Source of the DNA: Dehalococcoidia bacterium
GTDB taxonomy: Bacteria > Chloroflexota > Dehalococcoidia > Lucifugimonadales > UBA3495
Reading direction: 5' to 3'
Length of the DNA stretch: 64,000 nucleotides
Assembly (NCBI GenBank): GCA_965216065.1
Contig: CBDCFB010000001.1
Coordinates: 1,442,218 to 1,506,217 of the forward strand
The notes under the pieces are model-generated. The model was not told the DNA's origin and did not search any database. It worked only from the letters and a program-made list of their open reading frames with translations. Positions 1 through 64,000 of the stretch are shown here, piece by piece. Both the position numbers and the translations under genes were made by a program. Position 1 is the stretch's first letter; the number at the start of each line of letters is the position of its first letter.

Positions 1-494
1 TCGAGGCCGTAGAGGTCGGTGTAGCGGCGGGCGGAGAAGTCGTTGACCGACTTGGTCATGCCGTAGACGTTGATGGGGTCGTTTACATCGTCCTCGTTGA
101 TGGGGCGCTCGCCGAAGGTGTCCTGAACGCCGTAGACGGCGATGGAACTGGCGTAGACCACGCGCTCGATGCCGGTCCAGCGGGCGGCCTCGAACACGTT
201 GTTGGTGCCGCCGATGTTGACCTGCATGGCGAAGTGGGGGCGGTCCTCGGTGTCGGGCGGAAGGAGTGCAGCCATGTGGATGATCCGCTTGACCCCGTGG
301 GTGTCGATGGCCTCCATCAGCTGGGAGAGCTGGGTCACGTCTCCCCGGTACAGCTTGATGCGGTCGAGGTAGGGCTGCAGGTTGGCGCGCGGAGGGGCGA
401 GGTCGAAGCAGACCACCTCTTCTCCGCGGTCCAGGAGCTTGCGAATTATGCGGTTGCCGATGAACCCGGTCCCGCCGGTCACCATTACGGACAT
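1..494 (-). CDS. NAD-dependent epimerase/dehydratase family protein (N-terminal part; gene continues beyond window start)
   Basis: Absent from the ORF track because it runs off the window. Minus-strand translation from ATG 494..492 gives MSVMVTGGTGFIGNRIIRKLL... It has the Rossmann motif TGGTGFIG and the catalytic YGMTK (YxxxK). A GGAG RBS lies upstream. Confidence 0.8.
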   Translation of the reverse strand, partial: MSVMVTGGTGFIGNRIIRKLLDRGEEVVCFDLAPPRANLQPYLDRIKLYRGDVTQLSQLMEAIDTHGVKRIIHMAALLPPDTEDRPHFAMQVNIGGTNNVFEAARWTGIERVVYASSIAVYGVQDTFGERPINEDDVNDPINVYGMTKSVNDFSARRYTDLYGL

Positions 495-628
495 CTCGTT
501 TCTCCTGTTCTTCCTTGGCATGGATGTTGCGGGAACATGTTAAGTTCGCGGTTCATGACGCCGCAATCCCCCAATGGCCGTTGTTCCCGCCGAACGCGAT
601 TAGCCACCATCGAGGGAATTGAGCACAG

Positions 629-784
629 CAGGGTCTTTTAGTCTTCCGGTACGAATAACACAACTTCCGTCATTCCCGTGGAAGCGGGAATCCAGTGCTC
701 GGCTACCTGTGGCCGTGTTGTAGGCAATTGGCCCTCTGGATTCCCGCGTTCGCGGGAATGACGGGTGAAAACTAAAAGACCCTG
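629..784. mobile_element. MITE-like element type A (REP-hairpin core), 156 bp
   Basis: Perfect 14-bp terminal inverted repeats CAGGGTCTTTTAGT (629..642) and ACTAAAAGACCCTG (771..784). The core carries two inverted copies of the GTCATTCCCG-N-CGGGAATCCAG hairpin. Flanked by TTGAGCACAG and TTGAGCACAC. Confidence 0.75.
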
Positions 785-794
785 TTGAGCACAC

Positions 795-1010
795 AGGACG
801 ATTGCGTTTTAACCAAATCAGCTTTGCCGCTGTCCCGTCATTCCCGCGAAAGCGGGAATCCAGGGTTTTCGTATTGTTGGCTGTCTCCGGCTGGCTAACC
901 TGACGGTTCTCCGATGGGCGCAGAACACTGGAATTTCCGGCCATTGGATTCCCGCTTTCGCGGGAATGACGGTGTGAACGGCTGCGAATAACTAAAGCGC
1001 GATTGCCCTG
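795..1010. mobile_element. MITE-like element type B (CAGGnCnATCGCG termini), about 216 bp
   Basis: Ends are AGGACGATTGCG... and ...GCGCGATTGCCCTG. A reverse-complement relative sits at 13848..14107 and another at 34287..34481. Contains two GTCATTCCCGCGAAAGCGGGAATCC hairpins. Flanked by TTGAGCACAC and TTGAGGACAG. Confidence 0.7.
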
Positions 1011-1140
1011 TTGAGGACAGGCGCTGCGTTGACAATACAGGCGCGGATGGTGTATCAATCTACTGCTGACATGCATCTACCTTAGGCAAGCTAGGAGACC
1101 GCAATGTAGGCGGCTCTGCCCCAGCTGTAGGAGGAGGAAA

Positions 1141-1407
1141 ATGCCCGACACTTACTACTCCAGGGTTAGCAACTTCCTGTCCGACCCTCGGGATCGCTTC
1201 ATTGCAGTCGGAGAAACGGCGGATGAAGTTCTGCAGAAGATGAATGAATACCTGACCAGCGAAGCCGCGGTGGCGCGGTACGGAGCCATAAACCCGCAAG
1301 AGCTGGAGCAGAACATTCGGACCTGCATTTTCAAGAAGGGCACGAAGAACATCCACAACCGCGCCCCGGACACTCGCTACTACCACGATGCGCCGGCCCA
1401 CGACTGA
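1141..1407 (+). CDS. hypothetical protein (88 aa)
   Basis: ORF-track ORF with a GAGGAGG RBS at 1131..1137 and an intrinsic terminator downstream. No family recognised. Confidence 0.6.
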   Translation: MPDTYYSRVSNFLSDPRDRFIAVGETADEVLQKMNEYLTSEAAVARYGAINPQELEQNIRTCIFKKGTKNIHNRAPDTRYYHDAPAHD

Positions 1408-1436
1408 TTCTCCGGTGGCCGCTTAGTATAACCTCA

Positions 1437-1465
1437 GACCCCGCATCCCCCGAGCGGGGTCTTTT
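1437..1465 (+). terminator. rho-independent terminator between convergent genes
   Basis: Stem GACCCCGC (1437..1444) pairs with GCGGGGTC (1454..1461), followed by TTTT. Confidence 0.7.
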
Positions 1466-1495
1466 CCTTTCTGCTCCTTTCTACGGGCCGGCCTC

Positions 1496-2281
1496 TCAGA
1501 GGGGGCGCTTTGCCGGAATACCGATGCGGCGCGGGTAGCGGTTCGGGGTGGGTGCAACCTTCTCGAACGCCGCGACCACGCGGTTGTCGGTAAGGCCCTC
1601 GAGGGTTACGGGAAAGACGCCGGCATCCTTCCCACCGAGCTCGGCCAGCGCCATCTCCGCCTCGGCCAGTTCCGCCTCCAGCCCGCCGTGCTTCAGAGCC
1701 ACGACGAACCCGCCTTCCCGGCAGAACGGCAGGGCGTATTCCAAGAGCAGGGACAGCTTGGCCACGCCGCGCACCAAGGCCAGATCGAAGGACTCACGCA
1801 GTTCCGGCTGGCGGGCCAGCGTTTCCGCCCGGCCCGTGTGGACAGTAACAGACTGCAGCCCCAGGGATCGAACGATGTGCTCCAGGAACGCAGTCTTCTT
1901 CCCCACCGACTCCACCAGGTGCAGTTCCAGTCCGGGGAAGGCGAGTTTCAACGGTAGGCCGGGAAATCCTGCGCCGCTGCCGATGTCCGCTACCCTAGCG
2001 GTGTCGGCCAGGCGACGGGTTGCGTCTTTTGCGTCTTTTGCGTCTTTTGCGTCTGCGGACGGCCCCTGAAATGGGAGGAAGGCCGTCAGAGAGTCTAGGA
2101 AGTGTTTGACCTGGGTTTCCTCGAAGCCTGAGATGGAGGTGAGGTTGGCCCGCCGGTTCCACTCCGTCAGTTCCCGGTAGTACAGGTCGAACTGCTCGAG
2201 CTGGTCCCTGGAGAGGGTGATTCCAAGTGATTCGGCCCCTTCGGACAGGAGGGCCATGCAGTCGTTGTGGTCGTTTGCCAT
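1496..2281 (-). CDS. rsmG: 16S rRNA (guanine527-N7)-methyltransferase RsmG/GidB
   Basis: ORF 1496..2464 trimmed to the internal ATG at 2281..2279 (MANDHNDCMALL...). Shows the SAM motif ADIGSGAGFPGLPLK and typical RsmG length and layout. Confidence 0.85.
   Translation of the reverse strand: MANDHNDCMALLSEGAESLGITLSRDQLEQFDLYYRELTEWNRRANLTSISGFEETQVKHFLDSLTAFLPFQGPSADAKDAKDAKDATRRLADTARVADIGSGAGFPGLPLKLAFPGLELHLVESVGKKTAFLEHIVRSLGLQSVTVHTGRAETLARQPELRESFDLALVRGVAKLSLLLEYALPFCREGGFVVALKHGGLEAELAEAEMALAELGGKDAGVFPVTLEGLTDNRVVAAFEKVAPTPNRYPRRIGIPAKRPL
2021..2054. repeat. 9-bp tandem repeat TGCGTCTTT x3.8 inside rsmG
   Basis: Read directly from the sequence. Encodes ADAKDAKDAKDAT on the minus strand. 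Confidence 0.9.
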
Positions 2282-2378
2282 GCGTATATTATGGCGTAAT
2301 TGACACGAAATTTGGCGGGTCGTAGAATTGCCCGTGCTTAAGAAAAATTCAAATGTGCGTAGAGTCGGAAGGCGTAAG

Positions 2379-2627
2379 ATGGCGGTTAAGGCATACCTCT
2401 TGATTGAAACTTCGGTGGGTAAGACCAGGGAAGTGTCTACTGCTCTCACATCGACGCCTGGCATCTATCAGGTTGATGTGCTGGTTGACGTAGTGACTGG
2501 TCCCTACGACATCATCGCGGTGCTGAACGCAGAAAATATGAGCGACATCGGCAACATGGTTACCGAAAAGGTGCACACCATCGACGGCGTGGTCCGGACA
2601 GTCACCTGCGTGGCCGTCGGCGGCTGA
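2379..2627 (+). CDS. stand-alone Lrp/AsnC-type ligand-binding (RAM) domain protein
   Basis: MAVKAYLLIETSVGKTREV...VTGPYDIIAVL pattern. GGAAGG RBS upstream of ATG 2379. The ORF-track start at 2328 is judged too early. Confidence 0.65.
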   Translation: MAVKAYLLIETSVGKTREVSTALTSTPGIYQVDVLVDVVTGPYDIIAVLNAENMSDIGNMVTEKVHTIDGVVRTVTCVAVGG

Positions 2628-2681
2628 CGCCCGCGAAGCGCCTTCCCCAAACCCTGCCCCAGACCGCCAGGGAGTATCGTT

Positions 2682-3857
2682 TTGGACTTTAAGTTTACCC
2701 CCGAAGACGAGCAGTTCCGTCAGGACCTGAGGACTTTTCTCGACACCGAGCTTCCCGGGACCTGGGAAGGGGGCGGCCGCTACCCCGAGGAAGACGACTG
2801 GGACCTGACCCGGGTAATCCGCAAGAAGATGGCGGACCGGGGCTGGCTGACGATGCACTGGCCCGAAGAGTACGGCGGCCAGAACGCCTCTCCGGTGAAG
2901 TCGGCAATCTTCAACGAGGAAATCGCCTACCTCAGGGCGCCGGGCCGGGACATCTTCGGCGTGCGCATGCTGGGGCCGACGCTGATGATCCACGGCTCGG
3001 AGGAGCAGAAGCGCACCCACCTGACGCCGGTGGCGCGCGGCGAGGTGCAGTGGTGCCAAGGGTACAGCGAGCCGGAGTCCGGTTCCGACCTGGCCTCGCT
3101 GAGCACCCGAGCCGTCCGCGACGGGGACGACCTGGTGATCAACGGCGGCAAGATCTGGACGACCCTGGCACACAGGGCCGACTGGATCATGCTGCTCACC
3201 CGCACCGACCCGGACGCCCCCAAGCACCGTGGCATCAGTTTCGTGCTGGTGGACATGAAGTCGCCGGGCGTAACCGTACGGCCGATCATCAACATGGCGG
3301 GCGGACACGAGTTCAACCAGGTGCTGTTCGACAACGTCCGCGTGCCCCGGGCCAACGTGGTCGGCGAGGAGGACCGCGGCTGGTACGTGGCGGTTACCCT
3401 CCTGGACTTCGAGCGCTCAGGCATCGACTACTCGGCAAACGCCCGGCGATTGCTGGATGACGTCCGCGAGTACGCTACCGAAACGAAGCGCAACGGCCAG
3501 GCGATCAGGGATGTCCCGTGGGTGCGCAGCCTGATGGCCGACCGTTACATCGAATGCGAGGTGGCGCGGCTGATCGCGTACAACGTGGCCTACATGCAGG
3601 GAGAGGGCCTGGTGCCCACCCGCGAGGCCTCGATGAGCAAGGTGTTCGGCAGCGAGACGGTGCGGCGGGTGACCGAGGCGGCGATGGACGTACTCGGGCT
3701 GTACGGAACGCTGGGCCGCCAAGAAAAGTGGGCCCCATTGATGGGCCGCGTGCAGGAGCACTGGATGCTGAGCTTCTCGGGCACGATCGCGGCAGGCACA
3801 TCGGAAGTACAGCGAAACATCATCGCCGGCCGGGGCCTGGGATTGCCACGAGGTTAG
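2682..3857 (+). CDS. acyl-CoA dehydrogenase family protein
   Basis: 391 aa with a TTG start. Motifs YSEPESGSDLASL and GTSEVQRNIIA are typical of the ACAD fold. Confidence 0.85.
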   Translation: MDFKFTPEDEQFRQDLRTFLDTELPGTWEGGGRYPEEDDWDLTRVIRKKMADRGWLTMHWPEEYGGQNASPVKSAIFNEEIAYLRAPGRDIFGVRMLGPTLMIHGSEEQKRTHLTPVARGEVQWCQGYSEPESGSDLASLSTRAVRDGDDLVINGGKIWTTLAHRADWIMLLTRTDPDAPKHRGISFVLVDMKSPGVTVRPIINMAGGHEFNQVLFDNVRVPRANVVGEEDRGWYVAVTLLDFERSGIDYSANARRLLDDVREYATETKRNGQAIRDVPWVRSLMADRYIECEVARLIAYNVAYMQGEGLVPTREASMSKVFGSETVRRVTEAAMDVLGLYGTLGRQEKWAPLMGRVQEHWMLSFSGTIAAGTSEVQRNIIAGRGLGLPRG

Positions 3858-3897
3858 GACGCCAGGGTTCCTGCTCCTTCCGGAAACGAAGGATAAG

Positions 3898-3933
3898 CGC
3901 AGAAGGAAGGGAATTCCTTCTGCGTTTGTCTTT
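3898..3933. terminator. bidirectional hairpin terminator between convergent genes
   Basis: CGCAGAAGGAA (3898..3908) pairs with TTCCTTCTGCG (3914..3924), followed by TTTGTCTTT. Confidence 0.65.
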
Positions 3934-3938
3934 GGGCG

Positions 3939-4298
3939 CTAGGCGGCGAAGTACGCCGGTTCCCCAACGGCCGATATCTGCATGGTCGCCTCCCGGCAGC
4001 GCTGCATGATCCGGAATACGGTCCGCTTCGTGATTGAGAACCTCTCTGCAGTCTCCTCGATGGTGAGAAATTCTTGCTGCATCACCTGTAGCATCCGAAA
4101 GTCTTTGGCCAGCTTGCGGTTGCGCTGAAACCACACGGGGTCGTCGTACCTGCACCTTGGGAGCGGGCAGTCCAGGCAGGAATCGGAGACCACGCAGCCA
4201 TTGTCTTCATAATGGTAGAATTCCGAGGCGTCTTCCGAGGGAGTTCGCCCAGGATAGGAAGGAACCGATTCGGGGCGCGAAGCCAACAGCATTACCAT
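3939..4298 (-). CDS. putative DNA-binding protein with Cys4 cluster and C-terminal HTH
   Basis: 119 aa. Carries C-x5-C-x2-C-x4-C (CVVSDSCLDCPLPRC) followed by an HTH-like stretch LTIEETAERFSITKRTVFRIMQ. Confidence 0.55.
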   Translation of the reverse strand: MVMLLASRPESVPSYPGRTPSEDASEFYHYEDNGCVVSDSCLDCPLPRCRYDDPVWFQRNRKLAKDFRMLQVMQQEFLTIEETAERFSITKRTVFRIMQRCREATMQISAVGEPAYFAA

Positions 4299-4438
4299 AA
4301 CAATCTCCCAAACGCGTGTTCTATCATGTTGCGCCCAATGTAGAACATCCGTACATTGAATGTCAACGCTTTTCCCGCCCTATTTGGTAGAAATGTTCTA
4401 TTCTAGTGGGGCCATGGATTTCCGTAGCTGGAGGACCG

Positions 4439-5218
4439 ATGATCGAATACGAAACGATGACCTACGAGAGGAAGGGCAGGACCGCATACATCATGTTCAA
4501 CCGCCCGCAGTCTCTGAACGCCGTGAACCGGCAGTTCGAGGAGGACCTGCACGAGGCGCTGCTGGAATTCGACACGGACGACGAGGCGTGGGTCGGCATC
4601 ATCCACGGTGCCGGGCGTGCTTTCTGCGCGGGTGCGGACATCAAGCAGCGGTTCGTGGAGATAACTCCGCAGGAGAGCGCCCGGAGGGAGCGGGGTCCAA
4701 ATCCGGAGGGCTACCTGGGCCGCACGGTGAACTGGAAGCCGGTCATCGCCGCGGTGCACGGGTACGCGCTGGGCGCCGGTATCGTAATCGCCGCTGAATG
4801 CGACATGATCGTGGCCTCGGAGGACGCCCGGTTCGGCATAACGGAAACGAAGCGGGGGTTGGCTGGCGGCAGGATCTGGGCCAAGGTCAACGCCTTCATG
4901 CCTTCGAAGATCGCCAGCGAGATGGTCATCACGGGCGAACCGGTGGAGGCCGCGGAGCTCTACCGCCTGGGCCTGATCAACCGGCTGGTGCCGAACGGGT
5001 TCCATCTCACCGCGGCCGAAGCGCTGGCTGCGAAGGTGCTGAAGACGCCGCCGCTGTCGGCCCGGGTGGGCGTGAAGCTGACAAGGCGCCAGTGGGTGCA
5101 GACCGGCGCCGAGGTCGATATGCAGACCCTGCCACTGAAGCTGCACATGAGCGAGGACTTCAAGGAGGCCAGCCGCTCATTTGTGGAAAAGCGGCCGCCG
5201 GAGTACAAGGCCAGATAG
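4439..5218 (+). CDS. enoyl-CoA hydratase/isomerase (crotonase) family protein
   Basis: GGAGGA RBS before ATG 4439. Motifs FCAGADIK and AAVHGYALGAG. Confidence 0.85.
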   Translation: MIEYETMTYERKGRTAYIMFNRPQSLNAVNRQFEEDLHEALLEFDTDDEAWVGIIHGAGRAFCAGADIKQRFVEITPQESARRERGPNPEGYLGRTVNWKPVIAAVHGYALGAGIVIAAECDMIVASEDARFGITETKRGLAGGRIWAKVNAFMPSKIASEMVITGEPVEAAELYRLGLINRLVPNGFHLTAAEALAAKVLKTPPLSARVGVKLTRRQWVQTGAEVDMQTLPLKLHMSEDFKEASRSFVEKRPPEYKAR

Positions 5219-5235
5219 AAGAGAGTACACAAAAA

Positions 5236-5272
5236 TTCCCTCCCCCAGCGGGGGAGGGTTAAGGTGGGGGAG
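5236..5272. repeat. GEG-type hairpin repeat
   Basis: TTCCCTCCCCCAGCGGGGGAGGGTTAAGGTGGGGGAG. Same architecture as the copies at 29031..29101, 55142..55184 and 58204..58240. Confidence 0.7.
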
Positions 5273-5297
5273 AAAGCCAGGGCAAAGACGACGCTGG

Positions 5298-5639
5298 TCA
5301 GACCTCGGCTTCCACCTGCTGCATTCCGTAAGGGGATTTGCCAATCACCATACCGTTGTCGAGTTCCACAACCGCCTTCAGGTTGCGGAAGAACAGGAAG
5401 GAGCGCAGGTCAATCTGAAGGCTGACCACATGGCGGGACAGTTCGGAGAGGGTCAGGACCTCAACGCCGTTCAGATCATGAGACTCGTACTCGGACATGT
5501 TGCGGCGGTGCACTCTGGTATCGACCGATACCTCAACGGCGCACCCGGCTCAAGAAGAGTGCTGGAGCAGGTCGACTGCGATCCTGCCTCCCTTGCCCTG
5601 GATGTGTTCAGCAGCGCTCTGGCTGAGGTTAATCTCCAT
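5298..5639 (-). CDS. candidate small selenoprotein (UxxC motif; HesB-like / CC-Se-motif-like), TGA at 5552..5550 read as Sec
   Basis: ATG 5639..5637 has an AAGGAAG RBS and lies 18 nt after the yqeK stop. The same frame runs into ORF 5298..5513, interrupted only by one TGA. Sequence reads ...DLLQHSS-U-AGCAVEV... Confidence 0.6.
5508..5544 (-). promoter_or_regulatory. SECIS-like stem-loop 3' of the in-frame TGA
   Basis: Upper hairpin is GGUAUC-GGUC-GAUACC (5532..5517), starting 17 nt after the UGA. A lower helix GUGC/GCAC sits beneath it. The apical loop contains GU. Confidence 0.5.
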
Positions 5640-5657
5640 CAAGACACTTCCTTCAGG

Positions 5658-6275
5658 TCAGTTGAGGGCCGCCGATTTCGTCTGCGCACCCCGCAGAAGC
5701 AGCGAGTTTATCGCCTGGACGCTGGCGGGGTGGACCGGCCTTCTCTGCTGCAGGCGCAGGGCCGACTCCCGGCAGAGGAACTCAAGCACGGCCTGGCTCA
5801 GGCTCTCGTTGGCTATGTGACGCAGTTCCTGCTGGTAGGGGTATGACTTTATCTTGCGAGGCTCCAGCTTGTCGGCGATGAATACCAGCAGTCCCAGGGG
5901 CGTCATGTCTGCGCTGCCGGTGGTGTGGTAGCGGACAGCGGCGAGTATCTCCTCGTCGACCAGCCCGTCGTCGTGGCGCAGCAGCTCGGCTCCCAGTGGC
6001 CCGTGAAGAGTCACCGGCGCCCGCCTCTCGATGTCTAGGACGGGCATATCGAATCGCATCGCCTGCCGCAGAATCTCCGACTTCTTGGCGGCTCTCGCCA
6101 CGTCATGACCCAGGATGGCCAGCTCGGCCCTTTCCTCGTCGATGCCATGGCGGCTTGCCAACTCCAGCCCCAAATCACGAGTGCGGAAGATGTGGGCCTT
6201 GAGCTTGTTCGGCAATGACTCGAATCGCTCCGCGAACCTGTCGTTGACGATCCGATAGACCGGTCCAGGGGTCAT
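5658..6275 (-). CDS. yqeK: HD-domain hydrolase, YqeK-like (bis(5'-nucleosyl)-tetraphosphatase family)
   Basis: 205 aa with the HD motif ILGHDVAR and ...RYHTTG... typical of YqeK. Confidence 0.7.
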   Translation of the reverse strand: MTPGPVYRIVNDRFAERFESLPNKLKAHIFRTRDLGLELASRHGIDEERAELAILGHDVARAAKKSEILRQAMRFDMPVLDIERRAPVTLHGPLGAELLRHDDGLVDEEILAAVRYHTTGSADMTPLGLLVFIADKLEPRKIKSYPYQQELRHIANESLSQAVLEFLCRESALRLQQRRPVHPASVQAINSLLLRGAQTKSAALN

Positions 6276-6625
6276 CCCATGTCACCCAACTGCCTGCCGC
6301 CCATCAGGTGGACGTGGGGATGTGCGATTGTCTGCTGAGCGTCCGGACCCTGGTTCAGTGTCAGCCGGTAACCACTCAGGGTGATGTTTTCGCGACGGGC
6401 CATCTCCTCGGCGACGACGAACAGGTGGCCCATGATGGGCACCTGGCCAGGCCCCACGTAGGCCAGGGACGCGATGTGCATGTTGGGGATGACCAGCAGG
6501 TGGACCGGTGCCTTGGGATTGATGTCCTTGACGACGAAGCACCGCTCGTCGCGGTAGATTACATCCGGGCTCGCCGAATCACGGGCGATGCCGCAGAAAA
6601 TGCACGGGTTGGTGGCGGTTGTCAT
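6272..6625 (-). CDS. HIT (histidine triad) family protein
   Basis: 117 aa with the triad HPHVHLMGG and N-terminal CIFC. Confidence 0.85.
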   Translation of the reverse strand: MTTATNPCIFCGIARDSASPDVIYRDERCFVVKDINPKAPVHLLVIPNMHIASLAYVGPGQVPIMGHLFVVAEEMARRENITLSGYRLTLNQGPDAQQTIAHPHVHLMGGRQLGDMG

Positions 6626-6632
6626 GGGCAGC

Positions 6633-7097
6633 TCACGTTCCTTCTTCTGATGGAGTGTCGTGCGGCGGACGCTGGCCTGTCAACCTCTCCAGCCGCCTGC
6701 GCTGGGCTCTGGTTTCAACTACATAGGACGCCGGAATCCGAGGGCTGACGGCCTCCAGTTCAGCCAGATATTCTTTTACTTTGCTGACTCCGAATTCCAC
6801 CTCATCCTCTGGAGTCCAGTTTTCGTAGAAGTTCTGGTGCATGGACCTCGCCACAGCGAACATTTCTCGAAGGTAGGGCCGGCCTAATTCGTCAACGACC
6901 TGGCCGGAAATATCGTAGAGCAGAGAATGCGACTGATGGTGCCAGCCCCTTTGCTCTGCAATGGACTTGAGGGCGCAGGCCGCAGCGCCCCAAGACTTTT
7001 CGCACGCCTGCACCAAGTCGCCCTGCCGCAGGTAGCCCTCCGCGCGTGCCATAAAGTCCTGGCTCATGGAAGTGTATTTGTTTTTGGGTGTCGTCAT
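6633..7097 (-). CDS. PaREP1-like (HEPN-related) family protein
   Basis: The QGDLVQACEKSWGAAACALKSIAEQRGWHHQSHSLLY pattern matches my recollection of the PaREP1/PaREP8 signature. Confidence 0.55.
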   Translation of the reverse strand: MTTPKNKYTSMSQDFMARAEGYLRQGDLVQACEKSWGAAACALKSIAEQRGWHHQSHSLLYDISGQVVDELGRPYLREMFAVARSMHQNFYENWTPEDEVEFGVSKVKEYLAELEAVSPRIPASYVVETRAQRRRLERLTGQRPPHDTPSEEGT

Positions 7098-7140
7098 GCC
7101 TGCTCGGGCTCTTAGCCTAGGCCTTAACTATCTTCGTCAA

Positions 7141-8277
7141 CTATTCGCCGGCGATGCTCGCCATCGCCAGTTCCTTGTGATAGTTGGAGTCGCCGTAACC
7201 CAGCTCCTGTACCTTGGCCCTGCGGGTGTACAGCTGCAGGTCGTGTTCCTTGGTGAAACCAATCGCGCCGTGGCACTGGTGGGCGGTGGCGCAGACACGG
7301 CGGTAGGCCTGGCTGACCCACGCCTTGGCAATGGAGATTTCTCGCTGCGCGGGCAGGCCTTCGGCCAGCATCCATGCCGCTTGGTAGGCGACACCACGGC
7401 AACCCTCCACGTCGGTGGCCATCTGGGCGCAGTGGTGCTGGACCGCCTGGAAGCTGCCCACGGCTCGCCCGAACTGGGTCCGCTGCTTGACATACTCGAC
7501 GGTCATGTCGAGCACGGCGGTGGCGCCCCCCAGCATCAGGATGCACTGGCCGGCAATGGCCCTCTGCAACGCCCGCTGGGCGATGGGCCAGCCACCGTTT
7601 ACCTCGCCGAGGACGGCGCTTTCAGGCAGGCGGACATTGTTCAGGGACACCTCGAACTGCCTCTCAGAACCGATAGTGCGAATGGCAGCTACTTCCAGTC
7701 CTTCCATCCTGGCTGGAACGAGAAACAGGGTGATACCGTTTTCGGGGTTACCGCCCTGGGCAGTCCGGGCCGCCACGATCATCACATCGGCTACATGAGC
7801 GTCCGGAACGAACAGCTTGGTGCCGTTCAGCGCATAGCCGTTTCCCTCGGCGGTGGCGGTGGTCTCCACGCCCCAGGCCTCGAAGGAGGCGGAAGCTTCG
7901 GTCAAGGCCAGGGTCATCAGGCCCGAGCCGTCGCAGACGCGGCTGAGCAGGTCGTCCTTCTGGGCGTCGGTGCCCGCATCCAGGACCGTGAGACCGCCGA
8001 GAACGACGGTGGAGAAGTACGGGCTGGGCGCGAGGGAGCGCCCTATCTCCTCCAGCAACACGGCGAGGTCGAGGAAGTCGCCGCCAGTGCCGCCGTACAC
8101 CTCGGGGAAGGGCACGCCGGTCCAGCCGAGGCTGGACATCTGGCGCCAGAGCTCGTCAGGGTAGCCGCGCTCGTCTTCTTCCATTTCCCGCACCAGGGTG
8201 GTGGGGCACTCCCGTGCCAGGACCTCCTGTGCGCTGCTCTTCAGCATCTGCTGTATTTCGGTCAGGCCCATTTCCAT
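7141..8277 (-). CDS. acyl-CoA dehydrogenase family protein
   Basis: 378 aa with ACAD-like N-, middle- and C-terminal layout. The long plus-strand ORF 7066..8286 is its shadow. Confidence 0.8.
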   Translation of the reverse strand: MEMGLTEIQQMLKSSAQEVLARECPTTLVREMEEDERGYPDELWRQMSSLGWTGVPFPEVYGGTGGDFLDLAVLLEEIGRSLAPSPYFSTVVLGGLTVLDAGTDAQKDDLLSRVCDGSGLMTLALTEASASFEAWGVETTATAEGNGYALNGTKLFVPDAHVADVMIVAARTAQGGNPENGITLFLVPARMEGLEVAAIRTIGSERQFEVSLNNVRLPESAVLGEVNGGWPIAQRALQRAIAGQCILMLGGATAVLDMTVEYVKQRTQFGRAVGSFQAVQHHCAQMATDVEGCRGVAYQAAWMLAEGLPAQREISIAKAWVSQAYRRVCATAHQCHGAIGFTKEHDLQLYTRRAKVQELGYGDSNYHKELAMASIAGE

Positions 8278-8395
8278 GGCTTGTAACTCCGGAGCTTGTT
8301 GCGCTGAACGCCCCGGCTGGTGTCGTCTGCCGGGGCGCTGCCAGTATAGTCTATGCGTGTTTGCCGCTCAACAAGAGCGTTGCCGAAGGGTCAAA

Positions 8396-8776
8396 TTAGC
8401 GGGGTACGTTGCCGTTGCCAAATCGTGCCATCGGTAATACAGGGGTCAGGCGTTCGTTTACCGAGTCGGTGGCCAAGTGCGCCGCTTCCAATGTTGTGGC
8501 TCCGAGCAGTGGACTACTCCCTGCGGCGGCGAAAATCACAGGCGCAATTACCTCCATCCCTTCCAACATGAAGGTTGCGTACCCAAAAGGCATATTGATT
8601 ACCCTGTCATCCGCGAACGCAAATCCGCGAGTCTCTGTTGGCTGGACGTTGACACTTTCCAACACGTCTTCAGGTATGAAGCTGTGGACTGATCCCGTGT
8701 CAGCCAGCGCTTCGACTTCAGCAAAAGCGGTCTTTGCCAGATCTCCCACTCTTAGAGGAACGTTGAATGTTCCCAT
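8396..8776 (-). CDS. retropepsin-like aspartyl protease family protein
   Basis: 126 aa with the catalytic ALADTGS motif. Confidence 0.65.
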   Translation of the reverse strand: MGTFNVPLRVGDLAKTAFAEVEALADTGSVHSFIPEDVLESVNVQPTETRGFAFADDRVINMPFGYATFMLEGMEVIAPVIFAAAGSSPLLGATTLEAAHLATDSVNERLTPVLPMARFGNGNVPR

Positions 8777-8780
8777 AGCT

Positions 8781-9152
8781 CTAAACCTCGGCGACTATCT
8801 CCACCGGAGTGTTGCGGGCCACGATGATCTCCATGACCTCGTCGCTGTCGTTGACGGGCTGGTGGACGGCCTCGGCTGGGACGTAGATGAAGTCGCCGGG
8901 GCCGATGGGCAACGGGTTGTCCAGCTTGTCGCCCACGACGAAACGGCCGTGGCCCTTTACCACGTAGATGGCCGATTCGCAGTTGACGTGGTAGTGGGGG
9001 CTGGAGGCGCAGTGCGGCGGGATGGTCGCGATGGCCAGGTGGATGCCGGTGGAGCCGGTCAGGGCTTCGGACACTCCCGCAAGGCGGGTCATTGCGCCGG
9101 ACTGGATTTCGACCTCCAGACCTTCAGGATGGACTACTTTGCATTCCGCCAT
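8781..9152 (-). CDS. cupin domain protein
   Basis: 123 aa with PHYHVNCESAIYVVKGHG and ...GDFIYVPAEAVHQ cupin motifs. Confidence 0.8.
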   Translation of the reverse strand: MAECKVVHPEGLEVEIQSGAMTRLAGVSEALTGSTGIHLAIATIPPHCASSPHYHVNCESAIYVVKGHGRFVVGDKLDNPLPIGPGDFIYVPAEAVHQPVNDSDEVMEIIVARNTPVEIVAEV

Positions 9153-9209
9153 TTTGGTCTCCTGCTCTGTTCCTAATTAGGCAATGCGGCGTCGATGGTG
9201 TTCGGCGAT

Positions 9210-9297
9210 TCACCCCCACCGCAACCCTCCCCCTCAGGGGGAGGGAGATTGGCAGAGCGCCCTAGCCCAGTCCTTCCCCTGAGGGAGAGGGAATTGG
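9210..9297. repeat. two GEG-type hairpin repeats
   Basis: CCCTCCCCCTCAGGGGGAGGG and CCCCTGAGGGAGAGGG hairpins lie between the cupin and aminotransferase genes. Confidence 0.7.
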
Positions 9298-9300
9298 CCG

Positions 9301-10467
9301 TCAGAGGCTGCGCACGAAGGCGCCGAGATTCTCGATGGCCTTGCTGATGTTTTCCTGGGAGTTGGCGTAGGACAGGCGCACGTAGCTATCGCCGTATTCC
9401 CCGAAGGCCGACCCGGAGAGCAGGGCCACTCCGGCTTCCTGCATTGCCCGGTCTTCGAACTCCCGGCTGGAGAGCCCCGTGTCCTCGATGCTGGGGAAGA
9501 CATAGAAGGCTCCCTCGGGTTCGGGGCAGCGGATGCCGGGAATGCTGCGCAGCCCGTCGGTGATCAGGCGGCGGCGGGCGGCGAACTCCGCGACCATTGC
9601 TTCCACCTGGTCCCTGGGGCCCTCAAGTGCGGCAATGCCAGCCTTCTGAGTGAAGGTGGCGGCGCAGGACACGCTGTTGACGGCCAGGCGGACCACGTGG
9701 GGCACCAGCTCGGGGGGCATGATGCCGTATCCCAGGCGCCAGCCGGTCATGGCGTAGCTCTTGGAGAACCCGTCGAGGATGATGGTCCGCTCCTCCATTC
9801 CCGGTATGGAAGCGATGCTGAAGTGCTCGCCGGTATAGAGGATGTCCTTGTATATTTCGTCGGCCATGACATACAGGTTTGGATGCTTCATCACCATTTC
9901 GGCGATGGTGCGGAGCTCGCCTTCCGAGAGGGCGGACCCGCAGGGGTTCTCGGGCGTATTGAGGATGATGAGCCTGGTCTTGTCGGTAATCCGGGAAGCC
10001 AACTGGTCCAGATCCGGGTGGTAGCTCTTGGACTCCAGTAGCTGCATGGATACCGGGGTGCAGCCGGTGAAGCGGATCATCGACTCATAGATCGGGAATC
10101 CGGGATTCGGGTATATCACCTCAACGCCCGGTTCGCCCAGGGCCAGCAACACGTAGAACATGATGGGCTTGGCGCCGGGGGTGACCACCACGTTGTCGGG
10201 CTCGGTGTTGGTGCCCCGGACTTCGCGGCTGTTGTTGGCGATTGCCTGGCGCAGTTCGGGCAGCCCGGCGGTGGGGCCGTAATGGGTGAACCCGTCGCTG
10301 ATGGCGGCCATTCCTGCCTCTATGATGTGCCGGGGCGTGTCGAAGTCGGGTTCCCCTATCTCCAGGTGAATGATGTCACGGCCCTGGGCTTCCAGGGCGC
10401 GGGCCTTGGCCAGTACCTCGAAGGCGCTCTCGGTACCCAGGTCATGCATTCGTGCGGCGACGGTCAT
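9301..10467 (-). CDS. class I/II pyridoxal-phosphate aminotransferase (aspartate aminotransferase-like)
   Basis: 388 aa with the PLP-lysine motif SKSYAMTGWRLGY. Confidence 0.85.
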   Translation of the reverse strand: MTVAARMHDLGTESAFEVLAKARALEAQGRDIIHLEIGEPDFDTPRHIIEAGMAAISDGFTHYGPTAGLPELRQAIANNSREVRGTNTEPDNVVVTPGAKPIMFYVLLALGEPGVEVIYPNPGFPIYESMIRFTGCTPVSMQLLESKSYHPDLDQLASRITDKTRLIILNTPENPCGSALSEGELRTIAEMVMKHPNLYVMADEIYKDILYTGEHFSIASIPGMEERTIILDGFSKSYAMTGWRLGYGIMPPELVPHVVRLAVNSVSCAATFTQKAGIAALEGPRDQVEAMVAEFAARRRLITDGLRSIPGIRCPEPEGAFYVFPSIEDTGLSSREFEDRAMQEAGVALLSGSAFGEYGDSYVRLSYANSQENISKAIENLGAFVRSL

Positions 10468-10490
10468 CTGTCCTCCGGTATCTCGTCATG

Positions 10491-10538
10491 CCCCTCTCCA
10501 TTGAGGGAGAGGGCGGGGGAGAGGGTGAAATCCCGGTG
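10491..10538. repeat. GEG-type hairpin repeat
   Basis: CCCCTCTCCATTGAGGGAGAGGGCGGGGGAGAGGGTGAAATCC. Confidence 0.7.
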
Positions 10539-10569
10539 CTTGTTTCGCTCCGAGCGCTTCCGCTTCCCT

Positions 10570-11760
10570 TTAGTCAGGCTGGGCCTGGTTCTGGGTGCGT
10601 ACCGGCAGGCCGTAAATGCCTATGAATCCGGCGGCAGCGGCATGGTCGAACTGGTCCTGCCGGTCGTAGGTGGCTAGGCCGTAGTTGTACAGCGCCCGCG
10701 GGGCCTGTCGCCCGACCACCGTGCAGGTGCCCTTGTGCAGCCGCAGCCGGACCTCGCCGGTGACATGGCGCTGCGTGCTCTGAACGTATGCGTCCAGGTC
10801 GGCGCGGTGGGCGGTGTACCACAGGCCGTTGTAGATCACGTCAGAGTATTCCTGGGCGATGCGGGCCTTGGTGCGGGCCTGCTCCTTGCTGAGGGTCATG
10901 GTTTCCAGCCCCTTGTGGGCCGCGTGAAGGACGACGGCGGCAGGGCACTCATAGATCTCCCGGGACTTGATGCCCACCAGGCGGTTCTCCACGTGGTCGA
11001 TGCGGCCAACACCGTGGTCGCCTCCCACTGCGTTCAGATGGCCGATTAGGTCGACGCCGCCCATGGACTCGCCGTTGATGGCGATTGGCACTCCGCGCTC
11101 GAAACTGATTTCCAGGTACATGGGCTCATTAGGGACATCAGCCACCGGCCTCGTCCACAGGTAGGCGTCCTCGGGAGGCTCCTGCCACGGGTCCTCCAGC
11201 TCGCCTGCCTCGACACTGCGTCCCCACAGATTCTCGTCGGTGGAGAATCGGCTGGCCCGGGTGTTGATGGGCAGGTTTCGCGCCAGACCGTACTCGATCT
11301 CGTCGTCGCGGCTCATGCCCCAGTCGCGAATGGGTGCGATGACCTGGAGGTTGGGGTCCAGGGCCATCACGCCCACCTCGATGCGCACCTGGTCGTTGCC
11401 CTTGCCGGTGCAGCCGTGGGCCACGGCGTAAGCGCCGTGCTCCCGCGCCGCCTCCACCAGGTAACGGGCAATCAGCGGGCGGCCCAGGGCGGTGGCCAAG
11501 GGGTACTGCTCCTCGTAAACCGTCCCTGCCTGCAGGCTGGGGTAGAGAAACTCGTCCACCAGTGTCTGCCGCCCGTCCACTATCACTGCCTCGACGGCGC
11601 CGATGGACAGCGCCCGCTGGCGGGTGGTCTCCAGGTCCACCATACCGAGGTCGATGGTCAGAGTGACGATGTCGGCGCCGTATTTTTCCTTGAGCCACGG
11701 CACCGCCACCGTGGTGTCCAGCCCGCCGCTGTAGGCGAGAACTATTCTGTCGTTAGGCAT
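10570..11760 (-). CDS. argG: argininosuccinate synthase
   Basis: 396 aa with the N-terminal AYSGGLDTTV ATP-binding motif and strongly ArgG-like sequence throughout. Confidence 0.92.
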   Translation of the reverse strand: MPNDRIVLAYSGGLDTTVAVPWLKEKYGADIVTLTIDLGMVDLETTRQRALSIGAVEAVIVDGRQTLVDEFLYPSLQAGTVYEEQYPLATALGRPLIARYLVEAAREHGAYAVAHGCTGKGNDQVRIEVGVMALDPNLQVIAPIRDWGMSRDDEIEYGLARNLPINTRASRFSTDENLWGRSVEAGELEDPWQEPPEDAYLWTRPVADVPNEPMYLEISFERGVPIAINGESMGGVDLIGHLNAVGGDHGVGRIDHVENRLVGIKSREIYECPAAVVLHAAHKGLETMTLSKEQARTKARIAQEYSDVIYNGLWYTAHRADLDAYVQSTQRHVTGEVRLRLHKGTCTVVGRQAPRALYNYGLATYDRQDQFDHAAAAGFIGIYGLPVRTQNQAQPD

Positions 11761-11788
11761 TGGTCCTTACATGCTCCAGTCTGGTTGG

Positions 11789-12013
11789 TTACAAGGCTGC
11801 GAGGAAGTCGGCCACCGGCACTTGGGCTTGCTTGAGTATCCTGCGAACGAGCCTTCGATCCAGATCGCGGGATCCGTGGTATGGGACTGTGGCCCATCGA
11901 CCATCCAGATGCTTCAGAATGATATGGCTTCCACGTTGGTGATCGAATTCGAAACCCAAATTGTATAAGCCTCAGAGCATTTCCCTAGCTCTGAGGGTCG
12001 GCAGCCTGTCCAT
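11789..12013 (-). pseudogene. hicA: hicA-family toxin with in-frame TGA at codon 14 (11974..11972)
   Basis: Not in the ORF track. The minus strand reads MDRLPTLRAREML*GLYNLGFEFDHQRGSHIILKHLDGRWATVPYHGSRDLDRRLVRRILKQAQVPVADFLAAL. This is the HicA/YcfA signature, interrupted once. Confidence 0.7.
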
Positions 12014-12019
12014 GGATTT

Positions 12020-12235
12020 CTACACCTTAATCCGGTGTACTCCCACGAAACGGTCCGCCACGTCCGGGCGGTTCTCCGCTTCCTCCAGTACCAGGCAAAT
12101 GACTTCTCTCATATTCTCCATGAGTTCCCCAAGGGTCAATCCCTGGCTATAGCAACCCTTTAGTTGAGGGACTTCACCCACGAAATAGCCGTCTTCGTCC
12201 TGTTCCACTACAACATAGAAATCACGCGTTTTCAC
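12020..12235 (-). CDS. hicB: HicB-like antitoxin (UPF0150 fold), copy 2
   Basis: 71 aa with YVVVEQDEDGYFVGEVPQLKGCYSQGLTLGELMENMREVI. Confidence 0.7.
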   Translation of the reverse strand: MKTRDFYVVVEQDEDGYFVGEVPQLKGCYSQGLTLGELMENMREVICLVLEEAENRPDVADRFVGVHRIKV

Positions 12236-12468
12236 CGCTCATCGACCTCGAGTTCCAGTTTGTACACGCCGACAAATCCTGAGTCCATGTCCAAGTCGTC
12301 GTCTATTCGTGCAAGTTTGATTGCCTTTCTGATGTTGGCCATCAATTCATCGAGATCCCGCCCGTGGGCGGTGCAGCTCCTCAATTGAGGGACCGTACCA
12401 ACGAATCCGTGCACGCCGTCCTTTTCAATAAGGACGTGATATTCTCTCTCCGGCATCGCATTTCCCAC
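12232..12468 (-). CDS. hicB: HicB-like antitoxin (UPF0150 fold), copy 1
   Basis: 78 aa with YHVLIEKDGVHGFVGTVPQLRSCTAHGRDLDELMANIRKAI. It is a paralogue of the next gene and overlaps it by 4 nt. Confidence 0.7.
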   Translation of the reverse strand: MGNAMPEREYHVLIEKDGVHGFVGTVPQLRSCTAHGRDLDELMANIRKAIKLARIDDDLDMDSGFVGVYKLELEVDER

Positions 12469-12513
12469 CGGCCTCCAAGCTGTTGATAAGACCCCCAGTT
12501 CAACTCAATGACA

Positions 12514-12535
12514 GGGGCGCACAGATGCGCGCCCC
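12514..12535. repeat. GGGGCGC...GCGCCCC hairpin (terminator-like), related to 32507..32532
   Basis: CAGGGGCGCACAG is shared with the second copy. Lies 34 nt after the argD stop. Confidence 0.5.
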
Positions 12536-12568
12536 CACTATGGACTGCCACGGGAAACGCGACCCGCG

Positions 12569-13759
12569 CTAGATATTGGACAGGGCGGTGCTCAGGCGCT
12601 CGGCAGCCTCGTCGATTTCCTCCCGCGCCACGGTGAGCGGGGGCATGAAGCGGATGGTGTTGGGACGCGGTCCGTTCAGCAGCAGGCCGGCCTCGTTTGA
12701 GTTTGTCAGCACCTGGGGTGAGATGTTGTCCTCGAAGTCCATGGCCGCCAAAAGGCCCTTGCCACGCACCTCGGAGACGAAGGAGAAGCGGTCCTTGACC
12801 TCGTTCAGGCGGCCCAGCAGGTAGGGCTCCATGTCCTTCACCTGGCCTGGGATGTCGTTCTCGATCAGGAATTTGGTGCCCGCGTAGCCCGCGGCGGTGG
12901 TCAGGGCGTTGCCGCCGAATGTGGACCCGTGGTCGCCGGGGACCAGGGCTTGGCAGTGGGCCTTGGACAGGAAGGCGCCGATGGGCACGCCGTAGCCGAG
13001 ACCCTTGGCCAGGGTCATCACGTCCGGCTCCGCACCGTACTCCTGGTAACCGAACATGCTGCCCAGCCGCCCCATGCCGGTCTGGACCTCGTCCAAGATC
13101 AGCAGGATGCCCTGGCTGTCGCACCACTGGCGCAACCGCTGCAGGTAGTCGTCGTCGGGAATGATCACGCCAGCCTCGCCTTGCACCGGCTCAACCATCA
13201 CGGCGGCGGTGCGGTCGGTGGTAGCGCTGATCACGGCCTCGACGTCGTTGTAGTCGACATGCACGAAGCCGGGCAGAAGCGGAGCAAAGTTCTCCTGATA
13301 GTGGGGCTGCCCGGTGGCGGCCACTGTGGCCTGGGTGCGCCCGTGGAAAGAGTTGAAGGCGGTGATGATCTCGAAGGCGCCGTCACGGTTCAGCTTGCCG
13401 TAGCGGCGGGCCAACTTCATCGCGCCCTCTACGGCCTCGGCGCCGCTGTTGCCAAAGAACACCAGGTCGAGGCAGCTGTTCTCGATGAGCATCTCGGCGA
13501 GCTGGAGCTGGGGCACAGTGTAGAACTGATTGGAGGTCTGGATCAGGGTGCCGGCCTGTTCGGCGATGGCCTGGGTTATCGCGGGGTGGCTGTGGCCCAA
13601 CTGATTGACCGCCCATCCAGCGACGAAGTCCAGGTACTGCTTGCCGTCGGCGTCCCAGACTTCAGTGCCTTCGCCGCGGACGATGACCACCGGCTGGCGG
13701 CGCACGGTCTGGGCATAGTATTTCTTCTCAATATCGATCCATCCGCTGCTGATGCTCAT
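12569..13759 (-). CDS. argD: acetylornithine aminotransferase
   Basis: 396 aa with LDEVQTGMGRLG and TLAKGLG (PLP lysine). Lies in the arg operon. Confidence 0.9.
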   Translation of the reverse strand: MSISSGWIDIEKKYYAQTVRRQPVVIVRGEGTEVWDADGKQYLDFVAGWAVNQLGHSHPAITQAIAEQAGTLIQTSNQFYTVPQLQLAEMLIENSCLDLVFFGNSGAEAVEGAMKLARRYGKLNRDGAFEIITAFNSFHGRTQATVAATGQPHYQENFAPLLPGFVHVDYNDVEAVISATTDRTAAVMVEPVQGEAGVIIPDDDYLQRLRQWCDSQGILLILDEVQTGMGRLGSMFGYQEYGAEPDVMTLAKGLGYGVPIGAFLSKAHCQALVPGDHGSTFGGNALTTAAGYAGTKFLIENDIPGQVKDMEPYLLGRLNEVKDRFSFVSEVRGKGLLAAMDFEDNISPQVLTNSNEAGLLLNGPRPNTIRFMPPLTVAREEIDEAAERLSTALSNI

Positions 13760-13847
13760 GGCGAGTCCTCTTCTTCAGATTGCCTTTGGATTGCCAAATG
13801 ATTATCGCACACACGCCGGAATCTTTCACACGACGGGGTATAAACCA

Positions 13848-14107
13848 CAGGGCAATCGCGCTGTAGTTATTCGCAGCCGTTCACACCGTCATTACCGCTA
13901 AACATGTCCTCGACTCGATCGGGGAGCGGGAATCCAGTGGCTGGAAATTCCAGTGTTCTGCGCTCATCGGAGAACCGCCAGCCTAGCCCACCGGAGACAG
14001 CCAACAACGCGAAAACCTTGGATTCCCGCTTTCGCGGGAATGACGGTGGAGGGGCGGGAATGACGGGACAGCGCCATAGCTGGTTCGGTTAAAACACGAT
14101 TGCACTG
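13848..14107. mobile_element. MITE-like element type B, 260 bp, inside the arg operon
   Basis: Ends are CAGGGCAATCGCGCTG... and ...ACACGATTGCACTG. It is the reverse complement of the 795..1010 element. Flanks GTATAAACCA and GCGCAAACCA match at 7 of 10 positions. Confidence 0.7.
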
Positions 14108-14157
14108 GCGCAAACCATGCCAGAGTCAAAAGGGTAAGGAAACGGGGATATGGGGCT

Positions 14158-14940
14158 TCAGGAACGGGAATTGAGACTGGTGGTTATTGTGGTCCCGGTG
14201 GAGCGGCCTTGCAGGCAGTCCAGCAGGGCGTTGGGGTGCCGGCCGTCGATGATGTCGGCCACCGCCCCGCCCTCCAGGCCGCGCAGGCAGGCCTGCAGCT
14301 TGGGGATCATACCGCCGCCGGCAACCCCGGAGTTCAGCAGCATGTTGGCGCGGCGCTGGTCGAGCCGCGATATGACGCGGCCGCCGCCGTCCATCACGCC
14401 GGCAACATCCGTCAGGAAGACGAGGCGATCTACCTGCAGCTCCCGGGCCAGCTCACCGGCAACGGTGTCGCCATTGATGTTCAGAGGCTTGCCCGCGTTG
14501 TCGGAGCCGTCGAAGCGATGGACGCCGAGGGGCGCGATCATGGGGATGTAGCCGGAGTCCACCAGTGCGCGGATGGGGCCAGTGTCGACCGACTGAATCT
14601 CGCCGACGTATCCCAACTCGGGATTGGCAATGCCGCAGGTCAGCATGCAGCTGTCGATGCCGCTGAGCCCGATGCACCTGCCCCCCAGTTGCTCCATCAG
14701 GGAGACCAGCTCCTTGTTGATCAGGCCACCCAGGACGGCCACGACGATCTCCAGGCTCTCCGCATCGGTGACCCGAAGGCCACCCACGAACCGGGGCGGA
14801 ATTCCCTGGCGCTGCATCCACCGGGAGATGACATTGCCGCCCCCGTGGACCACGACCACCTCTTCACCCTCCTGCTGGAGCTTGACCAAGTCCAGCAAGG
14901 TGGTGTCATGGCTTCCGAGGGTGCTGCCCCCTATTTTCAC
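14158..14940 (-). CDS. argB: acetylglutamate kinase
   Basis: 260 aa with a GTG start. Motifs KIGGS and VVVHGGG. Confidence 0.9.
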   Translation of the reverse strand: MKIGGSTLGSHDTTLLDLVKLQQEGEEVVVVHGGGNVISRWMQRQGIPPRFVGGLRVTDAESLEIVVAVLGGLINKELVSLMEQLGGRCIGLSGIDSCMLTCGIANPELGYVGEIQSVDTGPIRALVDSGYIPMIAPLGVHRFDGSDNAGKPLNINGDTVAGELARELQVDRLVFLTDVAGVMDGGGRVISRLDQRRANMLLNSGVAGGGMIPKLQACLRGLEGGAVADIIDGRHPNALLDCLQGRSTGTTITTSLNSRS

Positions 14941-15076
14941 TACGATGGACAGTGTCTTGCTCCTGTTGGACGCCTTTCGGGCAAATACAAGAGGCCCCAG
15001 AGAATGGCGTACTTTACGATCGTCTCTGCGGCCTCTATTTCTACTCTATGTCTAAGGGGTTATTGGATTCAGCGGC

Positions 15077-16297
15077 CTAGGTGGTATAGGCGCTGTTGAT
15101 AACCACGTATTCTTCGGTCAGGTCGCAGCCCCATGCGGTGGCGTCGGCGTCGCCCAGGTTCAGGGCGATGCGGAAAGTGACCTCGTCTCCCCGCATGAGG
15201 GCCACCACGGCGTCCCGGTGGAAGGGAATCGGTTTGCCCGCCTCCATGATGCAGACGCCGTTGATGAATAGGTCAATTTTCTCCTCGACGGCCTCGGCCT
15301 GGCTGCGTCCCAGGGCGGCCAGCAGGCGGCCCCAGTTGGGGTCGGCGCCGTAGACGGCCGACTTGACCAGCAGCGACGATGCTATCGTCCGTGCGGCGGT
15401 GCGTGCGTCCTCGCTGGTGCGGGCGCCGGTGACCTCCACAACCAGCAGGTGGGTTGCGCCCTCGCCGTCGCGGGCCAGCTTACGAGTCAGCTGTACGCAG
15501 CACTCGAGCAAGCCTGCCTTGAACGCCTCTGCTTCCGGGGTTCCGGCGGTGATGGTCGCGTTGCCTGCGGCCCCGTTGGCAAGTACCACCAGCGAATCAT
15601 TGGTGCTGCTGTCGCCGTCGATCGTGAGCATGTTCAGCGAGTAGTCCGCCACTTCCGGCAGCATGGTGCGGAGCAGGCCCTGGTCGATGGCCGCGTCCGT
15701 GGCCACGAAGCACAGCATGGTGGCCATGTTCGGGTGTATCATCCCGGAACCCTTGGCCACGCCGCCGATGTGCACGTCGGTGCCGCCGATATCTACGGTG
15801 ACACCCACCTCCTTGGGATGGGTGTCCGTGGTCATCATGGCGCGGGCCAACTCGTTGCCGCCGGTCTCCGACAATGTGGTTTCATCCACGCCGGACTTGA
15901 TCAGGGTCATGGGCAACTCGACGCCGATGATGCCGGTGCTGAACACCAGCACCTCCTCCGGCTTGACCCCCATGGCTGCGGAGGCCAGGACGGCCATTTC
16001 CTTTGCGTCGATATAGCCCTGCTCGCCCACACCGGCGTTGGCGATTCCCGAATTCACCACCAGGCCGCGAATGGCATGTCCCCCGGCCAGGGTCTCGCGG
16101 TTGACGGTTACCGACGGCGAAACGATGCTGCTCCTGGTGAACACCCCGGCAGCGGCGCAGGGAGTGTCGGACAGCAGCATACCCACGTCCATCTTGTCGT
16201 CCGAGTAGGTCTTGATGCCGGCGTAGGTGCCGCCTGACCGGAATCCACGAGCGGTGGTGATTGTGCCGCCGTCAACTTGGTTGATCGCGCCGGGCAT
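15077..16297 (-). CDS. argJ: bifunctional glutamate N-acetyltransferase / amino-acid acetyltransferase
   Basis: ORF 15077..16450 trimmed to ATG 16297 (MPGAINQVDGG...). Self-cleavage site PNMATMLCFVATDA is present. Confidence 0.9.
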   Translation of the reverse strand: MPGAINQVDGGTITTARGFRSGGTYAGIKTYSDDKMDVGMLLSDTPCAAAGVFTRSSIVSPSVTVNRETLAGGHAIRGLVVNSGIANAGVGEQGYIDAKEMAVLASAAMGVKPEEVLVFSTGIIGVELPMTLIKSGVDETTLSETGGNELARAMMTTDTHPKEVGVTVDIGGTDVHIGGVAKGSGMIHPNMATMLCFVATDAAIDQGLLRTMLPEVADYSLNMLTIDGDSSTNDSLVVLANGAAGNATITAGTPEAEAFKAGLLECCVQLTRKLARDGEGATHLLVVEVTGARTSEDARTAARTIASSLLVKSAVYGADPNWGRLLAALGRSQAEAVEEKIDLFINGVCIMEAGKPIPFHRDAVVALMRGDEVTFRIALNLGDADATAWGCDLTEEYVVINSAYTT

Positions 16298-16506
16298 GGC
16301 AGACTTCCTTGCACTGGGAATTGGGTGGGTATTGAAATGGCTTTTGCGATTTGGAATTGTACCACAGGAAGGGCCGCATTCAGGCAAACAATTCCTTTGC
16401 GATACGCTCTGCGCGGCAATATACTTGATTTCCCTAAAGACCCTTGGCATCGCAATAAACCGGGCAGGAACGCCAGCAGCCGCCCGGGTCCAGGCAAGGT
16501 GAGTTC

Positions 16507-17787
16507 ATGGCCAATGTGCGCGCGTTTCGAGGTTGGCGTTACAACCCCGCCATGGTTGAAGACATGGCGGCAGTGCTCTGTCCGCCCTACGACATGATTA
16601 CCCCATTGATTCAGCAGGCGCTGATGGACCGGCACCCCCTGAATGTAATCAACCTGGAGGCGGGCGAGGGCCTGGATTGGGCATCCGATCCGGCGGACCG
16701 TTACAAGGAAACCGCCGGGCGCTTCGAGGAGTGGCTCAAGGAAGGCGTGCTGCAGCAGGACGATGAGCCAGCCTATTACCTGATGCGCCACGGCTTTACG
16801 CTTGGAGGCCAGCAGCGGTCACGTCTGGGTCTGATAGCGTGCGTTGGGATCGAGGATTACGACACACGGCAGGTACTACCCCACGAGTTCACCGAGGCGC
16901 CGGTGGTGCGCGACCGCGTGAAGCTGATGGGATCGGTCTCTGCGAACATCAGCCCCATCATGTCGATCTACAGGGACGCAGACAACGAACTGGCGGCCCT
17001 GTTCGAGCAGGTCATGGCCCAGGATCCCGAGGTGGACGCCAGGGATGAGTTCGGCTCGGATGCCACCATGTGGCGCATTGCGGACCCGGAAAGCGTGACC
17101 GCTATCAGCCGGTTCTTCTCAACCCGGCCGGTATTCCTGGCAGACGGGCATCACCGGTACGAGGCGTCGCGGCACTACCGGATGGCCCGGCAGGCTGAGG
17201 GGGCGGATTCGTCGTCGAGTGCACACAACTATGTGATGATGACGCTGATCGCATTCGACGACCCCGGCCTCGTTGTGCTGCCGTATCATCGCAATCTGAG
17301 CGGCCTGAACGACTGGCAGCTGGCGAGGGTGAAGGAACGGCTGAACGAGGTGTTCGAGACTGAACCTATGGAAGGACGTTCAGCCGAAGAGATCGTGGCG
17401 CTGGTGGAGGAGCGGGGGCGCTCCGGGCGGGTGATGGCCGCGCTGGGGCCCGATGGAGCACAGCTGCTCACGCTGCGCCCATCTGCCATCGGCGACGACT
17501 GGGGCGCGATGGCGGTGTCGGAAGCGTGGGTGCTGGAGGAGAGAATCCTCCGCCCGGAGCTGGGCGAGGCCACATGGCACCACCTGGGTTTCCTGCACGA
17601 CCACGATGAGGCGGCAGAGGGTGTGGCCGATGGGTCGCTGCAGATGGCCTTCCTGATGAAGCCCTTCCCCATGGACGCATTCGAGGACATCGTCGGGCAG
17701 GGGCAGCGGCTGCCGCGAAAGTCCACCTTCTTCTACCCCAAGCTGCCAACGGGGCTGGTCATCAACCGGATAGACGGGGAGATCTAG
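16507..17787 (+). CDS. DUF1015 family protein
   Basis: 426 aa with MANVRAFRGWRYNP... and FLADGHHRYEAS, typical of DUF1015. Confidence 0.75.
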   Translation: MANVRAFRGWRYNPAMVEDMAAVLCPPYDMITPLIQQALMDRHPLNVINLEAGEGLDWASDPADRYKETAGRFEEWLKEGVLQQDDEPAYYLMRHGFTLGGQQRSRLGLIACVGIEDYDTRQVLPHEFTEAPVVRDRVKLMGSVSANISPIMSIYRDADNELAALFEQVMAQDPEVDARDEFGSDATMWRIADPESVTAISRFFSTRPVFLADGHHRYEASRHYRMARQAEGADSSSSAHNYVMMTLIAFDDPGLVVLPYHRNLSGLNDWQLARVKERLNEVFETEPMEGRSAEEIVALVEERGRSGRVMAALGPDGAQLLTLRPSAIGDDWGAMAVSEAWVLEERILRPELGEATWHHLGFLHDHDEAAEGVADGSLQMAFLMKPFPMDAFEDIVGQGQRLPRKSTFFYPKLPTGLVINRIDGEI

Positions 17788-17845
17788 CAGCAGGCGGGAG
17801 ATAGTGTCTGAGTGACAGGCATTCCAGGTGCCTGAGGTGCCAAGT

Positions 17846-18982
17846 ATGACCGGCCTGATTGCAGTTTTGTTCACCTTTGCTTTCATGCTGGGCGCCTGCA
17901 TGGAAGAATCCGGACAGCCTGGCTCCGGCAGCGGAACTCAGACCGTCAAGACTCCCGACGCGGCCGTTACGGGTACGGTCACCTACAGGGAGCGACTGGC
18001 ACTCACCGATGGGGCCAGGCTCATCGTCGAACTGCGAGATGTGTCTCTGGCCGATGCCGCCGCTCCTCTCATCGCCAGCCAGACGATCGAGAACCCGGGA
18101 CAGGTCCCCATCGGGTTCAGGGTCGAATACGATAGCAAAGACATCAACCCTCGAAACACATACTCCGTGAGCGCCCGCATCGTCGAAAGAGACGGGCGGC
18201 TGGCCTTCACCAACGACACGGCCTACGAGGTGATAACACGGGGCAATCCAAGCAGAGTCGACATGCTGCTGGTGCTGGTGCAACCCCCACCGGAAGCGGT
18301 CGAGGAAGGAAAAGACTGGCGCACCTGGGTGGAGACCCCTGCCCGGATTGCCCGGGCGAACCTGATGAGAAGCGAACGGGAACCCCTGATCCGAGTCCAC
18401 TACTACCAGTCTACTATTGAAGGTTGCGCCCGCCGAGGGAACGAGTCCCTGGAATTGGAAGGGACCGACTTCATGGTGAGCGTAACCCTGATTCAGCCGC
18501 CTTCCACACCATGGGCCATTCCCTGCGAGGATGAGGTCGTGGAGTTGGACGCGGTGTTTCCGCTCGAGGAAGCGCTGAAGCCAGGCCAGACTTACCGGGT
18601 CGTCGTCAACGGCTGGCCGTTCGCTGCTTTCACCGTACCCGACGAGGAGTTCCACATCTCCGCCATAGCCGAATCCCACATCCTGCGAGCCGGGGTGGAA
18701 GAGGTGGAGGAGGAACCCGCGAATTATGAACTGACCGTGGTCTCATCAAGGCCTGTCGGGAGCAGTTGCTCCCGCTTCGACGGGTACGAGACGCGCCGGC
18801 AGCAGGACCGCCGGATCGATGTCAGCATCACCCACCACCAGGTCACCGCTTCCGGGATCGCCTGCACCAAGGATGTCCCGTTGGACGAGACCATTGTGCC
18901 CCTGGGGTCCTATTTCGAGGCCGGAGAAGAGTACGAGGTGGTCGTCAATTCGGACACCACAGTGTCATTCCTGGCCCGGTAA
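17846..18982 (+). CDS. lipoprotein with YbaY-like N-terminal domain
   Basis: Signal peptide plus lipobox FMLGAC. The segment VTGTVTYRERLALTDGARLIVELRDVSLADA resembles YbaY. Confidence 0.6.
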   Translation: MTGLIAVLFTFAFMLGACMEESGQPGSGSGTQTVKTPDAAVTGTVTYRERLALTDGARLIVELRDVSLADAAAPLIASQTIENPGQVPIGFRVEYDSKDINPRNTYSVSARIVERDGRLAFTNDTAYEVITRGNPSRVDMLLVLVQPPPEAVEEGKDWRTWVETPARIARANLMRSEREPLIRVHYYQSTIEGCARRGNESLELEGTDFMVSVTLIQPPSTPWAIPCEDEVVELDAVFPLEEALKPGQTYRVVVNGWPFAAFTVPDEEFHISAIAESHILRAGVEEVEEEPANYELTVVSSRPVGSSCSRFDGYETRRQQDRRIDVSITHHQVTASGIACTKDVPLDETIVPLGSYFEAGEEYEVVVNSDTTVSFLAR

Positions 18983-19064
18983 TCCTGGCGAGAGCGCCTC
19001 GGCCCAATTCTTGAGTACAATGGCGGGAACAACGTACGATTGAGTCGATGTCCGGAGGGGCATT

Positions 19065-20210
19065 ATGAAAAGAAGCGGGTCCAAGATTCTGACCACCCAC
19101 ACCGGCAGCCTGCCCCGGTCCCCACAGCTTCAGGAACTGCTGCGGGAACGGGAAGAACAGCGTGAATACGATCCTGGCAAGTTCGCCGATGGTGTGCGGG
19201 ATGGAGTTGCCGAAACGGTGGCCCGGCAGCAGTCCATTGGCATCGACGTGGTGAACGACGGCGAGCAGGGCCGGTCGCAATACGCCACCTATGTTAAGGA
19301 GCGCCTCACCGGATTCGAGGGGGAGCGCATGGTCCGCGCCCGCCCACGACTGGACGACGCCGACTTCCCGGAATTCGCCGCCACGCAGACCCACTTCTCT
19401 TCCCGCAACCTGCCCCAGCCGGCCTGCACCGGCCCCATATCCTGGAAGGACTGGCCTGCGGTGCTGCAGGATATCCAGAACCTGAAGGAAGCAACGGCGG
19501 ACTCCACCGTCGAAGAGGTGTTCATGACGGCGGCCTCGCCCGGCGTCATCGCCAACTTCCTCCCCAACGAGTACCACCCCAGCGAGGAGGCCTATCTCTA
19601 CGCCTTGGCCGATGTGATGAAGGACGAGTACAAGGCCATAGCCGATGCGGGGTTCCTGCTCCAGATCGACTGCCCCGACCTGGCGATGACCCGGGTGACC
19701 CAGTTCTCTCACCTGTCGCAAGAGGAGTTCAAGAAGATAGTCGAACTCCATGTGGAGGTGGTCAACTACGCCCTGCAAGACATGGACCCGGAACGCATGC
19801 GGCTCCATCTCTGCTGGGGGAACACCGAAGGCCCCCACCACCACGACATACCGCTCCGGGAGATCGTGGAAATCGTGCTGAAAGCCAGGCCCCTCGGCCT
19901 GTCCTTCGAGGGCGCCAACCCGCGCCACGCCCACGAGTGGAAGGTGTGGGAGGATGTGAAGCTGCCCGATGGCAAGCTGCTCATCCCTGGCGTGCTGGAT
20001 ACCACTACCAACTTCATCGAGCACCCGGAGCTGATAGCCCAGCGCATTGCCAACTACGCCAATGCGGTGGGGCGGGAGAACGTGATGGCCAGCAGCGACT
20101 GCGGCTTCGGCACCTCGGCTTGGGGCCGAAAGGTGGAGGCCAGCATCGCCTGGGCCAAGCTTGCCTCCATGGTTGAGGGGGCGCGGCTCGCCTCGAACGA
20201 ACTGTGGTAG
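19065..20210 (+). CDS. cobalamin-independent methionine synthase (MetE C-terminal-like) family protein
   Basis: 381 aa with ILTTHTGSLPR near the N-terminus and SSDCGFG near the C-terminus. Confidence 0.75.
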   Translation: MKRSGSKILTTHTGSLPRSPQLQELLREREEQREYDPGKFADGVRDGVAETVARQQSIGIDVVNDGEQGRSQYATYVKERLTGFEGERMVRARPRLDDADFPEFAATQTHFSSRNLPQPACTGPISWKDWPAVLQDIQNLKEATADSTVEEVFMTAASPGVIANFLPNEYHPSEEAYLYALADVMKDEYKAIADAGFLLQIDCPDLAMTRVTQFSHLSQEEFKKIVELHVEVVNYALQDMDPERMRLHLCWGNTEGPHHHDIPLREIVEIVLKARPLGLSFEGANPRHAHEWKVWEDVKLPDGKLLIPGVLDTTTNFIEHPELIAQRIANYANAVGRENVMASSDCGFGTSAWGRKVEASIAWAKLASMVEGARLASNELW

Positions 20211-20243
20211 GACTCCAATCATCCATGCAGGAGCAGTTTCATC

Positions 20244-21656
20244 GTGTCTGACCAAGCGCTGAAGACGATACTCTCGACCGTCGGCTGGGACCCGGCTCTG
20301 GCCGGCGGCGTGGAGATTTCGGACCACCGAGACCCCATCCTGCCGACTCCCTTCAGGATCGGGGAGACTGCGGCAGTAAGCCTGGCCGCTGTGGGACTTG
20401 CCGTGAACGACCTGTGGGAACTGAAGACAGGGCGCAGGCAGGAGGTCAAGGTCGACTTCCGTCGGGCCACGGCCTCCCTGCGAAGCGGCAAGTACCTGGT
20501 GATGGATGGCACGCCGGTCGCTGCGGAACGAACCCCGGTCATGGGCGTGTACCCCACGAAGGACGGCCGCTGGTCCTACCTGCACTGCAACTTCCCCAAT
20601 CACCGGGATGCGGCCCTCGGCGTGCTGGGCGTGCCGGAGGACCGCGAGGCGGTGCGCCAGGCCGTTCTGGGCTGGAACGCGCTGGAGCTGGAGGAAGCCA
20701 TCATCGCCGCCAATGGAGCCGGCGGCATGGTCCGTTCCATGGAGGAATGGGCCCGCCACCCGCAGTCGGCTGCCGTGTCGTCGTTGCCCCTCCTCGAGAT
20801 CGAAAAGATTGCCGACAGTCCTCCTCAGCCCATGCCGGAAGGGTCCAGGCCTCTGTCGGGTATCCGGGTGCTGGACCTGACCCGCGTGCTGGCTGGCCCT
20901 ACCTGCGCCCGCACGCTGGCCGAGCACGGCGCTGATGTGATGAAGATCAGCGGCCCCCACCTGCCTTTCAGCCCGACCCAGGAGTTGGACACCGGTCACG
21001 GCAAGCTCTCCGCGCACATTGACCTGAGGAACGACCAGGATACCGAGACTCTGAGAGGACTTGTCCGGGAAGCCGATGTGTTCTCCCAGGGATACCGGCC
21101 CGGCACTCTGGCGCAGCGAGGTCTGGCGCCGGAACAACTGGCCGCCATCAGGCCGGGGATCGTCTATGTGTCGCTGTCCGCCTTCGGACGAGTGGGGCCA
21201 TGGGCCGAGCGTCGAGGCTTCGATACCGTGGTGCAGACGGTCAGCGGGATAACCAACCGGCAGGGAGAGCTGTTTCCCGGAGCAGAGCCGGGGCCGCAGT
21301 TCTACCCGGTGTCGGCCATCGACTACCTTACCGGATACCTGATGGCCTTCGGGGCCATGGTCGCCCTCGCCCGCCGGGCACGGGAAGGCGGCAGCTGGCT
21401 GGTCAGGGCGTCTCTGGCCCAGACGGGCCGCTGGCTCGTCGACCGCGGCCAAGTGCCGGAGGCGGAACTTGCCGGCATACCGGAGGACTTCAGCCAGGAT
21501 GAGATTCAGCGCTGGTCGACGACCACAACGATACCGGGGGCGAGTCTGAACCACCTCGCGCCGGTGCTGGGTCTGTCGGAGACCACGCCCCGCTGGGAAA
21601 GGCCCACGGTGCCCCTTGGCTACCACGAACCGGCATGGCCCGGAGTGTCGGCCTAG
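20244..21656 (+). CDS. CoA transferase family III (CaiB/BaiF) protein
   Basis: 470 aa with GIRVLDLTRVLAGPTCARTLAEHGADVMKI. Confidence 0.85.
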   Translation: MSDQALKTILSTVGWDPALAGGVEISDHRDPILPTPFRIGETAAVSLAAVGLAVNDLWELKTGRRQEVKVDFRRATASLRSGKYLVMDGTPVAAERTPVMGVYPTKDGRWSYLHCNFPNHRDAALGVLGVPEDREAVRQAVLGWNALELEEAIIAANGAGGMVRSMEEWARHPQSAAVSSLPLLEIEKIADSPPQPMPEGSRPLSGIRVLDLTRVLAGPTCARTLAEHGADVMKISGPHLPFSPTQELDTGHGKLSAHIDLRNDQDTETLRGLVREADVFSQGYRPGTLAQRGLAPEQLAAIRPGIVYVSLSAFGRVGPWAERRGFDTVVQTVSGITNRQGELFPGAEPGPQFYPVSAIDYLTGYLMAFGAMVALARRAREGGSWLVRASLAQTGRWLVDRGQVPEAELAGIPEDFSQDEIQRWSTTTTIPGASLNHLAPVLGLSETTPRWERPTVPLGYHEPAWPGVSA

Positions 21657-21723
21657 ATAGACTGCGACCGGCGCAGGGGCGGCGCTATAAAGTTGCTGGC
21701 TCCATGTGAGTCCCAGCAGCGAT

Positions 21724-21750
21724 AAGGGCGGAGGAAATGCCTCCGCCCTT
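21724..21750. terminator. hairpin between convergent genes (weak terminator)
   Basis: AAGGGCGGAGG pairs with CCTCCGCCCTT. No clear T-tract. Confidence 0.4.
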
Positions 21751-21810
21751 ACTCTCGGTGCAAATATGCAGCCTTTACCCGACCCCGCTGCGAGGCCCCG
21801 GCGAGTGGTG

Positions 21811-22824
21811 CTACCGGCTCAACTCGTAGCGGTAGCCGGAGTGGGTGCCGCGGTCAGGCACGGCAGTGGGGCTGGCCGCCGGGAAGGGGTAGGAAGGGTC
21901 GACGGCCTTCCCTCCCAGGGTGTTGCGGACCGTGCCGATGCCCTCGACTTCCATCTCTACAACATCGCCGGGCTCGAGGAAGCGGGCCGCCTCGTATCCC
22001 TTGCGGATGGCCTCGCGAACCGAGCCTCCGCCCACGGTGCCACTGCCGATGACATCGCCGGGGGCGATGCGGCTGTCCTTGGAAGCCCGCTGAACGATCT
22101 CGCCCCAGGTGTAGTAGGCCATGGAGGCGTCGCCGTTGGTAAGCCAGGACTCGCCATTCACCCGCACCTGGCACTTGACGGTCAGGCGCCCGTCGCGGAT
22201 GTAAGGGGCCAGCTCGTCGGTGGTTACCATCCAGGGCCCGAGGGTGCTGGCCGTGTCCTTGCCCTTGGCTGGGCCGAGGCCGAAGGCCATCTCATCGAAC
22301 TGCACGTCGCGGGCGCTCCAGTCGTTGAAGATGCAGAAGCCCGCGATGTGCGAGAGCGCGTCCCTGGGATCGACGTCGACCCCGTTCTTTCCGATGACCG
22401 CCCCGAGCTCCATCTCGTAGTCGTACTGGTCGGACGTCGAGGGGAAGGGAACGGTGTCGTCCGGCCCGTAGATGCAGAGAGTGTTGGAGAAGTAGAACAC
22501 CGGCATCCGGTACCAGACTTCGTTTGGCTCCCGGGTTCCCTGCGAGCTGGCGTGCTCCTCGTAGACGATGAAGTCGCGCACCGTCGGCGGCTGCAGGATG
22601 GGCGAGCGGAGCCGCACGGCGTCAAGGGCAACGGCCGGGGCCGCAGCACCCCCGGCCAGCGCATCGCCGACCCGGTCGACGGAAGACTCGTCCAGCGCCA
22701 GGAGCGCCCCCACATCCCGTACAGTTCGCTGCTCGCCCAGCAGCGCAGTTACATCCACGATACCATCGCCCTGCAGAACCCCGCAGCGCGGCCCGTTGCC
22801 AGTGTGGTAAGTCAGCAGTTTCAT
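21811..22824 (-). CDS. fumarylacetoacetate hydrolase (FAH) family protein
   Basis: 337 aa with an FAH C-terminal domain pattern (GDVVEMEVEGIGTVRNTL). Confidence 0.8.
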   Translation of the reverse strand: MKLLTYHTGNGPRCGVLQGDGIVDVTALLGEQRTVRDVGALLALDESSVDRVGDALAGGAAAPAVALDAVRLRSPILQPPTVRDFIVYEEHASSQGTREPNEVWYRMPVFYFSNTLCIYGPDDTVPFPSTSDQYDYEMELGAVIGKNGVDVDPRDALSHIAGFCIFNDWSARDVQFDEMAFGLGPAKGKDTASTLGPWMVTTDELAPYIRDGRLTVKCQVRVNGESWLTNGDASMAYYTWGEIVQRASKDSRIAPGDVIGSGTVGGGSVREAIRKGYEAARFLEPGDVVEMEVEGIGTVRNTLGGKAVDPSYPFPAASPTAVPDRGTHSGYRYELSR

Positions 22825-22927
22825 GCTGGTCTCTCCGAATCTTAATCTGTATCTAATCTGTAATAAGGAAGGGCACGGGCGGCCCGCCTATCCGGATGCC
22901 ATCCCGTGCCCCTGGTCTCAACCGTTC

Positions 22928-23545
22928 CTAGTGCATCGGCGAGAACTTGGCCGGGATCATGATCTTGTTTTCCTGGGAGACGCGGCCGGGGGCGCCGCTG
23001 GGCCACTGGGGGATCTTGCTGGCCTCCGCACGGACTTCGGAGCGGTGATTGAGGCTCTTGTACGGCCAGATGTGCATCCACTTGTTCAGTCCGCCGAACT
23101 CCGTGTGCATCCCGGCGGCAAGGGGCGAGAACTCCTCCCGGTAGGGAATGGATTCGGCCCAGCGGCGCAGCAGTTCGGGGATGGAGCCCGGCTGGTAGGT
23201 GTAGACCCTCATCTCGTAGATGTTGCCCAGTTCCTGGTCTCCTCCCATGGGCCGCATGAAGGGAGCCGGCTGCCAAACCTCGGCGTTCATGTGCAGGATG
23301 TTGCCCGGGGTGATCTTCGGGGGCCAGTTGGCTTCCTTGGCGGCGGCTTCTCGAACCTTCGCCCGCTCTTCCAGGCTCTCGTATCCCCAGACATGAATGA
23401 TCTGGTTCAGCGGCCCGATGTCGGTGTGCCAGAACGCGGCAATGGGCGAATACTTTTCGCGATACGGAAGCGCCTCTGCAAAAGCCTCCTCGGCCTGTTC
23501 AACCGCACCGGGCTTCATGTCGTAAGTCCGAACTTCGTAAATCAT
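22928..23545 (-). CDS. NIPSNAP family protein (two domains)
   Basis: 205 aa made of two halves, each starting YEVRTY / YEMRVY. Confidence 0.8.
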   Translation of the reverse strand: MIYEVRTYDMKPGAVEQAEEAFAEALPYREKYSPIAAFWHTDIGPLNQIIHVWGYESLEERAKVREAAAKEANWPPKITPGNILHMNAEVWQPAPFMRPMGGDQELGNIYEMRVYTYQPGSIPELLRRWAESIPYREEFSPLAAGMHTEFGGLNKWMHIWPYKSLNHRSEVRAEASKIPQWPSGAPGRVSQENKIMIPAKFSPMH

Positions 23546-23656
23546 GCCCTCTCCTTCTTGTCATTAACTGTCTACAGATCGCGGAAAGTGTAGCAACCAC
23601 GCAGATGGGCGGCAAGCACGAGATGGTCAGGGCGAAAGCGGTGCCGCCGGTTCTTC

Positions 23657-23686
23657 CCCACTGCTATCATTCCCACTGCTATCATT
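23657..23686. repeat. 15-bp tandem direct repeat CCCACTGCTATCATT x2 in a divergent promoter region
   Basis: Read directly from the sequence. Both copies are perfect. Confidence 0.9.
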
Positions 23687-23733
23687 TACCCTGAATTTTT
23701 TTACCACGACTACCACTACCCGGAGGTCGAAGC

Positions 23734-24486
23734 ATGACCCAATCGGCAGGCTCAGGGCAGGCTCAGGAGCTGGGGCGCATCGACCGCCCATCGGCGGCCC
23801 AGTACAGCGGCCGCCGCAAGCTGATCCTGGTTCCGCTGGTCTACAGTCCCGCGGCCGACGATCCGGCAGGGGCCGCTGCGCTGCAGAACTACTGGGAGCA
23901 GGCCCAGACCCAGGTTGCCGCCCTGGAGAACGCTCTGGGCGGCCTGCACCGCGTGTACCACGAGAGCATCACCGCAGGGGCAGAGGAAGGCCTCCAGCAA
24001 CTGCAGGCCGGCGACCGCCGAAGCCACAGCCTGGTGTCGCGGAAGTGCGGCCCTTCGGCAGGCTCAGGAGGCGCCGTGCTGGAGGCCACTGAGGACATGG
24101 AAATCCTCCTGGAGACGCTGGACCTGCAGCGCTGCCTCATGATGCCCTTGGCCAGTCCGTCGGTTGCCGCCCGGTTGAACGAATGGTACGCGGAGACCAA
24201 CCGCCGGCGCTACGAGCACATCGCGTCCCGGATCGACGCGACGCTGGAGGAAAACGGTGTGGGGCTTCTGCTGATCAGCGAGCGGCACCAGGTGCAGTTT
24301 CCGTCGGACATCGAGGTATTCTATGTCTCGCCGCCGGCCCTCGACGAGTTCCGACGCTGGCTCCAGAACTGGGCGGCCCGCCAGCAGCAGGCAGCCGCCG
24401 CTGAGGCAGCCGCGGCGTATCCCGAGCCTGAATCCGTACAGGACCCGGCCGGCGACGATGCTCCAATTGACACCCCGCCGGAGTGA
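23734..24486 (+). CDS. hypothetical protein (250 aa)
   Basis: ORF-track ORF with a GGAGG RBS upstream. No family recognised. Ala/Gln-rich C-terminus. Confidence 0.55.
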   Translation: MTQSAGSGQAQELGRIDRPSAAQYSGRRKLILVPLVYSPAADDPAGAAALQNYWEQAQTQVAALENALGGLHRVYHESITAGAEEGLQQLQAGDRRSHSLVSRKCGPSAGSGGAVLEATEDMEILLETLDLQRCLMMPLASPSVAARLNEWYAETNRRRYEHIASRIDATLEENGVGLLLISERHQVQFPSDIEVFYVSPPALDEFRRWLQNWAARQQQAAAAEAAAAYPEPESVQDPAGDDAPIDTPPE

Positions 24487-24565
24487 TTACATACTGGCGA
24501 AGACCCTCCAGATGCGAAATCCGGATGAGAAATCCGGCCAAGCTGGGCCGGTACAGGGGCGCACT

Positions 24566-25744
24566 ATGAATCGTGAGTTTTTCTTCTTCACCGAGATGGG
24601 CTACACAGCTTATCCGCAGGACGAGGCCAAGCGTCTCGGCTACAACAACCTGATGTATCCCAACGAGCACTTCAGCCCGGAGAAGGCGCAGGAACTGTAC
24701 GGCATGTACTTCGACGAGCTGCAGTACTGCACCGAATCAGGATTCGACGGGGTGATGATCAACGAGCATCACAACAACCCGCTGTGCATGATGCCTTCGG
24801 TGAATGTCATCGGCTCGGTGCTGGCCTCGCGGACCAAGCAGGGCAAGATTGTGTTCCTGGGCAACGTGCTGCCGATTCACGAAAACCCCCTCCGCATCGC
24901 CGAGGAAATCGCGATGATCGACATCCTGTCGGGCGGGCGCGTGGTGTGCGGTTTCGTGCGGGGCATCGGCCAGGAGAGCATGGCCACCAACACCAACCCG
25001 CTCTACAACCGTGAGCGCTTCGACGAGGCCCACAATGTCATCGTGGATGCCTGGACGAAGCCCGGCCCCTTCCGGTACGAGGGCACGCACTATCACTACC
25101 GGGTGGTGAACCCGTGGGTGATGCCGTTGCAGAAGCCGCACCCGCCCATCTGGATTCCCGGCGTGGCGTCGCCTGAATCGGTCATCTGGGCCGCCAAGCA
25201 CAAGTATCCGTATGTGGCGCTGGCGCCGCCCCTGCAGTTGCTGTCCGACATCTACAAGCTGTACCAGAACACCGCTGAGGCTGACGGTTGGACACCCACT
25301 CCGGAGCACCGGGGCTACGCCGTGCGGGTGGCGGTGGCCGACTCTGACGAAAAGGCCTACGAGGAAGGCAAGAACTTCTATTGGCAGCTGGGCACTTCAT
25401 TCGGAGTGACCCCCAACCACTGGCTGGCCCCGCCTGGATACCTGACCCGCGCCGCCGCCACCGGCGCCCGGGAACAGGCCCGCCGCGCCGTGCAGACCGT
25501 CGTACCCGGCGGACCCGTCCTTCCATACGACGACGCCCAGGAGACGTTCCAGATAGTGACCGGCAATCCGGACACGGTCATCAAGAAGATGAAGCACCTC
25601 ATCGACATCATCGACCCGGGCCACATCATCTTCTGGGGCCGCGAGGGTCACATGTCGCACGATGTGGCGGTCCGCAACATCGACCTGATGACCCAGGAGG
25701 TCATCCCGGCCCTCCGCGAGTACGAGGCGCAGCGAGAGGGGTAG
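24566..25744 (+). CDS. LLM-class (luciferase-like) flavin-dependent monooxygenase
   Basis: ORF 24323..25744 trimmed to ATG 24566 (MNREFFFFTEMGY...). Motif GFDGVMINEHH. Confidence 0.8.
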   Translation: MNREFFFFTEMGYTAYPQDEAKRLGYNNLMYPNEHFSPEKAQELYGMYFDELQYCTESGFDGVMINEHHNNPLCMMPSVNVIGSVLASRTKQGKIVFLGNVLPIHENPLRIAEEIAMIDILSGGRVVCGFVRGIGQESMATNTNPLYNRERFDEAHNVIVDAWTKPGPFRYEGTHYHYRVVNPWVMPLQKPHPPIWIPGVASPESVIWAAKHKYPYVALAPPLQLLSDIYKLYQNTAEADGWTPTPEHRGYAVRVAVADSDEKAYEEGKNFYWQLGTSFGVTPNHWLAPPGYLTRAAATGAREQARRAVQTVVPGGPVLPYDDAQETFQIVTGNPDTVIKKMKHLIDIIDPGHIIFWGREGHMSHDVAVRNIDLMTQEVIPALREYEAQREG

Positions 25745-25766
25745 AAACGGCCCCGAGCTCAGGCCG

Positions 25767-25890
25767 TAGGGTTTTTTAGTTGTCGACTAACCCGTTGGTC
25801 CTGAGCCTGTCGAAGGGCCGTCCGCCCATGGTTCGACAAGCTCGCCACGAACGGACTCGCAAGGTTGCCATAGACAACTAAAAGACCCTG
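25767..25890. mobile_element. MITE-like element type A' (LSNH core), degenerate left end
   Basis: Ends are TAGGGTTTTTTAGT... and ...ACTAAAAGACCCTG. The core is homologous to 34153..34276 and 63118..63260. Flanks match at 7 of 10 positions. Confidence 0.65.
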
Positions 25891-26167
25891 GTTTAGTCCG
25901 AACGCAGCTTTCCCAGCCGTGGTATACTGCCGCCAATTCCACTTGGCGATACTGCGAACCTGAAGCATTTAAGCTTACCGGGCCCCGTGCCCCCCTTTCT
26001 GGGTTTTAGGGTCGTGGTCTCTGTGGTAGTCATGCCAACCCTTCCTCTCTGACAAGGGGGTCTATTGTGACACTTGTGGTGCGCCTTTTCCGCTCTCCCC
26101 TGCGCCGCACCGCCTACCCGCCTACCCGCTAAATAACGCCGACCCCGCCATTAGCAATGGCGGGGTC

Positions 26168-26330
26168 GGTGCGTTTAGGCGCACCGCCGAAGCGGGGACC
26201 CCACAGCCCGGTAAGGCCGATGGCCGTATCTGTCCGTCTCAGGCCGACGGGCGGAACAACGATGGCGGTGGGGTCAAAGGGGCAAGGTCGGTTGCCTCCC
26301 GTAAGGCGAGTCTGGCTTCACAGCGAGGAC
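26168..26330 (+). ncRNA. structured 5' leader; tentative ydaO/c-di-AMP-riboswitch-like element
   Basis: AGCGGGGACCCCAC (26194..26207 approx) and GGUGGGGUCAAAGG are present. GACCCCAC (26198..26205) is perfectly complementary to GUGGGGUC (26268..26275). A CCUCCCGUAAGGCG tail follows. The second pseudo-symmetric half looks short. Confidence 0.3.
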
Positions 26331-26335
26331 TCCTC

Positions 26336-26491
26336 ATGATGAATTGGTTGAAGCAGCACGAATGGGTCCAAGACAGCGACAGCAGCGTCACTGAAGTGGT
26401 CAGCTTCCTGTCCTTCTTGGCAATGCCCGGGTGCGTTTTCGGTGCCATCATAGAGCGACTGTTTTTCAACGACACATTTAAAGGCGGCTGA
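26336..26491 (+). CDS. small hypothetical protein (51 aa, hydrophobic centre)
   Basis: Below the ORF-track cutoff. GAGGA RBS 6 nt before the ATG. Sequence is MMNWLKQHEWVQDSDSSVTEVVSFLSFLAMPGCVFGAIIERLFFNDTFKGG. Followed by a strong terminator. Confidence 0.35.
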   Translation: MMNWLKQHEWVQDSDSSVTEVVSFLSFLAMPGCVFGAIIERLFFNDTFKGG

Positions 26492-26510
26492 AATCCCAGT
26501 GTCAACGAAT

Positions 26511-26554
26511 GCCAACCGCCGGCCATCCTTACGATGGCCGGCGGTTGGCTTTTT
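26511..26554 (+). terminator. strong rho-independent terminator (bidirectional)
   Basis: A 17-bp perfect stem GCCAACCGCCGGCCATC / GATGGCCGGCGGTTGGC followed by TTTTT. Confidence 0.85.
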
Positions 26555-26589
26555 CTCGCGAAACCTGGAACTGGAGGCAGATGAGGCTG

Positions 26590-27480
26590 TCACCGGTCGT
26601 CGGTGGGCAGCCGCGTGGCGACGCCACCCATGCCGGGCGGAGGCCAGCTGCCGGTCAGGTAGTCGTACAGGTTGGCGGCGCTGATGCGCATCACCATGGG
26701 AGCCATGCCCTCCTGCTCCACATCCATGGGGTAGCGGTCGGTCATCGCGGTCAGGCTGGGCACTGCCTCTTCCTTAGTCATGCCCCGGTTGATGGCGTCC
26801 TGCACGTAGTCCTTCCAATCGACGATGAACTCGCCCTGCTCGTCTAGGTAGTCCTTGCCGCACAACGCTCCGTGGCCAGGAACGAAAATGTTTTCGTCCA
26901 GCCGGCGCAGCGACTCCAGTGCCACCAGCCACAGGTCGGGGTCAGCCTCGTGGAGCCAGGTTTGCACGCCATGGAATATGTTGTCGCTGGTGAAGACGAC
27001 ACCTTCCTCCTTGATCACCACCGCCGCTTGGTACAGGGTGTGTCCGGGCATGTGTATCATCTCGAAGGTGTGGTCGCCGACGCGCAAGGTCATCTCGTCT
27101 TGGAAGGTGATGACCGGCGGATTGGCCCGGTAGCCCTCCAGCAACGCAGGCTCCTCCGGGCCGAAGGTGCACACGCGCGCGGCGTGCTCAGCCATGTCGG
27201 TGTTCAGAATGCGGGTCCGCACCCCCTCGTGGGCGATGACCGGCGCGTCGAAGAAGGCATTACCGGTCCAGTGGTCGCCATGGGGCTCGGTGTTGATGAT
27301 GTAGCGTAGTCCTGGGCCGGTCGAAGGGCTGCGCTTCTCGATCTCGGCCTTCAGCCACATGGCGGTGCTGGGCTTGTGGGGACTGTCGATCATTACTACG
27401 CCGTCGGAGGTGGTGACGAACCCGAAGTTGCAGCCGCGGACCTCGGTTTCCACCCATACGTTGCTGGTCAATTGCTTCAT
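26590..27480 (-). CDS. MBL-fold metallo-hydrolase
   Basis: ORF trimmed to ATG 27480 (MKQLTSNVWVE...). Metal motifs EPHGDHW and HMPGHT. Confidence 0.8.
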   Translation of the reverse strand: MKQLTSNVWVETEVRGCNFGFVTTSDGVVMIDSPHKPSTAMWLKAEIEKRSPSTGPGLRYIINTEPHGDHWTGNAFFDAPVIAHEGVRTRILNTDMAEHAARVCTFGPEEPALLEGYRANPPVITFQDEMTLRVGDHTFEMIHMPGHTLYQAAVVIKEEGVVFTSDNIFHGVQTWLHEADPDLWLVALESLRRLDENIFVPGHGALCGKDYLDEQGEFIVDWKDYVQDAINRGMTKEEAVPSLTAMTDRYPMDVEQEGMAPMVMRISAANLYDYLTGSWPPPGMGGVATRLPTDDR

Positions 27481-27482
27481 TC

Positions 27483-28073
27483 GTGGCCTCCCTGTATGCC
27501 TGGACTGGCATTTGCCGGGCATTCTACACGGTTGACCCCGGTGACGGACGAGCCCTATGCTGGAGTGCGAAATTTCTGGATTGCGAAGTCGGGCGCCGCG
27601 GGGAAGCAGTGGACAATCTCGACCTGGACCTGCATGGCAAGACCTGGGCCGAGGCCCTTCGGGAGTTCGTTGACGCCTACAACAGGGCGGTCCAGCCGGG
27701 CGGCCATGCCTGCCGGACGCTGACGGTCATCCATGGCTACGGTTCCACGGGAAGCGGCGGGGTTCTACGAACGCGTTTTCGCAGGTTCCTGGAGAGGCAC
27801 GGCTCCCGCCTGGAATTCACGCCCGGAGAGAAGGTCAGCCTCAATCCCGGGTACACGCTGGTAACTCCGAAGTACCCCTTGCCCGGTGCGGATGCCGCGC
27901 TCTGCGAGCTGGTCTGGGACTACTGCGAGCAGCCGAAGACCCTCAGCAAGATCGTGGGGCAGTTCCGGCGGTTTGGAAACCCCCAGGTCCAGCAGGCCGT
28001 CCGGTCGCTTGAGGGGCAGAAGAGGCTCCGGAAGACGGTCAAGGCCAGGAACAGCCTCTACCAGGCGGTTTAG
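27483..28073 (+). CDS. Smr-domain protein (start uncertain; GTG 27609 possible)
   Basis: LDLHGKTWAEA...LTVIHGYGSTG is an Smr signature. The C-terminal part is winged-helix-like. Confidence 0.65.
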   Translation: MASLYAWTGICRAFYTVDPGDGRALCWSAKFLDCEVGRRGEAVDNLDLDLHGKTWAEALREFVDAYNRAVQPGGHACRTLTVIHGYGSTGSGGVLRTRFRRFLERHGSRLEFTPGEKVSLNPGYTLVTPKYPLPGADAALCELVWDYCEQPKTLSKIVGQFRRFGNPQVQQAVRSLEGQKRLRKTVKARNSLYQAV

Positions 28074-28100
28074 AGCCAGGCGGTTTAGAGTAGGAATGAG

Positions 28101-28140
28101 CCTTCAATCCTCCTCTCCCCTGAGGGGGGAAGATTGGAGG
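28101..28140. repeat. GEG-type hairpin repeat variant
   Basis: CCTTCAATCCTCCTCTCCCCTGAGGGGGGAAGATTGGAGG. Confidence 0.6.
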
Positions 28141-28164
28141 GCGGTGAAGTCCTTGGTATCAACG

Positions 28165-28430
28165 CAGGGTAATCGCGTCTGGAAGGCTGGAATCTCATTT
28201 TGCTGTCATTTGCTCCTTGCCAAGCTTGGCGCTCCTTCTCAAACATTAGTTCTATATGTATAACGGATGGCAAACAGAACCCGACTGACATCCCTGTGGG
28301 TCTCTTGAAACAGCGGCCAGCCCGGAATGTCCAGAAATGACCGGGAAAACGAAAAAATCAGCCCCTGCAAACCGGCAATGTCGGCTCATCCGACCCAACC
28401 TGCTGAGTTGCTGAATTCAAGACGCGATTG
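28165..28430. mobile_element. element with type-B termini but unrelated AT-richer core
   Basis: The left end CAGGGTAATCGCGTCT and right end AGACGCGATTG are inverted. TCCTTGGTATCAACG is directly repeated on both sides (28150..28164 and 28431..28445). Confidence 0.5.
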
Positions 28431-28533
28431 TCCTTGGTATCAACGGCCAACCCAATCGATGAAGCCCACCCCTGATATAATTTCGCCAGGATACGGACTT
28501 GGACTTCGGACCCGGACTCCTTGGAGGTCTTAC

Positions 28534-29028
28534 ATGGGAGAAATGCTGCAACAGGGGGGTCGTTTCCCCCAACTGGAACTGAACCTGCTGGACGGCGGCA
28601 AGCTGACCCTGCCGGAAGACGCCCCCAGCCGCTACACGGCTTTGCTGTTCTACCGGGGACACTGGTGACCCTACTGCCAGCGGCAGTTAGCCGCGTACGA
28701 GGCAGCCAAGGCAGAGCTTGATGCGCTGGAAGTCAGCGTCTACGCCGTCAGCGTCGACGATGAGGAGCACGCGAGAGAGGTGCAGGGCAAAGGCCTGTCC
28801 TTCCCTGTTGCCTACGGGGCGACCAAGGCCGACGCCGACGCCATCGGGGCCTGGTGGTCTGACGATAGGGGCGGTTACGTGCAGCCCGCCGAGTTCCTGC
28901 TGAGTCGTGGCGGTGTGGTCGCAGGGGCAATGTACGCCTCCGGACCTGTGGGCCGCATGGGCGCCGACGAGGTCATTCGCTTCATCCAGTTCCGCGAGAA
29001 CCGCCGGCGCCAGGAAGAAGGCGAATAA
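28534..29028 (+). CDS. candidate selenoprotein: peroxiredoxin-like (PRX_like2 / AhpC-TSA) with W-U-P-Y-C, TGA 28666..28668 read as Sec
   Basis: GGAGG RBS 6 nt before ATG 28534. ORFs 28327..28668 and 28780..29028 are in the same frame, separated only by one TGA. Sequence reads ...ALLFYRGHW-U-PYCQRQLAAYE..., where homologues have WCPYC. Confidence 0.7.
28674..28705 (+). promoter_or_regulatory. SECIS-like two-tier stem-loop 3' of the in-frame TGA
   Basis: Lower stem CUGCC/GGCAG (28674..28678 / 28701..28705). Upper stem GCGGC/GCCGC (28680..28684 / 28690..28694). Apical loop AGUUA begins 17 nt after the UGA. Confidence 0.5.
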
Positions 29029-29030
29029 TA

Positions 29031-29101
29031 TCCCCTGCCCCTCAGGGGGAGGGTTAGCACAAAATCCCCTCTCCCTGTGGGAGAGGGTCAGGGTGAGGGC
29101 G
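29031..29101. repeat. two GEG-type hairpin repeats
   Basis: TCCCCTGCCCCTCAGGGGGAGGGTTAG and TCCCCTCTCCCTGTGGGAGAGGGTCAGGGTGAGGGCG. Confidence 0.75.
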
Positions 29102-29111
29102 AACCCCAACT

Positions 29112-29936
29112 ATGAACGAGACCAACCAGCAACTGGTAGACATGATGGAGAGCGTCTGGCGCTCCATCGGCGAGTTGTGCGACGGGCTGACCGAGGCCGA
29201 GTGGAAGACACCCACCGATTGTCCCGGGTGGTCGGTACAGGACCAGGTATCGCACCTGGCTGGCTCGGAGACCGGCATCCTGGGCGATACTGACCCCGAC
29301 CACGCCCCCAGCGAAGAGGTGCTGGCCCACACCCGCAGCGAGCAGGGACGCCACAACGAGATCGTCGTGGACTTCCTGCGCCCCTGGGCCGGGGCGCAGG
29401 TGTTGTCGGACTTCCGGGCCAAGACCGCCCGCCGCATGGAGTTCCTCCACGGGCGGAGCGACGACGATTTTGCGGCCGAGATGCAGACCCCCGTGGGGCC
29501 AGCCCCCATGGCCGAGTTCATCAGCATCCGCATAATGGACGCCTGGGTGCATGAGCAGGACATCCGGCGTGCCCTGGATCGGCCGGGGCACTACGACAGC
29601 CCGGCGGCGGCCCATGCACTGAATCGCATCATCCGCGCCATGCCCTTTGTCGCCGCCCGTCGCGCCCAGGCCCCCGACGGCGCCACGGTCGTGATAGACG
29701 TTGCGGGTCCGGCAGGCCGGCGTGTTTCCATTGGTGTCGAGGGCGGAAGAGGCCGGGAGCTGGATGAAGCGCCGGAAACCCCCACGGTTCAAATCAGCCT
29801 GGAAGCGGAGACCTTCGGCTGTCTGGGCTGCGGTCGCTGGGACCCCGGCGAAGTGCTCCAGTCCGGGAGGGTGTCCATCGAAGGAGACGCCGCCCTGGGC
29901 GAGGCCATTGTCCGGCAGATGAACATTATGCCCTGA
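29112..29936 (+). CDS. DinB/MDMPI-family (maleylpyruvate isomerase N-terminal-like) protein with SCP2-like C-terminus
   Basis: 274 aa with WKTPTDCPGWSVQDQVSHL, typical of the mycothiol-dependent maleylpyruvate isomerase-like family. Confidence 0.7.
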   Translation: MNETNQQLVDMMESVWRSIGELCDGLTEAEWKTPTDCPGWSVQDQVSHLAGSETGILGDTDPDHAPSEEVLAHTRSEQGRHNEIVVDFLRPWAGAQVLSDFRAKTARRMEFLHGRSDDDFAAEMQTPVGPAPMAEFISIRIMDAWVHEQDIRRALDRPGHYDSPAAAHALNRIIRAMPFVAARRAQAPDGATVVIDVAGPAGRRVSIGVEGGRGRELDEAPETPTVQISLEAETFGCLGCGRWDPGEVLQSGRVSIEGDAALGEAIVRQMNIMP

Positions 29937-29954
29937 GGGCACCCAGCCGTATTG

Positions 29955-30187
29955 CTGCACTGAGAAAATCTCTCGAAACTCGTTTGCCCCACAAGCCGTC
30001 GTTCCTGCGAAAGAACTTCGCCCCCGGCTCGATCGGGGAGCGGGAATCCGCGGCTTCCGTCCTTCTGACCGCCCTTAACCGCCAGGGCTGATTAGGCCTC
30101 ATCCGGCAACCGTCAGGCCTAATTTTCGGCCACTGGATTCCCGGCTATGCGGGAATGACGGGTTGATTTCGCTGCATAACTGTCCTG
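29955..30187. repeat. REP/type-B-related repeat cluster (approximate bounds)
   Basis: CTCGATCGGGGAGCGGGAATCC and GGATTCCCGGCTATGCGGGAATGACGG hairpins. The right end ...CATAACTGTCCTG resembles a type-B terminus. Confidence 0.5.
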
Positions 30188-30332
30188 CAGTCCAAATGCG
30201 TTTGCCTTGGATCTGGCCCGGTGCCCCATTGCTCTGCAGCCGAACATTGCGAGGCTATCGGAGCCTTAGCATTAGTGCTATCATTCCATGTTGAAATACA
30301 ATTGTAACAAAATCATCATGAGTTGAGAAAGA

Positions 30333-31781
30333 ATGTTGCGAAGGCGGACCGGCCCTCAGTCGCCCCTTAACCCGGACGCCGGGCTTCAAGCCCGGGGGCT
30401 GGCGGCGCGGCTCCCCTTCCACTACAGCTGGATAGTCATCGCCATCCTGGCGACGGTGCAGATCTTCGCCAGCTCCATCAGCATGGCTGCCGGCATAATG
30501 CTGCCCCCGTTGACCGACCCCGACGGCGCCTTTGGCTGGAACGAAGGCCTGGTAACCCTGGGCATAGCGGCGTATTACGGGTTCGGCGCCCTCTACGCGC
30601 CAATCACTGGCTGGATGGGCGACCGCTTCGGGGCCCGGCTCATGCTGCTGGGTGCTGCAATAATGTACTTGGTCAGCATGATCCTGCTCAGCCAGGTGCA
30701 GGAAGTCTGGCAGTTCTTCCTCTTCTTCGGCGTCCTGCTCTCCCTGACGCAGTCCCTTGGCATGGTGCCCCTGATGGCCTCCGTGAGCGGCTGGTTCCGG
30801 AGACGCCTGGGGATGGGAATCGGTATCCTTTGGGCCGCTGGCGGCATTGGCACCGCGGCCTTCGCCCCCCTCGCCGGGTGGCTTATCGAAACGGTGGGGT
30901 GGCAGGGCAACTTCCTGATCATAGGACTGATCGGCGGGGTAGCGATGCTTTGCCTCGTACCCCTGATGAAGAACCGGCCTGCCGACCTGGGAATCGAGCC
31001 CTACGGCGCCAGGCCCGGGGACTCGACGCAGGCGAGGCTGGCCAAAAGCATGGAGCGCCTGCGGATCAAGACCTTCAACCAGCATATCCGCAAGACCCGT
31101 CCATTCTGGAACCTGCCGCTGATCCATGGCCTGGGATGCGCGGGGCACGGGATCATACTCATCTATGTCGCGAAGTACGCCCTTGACACCGGCGTGTTTA
31201 GCTCCCTTGCTGGGGCGGGCATCATCCTGGCGATCATCTCCCTGGTCAGCATCATCAGCCGTTTCGGCACGCCGGTGCTGGCGGAGATATACGGAACTCG
31301 ACGGATGATGGCCGTGAGCCTGTTGGTACAGGGTCTCACGGTGCCGATCATAATGTTCGGGCCTGCGGAGCCTTGGCTGTTCTACCTGTTTGCCGTCACC
31401 TTTGGAGTGGGATTCGGCGGGGAGTGGACCGGATACCTGATCATCAACCGCCAGTATTACGGCGACGGCCCGATGGGCACGATCTACGGCTGGCAGACAA
31501 CCGGCGCGCTGATGGGGCACTTCGTGGCCACCGCCCTGGCGGGGCTGATCATGTACACCACCGGCTCATACATGGCAGTTCTCGGACTGTCCATGGCATA
31601 CAGCCTGGGTGGTGTGGTGGTGATTTCCCTGCTGGATAGCAACTCCCATGTGCTGATACCGGACTGGGAGAGCGAACTGCCCGACGAAGCTAGGGTGAGA
31701 CCGCGTGCGCCCATACCGTCGGCGCCCCCGCCGTTGGTGGCCCCGCTCCCGGCTCCGGTCGGCGCGGGCGGCGACAGCTGA
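30333..31781 (+). CDS. MFS transporter
   Basis: 482 aa, multi-TM. The minus-strand ORF 30255..31520 is its shadow. Confidence 0.8.
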   Translation: MLRRRTGPQSPLNPDAGLQARGLAARLPFHYSWIVIAILATVQIFASSISMAAGIMLPPLTDPDGAFGWNEGLVTLGIAAYYGFGALYAPITGWMGDRFGARLMLLGAAIMYLVSMILLSQVQEVWQFFLFFGVLLSLTQSLGMVPLMASVSGWFRRRLGMGIGILWAAGGIGTAAFAPLAGWLIETVGWQGNFLIIGLIGGVAMLCLVPLMKNRPADLGIEPYGARPGDSTQARLAKSMERLRIKTFNQHIRKTRPFWNLPLIHGLGCAGHGIILIYVAKYALDTGVFSSLAGAGIILAIISLVSIISRFGTPVLAEIYGTRRMMAVSLLVQGLTVPIIMFGPAEPWLFYLFAVTFGVGFGGEWTGYLIINRQYYGDGPMGTIYGWQTTGALMGHFVATALAGLIMYTTGSYMAVLGLSMAYSLGGVVVISLLDSNSHVLIPDWESELPDEARVRPRAPIPSAPPPLVAPLPAPVGAGGDS

Positions 31782-31829
31782 AGCCTGCGAGGCATTGCCA
31801 GCTGTACTGTAATACCGTACACTAACCTC

Positions 31830-31857
31830 GATGATCATACGTTGATGATCATACGTT
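31830..31857. promoter_or_regulatory. 14-bp tandem repeat GATGATCATACGTT x2 (each holding the palindrome ATGATCAT); probable HigA operator
   Basis: Perfect duplication that overlaps the higB start codon. Confidence 0.5.
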
Positions 31858-32134
31858 CAATCCGGCACAGAGGATTGCAGCGCCTGATTGAAGACGACAA
31901 CCCCCGCTCCCTTTCGCCGGACCTGGCGCAGCGTGCGCGTAATGTATTGACCGTTCTGGTGCTGGCCGAAGACCTGGATAGCCTTATGAGAACCGCTCCC
32001 CGGGATGGCGAGTCCACCGGCTTTCCGGCAACCGGGCAAAAGAATGGAGCGTCTCAGTTTCTGGCAACTGGCGGATAACCTTCGAGGAATCGGAAGGGTA
32101 TATCGATCACTTGAATCTGGAGGACTATCACTGA
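31845..32134 (+). pseudogene. higB: higB-family (RelE/ParE superfamily) toxin with a frameshift near 31997..32004
   Basis: Frame 1 reads MIIRSIRHRGLQRLIEDDNPRSLSPDLAQRARNVLTVLVLAEDLDSL... The -1 frame continues PGWRVHRLSGNRAKEWSVSVSGNWRITFEESEGYIDHLNLEDYH*. Joined, they give a canonical ~96-aa HigB. Confidence 0.7.
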
Positions 32135-32445
32135 TGGCTGCAGACAGCATTCAAGTGAACATGACCCCGTCCCATCCTGGTGAATTCGTCCGAACAGAGA
32201 TAGTCGAAGAAATGGGGCTCTGCGTGACCAGGGCGGCGGAGGCACTGGGAGTGCGCCGCGCAACCCTTTCGGCACTTCTGAACGGCAAGGCCACGCTCTC
32301 ACCGGAGATGGCGCTGCGTGTGGAGAAGGCCTTTGGCATCGACATGGAAATGCTGCTACGGATGCAGGCGTGGCACGATGCCGCCTCTATGCGCGCACGT
32401 GCTGATGAAATAAAAGTTCAGCCCTTCCGGGCCGCAGCTACCTAG
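32134..32445 (+). CDS. higA: HigA-family antitoxin (XRE-type HTH)
   Basis: ATG overlaps the higB TGA (TGATG). Sequence HPGEFVRTEIVEEMGLCVTRAAEALGVRRATLSALLNGKATLSPEMALRVEKAFG. Confidence 0.8.
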   Translation: MAADSIQVNMTPSHPGEFVRTEIVEEMGLCVTRAAEALGVRRATLSALLNGKATLSPEMALRVEKAFGIDMEMLLRMQAWHDAASMRARADEIKVQPFRAAAT

Positions 32446-32506
32446 CAGAACCTGGCTGCCACCTGCTCCATATTCATCTGGGAAAGGGTGCGGTCTGAAA
32501 CAACAG

Positions 32507-32532
32507 CAGGGGCGCACAGTTGTGCGCCCCTG
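32507..32532. terminator. perfect palindromic hairpin between convergent genes
   Basis: CAGGGGCGCACA-GT-TGTGCGCCCCTG. Related to 12514..12535. Confidence 0.55.
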
Positions 32533-32570
32533 CGCATTGCTGGGCCTCTCTTCTACTGCGGGGTTGGCGG

Positions 32571-34049
32571 CTATTCGTCCTCGAGGAACTCCCGGACGAA
32601 GGCGGTGGCCGGTTCCTTGTCGTACAGGCTGTTCAGCAGGACGATGTTGCGGTAGGCGTCGCCCTGGAAGAAGCGCTCGTAGAGAATCTGCCGCTGGCCG
32701 AAGGCGCTGCAGCAGGTGTCCCACGCCAGCCGGAACAGGCGTATGCGGTCCTCCGCCGTGGCGGTGTCGGTGTCGAGATAGCCGGCCAGTTCTTCGGACA
32801 TCGGGCCTTTCAGATCGGCCTCCGTCGGGAGGGCCATCAGGCTGCTGGAGCCCATGAGCTGCAGGATCTCTCCCATGCGCGGGTACATCCTGATGAACAG
32901 GTGCCGGGCCACCATCAGCGGCATCTCCGCTGGACACATCACGCCCCATTCGTCGGGGGCGGCTTCGGCTTCGGCGGCACGGAGCAGAGCCTTGGTGGTC
33001 TCCAGGTTCTCGATGATTTCCGCCGTCATCTGAAGCATCTGGGGCTGCTGGCCTGAGCCGAGGACCTGCTGCATCAGGTTGGCCAAGCCCAGGACGAACT
33101 CCACCTTGACCACATTCTTGGTCACCACCTGGTGGCCGGAGTGCAGGTACTGGTGGGTGTGTCGGGACATATTGTTGCACCGGTCGGGGTCGCCCAGGAG
33201 GAACACCCGCTCCCAGGGAACGAACACGTTGTCGAAGAACGCCAGTGCATCCATTTCCTCGAAGCGCGAGCCCAGCGGATGATCGAACCTGGAGCGACCC
33301 AGGTCGAAGCTCTCACGGCACAGGAACTTCAGTCCAGGCGCGTCGCAGGGCAGCGCGAACGCAAATGAGGTGCGACCCGGGGCTCCGGTAGGCAGACGGT
33401 GCGACCGGGCCGGGTAGACCGCGATCTCGTCGGCAATGGGCAGGGTGGCAAGCAGCCTGGCGCCGTGGACGATGATCCCGGAATCTGTCTCCTTGACCAC
33501 GGAGAGAGCAATGTCGGTGTTGTCGTGGAGGATCTGTTCCGTGGGGACCCGGCTGCGCTGGAGGTTGACCAGGGTGTGGGTCAGGACAAGGTCTTCCTCG
33601 CGCACCTTCTCGTAGTAGTTCCAGATGTTCTGCTTGAACTCCGGGCGGTCCTCGGCAAAGTAGTCCCCGGCGTTGGCCATTGCCATCAGGCTGACATTCA
33701 GGAAGTCGGGCGTCCGGCCCATCATCCCGCAGGATACCTGGGCCCACCGGCGCATCATCCCCCGCCGGGCATCCAGATCAGCGGTGCTCCTGGGAGTGAT
33801 GAAGGACAGACCCACCTGCTCGCCGGTGGTGGGCGACGCATAGGTCATCTCGGGGCCCACGGCCCCCGGGTTTAACTGGCGCTGCGCTGCCGAAGGGTGC
33901 TGGAGGTCGTACAGGCGGGCCACCGTCTTGACGCCTCCACTCAGCCCGGGGTGCGTGGTCGGGTCGTCGATGCGCTCACCTCGCATGTACAAGGCCGGCG
34001 GGCGCTCGCGAAGCCTCTGGATGTACTGCTGCCCGTTCCTGGCGCCCAT
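32571..34049 (-). CDS. 4-hydroxyphenylacetate 3-monooxygenase oxygenase-component (HpaB) family protein
   Basis: 492 aa with MGARNGQQYIQRLRERPPALYMRGERIDD..., an HpaB/4-hydroxybutyryl-CoA dehydratase family layout. Confidence 0.8.
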   Translation of the reverse strand: MGARNGQQYIQRLRERPPALYMRGERIDDPTTHPGLSGGVKTVARLYDLQHPSAAQRQLNPGAVGPEMTYASPTTGEQVGLSFITPRSTADLDARRGMMRRWAQVSCGMMGRTPDFLNVSLMAMANAGDYFAEDRPEFKQNIWNYYEKVREEDLVLTHTLVNLQRSRVPTEQILHDNTDIALSVVKETDSGIIVHGARLLATLPIADEIAVYPARSHRLPTGAPGRTSFAFALPCDAPGLKFLCRESFDLGRSRFDHPLGSRFEEMDALAFFDNVFVPWERVFLLGDPDRCNNMSRHTHQYLHSGHQVVTKNVVKVEFVLGLANLMQQVLGSGQQPQMLQMTAEIIENLETTKALLRAAEAEAAPDEWGVMCPAEMPLMVARHLFIRMYPRMGEILQLMGSSSLMALPTEADLKGPMSEELAGYLDTDTATAEDRIRLFRLAWDTCCSAFGQRQILYERFFQGDAYRNIVLLNSLYDKEPATAFVREFLEDE

Positions 34050-34152
34050 GACTAGTCCTCCTCTGTCGTTTCCCCTTACTATTTTGGCTTACTATTTTGG
34101 CCGAAGACCCTCGGATTTTACAGTGCGTCTCTCAGTGCGTCTCTCCCGGAGG

Positions 34153-34276
34153 CAGGGTCTTTTAGTTTTCTATGGGAACCTTGCGAATCCGTTCGTGGTG
34201 AGTTCGTCGAACCATGAACGGACGGCCCTTCGACGGGCTCAGGACCAACGGATTTGTCGACAACTAAAAGATCCTG
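34153..34276. mobile_element. MITE-like element type A' (LSNH core), 124 bp
   Basis: Ends are CAGGGTCTTTTAGT... and ...ACTAAAAGATCCTG. Flanked by perfect CTCCCGGAGG at 34143..34152 and 34277..34286. Confidence 0.8.
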
Positions 34277-34286
34277 CTCCCGGAGG

Positions 34287-34481
34287 CAGGGCAATCGCGT
34301 CTTAACATTCGGCACACTAATCGGGCAGGCATGGCTGCAAAAATTCCCGTTATCCCTGCGAATGCAGGAATCCAGAGGTCAGTTGCCAGTGAATCACGAC
34401 TTGCCTCGAGGCCCTTGGAATCCCGCTTTCGCGGGAATGACGGATTATGGGGCCCTCAGCATTTGGGACGCGATGGTCCTG
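34287..34481. mobile_element. MITE-like element type B, 195 bp
   Basis: Ends are CAGGGCAATCGCGTC... and ...GACGCGATGGTCCTG, with REP hairpins inside. Flanked by CTCCCGGAGG at 34277..34286 and 34482..34491. Confidence 0.8.
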
Positions 34482-34755
34482 CTCCCGGAGGCCCCGGCGC
34501 TGTCGGGAATTCCGGCTGTGTGTGGGCCCTGGATTTCTGCAGGGCTACCGGGCTTTTGCCGTCGTCCGTTCCGGCCAGTCGCAAGCTGAATCTACTTGAC
34601 ACTCCCAGAGGGTTGTGATAATTTTCACTCGATTTTTGGCCCGCCACCCGACTAGCGGGATTTCGGGCCGCTAATTTTGTCAGGAACCGGTCGACAGGCA
34701 GGCCGGGACAAATCGGCACCGCTCCGGTTTACTCAGGGCAGGATGACGGCAGTCC

Positions 34756-35046
34756 ATGGACCCCAAAGCGTTAAACAGCACCGACTGGCAAAACATCCAC
34801 CTCTTCCTTCAGTGGTTCTGGATTTATTTCCCACTGGTTGTTGTATTTGCTATCACCATGCTCACTGCTCACGCGCTCATTCCGTCGGCTGTGTCGACGG
34901 GCCACCTGCCCCAAAGCGTCGCCCGGCTCAAGTGGCCTCTCACCGGTTTTGCCCTGGTCATTGCCGCGGTCGCGATCGTAATCCTGGTTCTGGGAATCAA
35001 TCAGACCCTTGACGTGAGGAATTTCTGGAACCGGCTGCTTATCTAA
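34756..35046 (+). CDS. small membrane protein (2 predicted TM helices)
   Basis: 96 aa with hydrophobic stretches FLQWFWIYFPLVVVFAITMLTA and GFALVIAAVAIVILVLGI. Lies upstream of actA. Confidence 0.5.
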   Translation: MDPKALNSTDWQNIHLFLQWFWIYFPLVVVFAITMLTAHALIPSAVSTGHLPQSVARLKWPLTGFALVIAAVAIVILVLGINQTLDVRNFWNRLLI

Positions 35047-35151
35047 CTGCTTATTTAGGCAGACCGGTTTCTACTGCGCCCCTCCCTCCCTCAGAAGGCT
35101 GTCCGGTGGTGGTGGTGCCAGGCATTTCAACATGAACGGTTCCAATCAAGA

Positions 35152-35793
35152 ATGAGACCTTCTTCCAAAATGATCCCGCTCATGGTGGCGGGGGGCATTT
35201 TCACCGTCATTGTCGGCTTCGTGGTGGTTGTGTTGTTCATTTCCTGGTTCTCCAACCCTCCATTCGGCTTGGGAAATGCTTCGGCGCAACCCATCGTTTT
35301 CCCTCACACGGTCCACGTGGAAGAGAACAACATTCAGTGCGAGTTCTGCCACAGGAACGTGACCAAGGGTGATGCGGCAACGGTTCCGGCGGTGGAGCAG
35401 TGCCTGTTTTGCCACAAGGACATCTCCGGGCGGGACAGCCAGGCCGAGACAGAAATCGCCAAGGTCCAGCAGTACTTCGCCGATGAAGAGCCCATCGACT
35501 GGGAGCGCGTGCATCGCCTTCCCGATCACGTCCGCTTCGTGCATGAGGCACACATCCGCTTCTTCACCAGCGATGCCGGGACGGGAGGAGCCAGCGGCCA
35601 GCGCTTCGACATCAACGGCAAGGAAATCAGCGGATCACTGGGCATCACCCAGACCTGCGCCATCTGCCACGGCGATGTCGGCGGCATGAGGGAAGTCCAG
35701 CCGCAGGAAGGACAGTCCCTGAAGATGGGTACCTGCTTGGACTGCCACAGGGTCAACAATGTCCCGACCGACTGCACTGTATGTCATAAGTAA
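35152..35793 (+). CDS. actA: Alternative Complex III subunit ActA (pentahaem cytochrome c, N-terminal TM anchor)
   Basis: Five CxxCH motifs: CEFCH, CLFCH, CAICH, CLDCH, CTVCH. Position is directly before actB. Confidence 0.8.
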   Translation: MRPSSKMIPLMVAGGIFTVIVGFVVVVLFISWFSNPPFGLGNASAQPIVFPHTVHVEENNIQCEFCHRNVTKGDAATVPAVEQCLFCHKDISGRDSQAETEIAKVQQYFADEEPIDWERVHRLPDHVRFVHEAHIRFFTSDAGTGGASGQRFDINGKEISGSLGITQTCAICHGDVGGMREVQPQEGQSLKMGTCLDCHRVNNVPTDCTVCHK

Positions 35794-35887
35794 GAAAGGA
35801 ATGAAGGACTGATTGCCGCCCAGGCGGTATTTGCAAAGCAACTCTGCCAATTTGAAGTTAGTTTGAACGCAGCGAAGAATCTCATCG

Positions 35888-38215
35888 ATGAAATTATCTA
35901 GGCGACATTTTCTGGCTTGGGCCGGTCTCAGCGCGGTTGGCGCCGTGGCCTGTGAGGGCTTCGGCATCCGCGAAGGCGAACTCAATATCCAGAGTCCGGT
36001 GAGCCTTCCTGAGGACCTTGTGCGGGGCAAGGACAACTGGTACGCCAGCCTTTGCCGCAACTGCCCATCCTGCGAAGGGATCCTGGTTCGCGTGATGGAA
36101 GGCAGGGCGAAGAAGGTCCAGGGGAACCCTCTTTATCCCACCAACCAGGGAAAGAGCCACGCCCGATGCGAGGCCGGCGTTCAGGCGCTGTACCATCCCG
36201 ACCGCATTCCCGGCGCCATGAGGCGCGGCGGCAACCGCGGGTCGGGGCAGTTCGACCCCATCGGCTGGGATTCGGAGGGCATGGAGGCCTTGGTCCGCCA
36301 GATCAATGACCGCGGCTCCCGCGCGGTGCTTCTGACCAAGCCGACCCGGGGGCATCTGGGGCTTCTGACCTCCCGGTTCGCACAGGCCGTGGGCGCCGAG
36401 CACATGAGCTACGAGGCGGTGGACAACAATGTGTACCGCACCGCCGTCAAGAATGTTTACGATCAGGATGTTCTCCCCGACTTCGACATGGAGAACGCCA
36501 ACTTCATCCTCTCCTTCGGCGCCGACTTCCTGTCCACTTGGATTTCGCCGACCCGCTGGAATCGCGGTTACGGGGAATTTCGCCAGGGAGAGGGACGGAG
36601 CAATCGAGGTACCCTCTACCAGGTTGACTCCCGCTTCTCCATGACTGCGGCCAATGCCGACAAGTGGATTCCGATCCGGCCGGGATCCGAGGGGCTCCTG
36701 GCCCTGAGCATCGCACAGGTCATCATCGAAGAGAATCTGCAGGCCCGTGGCGTAGATGTAGATGCCCTCTTGGGCGGAGACACCGGCCGGACCTTGCTGA
36801 ACAATTACCGCCCCGAGGATGTGGTGAACCGGATAGGCCTCACGCCTGAAATCGGCGGAGGAGATCCTGCTGCCTTCATCCGGAAGATCGCCCGCGATTT
36901 CGCCGGACACGGACCCAGCATCGCCATCGCCGGCGGTTCGGCAGGGGCCCACAGCAACGGGCTCTTCAATGTGGAGGCCGCCACCGTACTGAACTGGCTC
37001 GTGGGCAGCGTGGGTGTTGAGGGGGGCGTACGCCTCAATCCCTCCGGCCCGTGGCAGGATGTCCCGTCATCGGCGAGCAGCGCCAGTCTGGACGACATGG
37101 AGCGGCTCACAAGCAAGATCCGGTCCGGCGAGACCCGGATGCTCATGGTGCACAATGTGGACCCGGTCCATGGTCTCCCGGGGTCTCTGGACCTTGCGGA
37201 TGCGATTGTCAGTGCCCAGGACCTGTATGTTGTAAGCTTCTCTCCGTTTATCGACGACACCACAGCGCTCGCCGATCTGCTTCTCCCCGACCGGGTGTAC
37301 CTGGAGGACTGGGGCGACGACATTCCAGACCCCGCTCCCGGGTACCAGGTGGCGGGATTCCAGCAGCCGGTGGTCAACCCGTTGTGGGATCTGGACCCGC
37401 GCAGCTTCCCGGATGTGCTGCTGGCCGCGGCTGACGGAGCCGGCGTGGGAGACCAGCTGCCCTGGGCCAGCTACCAGGCGATGCTGAAGGACAGTGCAAC
37501 CGCCCTGTTCGAGGGGAACCGGGGATCGATAGACGCAGGAACCGCCGACGAATTCTGGACCACCCTGCTGCGTCGCGGGGGGTGGTGGGACGAGTCGGTA
37601 ACCGGTCCCGATGTGCCGAGCCCTCGCCCGGGCCTGTTGCGTAGAATTTTGGAGAGTGCCTCGGCACCCACTTTTGCCGGTTACGGCGGGGAAGGCACCC
37701 TCTACCTGGCACCCTTCTCGCATAATACCTTGCAGGATGGGGATCTCGCCCACCTGCCGTGGCTCCAAGCCACTCCGGATCCGGTGACTTCCGTAACCTG
37801 GCAGACCTGGGTGGAACTGAACGACATCACTGCGGAGCGCCGCGGAATCCGCGAGGGGGATGTGGTGCGAATCGAGTCCGCGAGGGGCTCCATACGCGGA
37901 GTGGCCTACCTCAACCCGGCGACACCGCCCGAGGTCGTGGGCGTCCCATTCGGCGGAGGCCGCCGGCATGGGTCGCCGTACGCCACTGACCGGCCAGCCA
38001 GCGAGAGCTCCAACATTACCGACATCCTCGAACCGACGCGTGTGGCCGGCCCCGGCTCCCTTGCCTGGGCGGGTACCCGCGTTCGCATCTCTCCAACCGG
38101 CGAGAGCGTCAACGTCTCCAAGCTCGAGGGCAATGTCCGGTCGGTGGAGGTCGGGCTCAGCGCCGCCGAGGAAATCATCAAGACCGTCGCTCCCGGCAAT
38201 TACGGCAATTACTAG
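35888..38215 (+). CDS. actB1: ACIII ActB1 (molybdopterin-oxidoreductase-like domain, Tat signal)
   Basis: Tat motif SRRHFLAWAGLSAVGAVA. N-terminal Cys cluster CRNCPSCEG...C. 775 aa. Confidence 0.8.
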   Translation: MKLSRRHFLAWAGLSAVGAVACEGFGIREGELNIQSPVSLPEDLVRGKDNWYASLCRNCPSCEGILVRVMEGRAKKVQGNPLYPTNQGKSHARCEAGVQALYHPDRIPGAMRRGGNRGSGQFDPIGWDSEGMEALVRQINDRGSRAVLLTKPTRGHLGLLTSRFAQAVGAEHMSYEAVDNNVYRTAVKNVYDQDVLPDFDMENANFILSFGADFLSTWISPTRWNRGYGEFRQGEGRSNRGTLYQVDSRFSMTAANADKWIPIRPGSEGLLALSIAQVIIEENLQARGVDVDALLGGDTGRTLLNNYRPEDVVNRIGLTPEIGGGDPAAFIRKIARDFAGHGPSIAIAGGSAGAHSNGLFNVEAATVLNWLVGSVGVEGGVRLNPSGPWQDVPSSASSASLDDMERLTSKIRSGETRMLMVHNVDPVHGLPGSLDLADAIVSAQDLYVVSFSPFIDDTTALADLLLPDRVYLEDWGDDIPDPAPGYQVAGFQQPVVNPLWDLDPRSFPDVLLAAADGAGVGDQLPWASYQAMLKDSATALFEGNRGSIDAGTADEFWTTLLRRGGWWDESVTGPDVPSPRPGLLRRILESASAPTFAGYGGEGTLYLAPFSHNTLQDGDLAHLPWLQATPDPVTSVTWQTWVELNDITAERRGIREGDVVRIESARGSIRGVAYLNPATPPEVVGVPFGGGRRHGSPYATDRPASESSNITDILEPTRVAGPGSLAWAGTRVRISPTGESVNVSKLEGNVRSVEVGLSAAEEIIKTVAPGNYGNY

Positions 38216-38227
38216 GATCGATCTCCG

Positions 38228-38266
38228 AGTCAGGGACCCGGGTCAGGGACCAAAGTCAGAGACCCG
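38228..38266. repeat. 13-bp imperfect tandem repeat x3 in the actB1-actB2 spacer
   Basis: The three units are AGTCAGGGACCCG, GGTCAGGGACCAA and AGTCAGAGACCCG. Confidence 0.85.
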
Positions 38267-38287
38267 AGCCAGAGAACAGGCGCATAG

Positions 38288-39199
38288 ATGGTAACGAACC
38301 GAATCGATCACAAGTGGGGCATGGTTGTAGACCTGGACCGGTGTACCGGTTGCCAGGCCTGTGTCGTGGCCTGCCAGGCAGAGAACAACCTGCCCATCAA
38401 TACCAAGGACTATTTCCAGCAGCGGCGGGCCTACGAATGGATTCGCATCGAACGCTATTGGGAAGGCGAGTTCCCCAACGTCAAGGCTCGTTTCATCCCC
38501 ATCATGTGCCAGCACTGCGAGAATGCGCCGTGTGAGCCCGTGTGCCCGGTGTTTGCCACCTACCACAACGACGAGGGCCTGAACGTCCAGGTCTACAATC
38601 GTTGCGTCGGCACCCGCTACTGCGCCAACAACTGCCCCTACCAGGTGCGTTTCTTCAACTGGTGGGAGCCCAAGTGGCCGGAACGCCTGCGCAATCAGCT
38701 CAACCCCGATGTTACTGTGCGCAGCCGGGGCGTCATGGAGCGCTGCTCGTTCTGCGTGCAGCGGATACGCCGGGGAGAAATCACCGTCGAACGAAGGGGC
38801 GTTGAGCCGCTTACTGGCGAATCCATACCGTACGCCGAACCTGCCACTCCGAGCCAGGGCCGCTACCTGAACTACCAGCGCATGAAGGAAGGGAACTTCC
38901 TGCCCGCCTGCGCCCAGGCCTGTCCCACCAACGCCCTGATGTTTGGGGAACAGACCGACCAGACCGGCCCGGTCTACAAGTACTTTGAAAAGGCCAACGA
39001 GCAGTATGACAAGGTGCACCACGGCGAATACGTTGACGAGTCCAAGACCCGGGTGTACAGGCTTCTGGAAGAGATGGCCACGAAGCCGAACGTGATCTAC
39101 CTGAAGAAGGTCGAAGAGGGAGCCGGCGAGGCTCACCAGCCAATGGCTATGAATCCTGCCAATCCAAGTCCCAATCCAAGTCAGGCACGGGCGAAGTAA
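38288..39199 (+). CDS. actB2: ACIII ActB2 (4Fe-4S ferredoxin-type iron-sulfur subunit)
   Basis: CTGCQACVVAC, CQHCENAPCEPVCP, CVGTRYCANNCP, CAQACP cluster motifs. Confidence 0.85.
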   Translation: MVTNRIDHKWGMVVDLDRCTGCQACVVACQAENNLPINTKDYFQQRRAYEWIRIERYWEGEFPNVKARFIPIMCQHCENAPCEPVCPVFATYHNDEGLNVQVYNRCVGTRYCANNCPYQVRFFNWWEPKWPERLRNQLNPDVTVRSRGVMERCSFCVQRIRRGEITVERRGVEPLTGESIPYAEPATPSQGRYLNYQRMKEGNFLPACAQACPTNALMFGEQTDQTGPVYKYFEKANEQYDKVHHGEYVDESKTRVYRLLEEMATKPNVIYLKKVEEGAGEAHQPMAMNPANPSPNPSQARAK

Positions 39200-39203
39200 C
39201 TCA

Positions 39204-40685
39204 ATGGCAGCCAGCGAAAGCGAACATCTTCATCACGGCGTAGCCCATGGCGAGGGCCACGGAGGGGTTTCCGGGGGGCACTACCCCGGAATGTGGGTCT
39301 TTCCCAATCCCCGTGTTATGACCCGTGACATGGCGGAGAAAATCGCCGCCATGCCGCGCATGTTCACCCTGGGGCTGCTGCTGACATTCGCTCTCCTGGT
39401 GCTGGGCGTCGTGGGCTTCGTGGCCCGTGCTTCAGCCGACGGCTTCGACGACCGGGCGCCATGGGGCTACTACATGGCGACCTTCTCCTTCGTCTTCATG
39501 GTCACCAGCGCAGCTCCCGTGGCTGCGGTGGCCTTCCGATTTACCAAGAGCCACTGGCGGCGGCCCCTTTCGCGGGTGTCCGAGCTCTTCGCCGTAGTGG
39601 GCATCTTCAACATCATCACCTTCATCCCGATGATGCTGATATTCCCTCCGATTCTCAATCCGAACCCGGTTCAGGGCCATGACCTAGAGATCCGCCGCAC
39701 CATCTGGTTCGAAGGACCTATCGGTGCCCCCCACGCCTGGGATCTCGCGGGCGTGGTTGGACTGGCGGTAACATCCCTATTCATTCTGTACATCTCTGCG
39801 GTGCCCGACATGGCCGAGGCGCTTTCGTTAAAAGGGGGACGGGCCGCGACGGGTTTCCGTGGCTGGTTCTACCGGACCCTGGCCGGGCATTGGTACGGCA
39901 CCAAGCGGCAGTGGAACGCCCAGAAGGCGGGCCTGGCAATGTTGGGCGCCTTCTACTTCATGATCCTGATCTTCGTACACTTCATCATCAGCTCCGACTA
40001 CGCGCAGAGCATGATCCCGGGATGGAAAGACTCGATCTTCCCGGTGTTTTACAGCCTGACCGCATTCCAGGTCGCCCTGGGTACCTGTCTCATGATCCTG
40101 TACGTGATGCGGCGCTGGGGAGGCTTCCAGGAATATTACGGCAAGTCGGTCTTCTGGTCGGCCAGCAAGGTGCAGCTGGGTCTGACGCTTCTGTGGGCCT
40201 ACCACCTCTTTGCTTTTTTCATCACCTACTGGTTCGGCCGGCTGGTGGTGGAGCAGAACATCATCAAGTACCTGTTTGCCCAGTCATACGGGGGAGTCTT
40301 CGTGGCGAACCTGGCGCTGAGCTTCGTGATCCCGTTCCTGCTGCTCCTCTGGAACCCGGTACGGCGCAGCGCCTGGGGTCCGCCCCTGGCGGGTCTGTCG
40401 GCAGCGCTGGGTGCGCTGATGTTCAGCGTGCGCGTGTTCGTGGGCGGTGCCAACTCCGGCAACATATATGAGGCCTTTCTGAATCACGTCCCCGCGGCAG
40501 CCTACCCCGATATCTGGGACATATTCATGGTCATCGGGGGAATCGGAGGGGCCGCGTTCACCTACCTGGTTGCGACCAAGATTTTCCCCCTCCTGTCGGT
40601 CTGGGAAGTGAAGGAAGGCGCGCTATACCAGAGTATGCGGCGCTTTATCAGGGGCGAATACCTGGTGCTGGCCAAGCCCGAATAA
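39204..40685 (+). CDS. NrfD/PsrC-family integral membrane subunit (divergent ActC/ActF-type) with His-rich N-terminus
   Basis: 493 aa, multi-TM. N-terminus is ESEHLHHGVAHGEGHGGVSGGH. The start lies 5 nt after the actB2 stop. Confidence 0.7.
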   Translation: MAASESEHLHHGVAHGEGHGGVSGGHYPGMWVFPNPRVMTRDMAEKIAAMPRMFTLGLLLTFALLVLGVVGFVARASADGFDDRAPWGYYMATFSFVFMVTSAAPVAAVAFRFTKSHWRRPLSRVSELFAVVGIFNIITFIPMMLIFPPILNPNPVQGHDLEIRRTIWFEGPIGAPHAWDLAGVVGLAVTSLFILYISAVPDMAEALSLKGGRAATGFRGWFYRTLAGHWYGTKRQWNAQKAGLAMLGAFYFMILIFVHFIISSDYAQSMIPGWKDSIFPVFYSLTAFQVALGTCLMILYVMRRWGGFQEYYGKSVFWSASKVQLGLTLLWAYHLFAFFITYWFGRLVVEQNIIKYLFAQSYGGVFVANLALSFVIPFLLLLWNPVRRSAWGPPLAGLSAALGALMFSVRVFVGGANSGNIYEAFLNHVPAAAYPDIWDIFMVIGGIGGAAFTYLVATKIFPLLSVWEVKEGALYQSMRRFIRGEYLVLAKPE

Positions 40686-40693
40686 GATCATCC

Positions 40694-40788
40694 GTCATTC
40701 CCGCGGAAGCGGGAATCCAGAGCCTTTAACTAAGCTGAATCAGGCCAGACAAGCGGGAATCCGGCGCCTTTACTTAAGCTGAATCAGG
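40694..40788. repeat. REP hairpin plus ~43-bp-period duplication inside the ACIII operon
   Basis: GTCATTCCCGCGGAAGCGGGAATCCAG, then GCGGGAATCC(A/G)G(A/C)GCCTTTA(A)CT(T)AAGCTGAATCAGG twice. Confidence 0.75.
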
Positions 40789-40804
40789 AAAGACTAGAGG
40801 AATA

Positions 40805-42202
<1,398 letters not shown>

Positions 42203-42249
42203 CCCGGTCTGTCCCGCCCGAGCGGAGACACGAACAGAGGAAACGGAAC

Positions 42250-42759
42250 ATGGCTAAACGACCAATACTGGGTCTGTTCGAGGACGCGGAGTACGCCGCG
42301 GAAGCCGGGGACGCCCTGCAGCAGGCGGGTGTATCCCCAACCGACTACGATTTCCTGACCGACACCCCGTACCCTGAGGGAGCCTTCGGGGAGCGGCACG
42401 AAGGGCACCGGCTCTATATTTTCCCGCTCTGCGGGGCCCTGGTAGGTCTGACCGTCGGCATTCTGCTGACATCGATGACACAGATGGCCTACCCCCTCGT
42501 GCAGGCCGGCAAGCCGATCCTGTCCCTTCCTCCAATGGCGGTGGTTACATACGAAAGCACCATGCTGACGGCGATCATCTTCACCATCATTGGCATTGTC
42601 TTCGAGTCGCGCCTGCCCAGTTTCAAGCAGGGTCTTTACGACACGCGCATAACCGAGGGCTACATCGGCGTTCTGGCCAACGTTGAGGAAGAGCAACTGC
42701 CCCAGGTCTCTGTTCTTTTCACCCAGGCGGGTGCCATCGACGTGGTACGCGAGAATTAA
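42250..42759 (+). CDS. actD: ACIII subunit ActD (DUF3341)
   Basis: 169 aa beginning RPILGLFEDAEYAAEAGDALQQAG with two TM helices. Position is after actC. Confidence 0.7.
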   Translation: MAKRPILGLFEDAEYAAEAGDALQQAGVSPTDYDFLTDTPYPEGAFGERHEGHRLYIFPLCGALVGLTVGILLTSMTQMAYPLVQAGKPILSLPPMAVVTYESTMLTAIIFTIIGIVFESRLPSFKQGLYDTRITEGYIGVLANVEEEQLPQVSVLFTQAGAIDVVREN

Positions 42760-42775
42760 GGTCCGATTCCCCAAG

Positions 42776-43327
42776 ATGATGTTTCTTAACTTGAGCCGCC
42801 TGAATAAACGACTTTCCTCTTTCTCGAACGAAAGGGGAAGGGTCAGGTCGTACCCTGTACGCTTTTTCATTGCCGGAGCAGCACTCTTCGCCGCCCTGGC
42901 TTTGGCTGGATGTACTTCGGGCAGCTATCCCGTTGATATTTTCTACGAACAGCATTACCAGCAGTCATACAAGTCCCACGAGCCTCCTCGCTTGTCGGGA
43001 GTTCCCGGTGCGGTTGCCTACTATCCTGCACCGCAGAACACCACCGACGACTCCGTCACCCACCTGTACGAGGTGAACTGCCTGATGTGCCACGGCACTT
43101 CTGCCAAGGGCGACGGGCCCGTCCTGAACCTGCTGACCGGCAGCTATGGCTATGAGACGGCAGTCACTCCCGACCTGACCACGTTGACTCCTGAGGAAAT
43201 CGAGAGCTTCCTGAAGGTGACTGTCCGGCCGTTCGGGCCCAACTCGGTCATGCCTCCCTTCGGCAAGCTGCTGGGCGAAGACGAGCGGCGGGAACTCGCC
43301 CGCTACATCGACGGGCTCCCCAAGTAA
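42776..43327 (+). CDS. actE: ACIII subunit ActE (monohaem cytochrome c lipoprotein)
   Basis: Trimmed to ATG 42776. Lipobox LALAGC and a single CLMCH haem motif. Confidence 0.7.
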   Translation: MMFLNLSRLNKRLSSFSNERGRVRSYPVRFFIAGAALFAALALAGCTSGSYPVDIFYEQHYQQSYKSHEPPRLSGVPGAVAYYPAPQNTTDDSVTHLYEVNCLMCHGTSAKGDGPVLNLLTGSYGYETAVTPDLTTLTPEEIESFLKVTVRPFGPNSVMPPFGKLLGEDERRELARYIDGLPK

Positions 43328-43379
43328 TCACTGCTTTCCATCCAAATCACCCCTCCAATCGGGTAACGGGGAGATTTTC

Positions 43380-44027
43380 TTGATGTTTTCCAAGAATTCT
43401 CTGCTGTACTCGTGCCTGTTGGCCTTGCTGTGCGTGGTTGCCTTGACTCCCATGGTCTACGCCCAGTCGCCGGACGAGGAACTGGAGAAGGAAGCGCAGT
43501 CCATTGACCGGATGATAATGTGCCCGGTCTGCCCGGCCGAGACCATCGACCAAGCCCAAGTGGAAATCTCCTTCCAGATGCGCGCCGTAGTACGGGAGAT
43601 GCTGGCAGAGGGAAGGAGCCGCGAAGAGATCCTCGACTATTTCGTAGACCGGTACGGACCGGACATCCTGGCCGCGCCGCCAAAGACCGGAGCGAACTTG
43701 CTGGCGTGGATTCTTCCTATCGTGGGCGTTGCCGCAGGACTCGGAGGCGTATTCCTAATCATTCGCGCCATGACCGGTCGCGGTCGGCCCTCCCCGGCTG
43801 CTGCGACAACCGGCGGTTCCCCCGTTGCTACTGCGGCGGCCGCAGCGGATTCCGAACTGGCACCCTACCTGGAGATAGCAGACCGCATGCTGGGATCGAG
43901 AAGGGCCTCATTCGCCGGTCAGATGAGCGGAGATCCCGCACCGGCCGAGCTCGGCACGGGCCAGGACTTGCCTGCACCCACCGCATCGAATGACCCCGCC
44001 GAAGAGAGTTCCCGCAGCAATGGGTGA
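43380..44027 (+). CDS. ccmH: cytochrome c-type biogenesis protein CcmH/NrfF-like
   Basis: Signal peptide, CPVC motif, then a TM helix (LLAWILPIVGVAAGLGGVFLII). An alternative ATG start exists at 43383. Confidence 0.75.
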   Translation: MMFSKNSLLYSCLLALLCVVALTPMVYAQSPDEELEKEAQSIDRMIMCPVCPAETIDQAQVEISFQMRAVVREMLAEGRSREEILDYFVDRYGPDILAAPPKTGANLLAWILPIVGVAAGLGGVFLIIRAMTGRGRPSPAAATTGGSPVATAAAAADSELAPYLEIADRMLGSRRASFAGQMSGDPAPAELGTGQDLPAPTASNDPAEESSRSNG

Positions 44028-46002
44028 CCTCGGCGCAATCAGCCTCTGGATTGCCCTCGCCCTCGCCGCCTACTCTGCGGTCGGGTCGGTGGCAGGGAAG
44101 CTACGCGGCTCGGTTGCTCTCGTCGACAGCGGGCAGGCCGCCATGTACGCCACCATGGTGGTCCTTTTCGTGGCCACGCTCAGCCTGGTTGTTTCCTTTA
44201 TCAGCCGCGATTTCGAGATCGCCTACGTTGCGTTGCACAGCGATCTCGCCATGCCCGACCGCTTCACCTGGGTTGCCTTTTACGCCGGCAACGAGGGATC
44301 TCTGCTCTACATCGCCATGGTGCTGTCAGCGATGTCGGCCATAGCGGTCTGGCGGGCGCCGGAACGCGTCCGCGATGCTCTCCCCTACACCACCGGCGTG
44401 ATGATGCTGGTGCTGACCTTCTTCATAGCCGTAATGGCGGTGATGGCCAATCCCTTCGACAAGCTGCCCTTCGTGCCAGCCGATGGGGAGGGGATCAACC
44501 CGTTGCTCACCCACTTCGGCATGTTCTTCCACCCTCCTGCCCTGATGGCCGGCCTAGTCGGCATCACCATACCCTTTTCATTTGCCCTGGGGTCTCTGCT
44601 GGCCCGGAAGACCGGCGACGAGTGGGTCGACCCCGGGCGCGTCTGGGGCATCATCACCTGGGCGCTGCTGGCGGGAGGCCTGCTGCTGGGCTCCTGGTGG
44701 GCCTATACCATCCTGGGCTGGGGCGGCTACTGGTTCTGGGACCCCGTTGAGAACGCTGCCTTCATGCCCTGGCTGGCACTCACCGCCTTCATCCACTCCA
44801 TCATGGTGCAGAAGAGGCGGGGCATGTTCCGGATGTGGAACATAGCGCTGGTGAACGTGGCCTTCGGCCTGGCCCTCTACGGGATGTTCATGAACCGGGG
44901 CGGGTCGGTACCGTCGGTGCATTCCTTCGGGGCCTCGTCCCTTGGATGGGTGTTCCTCCTGTTCCTTGCAGTTGGCGTGATTGTCCCCTTGATCATCTTC
45001 TTCTGGCGCTACCCTTTGCTGAAGAGCGCTCAGAACCTCGATTCCATGCTCTCCCGGGAGGCTGCCTTCCTCGTCAACAACCTGCTGCTCCTGGGGATAG
45101 CCTTCGTTACCCTGTGGGGTACCGTGTACCCGCTCATCTCCCCGCTAACCAGCGGCGAGGAGATCACCGTTGCCCGCCCCTTTTATGACCAGGTCAACGG
45201 CCCGCTGATGCTGGCCTTGGTGTTCCTCATGGGCGTGGGACCGATGCTGCCTTGGCGGAGGGCCAACTGGGCGAGCGTTCGCCGGGCCCTGACAGTGCCG
45301 GCAGGCGTCGCCGTGCTGGCCGTGGTCGTGTTGCTGGCGGTCGGCCTGCGCAAGGAGTACGCCCTGGCCGGATTCGGACTTGCTGCCTTCGTGGCCTCCG
45401 GGATCCTGATGGAGTGGTACCGGGGCGCCCGTGCCCGGCACCGCAATTCGGACGAGAATTACGCCGTTGCCTTCCTTCACCTGGTCTGGGCCAACCGTCC
45501 GCGCTACGGCGGCTACATCGTGCACCTCTCGGTGCTGATGGTGGCGTTGGGCATCATCGGCACTTCATTCTTCAATACCCAGAAGGATGTGGTCCTGTCC
45601 CCTGGTGAGACCACATCCATCCAGAATTACGAAATCCGGTACCTGGGCACCACGGTGGTGCCATTCGGCAACCGTACCGAATTCATCTCCTCGGTTGAGG
45701 TCTACCGCGACGGGGAACTGATTGATACCATCAGCCCCAACCGGGCATTCTATCCCAACTTCAACATGGCTTCGACTCGCGCCGCCATCCGCTCCACGCC
45801 GGTCGAGGACTTCTATGTAGTGCCCAGCGAAAACCTGCCCGGAGGGGATGTCGGTTTCAGGATCCTCGTTAACCCGCTAATCTGGTGGATGTGGGTTGCC
45901 GGACCGGTGATGGTTCTGGGTACCATCATTGCCCTGTGGCCTGAGCCGTCTCGCGTCCCGGCAAGGGTGCCCTCCCGGGCCGCCGTTCCCACGGCCGCCT
46001 GA
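44020..46002 (+). CDS. ccmF: cytochrome c-type biogenesis protein CcmF (haem lyase)
   Basis: ATG 44020 overlaps the ccmH stop (ATGGGTGA). About 660 aa, multi-TM, with the WGGYWFWDPVEN tryptophan-rich motif. Confidence 0.88.
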   Translation: MGDLGAISLWIALALAAYSAVGSVAGKLRGSVALVDSGQAAMYATMVVLFVATLSLVVSFISRDFEIAYVALHSDLAMPDRFTWVAFYAGNEGSLLYIAMVLSAMSAIAVWRAPERVRDALPYTTGVMMLVLTFFIAVMAVMANPFDKLPFVPADGEGINPLLTHFGMFFHPPALMAGLVGITIPFSFALGSLLARKTGDEWVDPGRVWGIITWALLAGGLLLGSWWAYTILGWGGYWFWDPVENAAFMPWLALTAFIHSIMVQKRRGMFRMWNIALVNVAFGLALYGMFMNRGGSVPSVHSFGASSLGWVFLLFLAVGVIVPLIIFFWRYPLLKSAQNLDSMLSREAAFLVNNLLLLGIAFVTLWGTVYPLISPLTSGEEITVARPFYDQVNGPLMLALVFLMGVGPMLPWRRANWASVRRALTVPAGVAVLAVVVLLAVGLRKEYALAGFGLAAFVASGILMEWYRGARARHRNSDENYAVAFLHLVWANRPRYGGYIVHLSVLMVALGIIGTSFFNTQKDVVLSPGETTSIQNYEIRYLGTTVVPFGNRTEFISSVEVYRDGELIDTISPNRAFYPNFNMASTRAAIRSTPVEDFYVVPSENLPGGDVGFRILVNPLIWWMWVAGPVMVLGTIIALWPEPSRVPARVPSRAAVPTAA

Positions 46003-46091
46003 TGGGCTCAGTTTCCCAGGATTCAGTGCCCGTCCGCTTCGGAGTGGCTTCACTCGCGGGCCGGGCTTTGTCCTCCTGATAGACTGGCTCC

Positions 46092-46637
46092 ATGGATGGG
46101 CAGACGATATTCGCAGTGCTCATTGGGGCGGCCCTGGCCTGTTTCAGCCTGGTGATGGTCGGTTACGCCTTTTTCCGGGGCAACGAGCCGGCTCCCCGTA
46201 AATCGACGCCCCCCGGTGCCACAGCCGACGACAGCGTGGGCCTGGACTCCATCTTGGACTCCATCGACACCCTTGAGCTGGAACATCAGCTGGGCAACGT
46301 CCCCGAGGACCAATATCTCGAACTGCTGCAGTCCTACCGGATCCAGGCTGCCCAGGCGATAAGGTCGTTGCTCGAAAGTGATTCCGCCCCTCCTGAGCTT
46401 CTGCTGGAGCAGGAGATTCTGACCGCGCGCTCCGCTATTGTCGCCGATGACAGCTCCCGGGAGTGGATCGCCTGCCCCCAGTGTGACGCTCCACTGCCGG
46501 TAGCTTCCCAGGAGCCGCCTGCCGATGCCACCTGTCCCCACTGCGGGGTGGCCTTGACTGTAAGTCCGGCAGAAGAACCCGGGAATGGAGTACCCCAACC
46601 GGAAGCAGATGCACCCAGCCAGGCCCCGGTACGGTGA
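46092..46637 (+). CDS. membrane-anchored zinc-ribbon protein (unknown function)
   Basis: N-terminal TM helix. CPQC...CPHC pair near the C-terminus. Confidence 0.5.
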   Translation: MDGQTIFAVLIGAALACFSLVMVGYAFFRGNEPAPRKSTPPGATADDSVGLDSILDSIDTLELEHQLGNVPEDQYLELLQSYRIQAAQAIRSLLESDSAPPELLLEQEILTARSAIVADDSSREWIACPQCDAPLPVASQEPPADATCPHCGVALTVSPAEEPGNGVPQPEADAPSQAPVR

Positions 46638-47908
46638 ACAGCCGGCTTCACGAATTCATGTGCGGTACTCGACTTCCCCGGCAGCTGCTCCCCCTGCTGG
46701 CGGTCCTCGTCGTCGGGACTCTGGCAGCACTGGCAGTTGCGTTGGCCCCACCGGCCAACGCCCAGGACACGGTGTCGATCCGCGGCAGTGTGGTGAACGG
46801 GACAGCAGGGGCGGACATACCCGTTGAGCTGGCCGTGCTGATGCTGATTACCGCTGTCGATGGCACGCTCCAAGGCACCGGGCAGACGGTGATGGAACCC
46901 GACGGCAGCTTCCTGCTCGAAGATGTCCCGCTAGTGGAGGGAGCTGCCTACAACCTGAGCGTGGACTATGAGAGTGTTTTCTACGGCGCTTCTCTCACAC
47001 CCTCCGAGCTGCTAGACCAGGTAACGATAACCATCCACGAGCCAACCGAAGATGCAGGCATTATCCAGGTGCAGCGGCAGGTAATGGTCATCGCGGAGAT
47101 CGAAATAGCGGAGCGGGTGGTAACCGCCACTGAATTCGTGCGCTTCACCAATCCCACAGACCGCACCCTGCGTCCCAACCTGGAAACTGCACGCCCAGGC
47201 ATGTTCAGCTTCATGCGCTTTGCCCTGCCCCCCGATGCGGCCGATGTCACCGTTCAGTCCAACTTGAGGGGAGGCGAGATCATTTCTGTAGGGTCCGGAT
47301 TCGCCCTTACGGCCGCAGTGCCTCCCGGACAGCACAGCGTGGACTTCGCCTACACATTCCCCTACGAGGGAGGTAGCCTGGAGTACCGGAACAGCCTGCC
47401 CCAGGGCGTCGAAATCTTCCAGGTCCTGGTTCCGGAGGAATGGGCAAGCGTGGAAATCGGCGGCCTCTCTCCTCGTCCTCCCGTGGCCATCGGCGACGAG
47501 GTCTACCAGGCCTGGGAGGGCCGCGACATCCCCGCCGGCCCGGGCGTACAGCTGGACTTCCGGGGCCTTCCCCAGCCTGGAATCATGGCGCGCCTCGGAC
47601 GAACCCTTTCCGGCAGCGCTTTCTGGCTGACCACCATTCCCTCGGCTGTGGGTGCCGTGCTCCTGGCATTCCTGGTCTTCGGTCTTGCCCGTCGCTCGCG
47701 TCCCGCTGTTGCGGACGGATATGCGGAGAGCCCGGACGATGCAGCCCCTTGCGGCACCGCTGAAGGGCAGAGGGCTGTTCTGGTCTCCCAGTTGGCCGTA
47801 CTGGACCAGAGTTTCGAGCAGGGCAAGGTGGAGGAAGGCGACTATTTCGACAAACGTGCGGCGTTGGTGAGCCGGGCACTCGGCGAGCCCGGTGAGACGG
47901 ACCCCTGA
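46634..47908 (+). CDS. secreted/membrane protein with carboxypeptidase-regulatory-like domain and C-terminal TM plus SHOCT-like tail (unknown function)
   Basis: Signal peptide ending ANAQ. SIRGSVVNGTAG... beta-rich region. TM helix FWLTTIPSAVGAVLLAFLVFGLA. Tail is GKVEEGDYFDKRAALVSRAL. Overlaps both neighbours by 1-4 nt. Confidence 0.5.
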   Translation: MNSRLHEFMCGTRLPRQLLPLLAVLVVGTLAALAVALAPPANAQDTVSIRGSVVNGTAGADIPVELAVLMLITAVDGTLQGTGQTVMEPDGSFLLEDVPLVEGAAYNLSVDYESVFYGASLTPSELLDQVTITIHEPTEDAGIIQVQRQVMVIAEIEIAERVVTATEFVRFTNPTDRTLRPNLETARPGMFSFMRFALPPDAADVTVQSNLRGGEIISVGSGFALTAAVPPGQHSVDFAYTFPYEGGSLEYRNSLPQGVEIFQVLVPEEWASVEIGGLSPRPPVAIGDEVYQAWEGRDIPAGPGVQLDFRGLPQPGIMARLGRTLSGSAFWLTTIPSAVGAVLLAFLVFGLARRSRPAVADGYAESPDDAAPCGTAEGQRAVLVSQLAVLDQSFEQGKVEEGDYFDKRAALVSRALGEPGETDP

Positions 47909-48543
47909 TGGACCAACCGACGGAGCAGCCCGGTCAATCGGAACAGGCGGACATCCCGGAGGTCCGCCGAGGTTTCCTGGCCCGTCGCCGGGGCTTGATT
48001 ATGGTGGCTGTCGGAGTCGCCGTCCCCGTGCTGGCCCTGCTGGCGATACTGGCCTGGGCATCGGCCACCTCCGGCCCGGCTCGCGGCGGCCTTGTGGTCA
48101 ACGACCGCATCGTCGAGTTGAATGTCGACAGGGAAATCGCTCCGGAGTTCACCCTGGACCTCATCGGGGGCGGGGCCATCGGGACCGCGGACCTCCGGGG
48201 GCGCGTGGTGATGGTGGACTTCTGGGCCTCCTGGTGTCCACCCTGCCGCGATGAGGCCCCGGCCTTGGCGCAGATCTACGGCGAATTCCGCGACCGGGGC
48301 GTGGAGTTCGTCGGCGTCAACCTGTGGGACAACGTGGGGGATGCGGAACTGTTTCTCCAGCAGCAGGGGCATGTCTATCCCAACGGCGTGGACGATGGGG
48401 GTAAAATTGCCATCAGCTACGGCGTCAGGGGCATACCGGAAAAGTTCTTCATCAACCGGGAAGGGCAGATCGTCCGGAAGTTCTCAGGTCCCACCGGCGT
48501 CGAGCTACTGAGAGAAATCTTGGAAGGCCTGCTGCGAGAGTGA
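47908..48543 (+). CDS. TlpA/ResA/CcmG-like thiol:disulfide oxidoreductase
   Basis: TM anchor plus VMVDFWASWCPPCRDE thioredoxin motif. Confidence 0.8.
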   Translation: MDQPTEQPGQSEQADIPEVRRGFLARRRGLIMVAVGVAVPVLALLAILAWASATSGPARGGLVVNDRIVELNVDREIAPEFTLDLIGGGAIGTADLRGRVVMVDFWASWCPPCRDEAPALAQIYGEFRDRGVEFVGVNLWDNVGDAELFLQQQGHVYPNGVDDGGKIAISYGVRGIPEKFFINREGQIVRKFSGPTGVELLREILEGLLRE

Positions 48544-48614
48544 GTGGCAAGCAATGAAGGGCAAGCCTAGTAGCGAAAGTGGTCCGGACTAGGTGGTTTA
48601 CCGGCGGCGCATCC

Positions 48615-48641
48615 GGTATTCCTGCGAAAGCAGGAATCCAG
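48615..48641. repeat. REP hairpin
   Basis: GGTATTCCTGCGAAAGCAGGAATCCAG. Confidence 0.7.
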
Positions 48642-48756
48642 CGCCACCGTATTCGGTTCGGCGACATGCCTCAATCACCTGATTTGGGACCCTGCTCCTC
48701 AGTCGTATACCAATGGGCACAGCGCTACAGATCCACTACAGCCGAGGACTCCTGAC

Positions 48757-49749
48757 ATGACAGACCAGAAGGCCATGCTCGCGGCGGACTGGGGCGGCAC
48801 CTGGTGCCGGGTGGCCCTGATCGATCGGCACGGGGAAGTCCTCTGGCAGGCCCGGCGCCCCAACACTCGCGGCGGCTCGACGGACCAGTATCTGGCGCTG
48901 GGCGCCAGCCTCTTGGCCGAGGCCTTAGCCGTTCAGGGAATACAGGCTGGGGGCATCGGAATCGCGGTCGCGGGCCCGGTCGACCCCGACAGCGGCATCC
49001 TGTACCAGCCCCCCAACCTGATGGCCTTGGACGGCGTGTCCCTCAAGCGCATCTGGCAGGACCAGTACGGCCTGCCCGTGGTGCTCGGCAACGACGCCAA
49101 CCTGGCTGCGCTCGGCGAGTTCCATTTCGGAGCCGGCAGGGACGCCACACAGGCCGGGCATCCGCCGAAGAGCCTGTTTTATGTGACGGTCAGCACCGGC
49201 ATCGGCGGCGGCGCCATCGAGGGCGGGTCGCTGCTCGTGGGCGCCAACGGCCTGACCGCGGAGGTGGGCCACACCACGGTTGACACCTCCGAAGCAGCCC
49301 CCCGCTGCCAGTGCGGCAAGCAGGGGTGCCTGGAAGCCGTCTCCTCCGGCACGGCGATCGGCAATTACGCCCGTACCGCCCTGGCCGAGGGGAGGCACCG
49401 GGATTCGGCCTTGGCCGCCCTGGCGCCGGATGACATCACCTCGAGGGCGGTGGTGGCCGCCGCCGTACAGGGCGACGCATTCGCCAACGCGGTGATGATG
49501 CGCGCTGTCGGAGGGCTGGCCGTCGGACTGGCCAACGCAGTCCACCTGTTCAACCCCGACCTGATCATCCTGGGCGGCGGGGTTTCCGAGGGCCTGTCCC
49601 AGTTGAACCTGCTGCCCCGGATTCGACAGGGAATTCACGAGCGCCTCATGAGCGAACTTCACAAGGCCTTCGAACTCGTTCCCTCAGTCCTTGGCGACAA
49701 CTCCGGCCTGCTGGGCGCAGCAGCGGCAGCCTGGGAGCAGGCCCGGTAG
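48757..49749 (+). CDS. ROK family protein (sugar kinase-like)
   Basis: 330 aa with the ROK zinc motif CQCGKQGCLE and GIGGGAI. Confidence 0.8.
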   Translation: MTDQKAMLAADWGGTWCRVALIDRHGEVLWQARRPNTRGGSTDQYLALGASLLAEALAVQGIQAGGIGIAVAGPVDPDSGILYQPPNLMALDGVSLKRIWQDQYGLPVVLGNDANLAALGEFHFGAGRDATQAGHPPKSLFYVTVSTGIGGGAIEGGSLLVGANGLTAEVGHTTVDTSEAAPRCQCGKQGCLEAVSSGTAIGNYARTALAEGRHRDSALAALAPDDITSRAVVAAAVQGDAFANAVMMRAVGGLAVGLANAVHLFNPDLIILGGGVSEGLSQLNLLPRIRQGIHERLMSELHKAFELVPSVLGDNSGLLGAAAAAWEQAR

Positions 49750-49752
49750 GCC

Positions 49753-50529
49753 CTAGACTATGTAGCGCCCCCCCATCACGTTCACGCTGTCGCCGGTGAT
49801 GTACGCCGATTCGTCGCTGGCGAAGAACAGGCAGGCGTTCGCCACGTCCTGCACGGTGGCCTGTCGGCCCATCGGCAGGTCGCTGAGGTGCTGATTGGAT
49901 CCCCGAGTCGTCCCTGCCTGGAACTCCGGGTACCACTCGGGGTGCTCCCTGGATGTGTCGGTGGAACCCGGGTTCACCATGTTGGCCCGCACGCTGTGGG
50001 GCGCGGCCTCGGCGGCTATTGCCCGTATCAGTCCCAGCAGCCCGGTCTTGGCGGCCGTAACGGCCGTCGTGTTGGGCCGCCCGGTGATCGACGACTGCCC
50101 TCCCAACGCTATTATGCTGCCGCTCTGCCGTTCCAGCATCCCGGGCATCACGGCCTTGCAGAGGTAGAATGCCGAGTTCAGGTTCGTGTTCATCACCTGA
50201 AGCCATTCATCGTCCGACACTTCGGTAATCGGCCTGTGTGGCCGGATCGCGACATTCGACACCAGGACGTCGATTTTGCCCAGCTGGTCGATGCCCTCGG
50301 ATACCATCCCTCGCACCGAGTCTGAGTCTCCGACATCGCAGACCGAGGTGACGGTCCTGGCGCCCAGCTCCCTGCACTGCGCCGCCACTTCATCCAACTC
50401 CTTGGCGCTCTGCCGCGTGTTCAGCACCAGGTCGGCGCCTTCCCTGGCGAAGGTCAGCGCAATTTCCCTCCCGATGTTGCGGCTGGCGCCGGTGACCAGC
50501 GCAGCCTTCCCTTCCAATCGCATATTCAT
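49753..50529 (-). CDS. SDR family oxidoreductase
   Basis: 258 aa with N-terminal ALVTGASRNIG (TGxxxxxG). Confidence 0.8.
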   Translation of the reverse strand: MNMRLEGKAALVTGASRNIGREIALTFAREGADLVLNTRQSAKELDEVAAQCRELGARTVTSVCDVGDSDSVRGMVSEGIDQLGKIDVLVSNVAIRPHRPITEVSDDEWLQVMNTNLNSAFYLCKAVMPGMLERQSGSIIALGGQSSITGRPNTTAVTAAKTGLLGLIRAIAAEAAPHSVRANMVNPGSTDTSREHPEWYPEFQAGTTRGSNQHLSDLPMGRQATVQDVANACLFFASDESAYITGDSVNVMGGRYIV

Positions 50530-50658
50530 TTCCCTTGAATTAGAATGTGGTACGAACGTTGGCTCGATGTTGCCTTGTCGTGCAGACCAACAGGGCCGGT
50601 GGTTGGTCCCGCCTAAAGCTGATTATGTCCCGTGATTTCGCATTTGTGGGAGGCAATT

Positions 50659-50991
50659 ATGACATACCAGCCGTCGAAGTTGGGGCTTGTGCAGTTCACC
50701 TACCGGGACGCGCAGGGAGCCGTCGATTATTTGGGCGTGCTAACCGTCGAATTCGGAGAGGAAGGAGGGCAATGGGTAGGCATATGCAGGGAACTTGGCA
50801 CCGCAACGCAAGCTGATTCGTTGACCGAGGTCGAAGTTGATCTGCGCGAGGCCATAGACCTGCAATTGAACGAGATGGCGCGGATTGCTGATGTTCGAGA
50901 GTATCTCATTGAGAATCAGGTCAACTTCGCGCCAGTTTCAATGCCGGATGATACCGGCTTTGCTGTGGCGGGGAACGTGTTCACCGCTTGA
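50659..50991 (+). CDS. hicB: HicB-like antitoxin
   Basis: GGGAGG RBS before ATG 50659. The gene directly precedes and overlaps a HicA-type gene. Confidence 0.55.
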   Translation: MTYQPSKLGLVQFTYRDAQGAVDYLGVLTVEFGEEGGQWVGICRELGTATQADSLTEVEVDLREAIDLQLNEMARIADVREYLIENQVNFAPVSMPDDTGFAVAGNVFTA

Positions 50992-51227
50992 GCATCTCCG
51001 GGCGTGAACTTATGGCTCTGCTTGAGAAAGATGGGTGGGTTCCAGGCGGAAGGCGCACTCACGGAGTGTTCTATTCCAAGCGGTTTCAGGGTGAAACTCG
51101 CCCTCGCTCAACTGTTATACCTGACATATCAACACCGTTGCAGCCTTCAACCTTGGGGGCCATACTCAGCTTGAAGCAAACAGGGCTGGGCAGAGCCGGT
51201 CTTCAGGCCCTGATCAATTCCAACTAA
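50988..51227 (+). CDS. hicA: HicA/YcfA-family toxin (apparently intact)
   Basis: The TTG start overlaps the upstream stop. Sequence ISGRELMALLEKDGWVPGGRRTHGVFYSK...STVIPD...GTLGAILSLKQTGL. Confidence 0.6.
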   Translation: MSISGRELMALLEKDGWVPGGRRTHGVFYSKRFQGETRPRSTVIPDISTPLQPSTLGAILSLKQTGLGRAGLQALINSN

Positions 51228-51294
51228 AGCTCGACCTATCAGCAAATCTACTAACATCGTTTCCAGACGATATTAACGAACTTACGGAGGCATA

Positions 51295-52095
51295 GTGATG
51301 AAGTGGTGCCGCTACACCGCACACGGTTCAACCAGCTATGGCATTATCGAGGGCGACACGGTGCAACAGGTCTCCGGCAGCCCCTTTGGTGAACACTCGA
51401 AGACCGGAACGTCCCACTCGCTGGACACGGTGCAGCTTGAGGTTCCCGTAATCCCGCCCACCTTCTACGCCGCCGGCATCAACTACCCCGAGCACGTCAC
51501 CTGGGCCGCCCACATGCGGGGCGAGGAGCCCAACCTCCCCAAGCAGGCCGACGTAGGCTACCGGGCCAACAACGCTCTCGTCCCTAACGGCCATGACATC
51601 GTGGTGCCTGCCGACGCCACCGAGCAGTTGCAATACGAGGGCGAGCTGGTGGTGGTCATCGGCAAGGAGTTCGGCCCGTCCAGTACAGGCCCGGTCAGCG
51701 AGACCGACGCGCTGGACTACGTGTTCGGTTACACCATCGGCAACGACGTAAGCGAGCGCACCTGGCAGCGCGGCGACCGCACCATGTGGCGGGCCAAGAA
51801 TACCGACACCTTCAAGCCCATGGGCCCGTGGATCGTCACCGGACTCAACCCCGACGACCTGCATGTTGTCATCCGCGTCAACGACAACGTCGTCGGCGAA
51901 TACGATGTCGCCACCGCCCTCTTCGGCGTCCGGACCTACATCAGCGAGATGAGCAAGTACCTCACGGTCGTCCCCGGCGATGTCCTCTGGATGGGCACCG
52001 AGGGCGCCACGGAGAACATGAAGGACGGCGACCTCTGCGAAATCGAGGTCAGCGACATCGGCACCCTCAGCAACCGCGTCAAGTGGCTGAAGTAG
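51295..52095 (+). CDS. FAH family protein (2-keto-4-pentenoate hydratase / oxaloacetate decarboxylase-like)
   Basis: 266 aa with LQYEGELVVVIGKE and a C-terminal GDLCEIEVSDIGTLSNRV. Confidence 0.8.
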   Translation: MMKWCRYTAHGSTSYGIIEGDTVQQVSGSPFGEHSKTGTSHSLDTVQLEVPVIPPTFYAAGINYPEHVTWAAHMRGEEPNLPKQADVGYRANNALVPNGHDIVVPADATEQLQYEGELVVVIGKEFGPSSTGPVSETDALDYVFGYTIGNDVSERTWQRGDRTMWRAKNTDTFKPMGPWIVTGLNPDDLHVVIRVNDNVVGEYDVATALFGVRTYISEMSKYLTVVPGDVLWMGTEGATENMKDGDLCEIEVSDIGTLSNRVKWLK

Positions 52096-52169
52096 ACTGG
52101 CCGACCAGTGGTCCCGTCGTACCTGCTCCCCACCTCCCTGAGAGATGGGGAGCACTGACTTTCCGGGGC

Positions 52170-52544
52170 CTACCCTGCTGAGAACCCCGTCTCCGCGGCC
52201 CACGCCTGCAGGCCCCGGCGGAAGGCCAGGCCGCCCATGGGCATGGCCACGCACTGCAGCGCCTCAAGGACCTCCGTCGGCGTTGCCCCCTCGCGCAGCG
52301 CAACGCGGATGTGGGCGGCTATCTGGTCCACGTCAGCCCTCAGGGCCGCCTCCACCGCCACCTGCAGCAGTTCTTTGGTCTTGCGGTCCAGCGTCCGCTC
52401 TCCTGTGTAGGTGGCTTCGATGAAGGCGTTGTATTTTTCGACCCAGGCCGGGTCTGCCGCCGCCATGATGCCGTGCATCTCCAGGGTGTAGCCCCGGCTC
52501 TCGGCAATACTGGCCAGCACTTCCTGTTGTTCTTCGGATGGCAT
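52170..52544 (-). CDS. carboxymuconolactone decarboxylase (AhpD-like) family protein
   Basis: 124 aa with LDRKTKELLQVAVEAAL and a CMD-type helical pattern. Confidence 0.7.
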   Translation of the reverse strand: MPSEEQQEVLASIAESRGYTLEMHGIMAAADPAWVEKYNAFIEATYTGERTLDRKTKELLQVAVEAALRADVDQIAAHIRVALREGATPTEVLEALQCVAMPMGGLAFRRGLQAWAAETGFSAG

Positions 52545-52604
52545 GTCCTTCTCCTGATGTACGATTTGTAGTCGATCTCAGAGCCATTGGCTGGGACGGA
52601 TAAT

Positions 52605-52637
52605 ACCCTCTCCCCGGAGGGAGAGGGTACCCTGACC
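52605..52637. repeat. GEG-type hairpin repeat
   Basis: ACCCTCTCCCCGGAGGGAGAGGGTACCCTGACC. Confidence 0.7.
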
Positions 52638-52703
52638 TACACTTGGGCAGGATTGCGGATCAGGTGGTTGAGTCGCATTTCCGGCCTGAACGCGCACCAC
52701 GCC

Positions 52704-52753
52704 GGATTCCTGCTCCCCGATCGATTCGGGGACATGTTTCGCAGGAATGACGG
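52704..52753. repeat. REP hairpin with nested hairpin
   Basis: GGATTCCTGC...GCAGGAATGACGG enclosing TCCCCGATCGATTCGGGGA. Confidence 0.65.
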
Positions 52754-52816
52754 ATCGCAGGCAGGGAGGCCACCTGAATTGGAACGCTGATTTCCGACTG
52801 AAAGGCCTGCCCGGCG

Positions 52817-53923
52817 CTACAGCTCATAGTGCCTGCGGGCCTCAGCCTGCATTGGATTGTTCTGCTGGAACAGGTCGGGGTGCGTGCCCCTTGCCAGCGC
52901 CAGGTAGTAGGTGAAAAACTGCAACGGCAGCACATACACCAGCGGACTCCACAACTCGGGCACCACCGGAAGGGTGAACCGCTCGGTGCACAGGTCGGAA
53001 AGCAGCGTGTCCCCCTCCTGCACCAGACCCCAGACGGGCGCTCCTACCGCGGTCGATGCCCGCGCCACGTTCATCGCCCGCTCGTACCCTGGGCCGGGCG
53101 GAGCGACCACCGTGATCATGCACTTCTGGTCCACCGAACAGAACGGTCCGTGGAGCAGCTGCTCAATCTCCAGACCCTCGCTGTCGCAGGCGCTGGTCTC
53201 CTTGATCTTCAGCGCAACTTCGTACGCCGATGCCGTGTTCGGACCCCAGCCTACGCAGATGAAACGCTGCCGGCTCTGGAACCGGCGGGCAGCCCGTTGC
53301 AGTTCCGTAATCCGTGCTGTCACCTGCTCCATCGCCGCCGGGATATCCTCCAGCCGGGCGCGGAGCTGCGCAACGTCCCCGCCTTGGTCGGTCCATCCGC
53401 CCAGTGCCGCCGCCAGCATTCCCAGTACCATCAGTCCGGAGGTGTAGCTGACGGTGAAGGCCGCCGACCGCTCGGGCGGCACCGTCTGCAGCTGGGCATC
53501 TGCGCCGGCGATGCGCGGTCCGGGGTCGGTGGAGGTGATCGCAACGGTGTAGGCCCCGCTGCTTTTCGCCATTTCCAGCGCCAGGAACGAGTAGGTCTTC
53601 GTGCCCCGGTGGCTGATGACGATAACTCCGTCATCGCTGCTAAGGGGAGGCGAATAGGAGCAGAACTCGAAGGAGTGCCATACCTCTATGACTGGGCTGT
53701 CGCCGGCGAACTTGCGAAACCAGTGGCCCGCCACCAGCGCAGCGTGCCAAGAGGTCCCGATGCCGACGATGTAAACTCGCCGCTTCCTGGCCAGTTCCGC
53801 CGCAACCGGCTGGACGGTGGTGACATGCTTGGCCAGCATCTCCTCCATGGCCGCGGGCTGCTGCATTATGGCCTCATACATCATGTACGGGTGACCCTGT
53901 CTCACATCCTGTCGCTGTGTCAT
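52817..53923 (-). CDS. SIS-domain sugar-phosphate isomerase/aminotransferase-like protein (two SIS domains)
   Basis: 368 aa with VYIVGIGTSWHAAL and FICVGWGPNTASAYEVALKIKE patterns. Confidence 0.75.
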   Translation of the reverse strand: MTQRQDVRQGHPYMMYEAIMQQPAAMEEMLAKHVTTVQPVAAELARKRRVYIVGIGTSWHAALVAGHWFRKFAGDSPVIEVWHSFEFCSYSPPLSSDDGVIVISHRGTKTYSFLALEMAKSSGAYTVAITSTDPGPRIAGADAQLQTVPPERSAAFTVSYTSGLMVLGMLAAALGGWTDQGGDVAQLRARLEDIPAAMEQVTARITELQRAARRFQSRQRFICVGWGPNTASAYEVALKIKETSACDSEGLEIEQLLHGPFCSVDQKCMITVVAPPGPGYERAMNVARASTAVGAPVWGLVQEGDTLLSDLCTERFTLPVVPELWSPLVYVLPLQFFTYYLALARGTHPDLFQQNNPMQAEARRHYEL

Positions 53924-54049
53924 ATCTCCACCCCCGCAGACTTCCCTCTCTCGAACGCCGAGAGATAGGGTGAGCGCGTTCTCTTCCTGACTGTTAAAGA
54001 CGGAATTTTAGCGGAATTTCTGCCGTTGACCAGCCCCGCCTCTCCGGAC

Positions 54050-54191
54050 CAGTACGATTGCGTAGTCCGGGGGAATCCGTTGGTGGTGAGCTTGCCGAAC
54101 CATCAGCGGATTCCTTCAGCCCGTCCTTCGACAGGCTGGGGGCTAGCGGTTCGGGCACTCGTGGGGTTCTGCAATCTCCCTAATCTCCCTG
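54050..54191. repeat. degenerate MITE remnant with LSNH-like core
   Basis: CAGTACGATTGCG start. The core GAATCCGTTGGTGGTGAGCTTGCCGAACCAT...CCTTCGACAGGCTG is homologous to 34153..34276. Ends CTCCCTG. Confidence 0.4.
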
Positions 54192-54308
54192 TATCCGGGA
54201 CGGTAGCCAATGCCCAGCGTGATAGAATCCGCCTGCATGTCGGCCGGGCGATGTAGCCTTTCTTTTTTGAATGATCTCTCCGCTGGCAATCCGGAGGAGG
54301 TAGCGGTT

Positions 54309-54980
54309 ATGACAGAGTTCTCCCCCCAGCACTTCGAGCGCATGGACGAAGATGACGACCGCCTCTTCTACCGGCAGCCGCGCAGGGTGGTGCACATCGA
54401 CGACGGGGCCATTGCCGCCGTGGGTCGCCTCTTCCGGGAGCTGATTCCTCCCGATTCCGTTGTTCTCGACCTGATGAGCAGCTGGCGCTCCCACTGGCCC
54501 GCCGGGCACCCAAAGGCGAAGATGGTGGGCCTGGGTCTGAATCGCGAGGAAATGCAGGACAACCCGGGCCTTGACGAGGTTGTGGTCCACGATGTCAACA
54601 GGGACCTCGAGCTGCCCTTTGGCGATGACTCTTTCGACGCTGTCGTGATCACGGTCTCGGCCCAGTATCTGACTCACCCGGTGGACACATTCGGCGAGGT
54701 CAGCCGCATCCTCAAGCCGGGAGGGATGTTCATAGTCACCTTCTCCAACCGCATGTTCGCCACCAAGGCGGTCTACAACTGGCGGGCGTCCAGTGACCGG
54801 GGACGCGTGGACCTCGTCGGTTCCTACATGGAGGCTGCGGGCGGATTCGAGGACATTCAGGGCGTTTTTGCCAACCCCCAGGAGAGCCCCCCCGGCGACC
54901 CGCTCTTCGCTGTTCACAGCCGCAAGGCCGCGCCCGGGTCCACCAACCCCACCTTCCGGCCACCGCCGGAACAGACCTAG
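54309..54980 (+). CDS. class I SAM-dependent methyltransferase
   Basis: GGAGGAGG RBS before ATG 54309. Motif I-like VVLDLMSSW and FDAVVITVSAQYL. Confidence 0.7.
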   Translation: MTEFSPQHFERMDEDDDRLFYRQPRRVVHIDDGAIAAVGRLFRELIPPDSVVLDLMSSWRSHWPAGHPKAKMVGLGLNREEMQDNPGLDEVVVHDVNRDLELPFGDDSFDAVVITVSAQYLTHPVDTFGEVSRILKPGGMFIVTFSNRMFATKAVYNWRASSDRGRVDLVGSYMEAAGGFEDIQGVFANPQESPPGDPLFAVHSRKAAPGSTNPTFRPPPEQT

Positions 54981-55020
54981 ACCGGAGTCAACTCACTCTC
55001 CTTAGGAGGGTGTGGGGCTA

Positions 55021-55184
55021 AGAACTATCTCAAAACGACCATGGTGTCGTGCATTTGAACGGCTACCGCGTAGAACCTCTGGATTCCTGCTTTCGCAGGA
55101 ATGACGGTGAGGGACGCGGCGAGTCTTGAGATAGTCTCGTATTCCCTCTCCCGGAGGGAGAGGGTGAGGGTGAGGGTGAGGGCG
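55021..55184. repeat. composite repeat: AACTATCTCAAAAC-type end, REP hairpin (55081..55105), GEG hairpin (55142..55184)
   Basis: GGATTCCTGCTTTCGCAGGAATGACGG and TTCCCTCTCCCGGAGGGAGAGGGTGAGGGTGAGGGTGAGGGCG. Confidence 0.65.
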
Positions 55185-55274
55185 TACCCTCCTCCCGATC
55201 GGGAACCAAGGCTACTGTTACGGTCTTCGATTCTCCGGTATATGGCGGCTGTCACACACTCCCAGGGGAGGAGA

Positions 55275-56657
55275 TCATGGTGTTGGCGAGGCCTCCGGAC
55301 TCGAGTCCTTCCTTCCCGGAGGGACGGCGGCCAGCACCATCAGGGCAGCCAGCCCAATCGCCGAGCCGAAGATCACAAAGGGCGCCCGGTATCCCCCGCC
55401 GACGTCGAACATGAACCCCGATACGACGGGGCCGATGGCCTGCCCGCCAATCTGCGCCGGCAGCGTCAACCCCCGTATGGTTCCCAGGTGCTGCCGGCCA
55501 TAGTAGTCCGCCCATGCCAGGCGCAGCATGGTGTGCAGGCCTCCCACACCGGAGCCAAAGAGGAACCCGAAAACAATTCCCCAGCCCAGTTGCTGGCTGA
55601 AGGCGATGCCGAACACACCTCCGGTCACCCATCCCGCCGAGATTGCCAGCATCATACGCACCGGCAGCCGTCGGCCCACTCCCGACCACACCATCCCGCC
55701 CGGGATCTGGCCCAGCGCAAAGGCGGTCGCAACCAGCGCGGCCCGTCCGTGGGATACCCCGGCGTCGACGTAGTGGGCTGTCTGGTGCAGGCTCACGCCC
55801 GCCTGGGCCATGAAACCCACCATCGAGAAGAAGGCAAGTATCCAGAAGGCCGGGGTACGGAGCGCTTCGTGCACGGTGTAGTCGGTGTCCCGCCAGGTCG
55901 AGGACTGGGCGGCCTGGGCGGTTGTCGGGCTGGTCGACGGTGCCTGTTCCTGTTTCCCTTCAGGGGCCGGGTCGGGTGCCAGGCCCAGATCCTCAGGCCG
56001 GCGGGCCATCAGCAGCAGTGGAGGCAGCACCCCCGTCGCCACGGTGAACACGCCCAGGGTCACCCACGCTGAACGCCAGCCCAGGACGTCAATGAATATG
56101 GCGGCGGCGAGAGGCAGCAGGCCAAGCCCCACGCCCTGAACAGCCCCGAAAGAGGCCAGTGCCATCGGCCTGCGCCGGATGAACCAGTTGCTGATGGCCG
56201 TCGTCGTCCCCAGTTCCAGGGGACTGGAAAATACCGCCCGCCCCGGTATATAGATCGCGTAGAACGACCAGGCCTGCGATACCACCGCCAGCAGCAGCGC
56301 GCAGGTACCGACCACTGCCGAGCACCCGGCCAGGATTACCCCGGACCCGTACCGGTCGATCATCCGCCCGGCAAAGGGCGACATCAGGAGTCCGCATACC
56401 GCGCCTAGGCTCACGGCTCCGGAAAACAGGCCCCGCGACCAACCGAACTCCTCGGTCATCGGAATGACGAAGACCGAAAGCACCGCGACGGACGCCACAG
56501 GCCGCGCCCCGAAGCTGGGAAGACTAGCCATCGCAAAGATGACCCACCCGTAATATACGGGCAGCCGCCCCGCCAGTCGTTCCCGGACAGTGCTGCCGCT
56601 CGGCATTCCCCCACCCGGCTCCGTGTTCACGAATCCGGCGTAGTGTAACACCGCCAC
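55275..56657 (-). CDS. MFS transporter (start may be the internal ATG near 56606)
   Basis: 460 aa, multi-TM. Confidence 0.8.
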   Translation of the reverse strand: MAVLHYAGFVNTEPGGGMPSGSTVRERLAGRLPVYYGWVIFAMASLPSFGARPVASVAVLSVFVIPMTEEFGWSRGLFSGAVSLGAVCGLLMSPFAGRMIDRYGSGVILAGCSAVVGTCALLLAVVSQAWSFYAIYIPGRAVFSSPLELGTTTAISNWFIRRRPMALASFGAVQGVGLGLLPLAAAIFIDVLGWRSAWVTLGVFTVATGVLPPLLLMARRPEDLGLAPDPAPEGKQEQAPSTSPTTAQAAQSSTWRDTDYTVHEALRTPAFWILAFFSMVGFMAQAGVSLHQTAHYVDAGVSHGRAALVATAFALGQIPGGMVWSGVGRRLPVRMMLAISAGWVTGGVFGIAFSQQLGWGIVFGFLFGSGVGGLHTMLRLAWADYYGRQHLGTIRGLTLPAQIGGQAIGPVVSGFMFDVGGGYRAPFVIFGSAIGLAALMVLAAVPPGRKDSSPEASPTP

Positions 56658-56754
56658 TCACCGGCCACTGCGGTTGACGCGGCGGATTTGACCTTCAGGA
56701 GGGACTGTACTTCAAGGGTGCTATACTTACCGCCAAAAACAGTCAGGCAGAAGA

Positions 56755-58560
56755 ATGGCCCGCACATTCCGGCTGGCGCTGGCCCAGATCAACCTCACCG
56801 TCGGAGACCTCCCCGGCAACACCTCCAGGATGCTGGAATGCCTGCATCGGGCCCGCGAAGCCGGCGCTGACCTTGTCGCCTTCCCGGAACTGGCAACCAC
56901 CGGCTATCCCCCTGAAGACCTCCTGTTCAAGAAGTCCTTCATCGACGCGAACCTCCTGGCTATGGAGCAGGTCGTGTCCGAGTCCCACGGCATGGCCGTA
57001 GTTCTTGGATATGTTCAGCCACGAGAGTCCGGCATCGCCAATTCCGCCGCCGTCGGCCACGACGGGCGGTTGATCGACACCTACGACAAGATATTCCTGC
57101 CCAACTACGGCGTCTTCGACGAGGAGCGCTACTTCGTAAAGGGCAACGTCTGTCCCGTTTACGAGATCGGTGGCGTCCGCATCGGTGTGAACGTATGCGA
57201 GGACATCTGGTTTGCCGAAGGACCATCCGCAGTGCAGCGCCAGGCAGGGGCGGAACTGATTGTGAACATCAACGCCTCTCCCTTCCACGCCGGCAAGAGC
57301 GCCTACCGTCGCGACAGCATCGTTGGCAGCCGCGCCACCGAGAACGGCCTGTTCGTCGCCTACCTGAACACCGTCGGCGGGCAGGACGAACTGGTCTTCG
57401 ACGGCAACAGTGTGGTCTGCGACCCATGGGGAGGTGTCGTCGCCCGCGGTCCGGCATTCCAGGAGTCCATGGTCCTAGCCGACATCGACGTTGATACCGT
57501 CCCGCCCCTGTCTTCCCGTCAGCGAGAGGGCGGTCAGCGGGAGGGTGAATGCGAGTCCAGACTGGCCGTTGTCGGGTCCCCCAGGGTGTTCCAGGTCTCT
57601 GGCTACCGCCCTGACCGGGAACGCCCTTCGCTCCCCCCGCCAACGCGATCCGATGAAGTGGACGAGATCGAGGAGATATACCGGGCCCTCGTTCTGGGCA
57701 CGCGGGACTATCTGCACAAGACCGGCTTCAGCAAGGCCATCGTGGGGCTCTCAGGCGGCATCGATTCCGCCCTGACCGCCGTCGTCGCTTCCGACGCCCT
57801 CGGTTCGGATAACGTGCTCGGCATCACCATGCCGTCCCGCTATTCCTCCAGTGGCAGCGTCGATGACTCCGCGATTCTGGCGCGAAAGCTGGGCATCGAC
57901 TTCTGGGAGATCCCCATCGAACCGGCCCATACCGCCTTCGCCGGGATGCTGGAGGAGCGTTTCGCCGACACCACGCCCAACGTGGCCGAAGAGAACGTAC
58001 AGGCCCGCATTCGTGGCAACGTCCTGATGACCGTCTCCAACAAGTTCGGCTGGATCGTGCTCACCACCGGCAACAAGTCCGAGATGGCCATGGGCTACGC
58101 AACTCTGTACGGCGACATGGCTGGCGGTTTCGCGGTGCTCAAGGACGTCCACAAGATGACGGTGTACGCCCTCAGTCGCTGGCGAAACGCCAACGGTCAC
58201 AAATTCCCTCTCTCAAAGGGAGAGGGTCAGGGTGAGGGCGTCCCCGGCAACGATGTGATACCCCAGGCCATCATCGACAAGCCCCCCAGCGCCGAGCTCC
58301 GCGAGGGACAGCTGGACGAGGACAGCCTCCCACCCTACGACATGCTCGACCCGGTGATCCAGGCATACGTCGAGGACGACCGCAGCTACGCCGAGATGGT
58401 GGACATGGGCTTCGACCCGGCGGTCGTGCGTCAGGTGATTGCCGCCGTCGACCGCAACGAGTACAAGCGGCGCCAGGCCCCACCCGGCGTCAAGATCACT
58501 CCGCGAGCCTTCGGCCGCGACCGACGTCTGCCCATCGTCAACCGTTACCGCCAAGTGTGA
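56755..58560 (+). CDS. nadE: glutamine-dependent NAD+ synthetase
   Basis: N-terminal CN-hydrolase domain plus a synthetase domain with the PP-loop GLSGGIDS and KPPSAELR. Confidence 0.9.
   Translation: MARTFRLALAQINLTVGDLPGNTSRMLECLHRAREAGADLVAFPELATTGYPPEDLLFKKSFIDANLLAMEQVVSESHGMAVVLGYVQPRESGIANSAAVGHDGRLIDTYDKIFLPNYGVFDEERYFVKGNVCPVYEIGGVRIGVNVCEDIWFAEGPSAVQRQAGAELIVNINASPFHAGKSAYRRDSIVGSRATENGLFVAYLNTVGGQDELVFDGNSVVCDPWGGVVARGPAFQESMVLADIDVDTVPPLSSRQREGGQREGECESRLAVVGSPRVFQVSGYRPDRERPSLPPPTRSDEVDEIEEIYRALVLGTRDYLHKTGFSKAIVGLSGGIDSALTAVVASDALGSDNVLGITMPSRYSSSGSVDDSAILARKLGIDFWEIPIEPAHTAFAGMLEERFADTTPNVAEENVQARIRGNVLMTVSNKFGWIVLTTGNKSEMAMGYATLYGDMAGGFAVLKDVHKMTVYALSRWRNANGHKFPLSKGEGQGEGVPGNDVIPQAIIDKPPSAELREGQLDEDSLPPYDMLDPVIQAYVEDDRSYAEMVDMGFDPAVVRQVIAAVDRNEYKRRQAPPGVKITPRAFGRDRRLPIVNRYRQV
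58204..58240. repeat. GEG-type hairpin repeat embedded in frame within nadE
   Basis: TTCCCTCTCTCAAAGGGAGAGGGTCAGGGTGAGGGCG is nearly identical in its tail to the intergenic copy at 29066..29101. Translated as FPLSKGEGQGEGV. Confidence 0.8.
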
Positions 58561-58654
58561 GGACCGGAACGCTTTCCCGACTGCTTGGATCGATGCCATG
58601 GAGCCTTGCTGTGGATTGAGCTGCACCGAACCGTGGGGCTCCCCTGGGCAACCC

Positions 58655-59380
58655 ATGAACATCACCGTCATCGTCCCCGCGTTCAACGAGGAAGCCTATC
58701 TCGCCACCACCCTGGACTCCATTAACGCTGCCGCAGCCTGCCTTCGCTCCAACTGCAGTGCCAGCACCGAGATAATCGTGGTCGACAACAACAGCACGGA
58801 TGCCACGGCGAACCTGGCAGCAAGCAAGGGAGCGAAGGTCGTTCACGAACAGGAGCAGGGCATTGCAAGGGCACGGAACGCCGGAGCACGCCACGAAAGG
58901 GGCGATGTGCTTGTCTTCATCGACGCTGACGTTGCCGTTCCGCCAACTCTCCTCGAGGCCATTCACGACTCAATTAGCAACCCAGCCTGCGTGGGTGGCG
59001 GAGTGGATGTGAAATACAGTCCCCAGAGCCGAATGATAAGGCTCTATCTGTGGGCTTGGCGACTCCTCGGCCGGGCAACGGGTATGGTGCAGGGAGCTAC
59101 CCAGTTCTGTCGAAAAGACTCCTTCCTCCAGATTGGCGGATACGACGAGACCGCCTGGATAGGCGAGGACGTCGACTTCTACTGGGCTCTGAGGCGACTC
59201 GCCCGGAGTACCGGCGGGAGTGTCGCGCTGATCAGGGAACCACGGGTTTACCCGTCGACCCGACGCTTCGACAGGTGGCCGCTCTGGAAGACGCTGGTCT
59301 GGACCAACCCCCTCTTCATCGCCCTGCTGCGGCGAAGGAAGCGGGCATGGGCTGGTTGGTACTCCCGTCCGGTTAGGTAG
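58655..59380 (+). CDS. family 2 glycosyltransferase
   Basis: Trimmed to ATG 58655 (MNITVIVPAFNEE...). DxD-like motif FIDADV. Confidence 0.8.
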   Translation: MNITVIVPAFNEEAYLATTLDSINAAAACLRSNCSASTEIIVVDNNSTDATANLAASKGAKVVHEQEQGIARARNAGARHERGDVLVFIDADVAVPPTLLEAIHDSISNPACVGGGVDVKYSPQSRMIRLYLWAWRLLGRATGMVQGATQFCRKDSFLQIGGYDETAWIGEDVDFYWALRRLARSTGGSVALIREPRVYPSTRRFDRWPLWKTLVWTNPLFIALLRRRKRAWAGWYSRPVR

Positions 59381-59415
59381 CAAGCCGACAGGGTCGCCAA
59401 GGCAACCCCCACCAA

Positions 59416-59533
59416 GAAACTATCTCGAAACTTGCTTCGGTCCCTAAACCGTCATTCTCGCGAAAGCGGGAATCCAGTAACACTTGCTGGTAAGTGCTCA
59501 AGGCCATCAGAGGATAATCGTTTTGAGAAAGTT
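59416..59533. repeat. short palindromic element with REP hairpin core (approximate bounds)
   Basis: The ends GAAACTATCTCGAAAC and GTTTTGAGAAAGTTGC are imperfectly inverted. The core is GTCATTCTCGCGAAAGCGGGAATCCAG (59461..59486). Confidence 0.5.
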
Positions 59534-59534
59534 G

Positions 59535-60014
59535 CTAAGGCCCCCGCGTCAGGCTGTACACGGCCAGCCCGCCCTGGCACAGTAACATCAGAATTATCCC
59601 CACCTGCGGAAAGACCAGCCGGCCTGCGATGAGGTGTTCGCTGCTGGTCACGCTGCCTGAGAACAGCACGATCAGGAGCGGCAGCAGCGCGGCCACCGCG
59701 CTTGACTTGACCGGGTGCTGGTATCTCCAGATCTTTGCGAACACGTATATCGACAGGCCAGCAACAATCGCCGGCACGAAGAAAAGCGAGAAGGCGCCCG
59801 GCACGCTCTGCTTGGTCATCTCCCAGCGCTCGGTGCCCGTGGCCAGGAAGTAGGCAATCAGCTCGGCCCCGCTGAGGGATGACTCGGCGCCGTCCAGGTA
59901 CACCCAGGGCAACATCATGCTGGCTATCGCCACGATGGCAAGCAGGTTGCGCCACAGGTAGGTGTTGCGGAAGAAGGCACGCAGTGCGTCCGGGATCCTT
60001 TGGCTGGCTGCCAA
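59535..60014 (-). CDS. integral membrane protein (about 4 TM; unknown function)
   Basis: 159-aa ORF-track ORF, hydrophobic throughout. Confidence 0.55.
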   Translation of the reverse strand: MAASQRIPDALRAFFRNTYLWRNLLAIVAIASMMLPWVYLDGAESSLSGAELIAYFLATGTERWEMTKQSVPGAFSLFFVPAIVAGLSIYVFAKIWRYQHPVKSSAVAALLPLLIVLFSGSVTSSEHLIAGRLVFPQVGIILMLLCQGGLAVYSLTRGP

Positions 60015-60037
60015 TTCCTACCGTTCCTGCAGCGGGC

Positions 60038-60850
60038 CTACTGGCCGGCCTTCGGTCCGAAGACCTCGTAGATCCGTTCGGTCTCCCGCTCGAAGGTGGC
60101 CAGTTCGTCGTTCAACGCGGTGAGCGCCACGGGCATCCGGTGGAAGCCCTCATAGACCGAGGCGAAGGAGGCCGACAGTTCCAGCTTCGTGATGCGAATG
60201 TTCATGTCGTCCAGATTCGTCTTGATGGCCTGGGCCTGGGCCAGGACCGCGCTGGCCTGTCCCATCCACTTGACCAGCTGCTCCCGTTCCAGCGCGTCGA
60301 CCTGCTGCATCCTGGCCCGCACTTCGGGATTGTTGATGTTGCGAGTCAGACGTTCCTGGGTCTCCAGGTAATCGCCGCCCATGGCCTCCGCGTACTCCAC
60401 GCGGTACTTGAAACGCTTGAACTCCTCGGCAGCCCTGGCGTAGCGAGGGTCCCAGACCGACTTGAGCTGGTTCACCGCCTGGATATACTCGGTGCTGCCC
60501 GGCTCCAGTTCCTGCTGGGCCTTGTTCAGCAGCTCCATGGCATCCTTGACGGCGTGCTCGGCCGGGGTGAGGGTGGCCTTGGGGGTCGGCGTGGGCTCGT
60601 CCTTCTCGGCGTCGCCTTCCGGCTGGCCGTTTCCGCCCCCTGCAAGGGCTGAGAAGAGGGACACTGGCGGGGGTATGACTTCGCTGTACGACTCGCTGAG
60701 GGACTCAGCCTTGGACTGGGTGCGGTCGGCTGCCTCCACCAAGCGGGTTGCCTCGTTGTCGCTCCCGTCGGTGAATACTGCAGACCCCAGCGGCCCTGCG
60801 ACTCCAATAATGGCGACCATGGCCACCACAAGCAGGGCGAATCTCAACAT
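60038..60850 (-). CDS. membrane-anchored coiled-coil protein (unknown function)
   Basis: 270 aa with the N-terminal TM helix MLRFALLVVAMVAIIGVAG followed by helical, charged sequence. Confidence 0.55.
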   Translation of the reverse strand: MLRFALLVVAMVAIIGVAGPLGSAVFTDGSDNEATRLVEAADRTQSKAESLSESYSEVIPPPVSLFSALAGGGNGQPEGDAEKDEPTPTPKATLTPAEHAVKDAMELLNKAQQELEPGSTEYIQAVNQLKSVWDPRYARAAEEFKRFKYRVEYAEAMGGDYLETQERLTRNINNPEVRARMQQVDALEREQLVKWMGQASAVLAQAQAIKTNLDDMNIRITKLELSASFASVYEGFHRMPVALTALNDELATFERETERIYEVFGPKAGQ

Positions 60851-60896
60851 ACCTGATCTCCTTCAGGAGATTTCGTTCCTGCGGGTCGCGCTGCTT

Positions 60897-62378
60897 TCAG
60901 TCCCCCGTTGCTGCGGATTCGCCGGCTCGGGGCGCCGGCAACTCTGAGCGGGGCTCGGTTTTTGGCCGGCCCTGCAGGAACGATATTGTCATTGATGCGA
61001 TAACCAGGGTAATGAGGACATAGAAAGCGTAACGCATACCCACGGCGAACGCGCCCCTCACTCCCTCAACTGCGTCATTGCGCACTGCCTCCAGGCTGGG
61101 CTCGAAGCCCAGCGAACCCATCGTTATGGTTACGATGGTGGTGGCGATGGCAAGGCTCATCACGTTGGCTGAATTTCGGACAAGGTTAAGGAACCCCGCG
61201 ACCACGCCGTAGCTTTCGCGCCCCACCGCGCTCAACACCGAGCTGGAGTTGGGCGAGTAGAAAGTGCCCATTCCGCCGCTGATCAGTATCAGGCCCGGGA
61301 TCACCTCGTACAGGTGAGAGGTCTCGGTCACCCGGCTGAGTATTATCAACCCGACGGTGGAGGACGCCATGCCGCCCACTGTGAACCAGCGCCACCCGAA
61401 CTTGTCCGACAGCGTGCCGCTGACCGCTCCCAAGATGGCCATGCACAGTGCGCCCGGCATCACCACCAGTCCGGCAATCTTCGGGCTGAATCCCAGCACG
61501 TTCTGGATATAGAACGGCATCAGGAAAAGCACCGCAGATTGCCCCAGGAAGGTCAGGAACGCCGCCGCCACGCCGCAGGAGAACACCCGGTCCCGGAAGA
61601 ACCGCAGGTCGAACATCGGGACCGGCGCCCTCAGTTCCCACCAGATGAATCCGATGAACATACTGGCCGAAAGCACGAAGGCTACCAGTATGGGCACCGA
61701 TGTCCAGCCGCGGCTGACGGCCAGGGTCAGGCCCAGCAACAGGGCCACGAGCACCCCGGTGGATAGGAACGCGCCCGTCCAGTCGAAGCTGCTGCCCTTC
61801 GAGGCCCGGTCCGACTCCCAGCGGCGCAACACGGCCAGCGTGACGGCTACGCCCAAAAGGCCCAGGGGGATGTTCAGGAAGAACACCGCCCGCCAGTGGA
61901 TGAAGTCAACCACCAATCCGCCGATGGCTGGCCCGACCACTGCGCCAACTCCCACGGTGGTCATGAGCAGGCCCACGGCCCGGCCTCGCTCATGGGACGG
62001 GAACACGGAGGTCATGATCGCCATACCGGTGCCCTGGGTCATGGCCGCGCCGACACCCTGCAGGATGCGGGCCAGCAGCAGTGTGGCCAGGTTGGGAGAG
62101 AACCCCGCTGCCGCCGCGCCAACCACCAGGATGACGCTGCCCAGGATGTAGACCCTCTTCTGGCCGATTATGTCGGCCATCCTTCCCATGGGCAGCAGCA
62201 GGGCGCTGATGACCAGGGCGAACCCGATGACCACCCACTGAACGCTTGGCAGCTCGATGTACAGGTCTTCCGCAATGGAAGGCAGCGCCACGATGACGCT
62301 GCCGTGGTCTACGACCGAGGCAAAGAGCCCGATCGCCAATGCTCCGAAAACAAGGTACTTGCTGCCGCTCTGATTCAC
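60897..62378 (-). CDS. MFS transporter, DHA2 (EmrB/QacA-like, 14-TM) type
   Basis: 493 aa with LPSIAEDL...WVVIGFAL... typical of the DHA2 N-terminus. Confidence 0.8.
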   Translation of the reverse strand: MNQSGSKYLVFGALAIGLFASVVDHGSVIVALPSIAEDLYIELPSVQWVVIGFALVISALLLPMGRMADIIGQKRVYILGSVILVVGAAAAGFSPNLATLLLARILQGVGAAMTQGTGMAIMTSVFPSHERGRAVGLLMTTVGVGAVVGPAIGGLVVDFIHWRAVFFLNIPLGLLGVAVTLAVLRRWESDRASKGSSFDWTGAFLSTGVLVALLLGLTLAVSRGWTSVPILVAFVLSASMFIGFIWWELRAPVPMFDLRFFRDRVFSCGVAAAFLTFLGQSAVLFLMPFYIQNVLGFSPKIAGLVVMPGALCMAILGAVSGTLSDKFGWRWFTVGGMASSTVGLIILSRVTETSHLYEVIPGLILISGGMGTFYSPNSSSVLSAVGRESYGVVAGFLNLVRNSANVMSLAIATTIVTITMGSLGFEPSLEAVRNDAVEGVRGAFAVGMRYAFYVLITLVIASMTISFLQGRPKTEPRSELPAPRAGESAATGD

Positions 62379-62535
62379 TATCGCTAGGGCATAAAACGAT
62401 CCTGGGGCAGCTCTACCCCGGCGTCAATATCCCAATCTCCTATCTTCCCATTATACTTTATTCTGCCGAAACGGGGGTCAGGGCTCATCTTTATCCGATT
62501 TAGTGATAATGCACAAGGACTTTGGAGGAGCAATC

Positions 62536-63096
62536 ATGGCCAGAATTCCAACAGCCAGCAGGGACACTGTACCCCAGGACCAAGCGGAGGCCTTTGACGA
62601 TTACGTGGCCGAGCGAGGCGGTATCCCGGAGACCGGCCCCTTGTCAGTCATGCTGCATGTGCCGGAGCTGATCAAGCGCGGCGAGCACCTGCGCGCTTAC
62701 CTGCGGGGAGGGGAGTCCAGCCTGCCCGCCAACATCAGGGAGTTGGGAATGCTGGTAGCGGCACGAGAGATGGACTGCCAGTTCATCTGGAACGCTCACG
62801 CCGCCATGGGACGCCAGTCGGGCCTGAGCGACGACCTGGTTGACCGCCTGCGGGACAAAAAGGAACTCACCGGGCTTTCGCCGGCGGAATCAGCCGTAAT
62901 CGAATACGGACGCGAGTTCTTCCGCACTCACCGGGTGAGCCAGGAGAACTTCGACAACGCCATGGCCCAGTTCGGTACCCAAGGGCTGGTGGAGCTCACC
63001 ACGCTCATGGGCTACTACGCCTGCCTGGCCTTCAACATCAACGCCTTCGAGGTGGGCCTTCCTGCTGAGACAACCGAAGTTCCCCTTCCGGTTTAG
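62536..63096 (+). CDS. carboxymuconolactone decarboxylase family protein
   Basis: GGAGGA RBS before ATG 62536. CMD-type motif REMDCQFIWNAH. Confidence 0.75.
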   Translation: MARIPTASRDTVPQDQAEAFDDYVAERGGIPETGPLSVMLHVPELIKRGEHLRAYLRGGESSLPANIRELGMLVAAREMDCQFIWNAHAAMGRQSGLSDDLVDRLRDKKELTGLSPAESAVIEYGREFFRTHRVSQENFDNAMAQFGTQGLVELTTLMGYYACLAFNINAFEVGLPAETTEVPLPV

Positions 63097-63117
63097 CCCA
63101 GCGGGTGCCGCTCCGTC

Positions 63118-63260
63118 CAGGGTCTTTTAGTTGTCGAATAACCCGTGGTTGTCGAATAACCCGTTGGTCCTGAGCCTGTCGAAGGGCCGTCCCTTCATGG
63201 TTCGACAAGCTCACCACGAACGGACTTGCTAAAGTTGCCATGGAAGACTAAAAGGCCCTG
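63118..63260. mobile_element. MITE-like element type A' (LSNH core), 143 bp, with internal 19-bp duplication
   Basis: Ends are CAGGGTCTTTTAGT... and ...ACTAAAAGGCCCTG. Perfect 10-bp direct repeat CCGCTCCGTC at 63108..63117 and 63261..63270. Confidence 0.85.
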
Positions 63261-63282
63261 CCGCTCCGTCTAACTCCAGAGC

Positions 63283-63705
63283 CTAGTTCGCTTCGACAGC
63301 GTAGAATGCCACTCGCCTGTCGCTCTGGCCTGCCACAGACGCAACCACGCTGTAAACGCCGTGTCGAGGCAGCGTCCACCGGTTGTTGATGACTGCAGTG
63401 GCCCGGAATGACTGGCCCTGCGTGGCAGTGACCGGTCGGCCGACATTCACGGTGGCTTCAACCTCTGGGAGTACGGGGTTGCCGTCTTCGTCCTCGATCC
63501 GGATACCCAGGCGGTGGGGCTCGTTGGTCAGGTTCCATGGCACCAGGACGCCAACGACGATGGTCAGCGGAACCGGGGCTTCGATGTCTCTGATGTGGCG
63601 CCGGTCCCAAGCCCCGCCCATCATGTACAGCTTGCCGTTGAGCACCTCGGCTCGATCGGCAAGCAGCAGGAAGTCGACCTCAACCTGGTCAATTCCCGGT
63701 GTCAT
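63283..63705 (-). CDS. hypothetical protein (140 aa)
   Basis: ORF 63283..63873 trimmed to ATG 63705 (MTPGIDQVEVDFLLLADRAEVLNGKLYMMGG...). Beta-rich. No family confidently recognised. Confidence 0.5.
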   Translation of the reverse strand: MTPGIDQVEVDFLLLADRAEVLNGKLYMMGGAWDRRHIRDIEAPVPLTIVVGVLVPWNLTNEPHRLGIRIEDEDGNPVLPEVEATVNVGRPVTATQGQSFRATAVINNRWTLPRHGVYSVVASVAGQSDRRVAFYAVEAN

Positions 63706-63803
63706 TCGGGTATCTGAGGTCCTTCCAGCAGGATCGCATCGTAAGAGGCCCCGTGGCAAGAGGCCCGGCAGCGTGCCCATCTGGCCGTTAGACGATTCAC
63801 CGG

Positions 63804-64000
63804 CTAAAGCACCGCCGCGGCGATTTCCTCGATCTCCGCAATGGCCGCGTCGCCCTCGGTGTTGTTCAGCCATATGGTGATTCGGTCGGCGCCCGCGTCG
63901 GTCAACTCTTCGATCTCTTCGCGTGTGCGGAACTGGTTGCCAAAGCCGAACGCCATCACATCGATGGACCTGGGGTCGCGGCCCGCAGTCTCCGCCAGTT
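63804..64000 (-). CDS. C-terminal fragment of an LLM-class/F420-dependent-type oxidoreductase (gene starts beyond window end)
   Basis: The minus strand reads ...LAETAGRDPRSIDVMAFGFGNQFRTREEIEELTDAGADRITIWLNNTEGDAAIAEIEEIAAAVL*. The stop is TAG at 63806..63804. Confidence 0.55.
   Translation of the reverse strand, partial: LAETAGRDPRSIDVMAFGFGNQFRTREEIEELTDAGADRITIWLNNTEGDAAIAEIEEIAAAVL

Follow-up and report, generated by a model that had tools for sequence, protein, structure and literature searches.

Paired ISAs1-type MITEs at a triplicated 10-bp target in a Dehalococcoidia genome: probable re-use of one insertion site

Tandem and solo elements in the window

The window, by which we mean the whole 64-kb stretch of Dehalococcoidia DNA analysed here (64,000 nucleotides), contains two places at which two short elements, A and B, stand side by side among three copies of a 10-mer (Table 1). 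At locus 1 (619..1020), the 10-mers at 619, 785 and 1011 match at 9/10 positions. The first base of B1 overlaps the middle 10-mer; either a 9-nt spacer precedes CAGGACG, or the first C of B1 has been lost. At locus 2 (34143..34491), the three copies of CTCCCGGAGG (at 34143, 34277 and 34482) are each perfect. The order, A followed by B, is the same at both loci and the 10-mers differ. The sequence at both places confirms a preliminary description of this DNA, which had reported A1 and B1 with their 10-mers and a second arrangement of the same kind at 34143..34491.

Table 1 Coordinates of elements, target copies and other repeats in the window
Feature	Position	Strand	Remarks
T1-left target copy	619..628	.	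TTGAGCACAG
A1, 156-bp ISAs1-type MITE	629..784	.	perfect 14/14 TIRs; start CAGGGTCTTTTAGT, end ACTAAAAGACCCTG
T1-middle target copy	785..794	.	TTGAGCACAC; final base may be B1's
B1, 216-bp ISAs1-type MITE	795..1010	.	start (C)AGGACGATTGCG, end CGCGATTGCCCTG; TIR 10/13
T1-right target copy	1011..1020	.	TTGAGGACAG; adjoins a TTGACA box downstream, kept in relatives
T2-left target copy	34143..34152	.	CTCCCGGAGG
A2, 124-bp A-family MITE	34153..34276	.	TIRs 13/14; single long hairpin, z-score -5.6
T2-middle target copy	34277..34286	.	CTCCCGGAGG
B2, 195-bp MITE with B-type ends	34287..34481	.	CAGGGCAATCGCG / CAGGACCATCGCG; TIR 11/13
T2-right target copy	34482..34491	.	CTCCCGGAGG
A3, solo A-family MITE	63118..63260 (with direct repeats, 63108..63270)	.	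perfect 10-bp direct repeat CCGCTCCGTC
A4, solo A-family MITE	25767..25890	.	degenerate left end, decayed direct repeat
B3, solo B-family MITE	13848..14107	. (inverted relative to B1)	direct repeat GTATAAACCA / GCGCAAACCA, 7/10
B4, solo, B-type ends, unrelated interior	28165..28435 (with direct repeats, 28155..28445)	.	perfect 10-bp direct repeat GGTATCAACG
REP-like hairpin	672-691, 740-759, 840-859, 948-967, 14022-14041, 34419-34438, 40697-40716, 48618-48637, 55083-55102, 59454-59473
Tandem duplications, 9-15 bp	34075-34100, 34121-34144, 28061-28090, 2020, 23657, 23745, 31830, 38194, 39159, 54173

The A+B layout at the two loci is not due to chance. With up to two mismatches, the A terminus has eight matches in the window, all of them in facing pairs, compared with 0.13 in shuffled sequences, 0/100 of which reach eight. 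Neither target 10-mer (allowing one mismatch for that of locus 1, exact for that of locus 2) has any match in the window beyond its three junctions and one unrelated site. CAGG...CCTG units of 60-450 bp flanked by a 10-bp direct repeat with at most two mismatches numbered 47 in the window and an interim set of collected loci, compared with 2 in a reversed-sequence control. The CAGG...CCTG unit at 36146..38922, which has a perfect 10-bp repeat, lies inside an oxidoreductase coding sequence and was discarded as a chance match. A promoter and terminator scan gave nothing above shuffled sequences, the CCTG-T-CAGGGTCTTTT junction forming only a weak terminator-like hairpin, and an Rfam search of the whole window gave zero family matches.

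Together with the solo copies, the window holds four elements with the A terminus and four with B-type ends. These copies are 124-271 bp long and ORF-less, with unrelated filler between the ends. A2, A3 and A4 align with a mean column identity of 86%, and B1 and B3 are clear homologues (about 88%); the interior of A1 differs from that of A2, and likewise that of B1 from that of B2. Because A2, A3 and A4 align and B1 and B3 are homologous, A and B are genuine multicopy families. Each A copy folds into one long hairpin (z-scores of -5 to -7). The window copies are MITEs, as had been proposed: they are short and multicopy, do not code for protein, have TIRs at their ends and are flanked by target-site duplications (TSDs). 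No autonomous copy or transposase turned up in the examined parts of the 64-kb window.

The interior of A1 consists of two REP-like hairpins in an inverted pair. This hairpin, (CC)GTCATTCCCGCGAAAGCGGGAATCCAG (ATTCCCGCGAAAGCGGGAAT), occurs 11 times in the window compared with 0.01 expected; it forms inverted, REPIN-like pairs within A1, B1, B2 and B3, and its solo copies stand directly 3' of stop codons. The MITE interiors seem to be built from a local REP-like module. As a class, REP and REPIN elements are short palindromes, frequently paired in inverted orientation, that abound behind genes and are moved by a RAYT transposase. A third MITE-like family (about 55020-55140 and about 59420-59535), with ends AACTATCTC(A/G)AAAC and GTTTTGAGA(T/A)AGTT, also encloses the hairpin, and the copy at 55140-55185 is followed by a CCCTCTCCC...GGGAGAGGGTGAGGGTGAGGG module resembling modules inside Dehalococcoidia MITEs. 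At B4 (flanks 28149-28164 and 28430-28445), inclusion of the degenerate right end GTCCTT lengthens the direct repeat to 16 bp (GTCCTTGGTATCAACG); the same six bases stand before the left target copy.

ISAs1-type termini of A and B

The inverted repeats of ISAs1 elements are 14-22 bp long and start with CAGGG, and the family makes a 10-bp direct repeat (PMC11946415), as does its member ISArsp11, which has the inverted repeat CAGGGCTGATGCAAAGTCG (PMC6305408). A1, A2, B1 and B2 all start with CAGG(G). A metagenome scan with the 18-nt A end returned 67 loci, 13 of which carry elements of 1182-1259 bp with CAGGGTCTTTTAGT at both ends and the 18-mer CAGGGTCTTTTAGTTTTC at one or both; in six full-length elements checked base by base, CAGGGTCTTTTAGTTTTC is complete at both ends. 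Once one frameshift is bridged, the full-length A-end ORF reaches 220 bits against NCBIfam NF033564 ("ISAs1 family transposase", transpos_ISAs1; cut-off 70) and also contains the Pfam domains DDE_Tnp_1_assoc and DDE_Tnp_1. In a tblastn search against plasmids, only genes annotated as ISAs1 family matched. A full-length insertion sequence with the same ends and a transposase, which the preliminary description had proposed to look for, was thus found: its termini are identical to those of A, including both ends of A1, and its transposase belongs to the ISAs1 family.

Two full-length copies on a 272-kb contig are flanked by 10-bp repeats, one of them perfect and the other matching at 8/10 positions. 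A clean direct repeat is missing from all 13 full-length copies found on metagenome contigs of 1.4-9 kb, which we assume to result from chimeric assembly of repeats. Dehalococcoidia and Planctomycetota MAGs also contain MITE-sized copies with A ends and 10-bp repeats of their own. These copies have unrelated interiors, and only the outer 14-19 bp are kept across the phyla (Chloroflexota and Planctomycetota). A blastn comparison of the window with the collected loci gave zero matches, so the interiors are not common to different genomes. These Dehalococcoidia and Planctomycetota copies are the informative part of a genome-collection scan with the bare 14-mer, which otherwise yielded mostly chance matches in unrelated taxa. 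Several candidates were rejected. Of the apparent 1569-bp and 1488-bp "elements" in L054, L073 and L038, the L054/L073 pair are chance matches within an ordinary host gene and have no transposase, and the L038 interval has no transposase-like ORF. A scan of viral contigs was irrelevant, as all that it gave were phage contigs of low GC content in which element ends are not paired.

The transposase ORF of the A-end ISAs1 lineage is split in every copy examined, and this split at a conserved slippery run distinguishes the lineage within the ISAs1 family. The split site is a conserved A6-8G3-5 run or GACCCCCTTTTA (L143, about 1030-1045; L199, about 627-640; L135). In L156, L165, L166 and L197 the ORF is split about 800 nt into the element, and a split is also seen in L229 (1183-2344). 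More than 100 related protein clusters end at about 58% of full length, and the annotation of the Azospirillum ISAs1 copy gives two overlapping CDS. The lineage looks as if it uses programmed frameshifting, which to our knowledge is not a listed ISAs1 trait.

Some flanks and contig ends are irregular. The 10-mer copies flanking the full-length element in L143 (404-413 and 1621-1630) are inverted rather than direct and match at 8/10 positions, and in L165 and L187 the 10-mer or 9-mer of the right flank is found again upstream of the element's left end, at a distance of 18 or 29 nt; such flanks could be inter-copy rearrangements or assembly artefacts. Contigs of Planctomycetota MAGs (L008, L021, L041, L080 (Phycisphaerales MAG DAHVEJ01); L079, L121) stop 20-97 nt inside an A-terminus element, which indicates that the insertion sequence is multicopy there and breaks assemblies. 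In L225 and L228, the whole contig is exactly one insertion sequence of 1207-1208 bp.

The B terminus is an ISAs1 end too. What is left of an ISAs1 transposase in L198, a truncated C-terminus that matches NF033564 at positions 274-312 (E 5e-11, below the whole-protein cut-off of the model), runs into ...ATGCGATTGCCCTG, a B-type terminus. The ISAs1 copy of Azospirillum B510 (1268 bp) has the inverted repeat CAGGGCGATTCAGAGAA, which resembles the B end, and a perfect 10-bp direct repeat, ACCTCAAGCA. In the same L198 (1-300), an A-type end is inserted in the transposase gene of the element with the B-type terminus, which implies that the A and B lineages coexist and strike each other.

From the common CAGG start of the two types, a single transposase mobilising several non-autonomous families had been suggested. 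This suggestion is not supported, as CAGGG is the family-wide ISAs1 end (PMC11946415). Past these five bases the two types of terminus show no relationship, and the A-type transposase and the B-end remnant are only 38% identical over 39 aligned residues at the conserved C-terminal motif, which is all that remains of the B-type gene. Judged from these sequences, the better reading is that A and B come from two distinct ISAs1 lineages.

Members of the family (ISAs1, ISArsp11, Frankia Francci3_2330/2941 and the ISAzs22-like element of Azospirillum B510) share with A and B the CAGGG inverted repeats and the 10-bp direct repeat. The full-length relatives, of about 1.2-1.3 kb and with an NF033564 transposase, have ends identical to those of A and similar to those of B, whereas the window copies are far shorter, lack an ORF and carry unrelated filler. 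Bacterial MITEs include the Correia and Nezha elements. A and B resemble such MITEs, for example the Microcystis MaeMITEs (PMC2779907), in being short and multicopy, in their TIRs and long hairpins, in a TSD of the length made by the parent insertion sequence and in an intergenic position near promoters, but differ from them in that the interiors here seem to have been swapped for local REP-like modules. The abundant and previously unlabelled repeats with CAGGGTCTTTTAGTTTTC ends in uncultured genomes of Chloroflexota and Planctomycetota type are now assigned to ISAs1, an assignment that aids annotation and explains assembly breaks.

Target duplications and orthologous sites

Perfect 10-bp direct repeats are present in the window at 34143/34277/34482, 63108/63261 and 28155/28436. 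A scan of direct-repeat lengths gave eight pairs at 10 bp, seven at 8 bp, two at 9 bp and none at 11 or 12 bp, and so separates 10 bp from 9, 11 and 12 bp but not from 8 bp; lengths of 8-10 bp fall within the range for ISAs1. Among 14 reconstructed target sites, the repeat is different at each and no sequence consensus is seen; solo MITEs with 10-bp direct repeats of their own are also found in other genomes. Because the repeats differ from locus to locus, the 10-mers are target duplications and not parts of the elements. Two earlier proposals stand on this evidence. The first, that the 10-mers are locus-specific TSDs, agrees with the solo copies A3 and B4, whose 10-bp repeats, CCGCTCCGTC and GGTATCAACG, are different ones. 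The second, that the transposition mechanism duplicates 10 bp, is supported, the responsible system being the ISAs1 family, with repeats in the window, in other genomes, on the 272-kb contig and around the Azospirillum copy. The two targets that host tandem pairs are the most self-complementary of the 14 (6/10), which is no more than a hint.

At locus 1, relatives L219-L222, whose relatedness is measured by 83% identity of the adjacent 88-residue protein, have the same gene order and an intergenic region of 256 bp, compared with 646 bp here. Subtraction of A+T+B+T (392 bp, T being the target 10-mer) from 646 bp leaves 254 bp. The relatives have one T-like copy and keep the right flank including the TTGACA box, and their left flank is too diverged for alignment. 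They show an orthologous site of the empty size, which points to locus 1 having formerly been empty. No clean empty site is seen at locus 2, where the closest relatives (93% and 88%) have other repeats. About 16 near-identical metagenome strain contigs, 10 covering locus 1 and six covering locus 2, all carry A+B and show no presence/absence polymorphism. A site of empty size thus exists at locus 1 in L219-L222, in the kind of comparison that the preliminary description had proposed. For one gene, the closest named homologues belong to Chloroflexota and Entotheonellaceae MAGs. L221 differs from the three strains that co-occur with it in one sample (L219, L220 and L222) by a 1.2-kb insertion (3719-4943) between gidB and an AsnC-family gene, which starts with GTAACTG and is not ISAs1.

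Origin of the tandem arrangement

We consider it likely that A and B are MITEs of two ISAs1 lineages and that the second insertion re-used the 10-bp target of the first in exact register, with narrow targeting as the likeliest cause. What we infer beyond the structure itself is mobilisation in trans, an order of insertion, a cause of target re-use and a survival bias for unlike pairs. A and B would keep only the binding sites of an ISAs1 DDE transposase, TIRs of ~13-19 bp, around a short hairpin-forming filler, and a full-length copy would supply the transposase in trans. The transposase would join the element ends to a target cut with a 10-bp stagger, and repair of the gaps would duplicate the 10 bp. 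Insertion of a first element X would thus give T-X-T; a second element, entering through staggered cuts in the identical register within one T copy, would give T-A-T-B-T. The exact re-use would most likely follow from a very narrow target choice, set by local features that survive beside one T copy, to which the resident end possibly contributes.

Insertion of the second element precisely into the duplicated target, as first suggested from the window alone, is implied by the structure of both loci and recurs in an unrelated genome. The locus there, L037 of a Dehalococcoidia MAG, holds a B-type MITE of 67 bp and an A-type MITE of 151 bp, set among three degenerate AGCATTGGAT copies. Stepwise landing itself is our inference, and no T-A-T or T-B-T intermediate was found among the strains and relatives compared. 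Further cases with a triple target, less clear, are possible in L064 and L085; the latter is a complex duplicated region and was not counted as a firm array. Every firm tandem pair is an unlike one, A with B. By analogy, this bias may be one of survivorship, as like ends 10 bp apart would resemble the reactive abutted-end junctions of IS30, IS21 and IS911; unlike pairs would persist because their abutting ends are no substrate for one transposase.

As to the cause of re-use, a narrow hotspot is favoured over attraction to resident ends, and the two are not mutually exclusive. In Frankia, where ISAs1 transposition has been seen experimentally, the pyrF locus was struck by 3/4 new insertions (PMC11946415), which fits a narrow hotspot and suggests that a naive target can be re-used with no resident element beside it. 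A hotspot defined by sequence is not evident among the 14 targets. The lack of a consensus in tandem and solo targets alike suits a different explanation, which we rate as possible but doubtful: the transposase, or the transpososome of the second element, is drawn to a resident ISAs1-type end, so that the boundary between end and flank becomes one of the staggered cuts and the newcomer lies one target length away, whatever the sequence. Insertion beside inverted-repeat ends is established for IS30 and IS911. Two of the four A copies in one 64-kb window are in tandem, and the arrangement recurs in the unrelated genome of L037 and possibly in L085 and L064. Against such homing, most copies are solo, and CCTG stands 9-11 nt outside A-type ends six times over all loci compared with about three expected, which alone is not significant; the Frankia insertions also speak against it. 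The fuller version, in which ISAs1 transposases actively home to the flanks of resident ends, arrays re-use the 10-bp copy of a neighbour and only neighbours with unlike ends survive, we hold to be similarly tentative. If true, it would give ISAs1 a mode of target selection undescribed for the family, and MITE clusters a means of growing at promoters.

The same end product could come from separate T-A-T and T-B-T alleles, formed in different cells or lineages and joined by unequal recombination over the 10-bp repeat or the flanks, and ISAs1 is able to strike one site repeatedly. We regard this as improbable: exact re-use of the target would still be needed and nothing extra would be explained, a homology of 10 bp is very short, and single-element alleles were not seen among the sampled strains. 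Still less probable is that A-T-B is a composite unit moving by its outer ends, with 10-mers that are not all local duplications. The window does hold two such pairs, both with A first, but a composite would be expected to bring the spacer of its donor, and the inner 10-mer instead matches the local flanks and varies by locus. This agreement of the middle 10-mer with its own flanks, differing between the loci, excludes both a composite that carries a spacer and a fixed att core. The unlike interiors of A1 and A2 and of B1 and B2, and the existence of solo A and solo B copies each with its own direct repeat, likewise oppose a composite. Tandem accretion by a site-specific recombinase, with the 10-mer as an att-like crossover core as in integrative elements and integron cassettes, would produce the classic repeat-element-repeat-element-repeat pattern of tandem integration at one att site, but is hardly credible here given that the repeat is different at all 14 tabulated sites, the termini are inverted repeats of ISAs1 type, neither an integrase nor any other transposase was seen among the ORFs next to the two loci, and the whole window lacks an Rfam match.

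Re-use of the first target by a second ISAs1-type element, the reading we prefer, has partial parallels. In Tn7-like arrays at attTn7, which follow the logic of a narrow hotspot, and in att-site accretion, repeats and elements also alternate and the second arrival uses the position of the first; a dedicated protein for target selection, or an att core, fixes that position, which does not vary between genomes. In contrast, the 10-mer of the A+B arrays changes from locus to locus, and their enzyme is an ordinary DDE transposase that is not known to have a targeting partner. IS30, IS21 and IS911 also bring ends to within a few bases of each other and prefer to insert beside a resident inverted repeat. 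Their junctions join two ends of the same insertion sequence and are highly reactive and unstable, whereas the abutting ends of A+B come from two ISAs1 lineages, are kept apart by an entire 10-bp target copy and are stable across strains.

We know of no description of exact tandem pairs with a triplicated target for ISAs1, and a literature search on ISAs1-derived MITEs or tandem MITEs with a common duplication found nothing relevant. A and B belong to a known family; their triple-target tandem, a tidy detail that has apparently not been described before, does not make them a new kind of system, and the arrays are otherwise ordinary transposon biology. The triplicated target is a natural record of two different ISAs1-type elements in the same 10-bp register, and, with ISAs1 target selection little known, such arrays offer a testable handle on it.

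Two minor observations concern short repeats without an element. In L116 (2209-2227), GTTCCGGT GTTCCGGTGT adjoins the left side of an A-type MITE that has (G)TTCCCGTGT as its right repeat; the extra, element-less target copy could be what a tandem neighbour left behind on excision. The window also contains ten perfect tandem duplications of 9-15 bp, compared with 0-1 in shuffled sequences (Table 1). A 12-bp one adjoins a target copy of locus 2, and a 13-bp one is missing from three otherwise near-identical strains (L003-L005); these duplications could be products of slippage or footprints of excised elements.

Follow-up and report, generated by a model that had tools for sequence, protein, structure and literature searches.

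Whether an in-frame TGA in the DNA of a Dehalococcoidia bacterium marks the end of a gene, its decay or a site of selenocysteine (Sec) insertion is the question raised by two open reading frames, at 28327..28668 and 28780..29028, within the 64-kb stretch analysed here (the window). They share a frame on the forward strand, and a sequence-only reading had proposed that just the TGA at 28666-28668 keeps them apart. Translation bears this out: from the ATG at 28534 the product runs for 44 residues to the TGA, with the motif F-Y-R-G-H-W-[TGA]-P-Y-C around it, and then for a further 119 residues, free of stops, to the TAA at 29026-29028, giving a 164-codon frame (28534-29028, + strand) with a sole interruption. 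The ribosome-binding site GGAGG reported 6 nt upstream of the ATG is present at 28523-28527, and most of the 37 listed orthologues from Chloroflexota have a GGAG-type motif equally far ahead of their ATG. We are highly confident that the locus is one gene, encoding a cytoplasmic 164-residue peroxiredoxin-fold thiol/selenol oxidoreductase with Sec at codon 45. The features on which the argument draws are as follows.

5298..5639, − strand: second probable selenoprotein gene, 113 codons, with TGA at 5552-5550 and motif U-A-G-C (translation, NF041239)
28523..28527, + strand: Shine-Dalgarno sequence GGAGG, read directly, 6 nt before ATG 28534
28534..29028, + strand: predicted peroxiredoxin-fold (AhpC/TSA) selenoprotein gene with a U45-P-Y-C48 redox motif (translation, PF00578, orthologues, substitution pattern)
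28666..28668, + strand: UGA, predicted Sec codon, residue 45 (conservation, Cys in other homologues)
28674..28705, + strand: predicted SECIS within the coding sequence (fold energy, pairing, covariation, loss in Cys forms)
28675..28677, + strand: Cys48 codon TGC, putative resolving partner within UxxC (invariant in all homologues; alignment to PDB 6q5v and 5xbs)
29112..29936, + strand: DinB/MDMPI-like gene (TIGR03083 maleylpyruvate isomerase family, mycothiol-dependent enzyme; NCBIfam)

The protein and its redox motif

The joined translation matches Pfam AhpC-TSA (PF00578) at 69.3 bits (cut-off 26; E = 3.6e-19), and the alignment of residues 8-130 to profile positions 2-122 of 124 is unbroken across codon 45. 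Full-length Cys homologues likewise cover 90-99% of the query, so that the continuity across the TGA, which had been left as a check, is established. In these Cys forms the TGA column holds the first cysteine of an invariant W-C-P-Y-C. An AlphaFold model of a Cys homologue with 60% identity, standing in for the window protein, has a pLDDT of 91.5, and its top structural matches are peroxiredoxins of the Bcp/PrxQ type (TM 0.82). The model points to the same fold as that of the Bcp/PrxQ, Prx6 and AhpC peroxiredoxins, with TM values of 0.75-0.83 to Bcp4, AhpC2 and ApPrx.

Canonical peroxiredoxins nevertheless differ from this protein at three of four catalytic residues. In the alignment to 6q5v and 5xbs, the Pro, Thr and Arg of the PxxxTxxC...R motif are not retained: Arg41, Sec45 and Gln117, respectively, stand in their places, leaving only the cysteine, as Cys48. 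Arg41, Gln117 and the adjoining Pro118 are invariant across the family. By this alignment the predicted Sec opens a thioredoxin-like UxxC motif and occupies the place of the Thr of PxxxTxxC, and Cys48 is at the position of the peroxidatic cysteine. The earlier proposal that the stop falls on the "peroxidatic or first CxxC" cysteine therefore holds in its second half only, the TGA column being the first CxxC cysteine and not the peroxidatic one. The arrangement resembles that of the CDD family PRX_like2 (cd02970), the label given in the sequence-only reading, a group with a CXXC whose second cysteine matches the peroxidatic one while the rest of the triad is absent; this is a likeness only.

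No NCBIfam model, subfamily models included, scored at or above its cut-off for the 28534-29028 protein, and its exact subfamily is thus not curated. The best match, though weak, was to the SelL-related redox protein model NF040769 (25.8 bits against a cut-off of 120, over residues 11-82 only), which places the protein outside that family. Both NF040769 proteins and eukaryotic SelL (UxxU, Prx-like2) share with it a peroxiredoxin-like fold and a CxxC/UxxC/UxxU-type motif in the same place. PrxU (NF040737) scored 23.8 bits against a cut-off of 270, and the Sec of the window protein lies three residues upstream of the Sec position in the TxxU motif of PrxU.

The hairpin downstream of the UGA

A two-tier stem-loop had been described downstream of the TGA, and we locate it at 28674-28705. 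Its lower stem pairs CUGCC (28674-28678) with GGCAG (28701-28705), its upper stem pairs GCGGC (28680-28684) with GCCGC (28690-28694), and the apical loop AGUUA (28685-28689) begins with the 17th nucleotide after the UGA. This hairpin is the core of the minimum free energy fold of the 48 nt from the UGA (-15.2 kcal/mol, pair probabilities >0.96), and the upper hairpin alone folds at -9.7 kcal/mol. Under published bSECIS criteria (PMC13188914, Fig. 2) the apical loop has 3-9 nt, the upper stem 4-16 bp and the gap between UGA and loop 16-37 nt; one of the two leading loop bases is G, as a rule with G or U next to it, and the energy does not exceed -7.5 kcal/mol. With a 5-nt loop on a 5-bp stem, GU in the loop, a 16-nt spacing and energies of -9.7 and -15.2 kcal/mol, the hairpin lies within all four constraints, with the caveat that it is small and that 16 nt is the shortest spacing the SECIS model allows. 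The likeness to the E. coli fdhF-type SECIS and the bSECIS consensus lies in a hairpin directly after the UGA, inside the open reading frame, with G then U in a small loop; compared with the fdhF element the conserved core is very short (5-6 bp, a 5-nt AGUUR loop and the minimum spacing of 16 nt), and the fdhF loop GGUC is absent.

Comparison among orthologues supports the upper stem in particular. It is 88% paired over 55 sequences, its pair 15-29 is compensatory (GC in 32, CG in 15 and UA in 5), its covariation score was reached by none of 500 shuffles, and it also contains invariant synonymous positions; in proteobacterial copies it extends to 6 bp. In the loop, all 55 sequences have G as the second base, the third is U in at least 90% of them, and the fourth is always U. 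Because the alignment is free of gaps here, the 16 nt between UGA and loop (28669-28684) are common to all orthologues. The lower stem is 71% paired and kept mainly in Dehalococcoidia, with no conservation outside that class.

The hairpin is also tied to the identity of codon 45. The 59 Sec forms have a mean of 4.8 of the 5 upper-stem pairs and a mean energy of -9.5 kcal/mol, against 2.7 pairs and -3.4 kcal/mol in six Cys forms, five of which retain the residues R-Q-L-A. One Cys form (P0004) reads CAA AGG CAG CTC GCG where Sec forms read CAG CGG CAG TTR GCC. The Leu codon in the loop is TTA or TTG in 57 of the 59 Sec forms, and these codons make up 0.8% (TTA) and 8.5% (TTG) of the Leu codons in the genes of the window. 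On these comparisons the predicted hairpin is restricted to Sec forms and held by selection at synonymous sites. The earlier view that a GU-containing loop of this kind falls in the range of bacterial SECIS elements is borne out by the PMC13188914 constraints, and the element is in addition conserved, covarying and specific to Sec forms. Covariation and loss in the Cys forms lend indirect support to a SECIS function.

Less favourable results came from several other approaches. A single-sequence fold of 71 nt (28660-28730) was indistinguishable from shuffles (z = 0.21) and preferred a rival pairing, RNAalifold recovered just four of the upper-stem pairs, and Rfam gave no SECIS or other meaningful match, either in the whole window at gathering thresholds or in 28600-28780 at E <= 10. 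That rival, CUGCC-AGC-GGCAG (alignment columns 9-13 and 17-21), is 92% paired; since its covariation is no better than that of shuffles and it can also form in Cys forms, we attribute this pairing to the amino-acid sequence and rejected it. We consider single-sequence folding uninformative for this element, and the comparative evidence decisive against chance.

Decoding of the UGA

By analogy with the established bacterial pathway, the UGA at codon 45 would be decoded as selenocysteine, with the hairpin 16 nt downstream, inside the coding sequence, acting as a bacterial SECIS. Its elements would be the 5-bp GC-rich upper stem and the AGUUA loop and, in this lineage, also the 5-bp lower stem. 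Such a hairpin would recruit SelB-GTP-Sec-tRNA(Sec) to a ribosome with the UGA in its A site, and Sec insertion would replace chain termination by release factor 2. In the resulting protein, the U45-x-x-C48 motif would lie, as in thioredoxin, at the N-terminal end of the fold's first helix. The nucleophilic attack would probably fall to Sec45 and resolution to Cys48, in a selenenylsulfide cycle whose substrate may be a peroxide, a disulfide in a protein or a conjugate of a low-molecular-weight thiol.

A pseudogene or a sequencing error, in which a TGC or TGT (Cys) codon became TGA and left the gene dead or mis-assembled, would fit the behaviour of gene callers, which in the window's own lineage split the product into pieces of 44 and 82 aa. 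Decay or long-read indels do occur at this locus, given that one species-representative orthologue (L046) has a frameshift downstream of the TGA. In all other such loci, however, the downstream frame is intact, and 57 of the 59 have TGA at the identical codon, the other two having Cys (TGC). The 57 belong to two phyla (39 Chloroflexota, mostly Dehalococcoidia, and 18 Proteobacteria), and the TGA-conserving orthologues share 42-90% protein identity. Enhydrobacter aerosaccus ATCC 27094 (NZ_FUWJ01000007.1, 128454-134927) carries the gene and is in culture. Independent long-read and short-read assemblies gave the identical gene, TGA included, and the TGAs come from ENA, NCBI, JGI and isolate genomes, which speaks against the artefact of one pipeline. 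Across codon positions 1/2/3, substitutions run at 0.20/0.12/0.44 before the TGA and at 0.21/0.23/0.46 after it, most of them falling on the third position on either side; judged by this pattern, the 44 upstream codons evolve as coding sequence and purifying selection acts on both halves in a single frame. A hairpin that is specific to Sec forms and under synonymous-site selection also argues against a dead gene. As far as comparative sequence data can decide, a pseudogene or error is effectively refuted, and we give it practically no chance. The expected alternation of Sec and Cys among relatives is also seen: more distant homologues have Cys instead of Sec (WCPYC), W-C-P-Y-C occurs in 18 or more database homologues and in two of the loci, and Cys48 is invariant among all homologues. 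Some of the Cys forms adjoin the Sec clade and others form a separate clade; within the W-U-P-Y-C clade the Sec form is far commoner than the Cys form.

True termination at the UGA would yield a 44-residue peptide and a separate or untranslated downstream frame, and the hairpin would then serve another end, for instance attenuation or mRNA stability. Databases do call the downstream part as a gene of its own with TTG or GTG starts, but the window lacks a start codon right behind the TGA, the position of the relatives' "MAAYE" start being TTA here. Neither half alone is a thioredoxin fold, since the CxxC motif and strand beta-1 are split from the remainder. The purifying selection on both halves in a single frame, together with Cys-form homologues that are single uninterrupted proteins, makes termination scarcely credible.

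A slightly larger, still very small, probability goes to translation of the UGA as something other than Sec, through near-cognate read-through as Trp or Cys, SelB-like delivery of Cys, or local or global reassignment. SECIS-directed systems that read UGA as Cys have been proposed for some uncultured bacteria, which counts for this explanation, and the JGI pipeline put W at this codon in some of the copies from metagenomes. The DNA underlying those JGI proteins is, however, TGA, and a TGG Trp codon never occupies the Sec position in the DNA examined, where alternation is with Cys only. The hairpin matches the SelB-type SECIS model. As 18 of the window's 53 likely genes end in TGA, UGA is not reassigned genome-wide. 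A motif scan for in-frame TGAs across the whole window gave ~100 matches, mostly spurious high-GC frames, and a filter on codon-position GC left only those at 28666 and 5552 as credible; two in-frame TGAs with coding-like flanks in 64 kb, both in U-x-x-C motifs of redox-type proteins, likewise argue against a non-Sec reading. The literature on alternative decoding (PMC5424206) held nothing relevant to the 28534-29028 gene.

Sec decoding by the host, the reading we prefer, is supported by that second in-frame-TGA gene. The sequence-only reading had noted a second recoding candidate in the window, also at a UxxC motif, and we find it at 5298-5639 on the reverse strand: its product reaches the cut-off of the NCBIfam model NF041239, 'CC/Se motif family (seleno)protein' (42.2 bits against 40), and its UGA is followed by a hairpin of -21.1 kcal/mol with a GGUC loop, as in fdhF, at 23 nt. 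Together with the TGA shared by the 57 representatives, this NF041239 candidate upholds the view that the codon is recoded and not a random nonsense mutation. On the other side, NCBIfam scans of 37 window proteins detected no selA, selB or selD in the 64 kb, and ARAGORN found no tRNA, hence no tRNA-Sec, in the same stretch. Related genomes are documented as Sec decoders, which further disfavours a non-Sec reading: Dehalococcoidia UBA1141 and the isolate 10f4566d, the sources of orthologues L035 and L033, are Sec-decoding and rich in selenoproteins (PMC13326102).

Family, annotation and genomic neighbourhood

The predicted protein is of the known 'Prx-like UxxC' selenoprotein kind, a family predicted about 20 years ago and described since 2005; we make this assignment on PF00578, the UxxC motif and Sec/Cys pairing, NCBIfam having no model for the family, and the Geobacter-type members such as the reference WP_010940744.1 are putative orthologues. 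The UGA is at the first UxxC position, aligned with the cysteine of CxxC (W-[TGA]-P-Y-C in 57 loci), and the sequence is conserved as one protein on either side of it, as in other Sec/Cys pairs. The Sargasso Sea study named the family 'Prx-like protein' and the GOS study 'Prx-like 1' (pfam00578, UxxC), and a 2026 review lists the Prx-like thiol:disulfide oxidoreductases as 'predicted with high confidence'. Common to the family and the window gene are PF00578, many CxxC homologues, a bacterial SECIS (here a predicted one) directly after the UGA, and a function that is predicted in both. The family was first described in deltaproteobacterial anaerobes (PMC1794560), whereas the W-U-P-Y-C clade occurs mainly in Dehalococcoidia and aerobic-type Proteobacteria.

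The gene is therefore one more member of a long-predicted selenoprotein family whose function is only predicted, and the value of the case lies in finding that family widespread, and almost always in its Sec form, in Dehalococcoidia across many assemblies. Public gene calls routinely split or mistranslate these genes, a systematic annotation error: the protein database stores close relatives in more than 90 clusters as fragments of 100-120 aa that begin just past the TGA, and a few as proteins with W. Sec and Cys forms amount to a clean natural experiment, in which equal amino acids are written in different codons and the hairpin occurs only with UGA, and the comparison could be used to train or validate models of bacterial SECIS elements at the extreme of short stem and minimal spacing.

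The gene directly downstream (29112..29936) encodes a DinB/MDMPI-like protein, with 123.9 bits to TIGR03083 against a cut-off of 50. It follows in 34 of the 39 loci from Chloroflexota and at no proteobacterial locus. Functional coupling to this neighbour was considered and set aside, the pairing being limited to loci in which the whole neighbourhood is syntenic and the neighbour being missing both from the proteobacterial loci and from the only Cys-form locus that was checked, L081. It is a speculative and rather doubtful idea that the W-U-P-Y-C clade might form a distinct, almost always Sec-containing, non-peroxidase subfamily, apparently spread between Chloroflexota and Proteobacteria with a minimal AGUUR SECIS and, in Dehalococcoidia, perhaps partnered with the adjacent DinB/MDMPI-like thiol-dependent enzyme; the peroxiredoxin Pro, Thr and Arg are missing from it. 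If true, the protein could, for example, act as a reductase through its selenol, serving detoxification or a thiol-conjugate pathway in Dehalococcoidia that are aerobic and rich in selenoproteins. The window also encodes an HpaB monooxygenase and ACIII-like genes.

Conservation of the in-frame UGA

The Sec-Prx-like gene, which encodes a peroxiredoxin-fold protein, is a single frame with one internal UGA, and all that the sequence-only reading stated at sequence level held, from the frame and the GGAGG to the coordinates of a two-tier stem-loop after the UGA.

Features of the Sec-Prx-like gene
28534-29028, plus strand: Sec-Prx-like gene, ATG 28534 to TAA 29026-29028, 164 codons in one frame
6 nt upstream of ATG 28534, plus strand: ribosome-binding GGAGG, read in the sequence
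28666-28668, plus strand: TGA codon 45, the sole interruption, within F-Y-R-G-H-W-TGA-P-Y-C
28680-28684 / 28690-28694, plus strand: upper stem, columns 15-19 / 25-29 of the 55-sequence alignment
28685-28689, plus strand: apical loop AGUUR, enclosed by the upper stem
28674-28678 / 28701-28705, plus strand: lower stem proposed in the sequence-only reading

Among 5.8 billion proteins searched, 686 homologues were found. The closest (75-95% identity) are mostly 98-120-aa fragments, and all 12 fragment sequences examined begin shortly 3' of the TGA, either as 'MAAYEAAK...' at the Leu codon six positions past it or as 'MDVSVY...' beyond that; gene callers thus run into a stop there in many genomes. 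When orthologous loci from one genome per species were translated in frame, TGA lay at exactly codon 45 in 57 of 59, comprising 39 from Chloroflexota (mostly Dehalococcoidia, including SAR202; 58-90% identity) and 18 from Proteobacteria (42-53% identity), among them Pseudomonadales, Burkholderiales, Reyranella and the isolate Enhydrobacter aerosaccus ATCC 27094. The remaining two, both Thermomicrobiales, have TGC, and more distant full-length homologues carry W-C-P-Y-C, including P0004 and P0028, whose nearest relatives are Sec forms. The anticipated alternation of Cys and Sec in related genomes was thus found, with the TGA in the column of the conserved Cys, and these comparisons indicate that the UGA at codon 45 is conserved, not accidental. 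The frame 3' of codon 45 is unbroken in every locus except L046 (OZ253464.1, 3001-3469), where the TGA and SECIS hairpin are kept and the frame is lost after approximately codon 88, through decay of this copy or an indel error in long reads.

In 37 copies from Chloroflexota, the 44 codons preceding the TGA differ pairwise by 0.20, 0.12 and 0.44 per site at codon positions 1, 2 and 3, and the 57 codons that follow by 0.21, 0.23 and 0.46; this third-position excess on either side indicates that both halves are under purifying selection in one frame. The identical gene, TGA included, occurs in independent long-read and short-read assemblies, one a 4.09-Mb long-read contig with 2 mismatches to the window in 4825 bases, and on both kinds of contig annotation cuts it into 44-aa and 82-aa products. 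Three JGI products (P0001-P0003) carry Trp in place of Sec in the database (WWTYC, WWPYC). The DNA of P0001 (L082, 462-956), the only one of the three checked at that level, has TGA there, and the public protein sequence is thus wrong at the catalytic residue. On the contig of the Cys-form homologue P0052 (L083, 4181-4912), a 41-aa product with AhpC-TSA matches lies ~80 nt ahead of a 174-aa product without a Pfam match; the pair resembles another split call, possibly of a different Sec-containing peroxiredoxin.

A Sec-specific covarying hairpin

The 48 nt from the UGA onward align without gaps in 55 distinct Sec-form sequences. Upper-stem pairs 16-28, 17-27 and 19-25 are unchanged throughout despite synonymous third positions; pair 15-29 is GC in 32 sequences, CG in 15 and UA in 5, leaving just 3 unpaired; at pair 18-26, 45 have GC, 2 GU and 1 UA; and proteobacterial copies gain a sixth pair, 14-30. 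The covariation score and double-change count of this stem were matched by 0 of 500 column shuffles and lie far above those of every slid register. The lower of the two tiers put forward as a SECIS element is retained in close Dehalococcoidia relatives but is only 71% paired overall. In the minimum-free-energy fold of the 48 nt from the window, both tiers form the core (-15.2 kcal/mol, pair probabilities >0.96). The hairpin at 28680-28694, with a spacing of 16 nt, falls within all four limits set by a published model of the bacterial SECIS: size of the loop and length of the stem, a loop start of G then G/U, spacing of 16-37 nt, and energy <= -7.5 kcal/mol (PMC13188914). A competing hairpin (columns 9-13 / 17-21) was rejected, as it shows no covariation and the encoded amino acids can account for its pairing.

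The Cys forms, in which codon 45 is TGC or TGT, are the strongest control for the SECIS reading. Five of the six homologues examined retain R-Q-L-A, and the six average 2.7 of 5 upper-stem pairs and -3.4 kcal/mol, versus 4.8 of 5 and -9.5 kcal/mol for the 59 Sec forms. In P0004, C-Q-R-Q-L-A-A is written CAA AGG CAG CTC GCG GCG, and the hairpin is destroyed. TTA and TTG, which make up only 0.8% and 8.5%, respectively, of Leu codons in window genes, encode the loop Leu in 57 of 59 Sec forms.

Fold and active site

The Cys-substituted protein matches the Pfam families Redoxin and AhpC-TSA, the latter at 69.3 bits (cut-off 26, E = 3.6e-19) over residues 8-130 (profile positions 2-122 of 124), and homology is unbroken over codon 45, as had been proposed. 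No NCBIfam model reached its cut-off, the best scores being 25.8 bits for SelL-related redox protein (cut-off 120) and 23.8 bits for PrxU (cut-off 270). Structure was modelled for P0028, a Cys homologue 60% identical to the window protein (AlphaFold pLDDT 91.5, pTM 0.87), for which the best solved-structure matches are Bcp/PrxQ-type and Prx6-type peroxiredoxins (TM 0.75-0.83). In phmmer alignments to the solved peroxiredoxins 6q5v and 5xbs, their peroxidatic Cys corresponds to Cys48, the Thr and Pro of PxxxTxxC to Sec45 and Arg41, respectively, and the catalytic Arg to Gln117; R41, Q117 and P118 do not vary within the family. Because of this mapping and invariance, the predicted active site differs from that of a canonical peroxidase: a peroxiredoxin scaffold carries a thioredoxin-like UxxC. 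The stop had been placed at the 'peroxidatic or first CxxC cysteine'; Sec45 is the first position of UxxC, and the peroxidatic assignment falls.

In the mechanism we propose, SelB with Sec-tRNA(Sec) would bind the 28680-28694 hairpin as the UGA occupies the A site, and Sec would be inserted at codon 45; Sec45 would attack a substrate, and Cys48 would resolve the intermediate via a selenenylsulfide. The best-supported reading of the product is a cytoplasmic UxxC oxidoreductase without a signal peptide. A count over sequenced genomes lists proteins of this kind as 'Prx-like thiol:disulfide oxidoreductase' (PMC1794560), they appear in GOS as 'Prx-like 1 (pfam00578, UxxC)', with 225 members (PMC2398784), and a 2026 review rates them 'predicted with high confidence' (PMC13188914). 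Every defining feature is present in the window gene, which was assigned by features, not by orthology to the Geobacter reference. As judged from sequence, it is a genuine selenoprotein gene of this already known kind, and the selenoprotein interpretation stands overall. Its value is as a correction of a mistake common in gene annotation, and as a clean comparison of Sec with Cys forms for a minimal SECIS, rather than as new biology.

Host and gene neighbourhood

TGA is an ordinary stop here, ending 18 of the 53 likely window genes (TAG 26, TAA 9), which excludes global reassignment, and of the in-frame TGAs in the window just two, 28666-28668 and 5552-5550, have coding-like sequence on either side.

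Other window features
5298-5639, minus strand: second probable selenoprotein gene, TGA 5552-5550, 113 codons, U-A-G-C, MEINLSQSAAEHIQGKGGRIAVDLLQHSS-U-AGCAVEV...
within 32571-46002: HpaB 4-hydroxyphenylacetate 3-monooxygenase oxygenase component (523 bits)
within 32571-46002: Qrc/ACIII-like multihaem and molybdopterin-like subunits
within 32571-46002: CcmF/NrfE haem lyase
16507-18982, 22928-23545, 39204-40685, 46634-47908: long ORFs with good coding statistics, unmatched in NCBIfam

The minus-strand gene, already suspected of recoding at a UxxC motif, gained support, its product scoring 42.2 bits (curated cut-off 40) against NCBIfam NF041239, 'CC/Se motif family (seleno)protein'. In a hairpin downstream (-21.1 kcal/mol, z only -1.1), the apical loop is GGUC and lies 23 nt after the UGA, and we regard the gene as a probable second selenoprotein gene. 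Neither a tRNA nor selA, selB or selD lies in the 64-kb window; Sec machinery is presumed for the host. BSepDB, whose entries are drawn from species with the Sec pathway, includes in its top ten Dehalococcoidia bacterium UBA1141, with 49 selenoprotein genes, and Dehalococcoidia isolate 10f4566d-..., with 46 (PMC13326102). Both genomes carry the orthologous locus (L035 and L033, respectively), and since the isolate's 46 genes on a 2.40-Mb chromosome amount to roughly one per 50 kb, two in 64 kb are unremarkable. Aerobic-type functions are encoded at 32571-46002, and because of the HpaB, Qrc/ACIII-like and CcmF/NrfE genes the host seems to be an aerobic or facultative member of the Dehalococcoidia rather than an organohalide-respiring anaerobe. 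NCBIfam scans cut at E <= 1e-12 or, for part of the proteins, E <= 1e-15 gave nothing for long ORFs of 426, 384, 205, 493 and 424 aa.

Dehalococcoidia share a conserved gene order (window 26590-31781; L001-L037): metallo-beta-lactamase-fold (-), Smr-domain (+), Sec-Prx-like (+), TIGR03083 DinB/MDMPI-like (+) and MFS transporter (+). The DinB/MDMPI-like gene lies directly 3' of the Sec-Prx-like gene in 34 of 39 Chloroflexota loci. Functional coupling of the two is speculation, because in those loci the entire neighbourhood is syntenic, and the proteobacterial loci and L081, the sole Cys-form locus checked, lack the adjacency. The intergenic stretch 29030-29100, 3' of the Sec-Prx-like gene, contains palindromic G/C-rich elements, CCCCTGCCCCTCAGGGG and CCCTCTCCC-TGT-GGGAGAGGG, then TCAGGGTGAGGGCG; they could be a terminator or a dispersed repeat resembling REP or MITE elements, with terminator-like matches on the minus strand only. 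Similar sequence trails the orthologue's stop codon in L003, L006, L009 and L017.

Follow-up and report, generated by a model that had tools for sequence, protein, structure and literature searches.

Two neighboring MITEs of CAGG-type families share a triplicated 10-bp target, probably through successive ISAs1-type insertions, in a Dehalococcoidia genome

Why should a single 10-bp sequence, CTCCCGGAGG, occur three times at positions 34121-34491 of the stretch of DNA analyzed here (64 kb, referred to throughout as the window), each time abutting one or both of two different small repeats? We consider it very probable that two ISAs1-type MITEs of different families inserted sequentially and share one duplicated target; that the two events were sequential is something we infer. 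The features of the locus, including the two divergent genes that enclose it, are as follows.

32571..34049, minus strand: HpaB-like 4-hydroxyphenylacetate 3-monooxygenase gene, with its start codon 93 bp from target copy 1
34121..34144, no strand: perfect tandem duplication of CAGTGCGTCTCT (34121-34132 + 34133-34144), single-copy in relatives
34143..34152, no strand: target-site duplication copy 1, CTCCCGGAGG
34153..34276, plus strand: MITE A3, 124 bp, ISAs1-type family A, with inverted repeats at 34153-34167 and 34262-34276
34277..34286, no strand: target-site duplication copy 2, CTCCCGGAGG, common to A and B
34287..34481, plus strand: MITE B4, 195 bp, CAGG-type family B, with inverted repeats at 34287-34301 and 34467-34481
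34482..34491, no strand: target-site duplication copy 3, CTCCCGGAGG
34756..35046, plus strand: gene for a 96-aa ORF, with its start codon 264 bp from target copy 3

The three copies of the 10-mer are identical, bracket A and B as the first-pass annotation of this DNA had described, and lie exactly flush with the inverted repeats of both elements. In the whole window, CTCCCGGAGG occurs four times (0.46 expected), and the fourth copy, at 55148, is within an unrelated CCCTCTCCCGGAGGGAGAGGG / GGGAGAGGG-type hairpin repeat. The order of the locus is CAGTGCGTCTCT CAGTGCGTCTCT-CCCGGAGG / CAGGGTCTTTTAGT...ACTAAAAGATCCTG / CTCCCGGAGG / CAGGGCAATCGCGTC...GACGCGATGGTCCTG / CTCCCGGAGG, and the final CT of the CAGTGCGTCTCT duplication (also reported by that annotation, and indeed present) overlaps target copy 1. 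The terminal inverted repeats of both elements are imperfect and begin with CAGGG. Those of A are CAGGGTCTTTTAGTT and CAGGATCTTTTAGTT (14/15 match), and those of B are CAGGGCAATCGCGTC and CAGGACCATCGCGTC (13/15 match). The core of A is an 'SNHE' hairpin repeat, whose translation as VVSSSNHERTALRRAQDQR, noted previously, can be read directly from the sequence, and the entire element folds as one long hairpin (DNA z = -4.55). The core of B consists of two inverted GGAATCCCGC..GCGGGAATGACGG hairpins, and this element folds no better than its shuffles. Both A and B are small and non-coding, and the ORFs that cross them are all spurious.

The pair adds 339 bp between the two divergent genes, and the 96-aa ORF is the first in a divergent cluster whose products are molybdopterin, NrfD, and ActD proteins. 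We found no evidence for a function of the MITE pair; the near-palindromic target and the T-rich end of A give two weak terminator-like hairpin scores, at or below chance level. Separately, the most conserved part of the intergenic region, with invariant columns among relatives whose HpaB is 88-93% identical, comprises the sequence TTGACA...TGATAAT (window 34596-34625) and its surroundings. This stretch probably serves the divergent operon as promoter or operator; a consensus scan left it uncalled owing to the spacer length.

What did the site look like before the insertions, and is the arrangement real? Six independent metagenome assemblies have the same arrangement next to an identical HpaB-like neighbor (one of them, L005, is partial and begins inside B), and thus it is not an assembly artefact. 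The order of the 96-aa ORF and the opposite-strand HpaB gene is kept in relatives with HpaB 93%, 92%, 89%, and 88% identical. In two of these relatives (L108, HpaB 92%, and L109, 89%), the orthologous site is without A and B. When A, B, and two of the 10-mer copies are removed from the window, the remaining sequence aligns colinearly with L108 and L109, and a join with neither element present would read GTCTCTCCCGGAGGCCCCGG. The 12-bp CAGTGCGTCTCT duplication is missing in all relatives compared; it is lineage-specific, and no link to transposition was established. In relatives L107 and L114 (HpaB 93%), a different CAGG-type element of about 130 bp (L107 3791-3920, equivalent to L114 9791-9920) is located 2 bp from the window's insertion point. 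This element has ends CAGAGCGATTGCAGGGTG / CTGGGCGATTGCAGTGTG, a decayed duplication (GGCTTTCGGG / GCTACCCGGG), and no resident neighbor. An empty site was also found for the other A+B tandem of the window (619-1020; see below): relative L138 has a single target copy there, in the context ...CAAC TTGAGGCCG CCGCCGCGTTGACAAG.... From the empty-site controls for that locus, the P0245 relatives were left out (they have another upstream gene), and the P0241 contig was too short.

The first-pass annotation also took the insertions to be recent. This holds insofar as the elements are missing from sister lineages, but both are fixed in all same-species contigs sampled. Indeed, both tandems are fixed within the species (the junction of the locus under study was found in six contigs, and that of the 619-1020 locus in nine), and among same-species contigs (six at 34121-34491) there was no presence/absence variant and no A-only or B-only state. 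The sole variation near the pair is a 13-bp tandem duplication at 34075-34100, 43 bp from the MITEs (CTTACTATTTTGG twice; GCCAAAATAGTAA on the alignment strand). Four of the seven sequences (the window, L001, L004, and L005) have both copies, and L002, L003, and L006 have one. The 13-bp duplication and the fixed 12-bp duplication lie within 70 bp, and either replication slippage or an excision footprint may have given rise to them. When perfect tandem duplications were counted by length over the 788 kb of related loci, there were 14 of 9 bp, 11 of 10 bp, and 2-5 at each length from 11 to 15 bp, a smooth fall in which the target-duplication length does not clearly stand out.

Other insertion differences are evident elsewhere in these contigs. 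At L002 5613-5761 there is a MITE of about 147 bp from another family (ends AACCAATACCAAGGTG / AACTGAAGCCAAGGTG), with a TA duplication as in IS630/Tc1-like elements, which both the window (38213/38214) and L001 are without. This element is direct evidence for recent MITE mobility in the population. L001 contains an insertion of about 870 bp at 17327-18194 (window about 26761-26778) that is lacking in the window and in L002, and that truncates a Lactamase_B-fold gene (231 aa in L001 vs. 296 aa in L002). The insertion has duplicated flanks of about 18 bp and apparently includes two degenerate transposase C-terminal coding copies, possibly IS5-like.

Are the 10-mers parts of the repeats, or are they duplicated target DNA? 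The window contains four family-A copies (ends CAGGGTCTTTTAGT) and four family-B copies (ends CAGGGCAATCGCG). Besides A3 and B4, these are as follows.

619..1020, no strand: first A+B tandem, TTGAGCACAG / A1 629-784 / TTGAGCACA / B1 794-1010 / TTGAGGACAG
13848..14107, no strand: B2, solo family B, decayed duplication (7/10)
25767..25890, no strand: A2, solo family A, decayed duplication (7/10)
28165..28435, no strand: B3, solo family B, perfect duplication GGTATCAACG, core differs
63118..63260, no strand: A4, solo family A, perfect duplication CCGCTCCGTC

The eight copies have six different flanking repeats. Because these repeats differ from copy to copy, the 10-mers are target-site duplications and not parts of the elements. 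The orientation of B1 is opposite to that of B4. What lies between family-A ends varies: A1 contains REP-like GGGAATGACGG hairpins, A2-A4 contain the 'SNHE' hairpin, and copies from other genomes (L018 3959-4102; L039 6188-6457) contain GGGAGAGGG or CCCCCTTTCG...GGGGG hairpins. The REP-like core hairpins are also found outside A/B elements (30121-30166 and 55067-55112). The MITEs are mosaics around other dispersed hairpin repeats.

Several smaller observations concern the same elements. A possible CAGG-type element is located 30 bp upstream of A4 (window 62941-63087; ends CAGGAGAACTTCGACAAC / AAGGGGAACTTCGGTTGT, flanks CCGGGTGAGC / CCGGTTTAGC), although it is a weak candidate, with an inverted repeat of 11/15. 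Within B3 (window 28165-28435), a TTCCAGCC-like microsatellite is expanded by 36 bp in L001 (about 15890-15925); the orthologous alignment of B3 is too diverged to read. At 619-628, the target copy to the left of A1 varies within the species, being TTGAGCACAG or TTGAGCAAG (L117, L120, and L123 compared).

To which transposons do these elements belong? The pattern CAGGGTCTTTTAGTTNTC was sought in 185,579 species genomes and gave at least 100 matches; most of the matches listed are MITE-sized copies in Dehalococcoidia MAGs, and 8-kb windows around the matches listed served as comparison loci. A de novo search for a CAGG...CCTG inverted repeat with a 9-12-bp duplication identified 57 elements in 788 kb and none in shuffled sequence. 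About 45 further copies in other genomes each have their own flanking duplication. The length of the duplication is mostly 10 bp, in about one-sixth of cases 9 bp, and rarely 11-12 bp, and its sequence is always different.

In three of the loci (L049, L054, and L116), elements of 1256-1259 bp are bounded by the identical 18-bp end of A, and the full-length element of L116 is flanked by a perfect 10-bp duplication, CTTTTGTACG. For the reading frames of the full-length elements, NCBIfam gives the model 'ISAs1 family transposase' (NF033564; E = 3e-38 and 1e-23), and Pfam gives the domains DDE_Tnp_1_assoc and DDE_Tnp_1. The ISAs1 family is defined by a 14-22-bp inverted repeat beginning CAGGG and a 10-bp direct repeat, and a 10-bp repeat was also found upon experimental transposition of a Frankia member (PMC11946415). 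Another ISAs1 member, ISArsp11, combines a 10-bp repeat with the end CAGGGCTGATGCAAAGTCG (PMC6305408), an end similar to the CAGGACGATTGCAAAGTC ends that a third type of MITE has in our loci. We therefore regard family A firmly as an ISAs1 derivative. Family B is assigned to ISAs1 more provisionally, the grounds being its CAGGG tip, its 10-bp duplication, its co-behavior with A, and the likeness of related ends to that of ISArsp11. A generic search for CAGG..CCTG elements of 1.0-1.8 kb returned the three family-A elements and noise, and no full-length partner with B ends. Neither the 64-kb window nor the Dehalococcoidia loci retrieved contained an ISAs1 transposase gene; those loci have only a 54-aa remnant (L029). 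Overall, the boundaries of the elements, the differing duplications, the empty sites, and the transposase-encoding relative bear out the proposal of the first-pass annotation that two MITEs inserted into one target.

It should be noted that the transposase of these full-length elements is encoded in two overlapping pieces in L116 (6001-7136), L054 (10-1193), and L049 (563-1698), all three being split after ...FRSP.APF/L. The N-terminal ORF has about 230-265 aa and the second ORF about 130-140 aa, the latter in the -1 frame according to a hand-reading of L116. Dozens of distinct homologues of the N-terminal ORF (56-99% identity) stop at the same split point, and ISAs1 proteins further removed (39-44% identity) are each encoded by one ORF of 370-411 aa. 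In the A-end clade, the split therefore looks less like decay than like a conserved frameshift or an enzyme in two parts. Among the matches listed, contigs assigned to Phycisphaerales, Planctomycetota, and Acidobacteriaceae bins likewise have the identical 18-bp end, either at a contig end or as part of a full-length element. Either a single ISAs1 lineage has spread across phyla, or short contigs with the element were mis-binned, and it is important to note that MAG binning may misplace contigs with full-length elements.

Is the sharing of a target peculiar to this locus? Element ends were located in all unrelated loci using five 15-mer patterns (A-, B-, and C-type families) with up to 3 mismatches in 15, a tolerance at which about one 'end' in four may have matched by chance, and spacing was taken from the end of one element to the start of the next (0-150 bp). 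The spacing is 9 bp in four pairs, 10 bp in six, and 11 bp in one; five other pairs are spaced at 84, 103 (twice), 147, and 150 bp. Three pairs at 28 bp, all from one locus, came from a biased pattern scan and are excluded. In other words, 11 of the 16 neighboring pairs in 788 kb of related loci are 9-11 bp apart, and with the two window cases excluded as well, 9 of 14 pairs fall within a 3-bp bin out of 151 (binomial estimate about 1e-12). A metagenome scan for an A-end/B-start junction with a gap of 0-30 nt gave three matches, which represent one orthologous locus with a 28-nt gap. The family combinations A-B, B-A, C-A, A-A, and C-B all occur, and L039 has three consecutive elements with related spacers. 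In the tandems of L015 and L051, the outer flanks do not match the spacer. The copies at the 619-1020 locus are 10, 9, and 10 bp long (TTGAGCACAG / TTGAGCACA / TTGAGGACA+G), lengths that fit insertion of A first, then of B with a 9-bp stagger at the tip of A, or else a one-base deletion.

No nested insertions were detected in the 788-kb scan, although neutral positions are about 100 times as numerous in a MITE body of 120-270 bp as in the two duplications that flank it. Neither did we find a target consensus in 35 reconstructed sites with their 12-bp flanks (at most 0.3 bit per position). Given the spacing peak, the lack of nesting, and the lack of a consensus, neither a build-up of insertions in safe places nor a target defined by its sequence explains the pattern well. 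Target re-use by these elements is recurrent and looks mechanistic.

How might such exact re-use come about? An ISAs1-type DDE transposase, presumably acting in trans, would recognize the CAGGG-tipped inverted repeats. The target would be cut with a 10-bp stagger, and repair would duplicate CTCCCGGAGG. An element of the second family would then enter exactly one copy of the 10-mer and re-duplicate it, giving 10mer-A-10mer-B-10mer. The resident element may itself guide this second event: transposase bound, or nicking, at the resident CCCTG/target junction would set one strand transfer at that phosphodiester, and the other strand transfer would occur 9-10 bp away, reproducing the exact register. 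We favor such end guidance as the reason for target re-use, while giving it slightly less than an even chance. The generalization that ISAs1-type transposases may pick targets via a resident CAGGG end, with unrelated MITE families that have just this tip in common building arrays whose spacers are all copies of one original 10-bp target, is put forward tentatively and with somewhat less assurance. To our knowledge, end-guided insertion with full target re-duplication has no description in the ISAs1 family, the mechanism of which is essentially unstudied.

The alternatives differ in what they make of the resident element and of the 10-mer. The one to which we give most weight, possible though on balance doubtful, is a structural hot spot, that is, a site or local DNA shape preferred by ISAs1-type transposases that was simply hit again, with the resident element irrelevant. 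It would account for the CAGG-type element 2 bp from the same position in L107 and L114, where there is no resident neighbor, and for the behavior of the Frankia ISAs1 member, which was found at the same pyrF site in 3/4 independent mutants (PMC11946415). However, the 35 targets with their 12-bp flanks have no sequence consensus, and after a first insertion each target copy retains just one of its original flanks. Moreover, the L107 insertion is offset by 2 bp and thus inexact, and the short usable intergenic region makes such a near-coincidence not very improbable. Could harmless insertions instead have piled up in a permissive region with no targeting at all? The intergenic regions of this lineage are indeed crowded with small repeats that vary between relatives, but chance accumulation is very unlikely to place 11/16 neighboring pairs at exactly 9-11 bp, or to leave the MITE bodies, with their roughly hundredfold excess of neutral positions, free of nested insertions.

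Two further readings dispense with separate insertions at this site, and we consider both extremely improbable. The first-pass annotation had itself raised the possibility that the 10-mers are conserved parts of one larger repeat; in this case A-10mer-B would have been copied as a block, as might be supposed from the adjacency of A and B at two loci in one 64-kb window. Yet no larger unit containing the 10-mer was seen elsewhere, the A-10mer-B junction sequence occurs at its own locus only, and solo A and solo B copies carry their own duplications. In addition, the 10-mers of the two tandems differ (TTGAGCACA(G) vs. CTCCCGGAGG), the B elements are in opposite orientations, and the inner 10-mer equals the outer ones, which is not expected of a composite that moved. 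Each tandem was thus built in place by two insertions. The other reading is that A and B are not transposons, but REP/BIME-like palindromes or recombination-site arrays, with the 10-mers as spacer repeats. The REP-like hairpins of the cores, which also occur outside A/B elements, speak for it; against it are the terminal inverted repeats with flanking duplications that vary between copies, the empty sites of L108, L109, and L138, the transposase-encoding relative with the same ends, and the absence of any Rfam family matching the region.

Identifying A and B as ISAs1-type MITEs places two abundant repeat families of uncultured Dehalococcoidia-like bacteria in a defined transposon family. It also provides clean boundaries for annotation of elements that are otherwise called as spurious ORFs (e.g., 'SNHE...' peptides). 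After the separation of closely related species, the MITEs remodeled promoter-bearing DNA that lies between divergent genes, and the exact sharing of a non-specific 10-bp duplication is a testable clue to target choice in ISAs1, about which almost nothing is known.

In comparison with the ISAs1 family itself, whose members include ISArsp11 and Frankia Francci3_2330/2941, A and B are alike in having inverted repeats of about 15-18 bp that start with CAGGG and a duplication of 10 bp (occasionally 9 bp), and an NF033564 transposase is encoded by a relative of 1.26 kb whose 18-bp end is exactly that of A. They differ in being 124 and 195 bp long and non-coding, with cores that are unrelated hairpin repeats rather than a deleted transposase. 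Also, ISAs1 members have been described as single-ORF elements, whereas the transposase of the A-end clade consists of two overlapping reading frames. Like other bacterial MITEs (Correia elements, Tn3-derived TIMEs, and cyanobacterial MaeMITEs), A and B are small, multi-copy, intergenic, and hairpin-folding, with inverted repeats, target duplications, and mosaic cores. Unlike those, their parent is ISAs1, and they make a long duplication (10 bp) that has no sequence specificity, so that its sharing by neighbors is not trivial, as it would be for TA-targeting elements. The literature searched contained nothing on ISAs1-derived MITEs, Dehalococcoidia MITEs, or tandem MITEs that share a target duplication.

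A resident end is the preferred landing place in IS30 targeting of inverted repeats, in IS911 insertion beside end-like sequences, and in targeted conservative insertion of IS26. The abutted elements that result resemble the A/B tandems, although end guidance is a proposal here, and the A/B neighbors are from different MITE families with little in common beyond the CAGGG tip. Targeted insertion of IS26 creates no new duplication, and IS30 dimers have a 2-bp spacer; in contrast, A and B make a full new duplication, and their spacer has the length of that duplication. The IS231/IS4 family, from a related DDE transposase superfamily, has 10-12-bp duplications, strong site preferences, and hot-spot targeting, but IS231 has a recognizable target consensus, and elements of the A/B type have none in 35 sites. 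REP/BIME repeats lack terminal inverted repeats and target duplications, whereas complete A and B elements have both, and only their cores are REP-like. Overall, these are elements of an ordinary kind, MITE insertions with target duplications, that belong to previously undescribed families; what is new is the assignment to ISAs1, the proof from empty sites, and the recurrent sharing of a duplication by neighbors.

Follow-up and report, generated by a model that had tools for sequence, protein, structure and literature searches.

A dispersed repeat fitting the TMECO/PIT triplex motif lies in frame within the NAD+ synthetase gene nadE of a Dehalococcoidia bacterium

The nadE gene of the 64,000-nucleotide stretch of DNA analyzed here (the window) contains a 37-mer, TTCCCTCTCTCAAAGGGAGAGGGTCAGGGTGAGGGCG, at 58204-58240, which belongs to a family of hairpin repeats dispersed between other genes of the window. 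In the nadE frame the repeat is read as ...NANGHK FPLSKGEGQGEGV PGNDVIPQAIIDKPPSAELR, within a single uninterrupted open reading frame of 601 codons (56755-58560, plus strand), as a preliminary description of this DNA had stated. Alignments with orthologues indicate that the segment is a derived in-frame insertion, and by its sequence pattern the family fits the published TMECO/PIT intrastrand-triplex motif. The segment is probably a stop-poor dispersed repeat that was exonized at a permissive loop of nadE and is carried as a nearly neutral passenger, the hot spots of insertion reflecting a selective filter. Coordinates of the gene, the repeat, and the other copies are given in Table 1.

Table 1. 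Positions in the window of nadE, the parts of its repeat, and further copies of the repeat family
Feature	Position	Strand	Description
Intergenic copy, GGGGGAGGG/GGTGGGGG subtype	5238..5270	+	Between ECH_1 (4406-5218) and HD-domain gene (5658-6275)
Intergenic copy, reverse orientation	9213..9245	-	Between cupin and aminotransferase genes
Degenerate second reverse copy	~9254-9297	-	Beside 9213..9245, cupin/aminotransferase spacer
Intergenic copy	10492..10525	+	Between aminotransferase gene and argG
Two adjoining intergenic copies	29033..29101	+	Between ORF stop at 29028 and MDMPI-family gene start at 29112
Hairpin without third arm	29033-29056	+	First of adjoining pair
Full copy	29067-29101	+	Final 23 nt identical to 58218-58240
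Intergenic hairpin-only copy	52606..52627	+	Between CMD gene and SIS gene
Degenerate copy	53939-53983		Intergenic
Intergenic copy, third arm reiterated (GGGTGA x3)	55144..55184	+	Between methyltransferase and MFS genes, just upstream of nadE
nadE, glutamine-dependent NAD+ synthetase	56755..58560	+	601 codons + stop; single ORF, host of repeat
15-nt tandem duplication GTCAGCGAGAGGGCG / GTCAGCGGGAGGGTG	57518..57547	+	Interdomain linker, encodes SRQREG/GQREGE
Complete TMECO-type repeat unit in nadE	58198..58240	+	Leader, three arms, two loops, terminal CG
Pyrimidine arm CCCTCTCTC	58206..58214	+	Position 8 is T, not C; pairs with 58218-58226 in predicted hairpin
Net gain of 33 nt (11 codons) versus empty site	58207..58239	+	Alignment with L085; codon alignment of ten orthologues
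Loop 1, AAA	58215..58217	+	Part varying most among carrier alleles
Purine arm GGGAGAGGG	58218..58226	+	Watson-Crick partner of pyrimidine arm
Third arm GGGTGAGGG	58230..58238	+	Mirror repeat of purine arm

The core of the nadE copy (58206-58238) has the form CCCTCTCTC-AAA-GGGAGAGGG-TCA-GGGTGAGGG. It is preceded by an A-rich leader, CACAAAT(T); in the alignment of copies, a CACAAA(A)T leader is common to this copy and to those at 5233 and 29062. The whole unit encodes H-K-F-P-L-S-K-G-E-G-Q-G-E-G-V at approximately residues 482-496. A stable RNA hairpin in the nadE mRNA, anticipated by the preliminary description, is indeed predicted, with a 9-bp stem containing one G-U pair and a 3-nt loop; its folding energy is -14.5 kcal/mol (z = -3.3), a value for the Watson-Crick hairpin only. 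The third arm could serve as the Hoogsteen strand in a triplex of the purine motif, and the purine arm and third arm together make a 4 x G3 quadruplex motif. The inserted peptide is presumably translated by the ribosome with the rest of the frame, and the tryptic peptide expected to span it is GEGQGEGVPGNDVIPQAIIDKPPSAELR, provided that the K-P bond stays uncleaved.

The window holds approximately 8 further copies of the family, all intergenic, which gives approximately 9 in total on both strands. Alignment and pattern matching identify the sister copies listed in the preliminary description as genuine family members. The ORFs that flank the intergenic copies have coding-like GC3 and Pfam domains. 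Exact matches to a 21-mer, GGGAGAGGGTCAGGGTGAGGG, start at 29079 and 58218, and near matches with 1-2 mismatches are found at 55156 and 55162; 100 shuffles gave no match to it. The identity between the tail of the nadE copy and an upstream copy, noted earlier for 29078..29100, extends over 23 nt as claimed, but its true position is 29079-29101. Rfam and tRNA scans of the whole window gave no match, which places the repeat outside the curated RNA families. The window's predicted genes encode no transposase-like Pfam domain and no RAYT, and no transposase linked to this repeat is found in the literature. A copy orthologous to that at 55144..55184 is present in two related loci (L085 and L092); rearrangement of the spacer ahead of the MFS gene in the relatives precludes a rate comparison of this orthologous intergenic copy.

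The host gene is intact and still under purifying selection. Its product contains the CN_hydrolase domain (PF00795, residues 6-249, 1.9e-40) and the NAD_synthase domain (PF02540, residues 309-575, 5.7e-70), and Pfam homology runs on in the same frame on either side of the repeat. The best PDB relatives are 4f4h, 3n05, and 5kha (phmmer, 1.7e-143 against 4f4h; Foldseek, approximately 1e-40 against 4f4h and 3n05). Residues E45, K112, C148, and SGGIDS at 333-338, presumably the catalytic and ATP-binding residues, are invariant among 68 relatives, and dN/dS is 0.08-0.16 in comparisons with nine orthologues. The gene is presumably essential. The tandem duplication in the interdomain linker is the sole indel besides the repeat relative to the closest orthologues. 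Among the matches listed, the best named relatives of nadE are from Dehalococcoidia/Chloroflexota MAGs at 61-67% identity, and one member of the NadE clade is labelled Geodia barretti, a sponge assembly.

It is hardly conceivable that the segment is an artifact of assembly or annotation, or that nadE is a decaying pseudogene. The identical 601-residue protein occurs on 12 contigs, of which the four places displayed belong to four different sample assemblies; an assembly artifact is therefore unlikely. The intact reading frame, both domains, the invariant catalytic residues, and the low dN/dS all speak against a pseudogene.

Comparison of filled and empty sites indicates the direction of the change. 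The preliminary description had taken the same peptide in distant NadE orthologues as the observation that would speak against an insertion, and the segment is present in 0 of 80 such orthologues (46-73% identity over a 100-residue segment spanning the site). A search of the solved homologues 4f4h, 3n05, and 5kha for an insert segment found none. The nearest syntenic orthologue, L085, is also without the insert (88.7% nucleotide identity in a pairwise DNA alignment). The boundaries of the insert are ambiguous, with approximately 6-9 flanking nucleotides replaced as well; between filled and empty junctions a few codons are replaced and no clear target-site duplication is seen, which gives no clear sign of classical transposition. 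The insert is not confined to this genome: many relatives at approximately 80% identity share it, and the carrier alleles make up approximately 55 protein clusters.

These relatives have exactly the same junctions, which could also be expected if the segment were ancestral to the NadE clade or to all NadE, with the shorter relatives arising by deletion and the likeness to the repeat being secondary. Such a history is extremely improbable. The segment is missing from all of the outgroup orthologues and PDB homologues mentioned above, the empty alleles retain an outgroup-like HGxLFG..DDVIP that deletion could not recreate, and the DNA itself is a full-length family member with the leader and 23 identical nucleotides. 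Insertion is therefore the reading followed here. The distribution of the insert on the NadE tree is nevertheless patchy, being present in P0001/2 and absent in the sister group P0003-5, and so patchy an allele of the window type would call for either recombination over short tracts or more than one site-specific insertion. Relative to the empty sister allele, divergence is raised only within approximately 10 codons of the insert; flanks conserved in all lineages would hide a longer tract.

In the protein, the Gly/Pro/Glu-rich FPLSKGEGQGEGV lies between a helix ending in ...SRWRN and the conserved VIP...KPPSAEL. The position is length-variable, as the preliminary description had stated: among 120 relatives the loop ranges from complete deletion (RWRNANA-PVIP) to approximately 20 additional residues. 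An AlphaFold2 model (mean pLDDT 68; TM-score 0.54-0.63 to the solved homologues) shows residues 484-503 as coil, the pLDDT falling below 50 over 490-497. This model was built from a shallow alignment of relatives of at least 81% identity, which suffices for a low-confidence coil and not for exposure or distance from the active site. The insert is likely a surface-exposed loop, a view that comes from this mediocre model and the tolerance of indels rather than from coordinates. The orthologues without the segment and the variable coil site together support the earlier proposal that a hairpin repeat was absorbed into the nadE frame as an extra loop.

The family resembles a motif already described under two names. 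The TMECO/PIT intrastrand-triplex motif was reported from E. coli and other Proteobacteria (Holder et al. 2015, NAR 43:10126; PMC4666352), and the same sequences were named HPG1/HPG2, a G-quadruplex-hairpin-duplex switch (Kaplan et al. 2016; PMC5100583). The TMECO pattern is 5'-CCCTCNCCC N3-6 GGGNGAGGG N3 GGGNGAGGG[G/T/C/-]-3', with one stem mismatch permitted and the G-rich tail acting as the third strand of the triplex (PMC4666352). The nadE copy at 58206-58238, followed by C, fits this pattern with one mismatch, at position 8 of the pyrimidine arm. The mirror-repeat relation of the third arm is upheld by covariation: position 6 of the third arm agrees with position 4 of the purine arm in 29 of 31 copies (18 with A/A, 11 with G/G; 2 discordant), the copies being from the window and related loci and partly non-independent. 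Earlier work on TMECO/PIT was reportedly carried out by Hoyne and Maher.

Like TMECO/PIT, the present family has three 9-nt arms and stems better conserved than its loops, is dispersed in multiple copies and in either orientation, has no linked mobile-element gene, forms adjoining or inverted pairs (here 29033/29067 and 9213/9254), and is tied to local sequence variability between related genomes. Hardly any two copies here have the same loop 1. The same motif was found in 3142 of 5426 E. coli genomes and in 45 IMG/VR contigs (49 copies; contig GC 41-73%). Location is the main difference. The E. coli copies are "always located intergenically" (PMC4666352), with "none within" ORFs (PMC5100583), whereas the nadE copy is read within a gene and many copies in relatives are genic; intergenic location is a property of the E. 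coli copies and not part of the sequence definition. The 2015 census covered Proteobacteria only, with 262 genomes, 23 copies in MG1655, and a maximum of 143 in Enterobacter asburiae (PMC4666352), in contrast to a nadE whose closest listed named relatives, at no more than 67% identity, are from Chloroflexota. The window is also denser, at approximately 1 copy per 7 kb. With approximate genome sizes, the census counts correspond to approximately 1 copy per 200 kb in MG1655 and 1 per 30-35 kb in Enterobacter asburiae. Finally, presence/absence, nesting, and alternative frames imply ongoing insertion here, a claim that the TMECO papers did not make.

Other classes of small repeats show partial likeness. 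Rickettsia palindromic elements (RPE) are reportedly described by Ogata et al. in Science 290:347 (2000) and Genome Res 12:808 (2002). As summarized in PMC10969869, RPE are palindromic dispersed repeats that lie in frame in unrelated housekeeping genes at fold-compatible positions, one family occurring both within and between genes. The nadE repeat likewise is a dispersed palindromic repeat inserted in frame in functional coding genes. RPE are, however, approximately 100-150 bp long, AT-rich, confined to Rickettsia, and provided with a longer conserved peptide per family; the nadE unit is approximately 40 nt and G/C-rich (in a genome of 62% GC), has a third mirror-repeat arm, occurs across phyla, and has no sequence relationship to them. 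Membership among RPE was ruled out on size and composition, and the repeat is RPE-like in its working only.

REP/REPIN sequences (PMC3116915; PMC3733652) are similar in being 20-40 nt, imperfectly palindromic, high in copy number, mostly extragenic, and frequently in inverted pairs. A conserved GTAG or CGTC tetranucleotide marks the foot of their palindrome (PMC3733652); it was found neither in the alignment of window copies nor in the 49 viral-contig copies. The present repeat is flanked by AAAT(T) at its 5' end and by CG at its 3' end, and REP sequences in turn have no asymmetric G-rich third arm. MITEs (ERIC, BOX, Correia, and cyanobacterial elements; reviewed in PMC10969869) are likewise small and non-autonomous and can land in ORFs and nest, but the nadE unit is shorter than is typical of them, and neither terminal inverted repeats other than the hairpin arms nor a target-site duplication was detected. 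An identity as REP/RAYT or MITE was not adopted, since the tetranucleotide tag, a transposase in the window, and a target-site duplication were not seen. The SDR of Nostoc, attributed to Elhai et al. (2008), are said to be small, dispersed, non-autonomous repeats that can enter ORFs and nest. A plain G-quadruplex element was also considered; a G4 motif is present, yet the mirror-repeat covariation and the literature favor the triplex motif, and the two are compatible.

In related genomes the family is by no means confined to spacers, so that the earlier statement that it is otherwise found only between genes holds for the window and fails beyond it. Of 20 copies counted across nine related loci, 16 fall inside nadE or the MFS gene. 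Within nadE genes, copies occupy four sites, in both orientations and two frames. At the site described here, L093 carries an independent insertion in another frame and L089 has a second copy nested. Site S1 has a reverse-orientation copy and, in other relatives, different repeat families, which indicates tolerance rather than target specificity. Copies read in frame 2 lie at sites S2 and S3. The nadE of L087 has a copy in place of its stop codon, and in L093 another lies in the central loop of the neighboring MFS gene. Of the six reading frames, 4 are open in the TGAGGG subtype and all 6 in the TGGGGG subtype, and all forward frame-2 genic copies are of the latter. A 48-residue query of concatenated repeat peptides yielded 25 candidate proteins, all short and without domains, a result silent on generality.

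A simple course of events may be proposed from these comparisons. One TMECO-type unit of approximately 40 nt would have entered nadE in this lineage at a short loop of the synthetase domain, a few codons of which it replaced. The gene would have stayed open, since the unit brings no stop codon into that frame and lengthens the sequence by a net 33 nt. The insert would persist because this loop tolerates almost any length, and would be a neutral or nearly neutral passenger rather than an adaptation of the enzyme. Repeats may land widely, with only the stop-free, in-frame copies in permissive loops, the linker, or the C-terminus surviving purifying selection.

The pattern of divergence inside the insert complicates complete neutrality. 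At identical amino acids, third-position divergence is 0.153 in the insert versus 0.330 gene-wide, and only 2% of 17-codon windows are as low; amino-acid divergence is 0.19 in the insert versus 0.07 in the flanking 80 codons. These figures rest on seven carrier sequences that are non-independent. The low synonymous divergence hints at maintenance at the nucleotide level, and a purely neutral passenger of the age of the gene lineage would not show it, which counts against neutrality. Selection at the nucleotide level, gene conversion by other copies, or a recent spread would account for it.

The repeat might accordingly have been retained for a role as nucleic acid, such as a translational pause, mRNA stability, or a recombination or replication signal, with the peptide incidental. 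Besides the halved synonymous divergence, the stems and third arm are kept among carriers with loop 1 free to vary (GCC, TCC, ACC, TTC, and CCC when seven carriers are aligned by codon), there is covariation between the purine arm and the third arm, and the predicted hairpin is stable. Single-stranded TMECO consensus forms a triplex in vitro (PMC4666352), and the same sequences act as a G4/hairpin switch (PMC5100583). Such a role is nonetheless unlikely. Close relatives manage without the insert, and the stems are eroded in 2 of the 7 carriers (L090 and L091). At this site the element is also found in a different frame and subtype, and other sites accept the opposite orientation, in which the mRNA would be C-rich. 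TMECO showed no promoter or terminator activity, and in vivo DMS footprinting gave no support for a stable triplex (PMC4666352). Gene conversion among hundreds of copies could equally conserve the arms, and the comparison covers seven non-independent sequences only.

Selection on the protein is less probable again. The GEGQGEG loop could be an adaptive feature, recruited and then selected as a flexible lid, an oligomer contact, or an interaction site near KPPSAEL; it is kept across a large clade (dS approximately 0.6-1.0 between members) and lies approximately 10-13 residues upstream of that invariant motif. Amino-acid divergence above that of the flanks combined with synonymous divergence below is, however, the opposite of protein-level constraint. 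The same place is filled by the variants SASVVEASLVGV, LTGEGGPDANIP, and LPQSEGV and by nested or alternative-frame versions, IPSPSGGGLGWG, whereas sister lineages are without the insert and some delete the whole loop. The tolerated, nearly neutral insertion proposed above thus stays the probable account.

A wider reading, on balance doubtful, is that TMECO-type motifs, regarded until now as static curiosities of Proteobacteria found strictly between genes, are an actively spreading cross-phylum repeat that enters coding DNA often enough to make a housekeeping enzyme polymorphic in length wherever one of its loops is permissive. The three-arm structure would then be kept at the nucleotide level, even in ORFs, by gene conversion or by selection on the hairpin, triplex, or G4.

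Both TMECO papers placed the motif never inside E. coli genes and reported no function and no sign of mobility (PMC4666352; PMC5100583). Here it is presumably read through by the ribosome in a constrained housekeeping enzyme, and relatives show repeated independent entries; the insertion polymorphism is evidence that TMECO-type motifs move. Being poor in stop codons, they can be taken up as protein loops in a manner resembling RPE. The orthologous filled and empty sites offer a test bed for the maintenance of hairpin, triplex, or G4 structure in coding RNA and DNA, and four positions of NadE tolerant of arbitrary insertions have been mapped. The picture of NAD metabolism is unchanged and selfish repeats in genes are already established, so the importance of the finding is moderate. 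If the motifs are indeed actively spreading, this clade would be a natural system for finding the mechanism of their mobilization.

The 37-nt repeat had been described as an intergenic hairpin read in frame within nadE, and its position is borne out: it lies inside a single ORF for glutamine-dependent NAD+ synthetase (coordinates are collected in the table). Pfam domains of this protein are CN_hydrolase (residues 6-249) and NAD_synthase (309-575); since the latter match spans the insert, synthetase homology passes through the repeat in one frame. The 21-mer GGGAGAGGGTCAGGGTGAGGG occurs twice exactly in the window and twice with 1-2 mismatches, and was matched in 0 of 100 dinucleotide-preserving shuffles. 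The tail shares a 23-mer with another copy, as claimed, although the coordinates first given were one base off. Nine aligned copies (A1) yield the consensus AAAT(T)CCCTCYCCC-N3-GGGRGAGGG-TNA-GGGTGRGGG-CG, and, were nine copies per 64 kb typical, the whole 4.09-Mb contig would have about 570. On a crude gene map (GC3 about 0.8-0.88, Pfam-checked), every other copy in the window is intergenic, in agreement with the preliminary description. The expected RNA hairpin is also predicted, with a 9-bp stem and 3-nt loop at -14.5 kcal/mol (z = -3.3); RNA folding gave no comparable structure at the empty orthologous site. Frames are open in 4/6 for the TGAGGG subtype and in 6/6 for the TGGGGG subtype.

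Holder et al. 2015 (PMC4666352) present the TMECO motif (earlier PIT), 5'-CCCTCNCCC N3-6 GGGNGAGGG N3 GGGNGAGGG-3', as a purine-motif intrastrand triplex of two stems and a third strand, and count 3610 copies across 262 proteobacterial genomes. E. coli MG1655 has 23 copies, "always located intergenically", and the motif was not tied to transposons, phages or plasmids; stems are better conserved than loops, promoter or terminator activity is absent, and local variability between strains was raised (PMC4666352). The single strand makes a triplex in vitro, but a stable triplex was unsupported by in vivo DMS footprinting (PMC4666352). Kaplan et al. 2016 (PMC5100583) regarded these sequences as a G4-hairpin-duplex switch, "none within" ORFs. 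A single mismatch separates the nadE copy from the TMECO pattern. In the window and related loci together, 31 copies, not all independent, were scored: where the purine arm varies, its base agrees with that at the mirror position of the third arm in 29 (A/A in 18, G/G in 11), as a mirror-repeat triplex motif should show. By both its sequence and its architecture, the repeat belongs with the TMECO-type triplex motifs. REP identity is not supported: the repeat has no GTAG or CGTC tag, and no RAYT was seen in the window.

At least 120 NadE protein clusters with at least 78% identity were found in the database, and four loop types appear at the repeat position among relatives: short, KFPLPPGEGQGEGVPG-bearing, longer or nested, and, in a few, deleted. 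The short form reads ...RWRNSHGELFG-NPDDVIP... The loop is likewise short in all 80 distant orthologues (46-73% identity over a 100-residue segment spanning the site), none of which has the inserted peptide, and in the solved homologues 4f4h, 3n05 and 5kha. The closest empty allele, protein cluster P0003 on the related locus L085, is 88.7% identical in DNA to the window gene and has the same neighbourhood (SIS, methyltransferase, MFS, nadE). Only two indels separate them: 15 nt duplicated in tandem in the linker, and a net gain of 33 nt at the repeat. Empty alleles retain the outgroup-like HGxLFG..DD sequence and are thus ancestral, not deletion products. In-frame uptake of a dispersed repeat by nadE, the interpretation first proposed, is supported, with refinements; the same peptide in distant orthologues, which would have counted against it, was not found. 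The linker duplication (SRQREG|GQREGE) is lineage-specific, absent from L085 and L086, and its G-rich unit GAGAGGGCGGTCAGCGGGAGGGTGAA looks somewhat like the eroded tail of a repeat; the nadE linker may hold an older repeat remnant.

NadE is generally an essential enzyme. Against nine orthologues, dN/dS of the window gene is 0.08-0.16. Residues E45, K112 and C148, which we take to be the nitrilase triad, and SGGIDS 333-338, presumably the ATP-binding motif, are invariant in 68 relatives. The identical 601-residue protein occurs on 12 contigs, the four places shown being in four different sample assemblies. Judged from its sequence, the window nadE is still a working gene. An AlphaFold2 model from a shallow alignment reaches a mean pLDDT of 68; it is recognisable as NadE (Foldseek about 1e-40 to 4f4h and 3n05, TM 0.54-0.63) and places residues 484-503 as coil between helix 467-483 and short helix 504-507, with pLDDT below 50 at 490-497. 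From this low-confidence coil and the extreme indel tolerance, we infer that the insert would be surface-exposed.

Nine syntenic orthologues were aligned by codon, and repeats occur among them at four nadE sites (S1-S4, S4 being that of the window). At S4, seven carriers have common junctions: CAC AAR TTC CCT CTC CCN CCG GGA GAG GGT CAG GGT GAG GGC GTC CCC GGC AAC. In L093 (P0059) the ancestral TTA TTC is kept, and the unit after it differs in subtype and frame, AAC ATT CCC TCT CCC CCC GGG GGA GGG TCA GGG TGG GGG, read as NIPSPPGGGSGWG; this is an independent event, because sister sequences are empty. In L089 (P0030) a second complete unit sits inside the first, within its purine arm. S1 is a beta-turn after residue 89, where L088 has a reverse unit, CGCCCTCACCCTAATCCTCTCCCAGAGGGAGAGGGAAC, read as RPHPNPLPEGEG, and other relatives have a third hairpin or the PELVEG repeat, a family that the window has too. 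Forward frame-2 units, E[IT]PSPSGGGLGWGR, occupy S2 and S3 in the interdomain linker, that of L087 being nested; all forward frame-2 genic copies are of the TGGGGG subtype. In L087 (P0009) a unit also supplants the nadE stop codon, so the protein gains APNSLPLEGEG and ends at a TAG made by loop 2 (GGGTTAGGG); the S4 insert of this gene is bordered on its 5' side by a 9-nt duplication, AAATTCCCT. Reverse TMECO-type units were found in the upstream MFS gene of L093 and L092, that of L093 adding about 11 residues in the central loop (...NAPTTTLPQREREPA...); the MFS gene of the window has no TMECO-type unit. Just downstream of nadE, the window, L087, L090 and L091 have a family-2 glycosyltransferase gene that is missing from the corresponding place in L085, L086 and L088; repeat-bearing spacers around it are rearranged among relatives.

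Among the seven window-type carriers, the 17 codons of the insert diverge more in amino acids (0.19) than the whole gene (0.16) or the flanks (0.07). Where the amino acid is identical, third positions diverge by 0.153 in the insert vs 0.330 gene-wide; only 2% of 17-codon windows reach such a low value. Changes cluster in loop 1, and the arms are intact in 5/7 carriers. Low third-position divergence with arms kept fits poorly with a simple neutral passenger, and these patterns suggest recent spread, gene conversion by copies elsewhere in the genome, or selection on the structure of the nucleic acid. The insert allele is patchy on the neighbour-joining tree (P0001/2 carry it, sister group P0003-5 is empty). 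The rise in divergence from the empty sister allele is confined to codons no more than about 10 from the insert; a longer imported tract would not show in flanks this conserved, so short-tract recombination and repeated insertion could not be told apart. In comparison with MITEs, filled and empty nadE junctions differ by a few replaced codons, without clear target-site duplication, and Pfam searches of predicted genes found no transposase encoded in the window.

Other repeats were also observed in the window. A second hairpin family, (CCGTC)ATTCCCGCGAAAGCGGGAAT(CCAG), occurs at least 12 times, in either orientation; its copies are intergenic where checked, some building larger composite repeats. 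A third family of about 80-130 nt contains CCTGAGCCTGTCGAAGGGC, readable as PELVEG; it is translated in nadE at S1 in L087/P0009, with similar peptides in P0047, P0054, P0076, P0093 and P0106, and a piece lies near nadE residue 295 in L089. A 131-nt inverted repeat, 89% complementary and partly made of ATTCCCGC hairpins, brackets about 13 kb, a candidate mobile or invertible segment, with acyl-CoA dehydrogenase, argG and aminotransferase genes. Two adjacent same-strand ORFs resemble halves of one redoxin/peroxiredoxin-like gene, which could reflect a frameshift or internal disruption just upstream of a double repeat. A 33-nt segment of a DUF1015 gene is 76% identical to part of nadE (PPYDMLDPVIQ), probably by chance or through a shared short motif.

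Coordinates of repeats and associated features
Feature	Locus	Position
nadE (+), 601 aa	window	56755-58560
TMECO-type repeat in nadE (S4)	window	58204-58240
GGGAGAGGGTCAGGGTGAGGG, exact	window	29079; 58218
GGGAGAGGGTCAGGGTGAGGG, 1-2 mismatches	window	55156; 55162
Shared 23-mer, other copy	window	29079-29101
Double repeat	window	29033-29101
Linker tandem duplication	window	57518-57547
MFS gene	window	55275-56657
Glycosyltransferase gene	window	58598-59380
Second hairpin family	window	666-698; 734-768; 834-866; 945-973; 14019-14053; 30121-30166; 34346-34378; 34403-34448; 40691-40723; 48612-48644; 55067-55112; 59448-59480
Third (PELVEG) family	window	25758-25890; 34153-34285 (inverted); 63148-63229
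131-nt inverted repeat	window	826-956; 13925-14055
Redoxin-like ORFs	window	28327-28668; 28780-29028
DUF1015 gene	window	16507-17787
33-nt segment: DUF1015; nadE	window	16582-16614; 58330-58362
Unit at nadE 3' end	L087	3979-4012
Reverse unit in MFS gene	L093	877-909
Reverse unit in MFS gene	L092	852-884
E. coli motif with inverted partner	L139	1500-1545

The exact 30-nt-specified pattern CCCTCTCCC-N3-GGGAGAGGGTNAGGGTGAGGG was found in 45 IMG/VR viral or proviral contigs (L094-L138) of 41-73% GC, which contrasts with the 2015 statement of no phage association (PMC4666352). With a related 73-nt query, matches appear in 3142 of the 5426 complete E. coli genomes, the listed places being unannotated or hypothetical protein; one E. 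coli locus has a further motif, inverted, some 60 nt upstream of the first. The distribution is wide: motif copies also flank nadE in one Dehalococcoidia, one Chloroflexi and one gammaproteobacterial MAG. Among the matches listed, the best named NadE relatives are Dehalococcoidia/Chloroflexota MAGs (61-67% identity), and one NadE clade member is catalogued under the name of a sponge, Geodia barretti; the source may be a Chloroflexota-like bacterium that lives with sponges. The window itself is ordinary chromosome (GC about 62%), with arginine biosynthesis, acyl-CoA dehydrogenase and ccm genes, several MFS transporters, and clustered genes for cytochrome c, molybdopterin oxidoreductase, 4Fe-4S and NrfD proteins, possibly an alternative complex III.

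TMECO-type motifs in coding sequences, their recurrent insertion, or such a host range were not found in the searchable literature. The general principle of repeats carried in genes is already established: Rickettsia palindromic elements, unrelated to the nadE repeat, are likewise in-frame passengers in housekeeping genes (Ogata 2000, 2002, as cited in PMC10969869). Unrelated repeat families occupy the same nadE sites, so the hot spots would reflect where insertions survive selection rather than sequence-specific targets.
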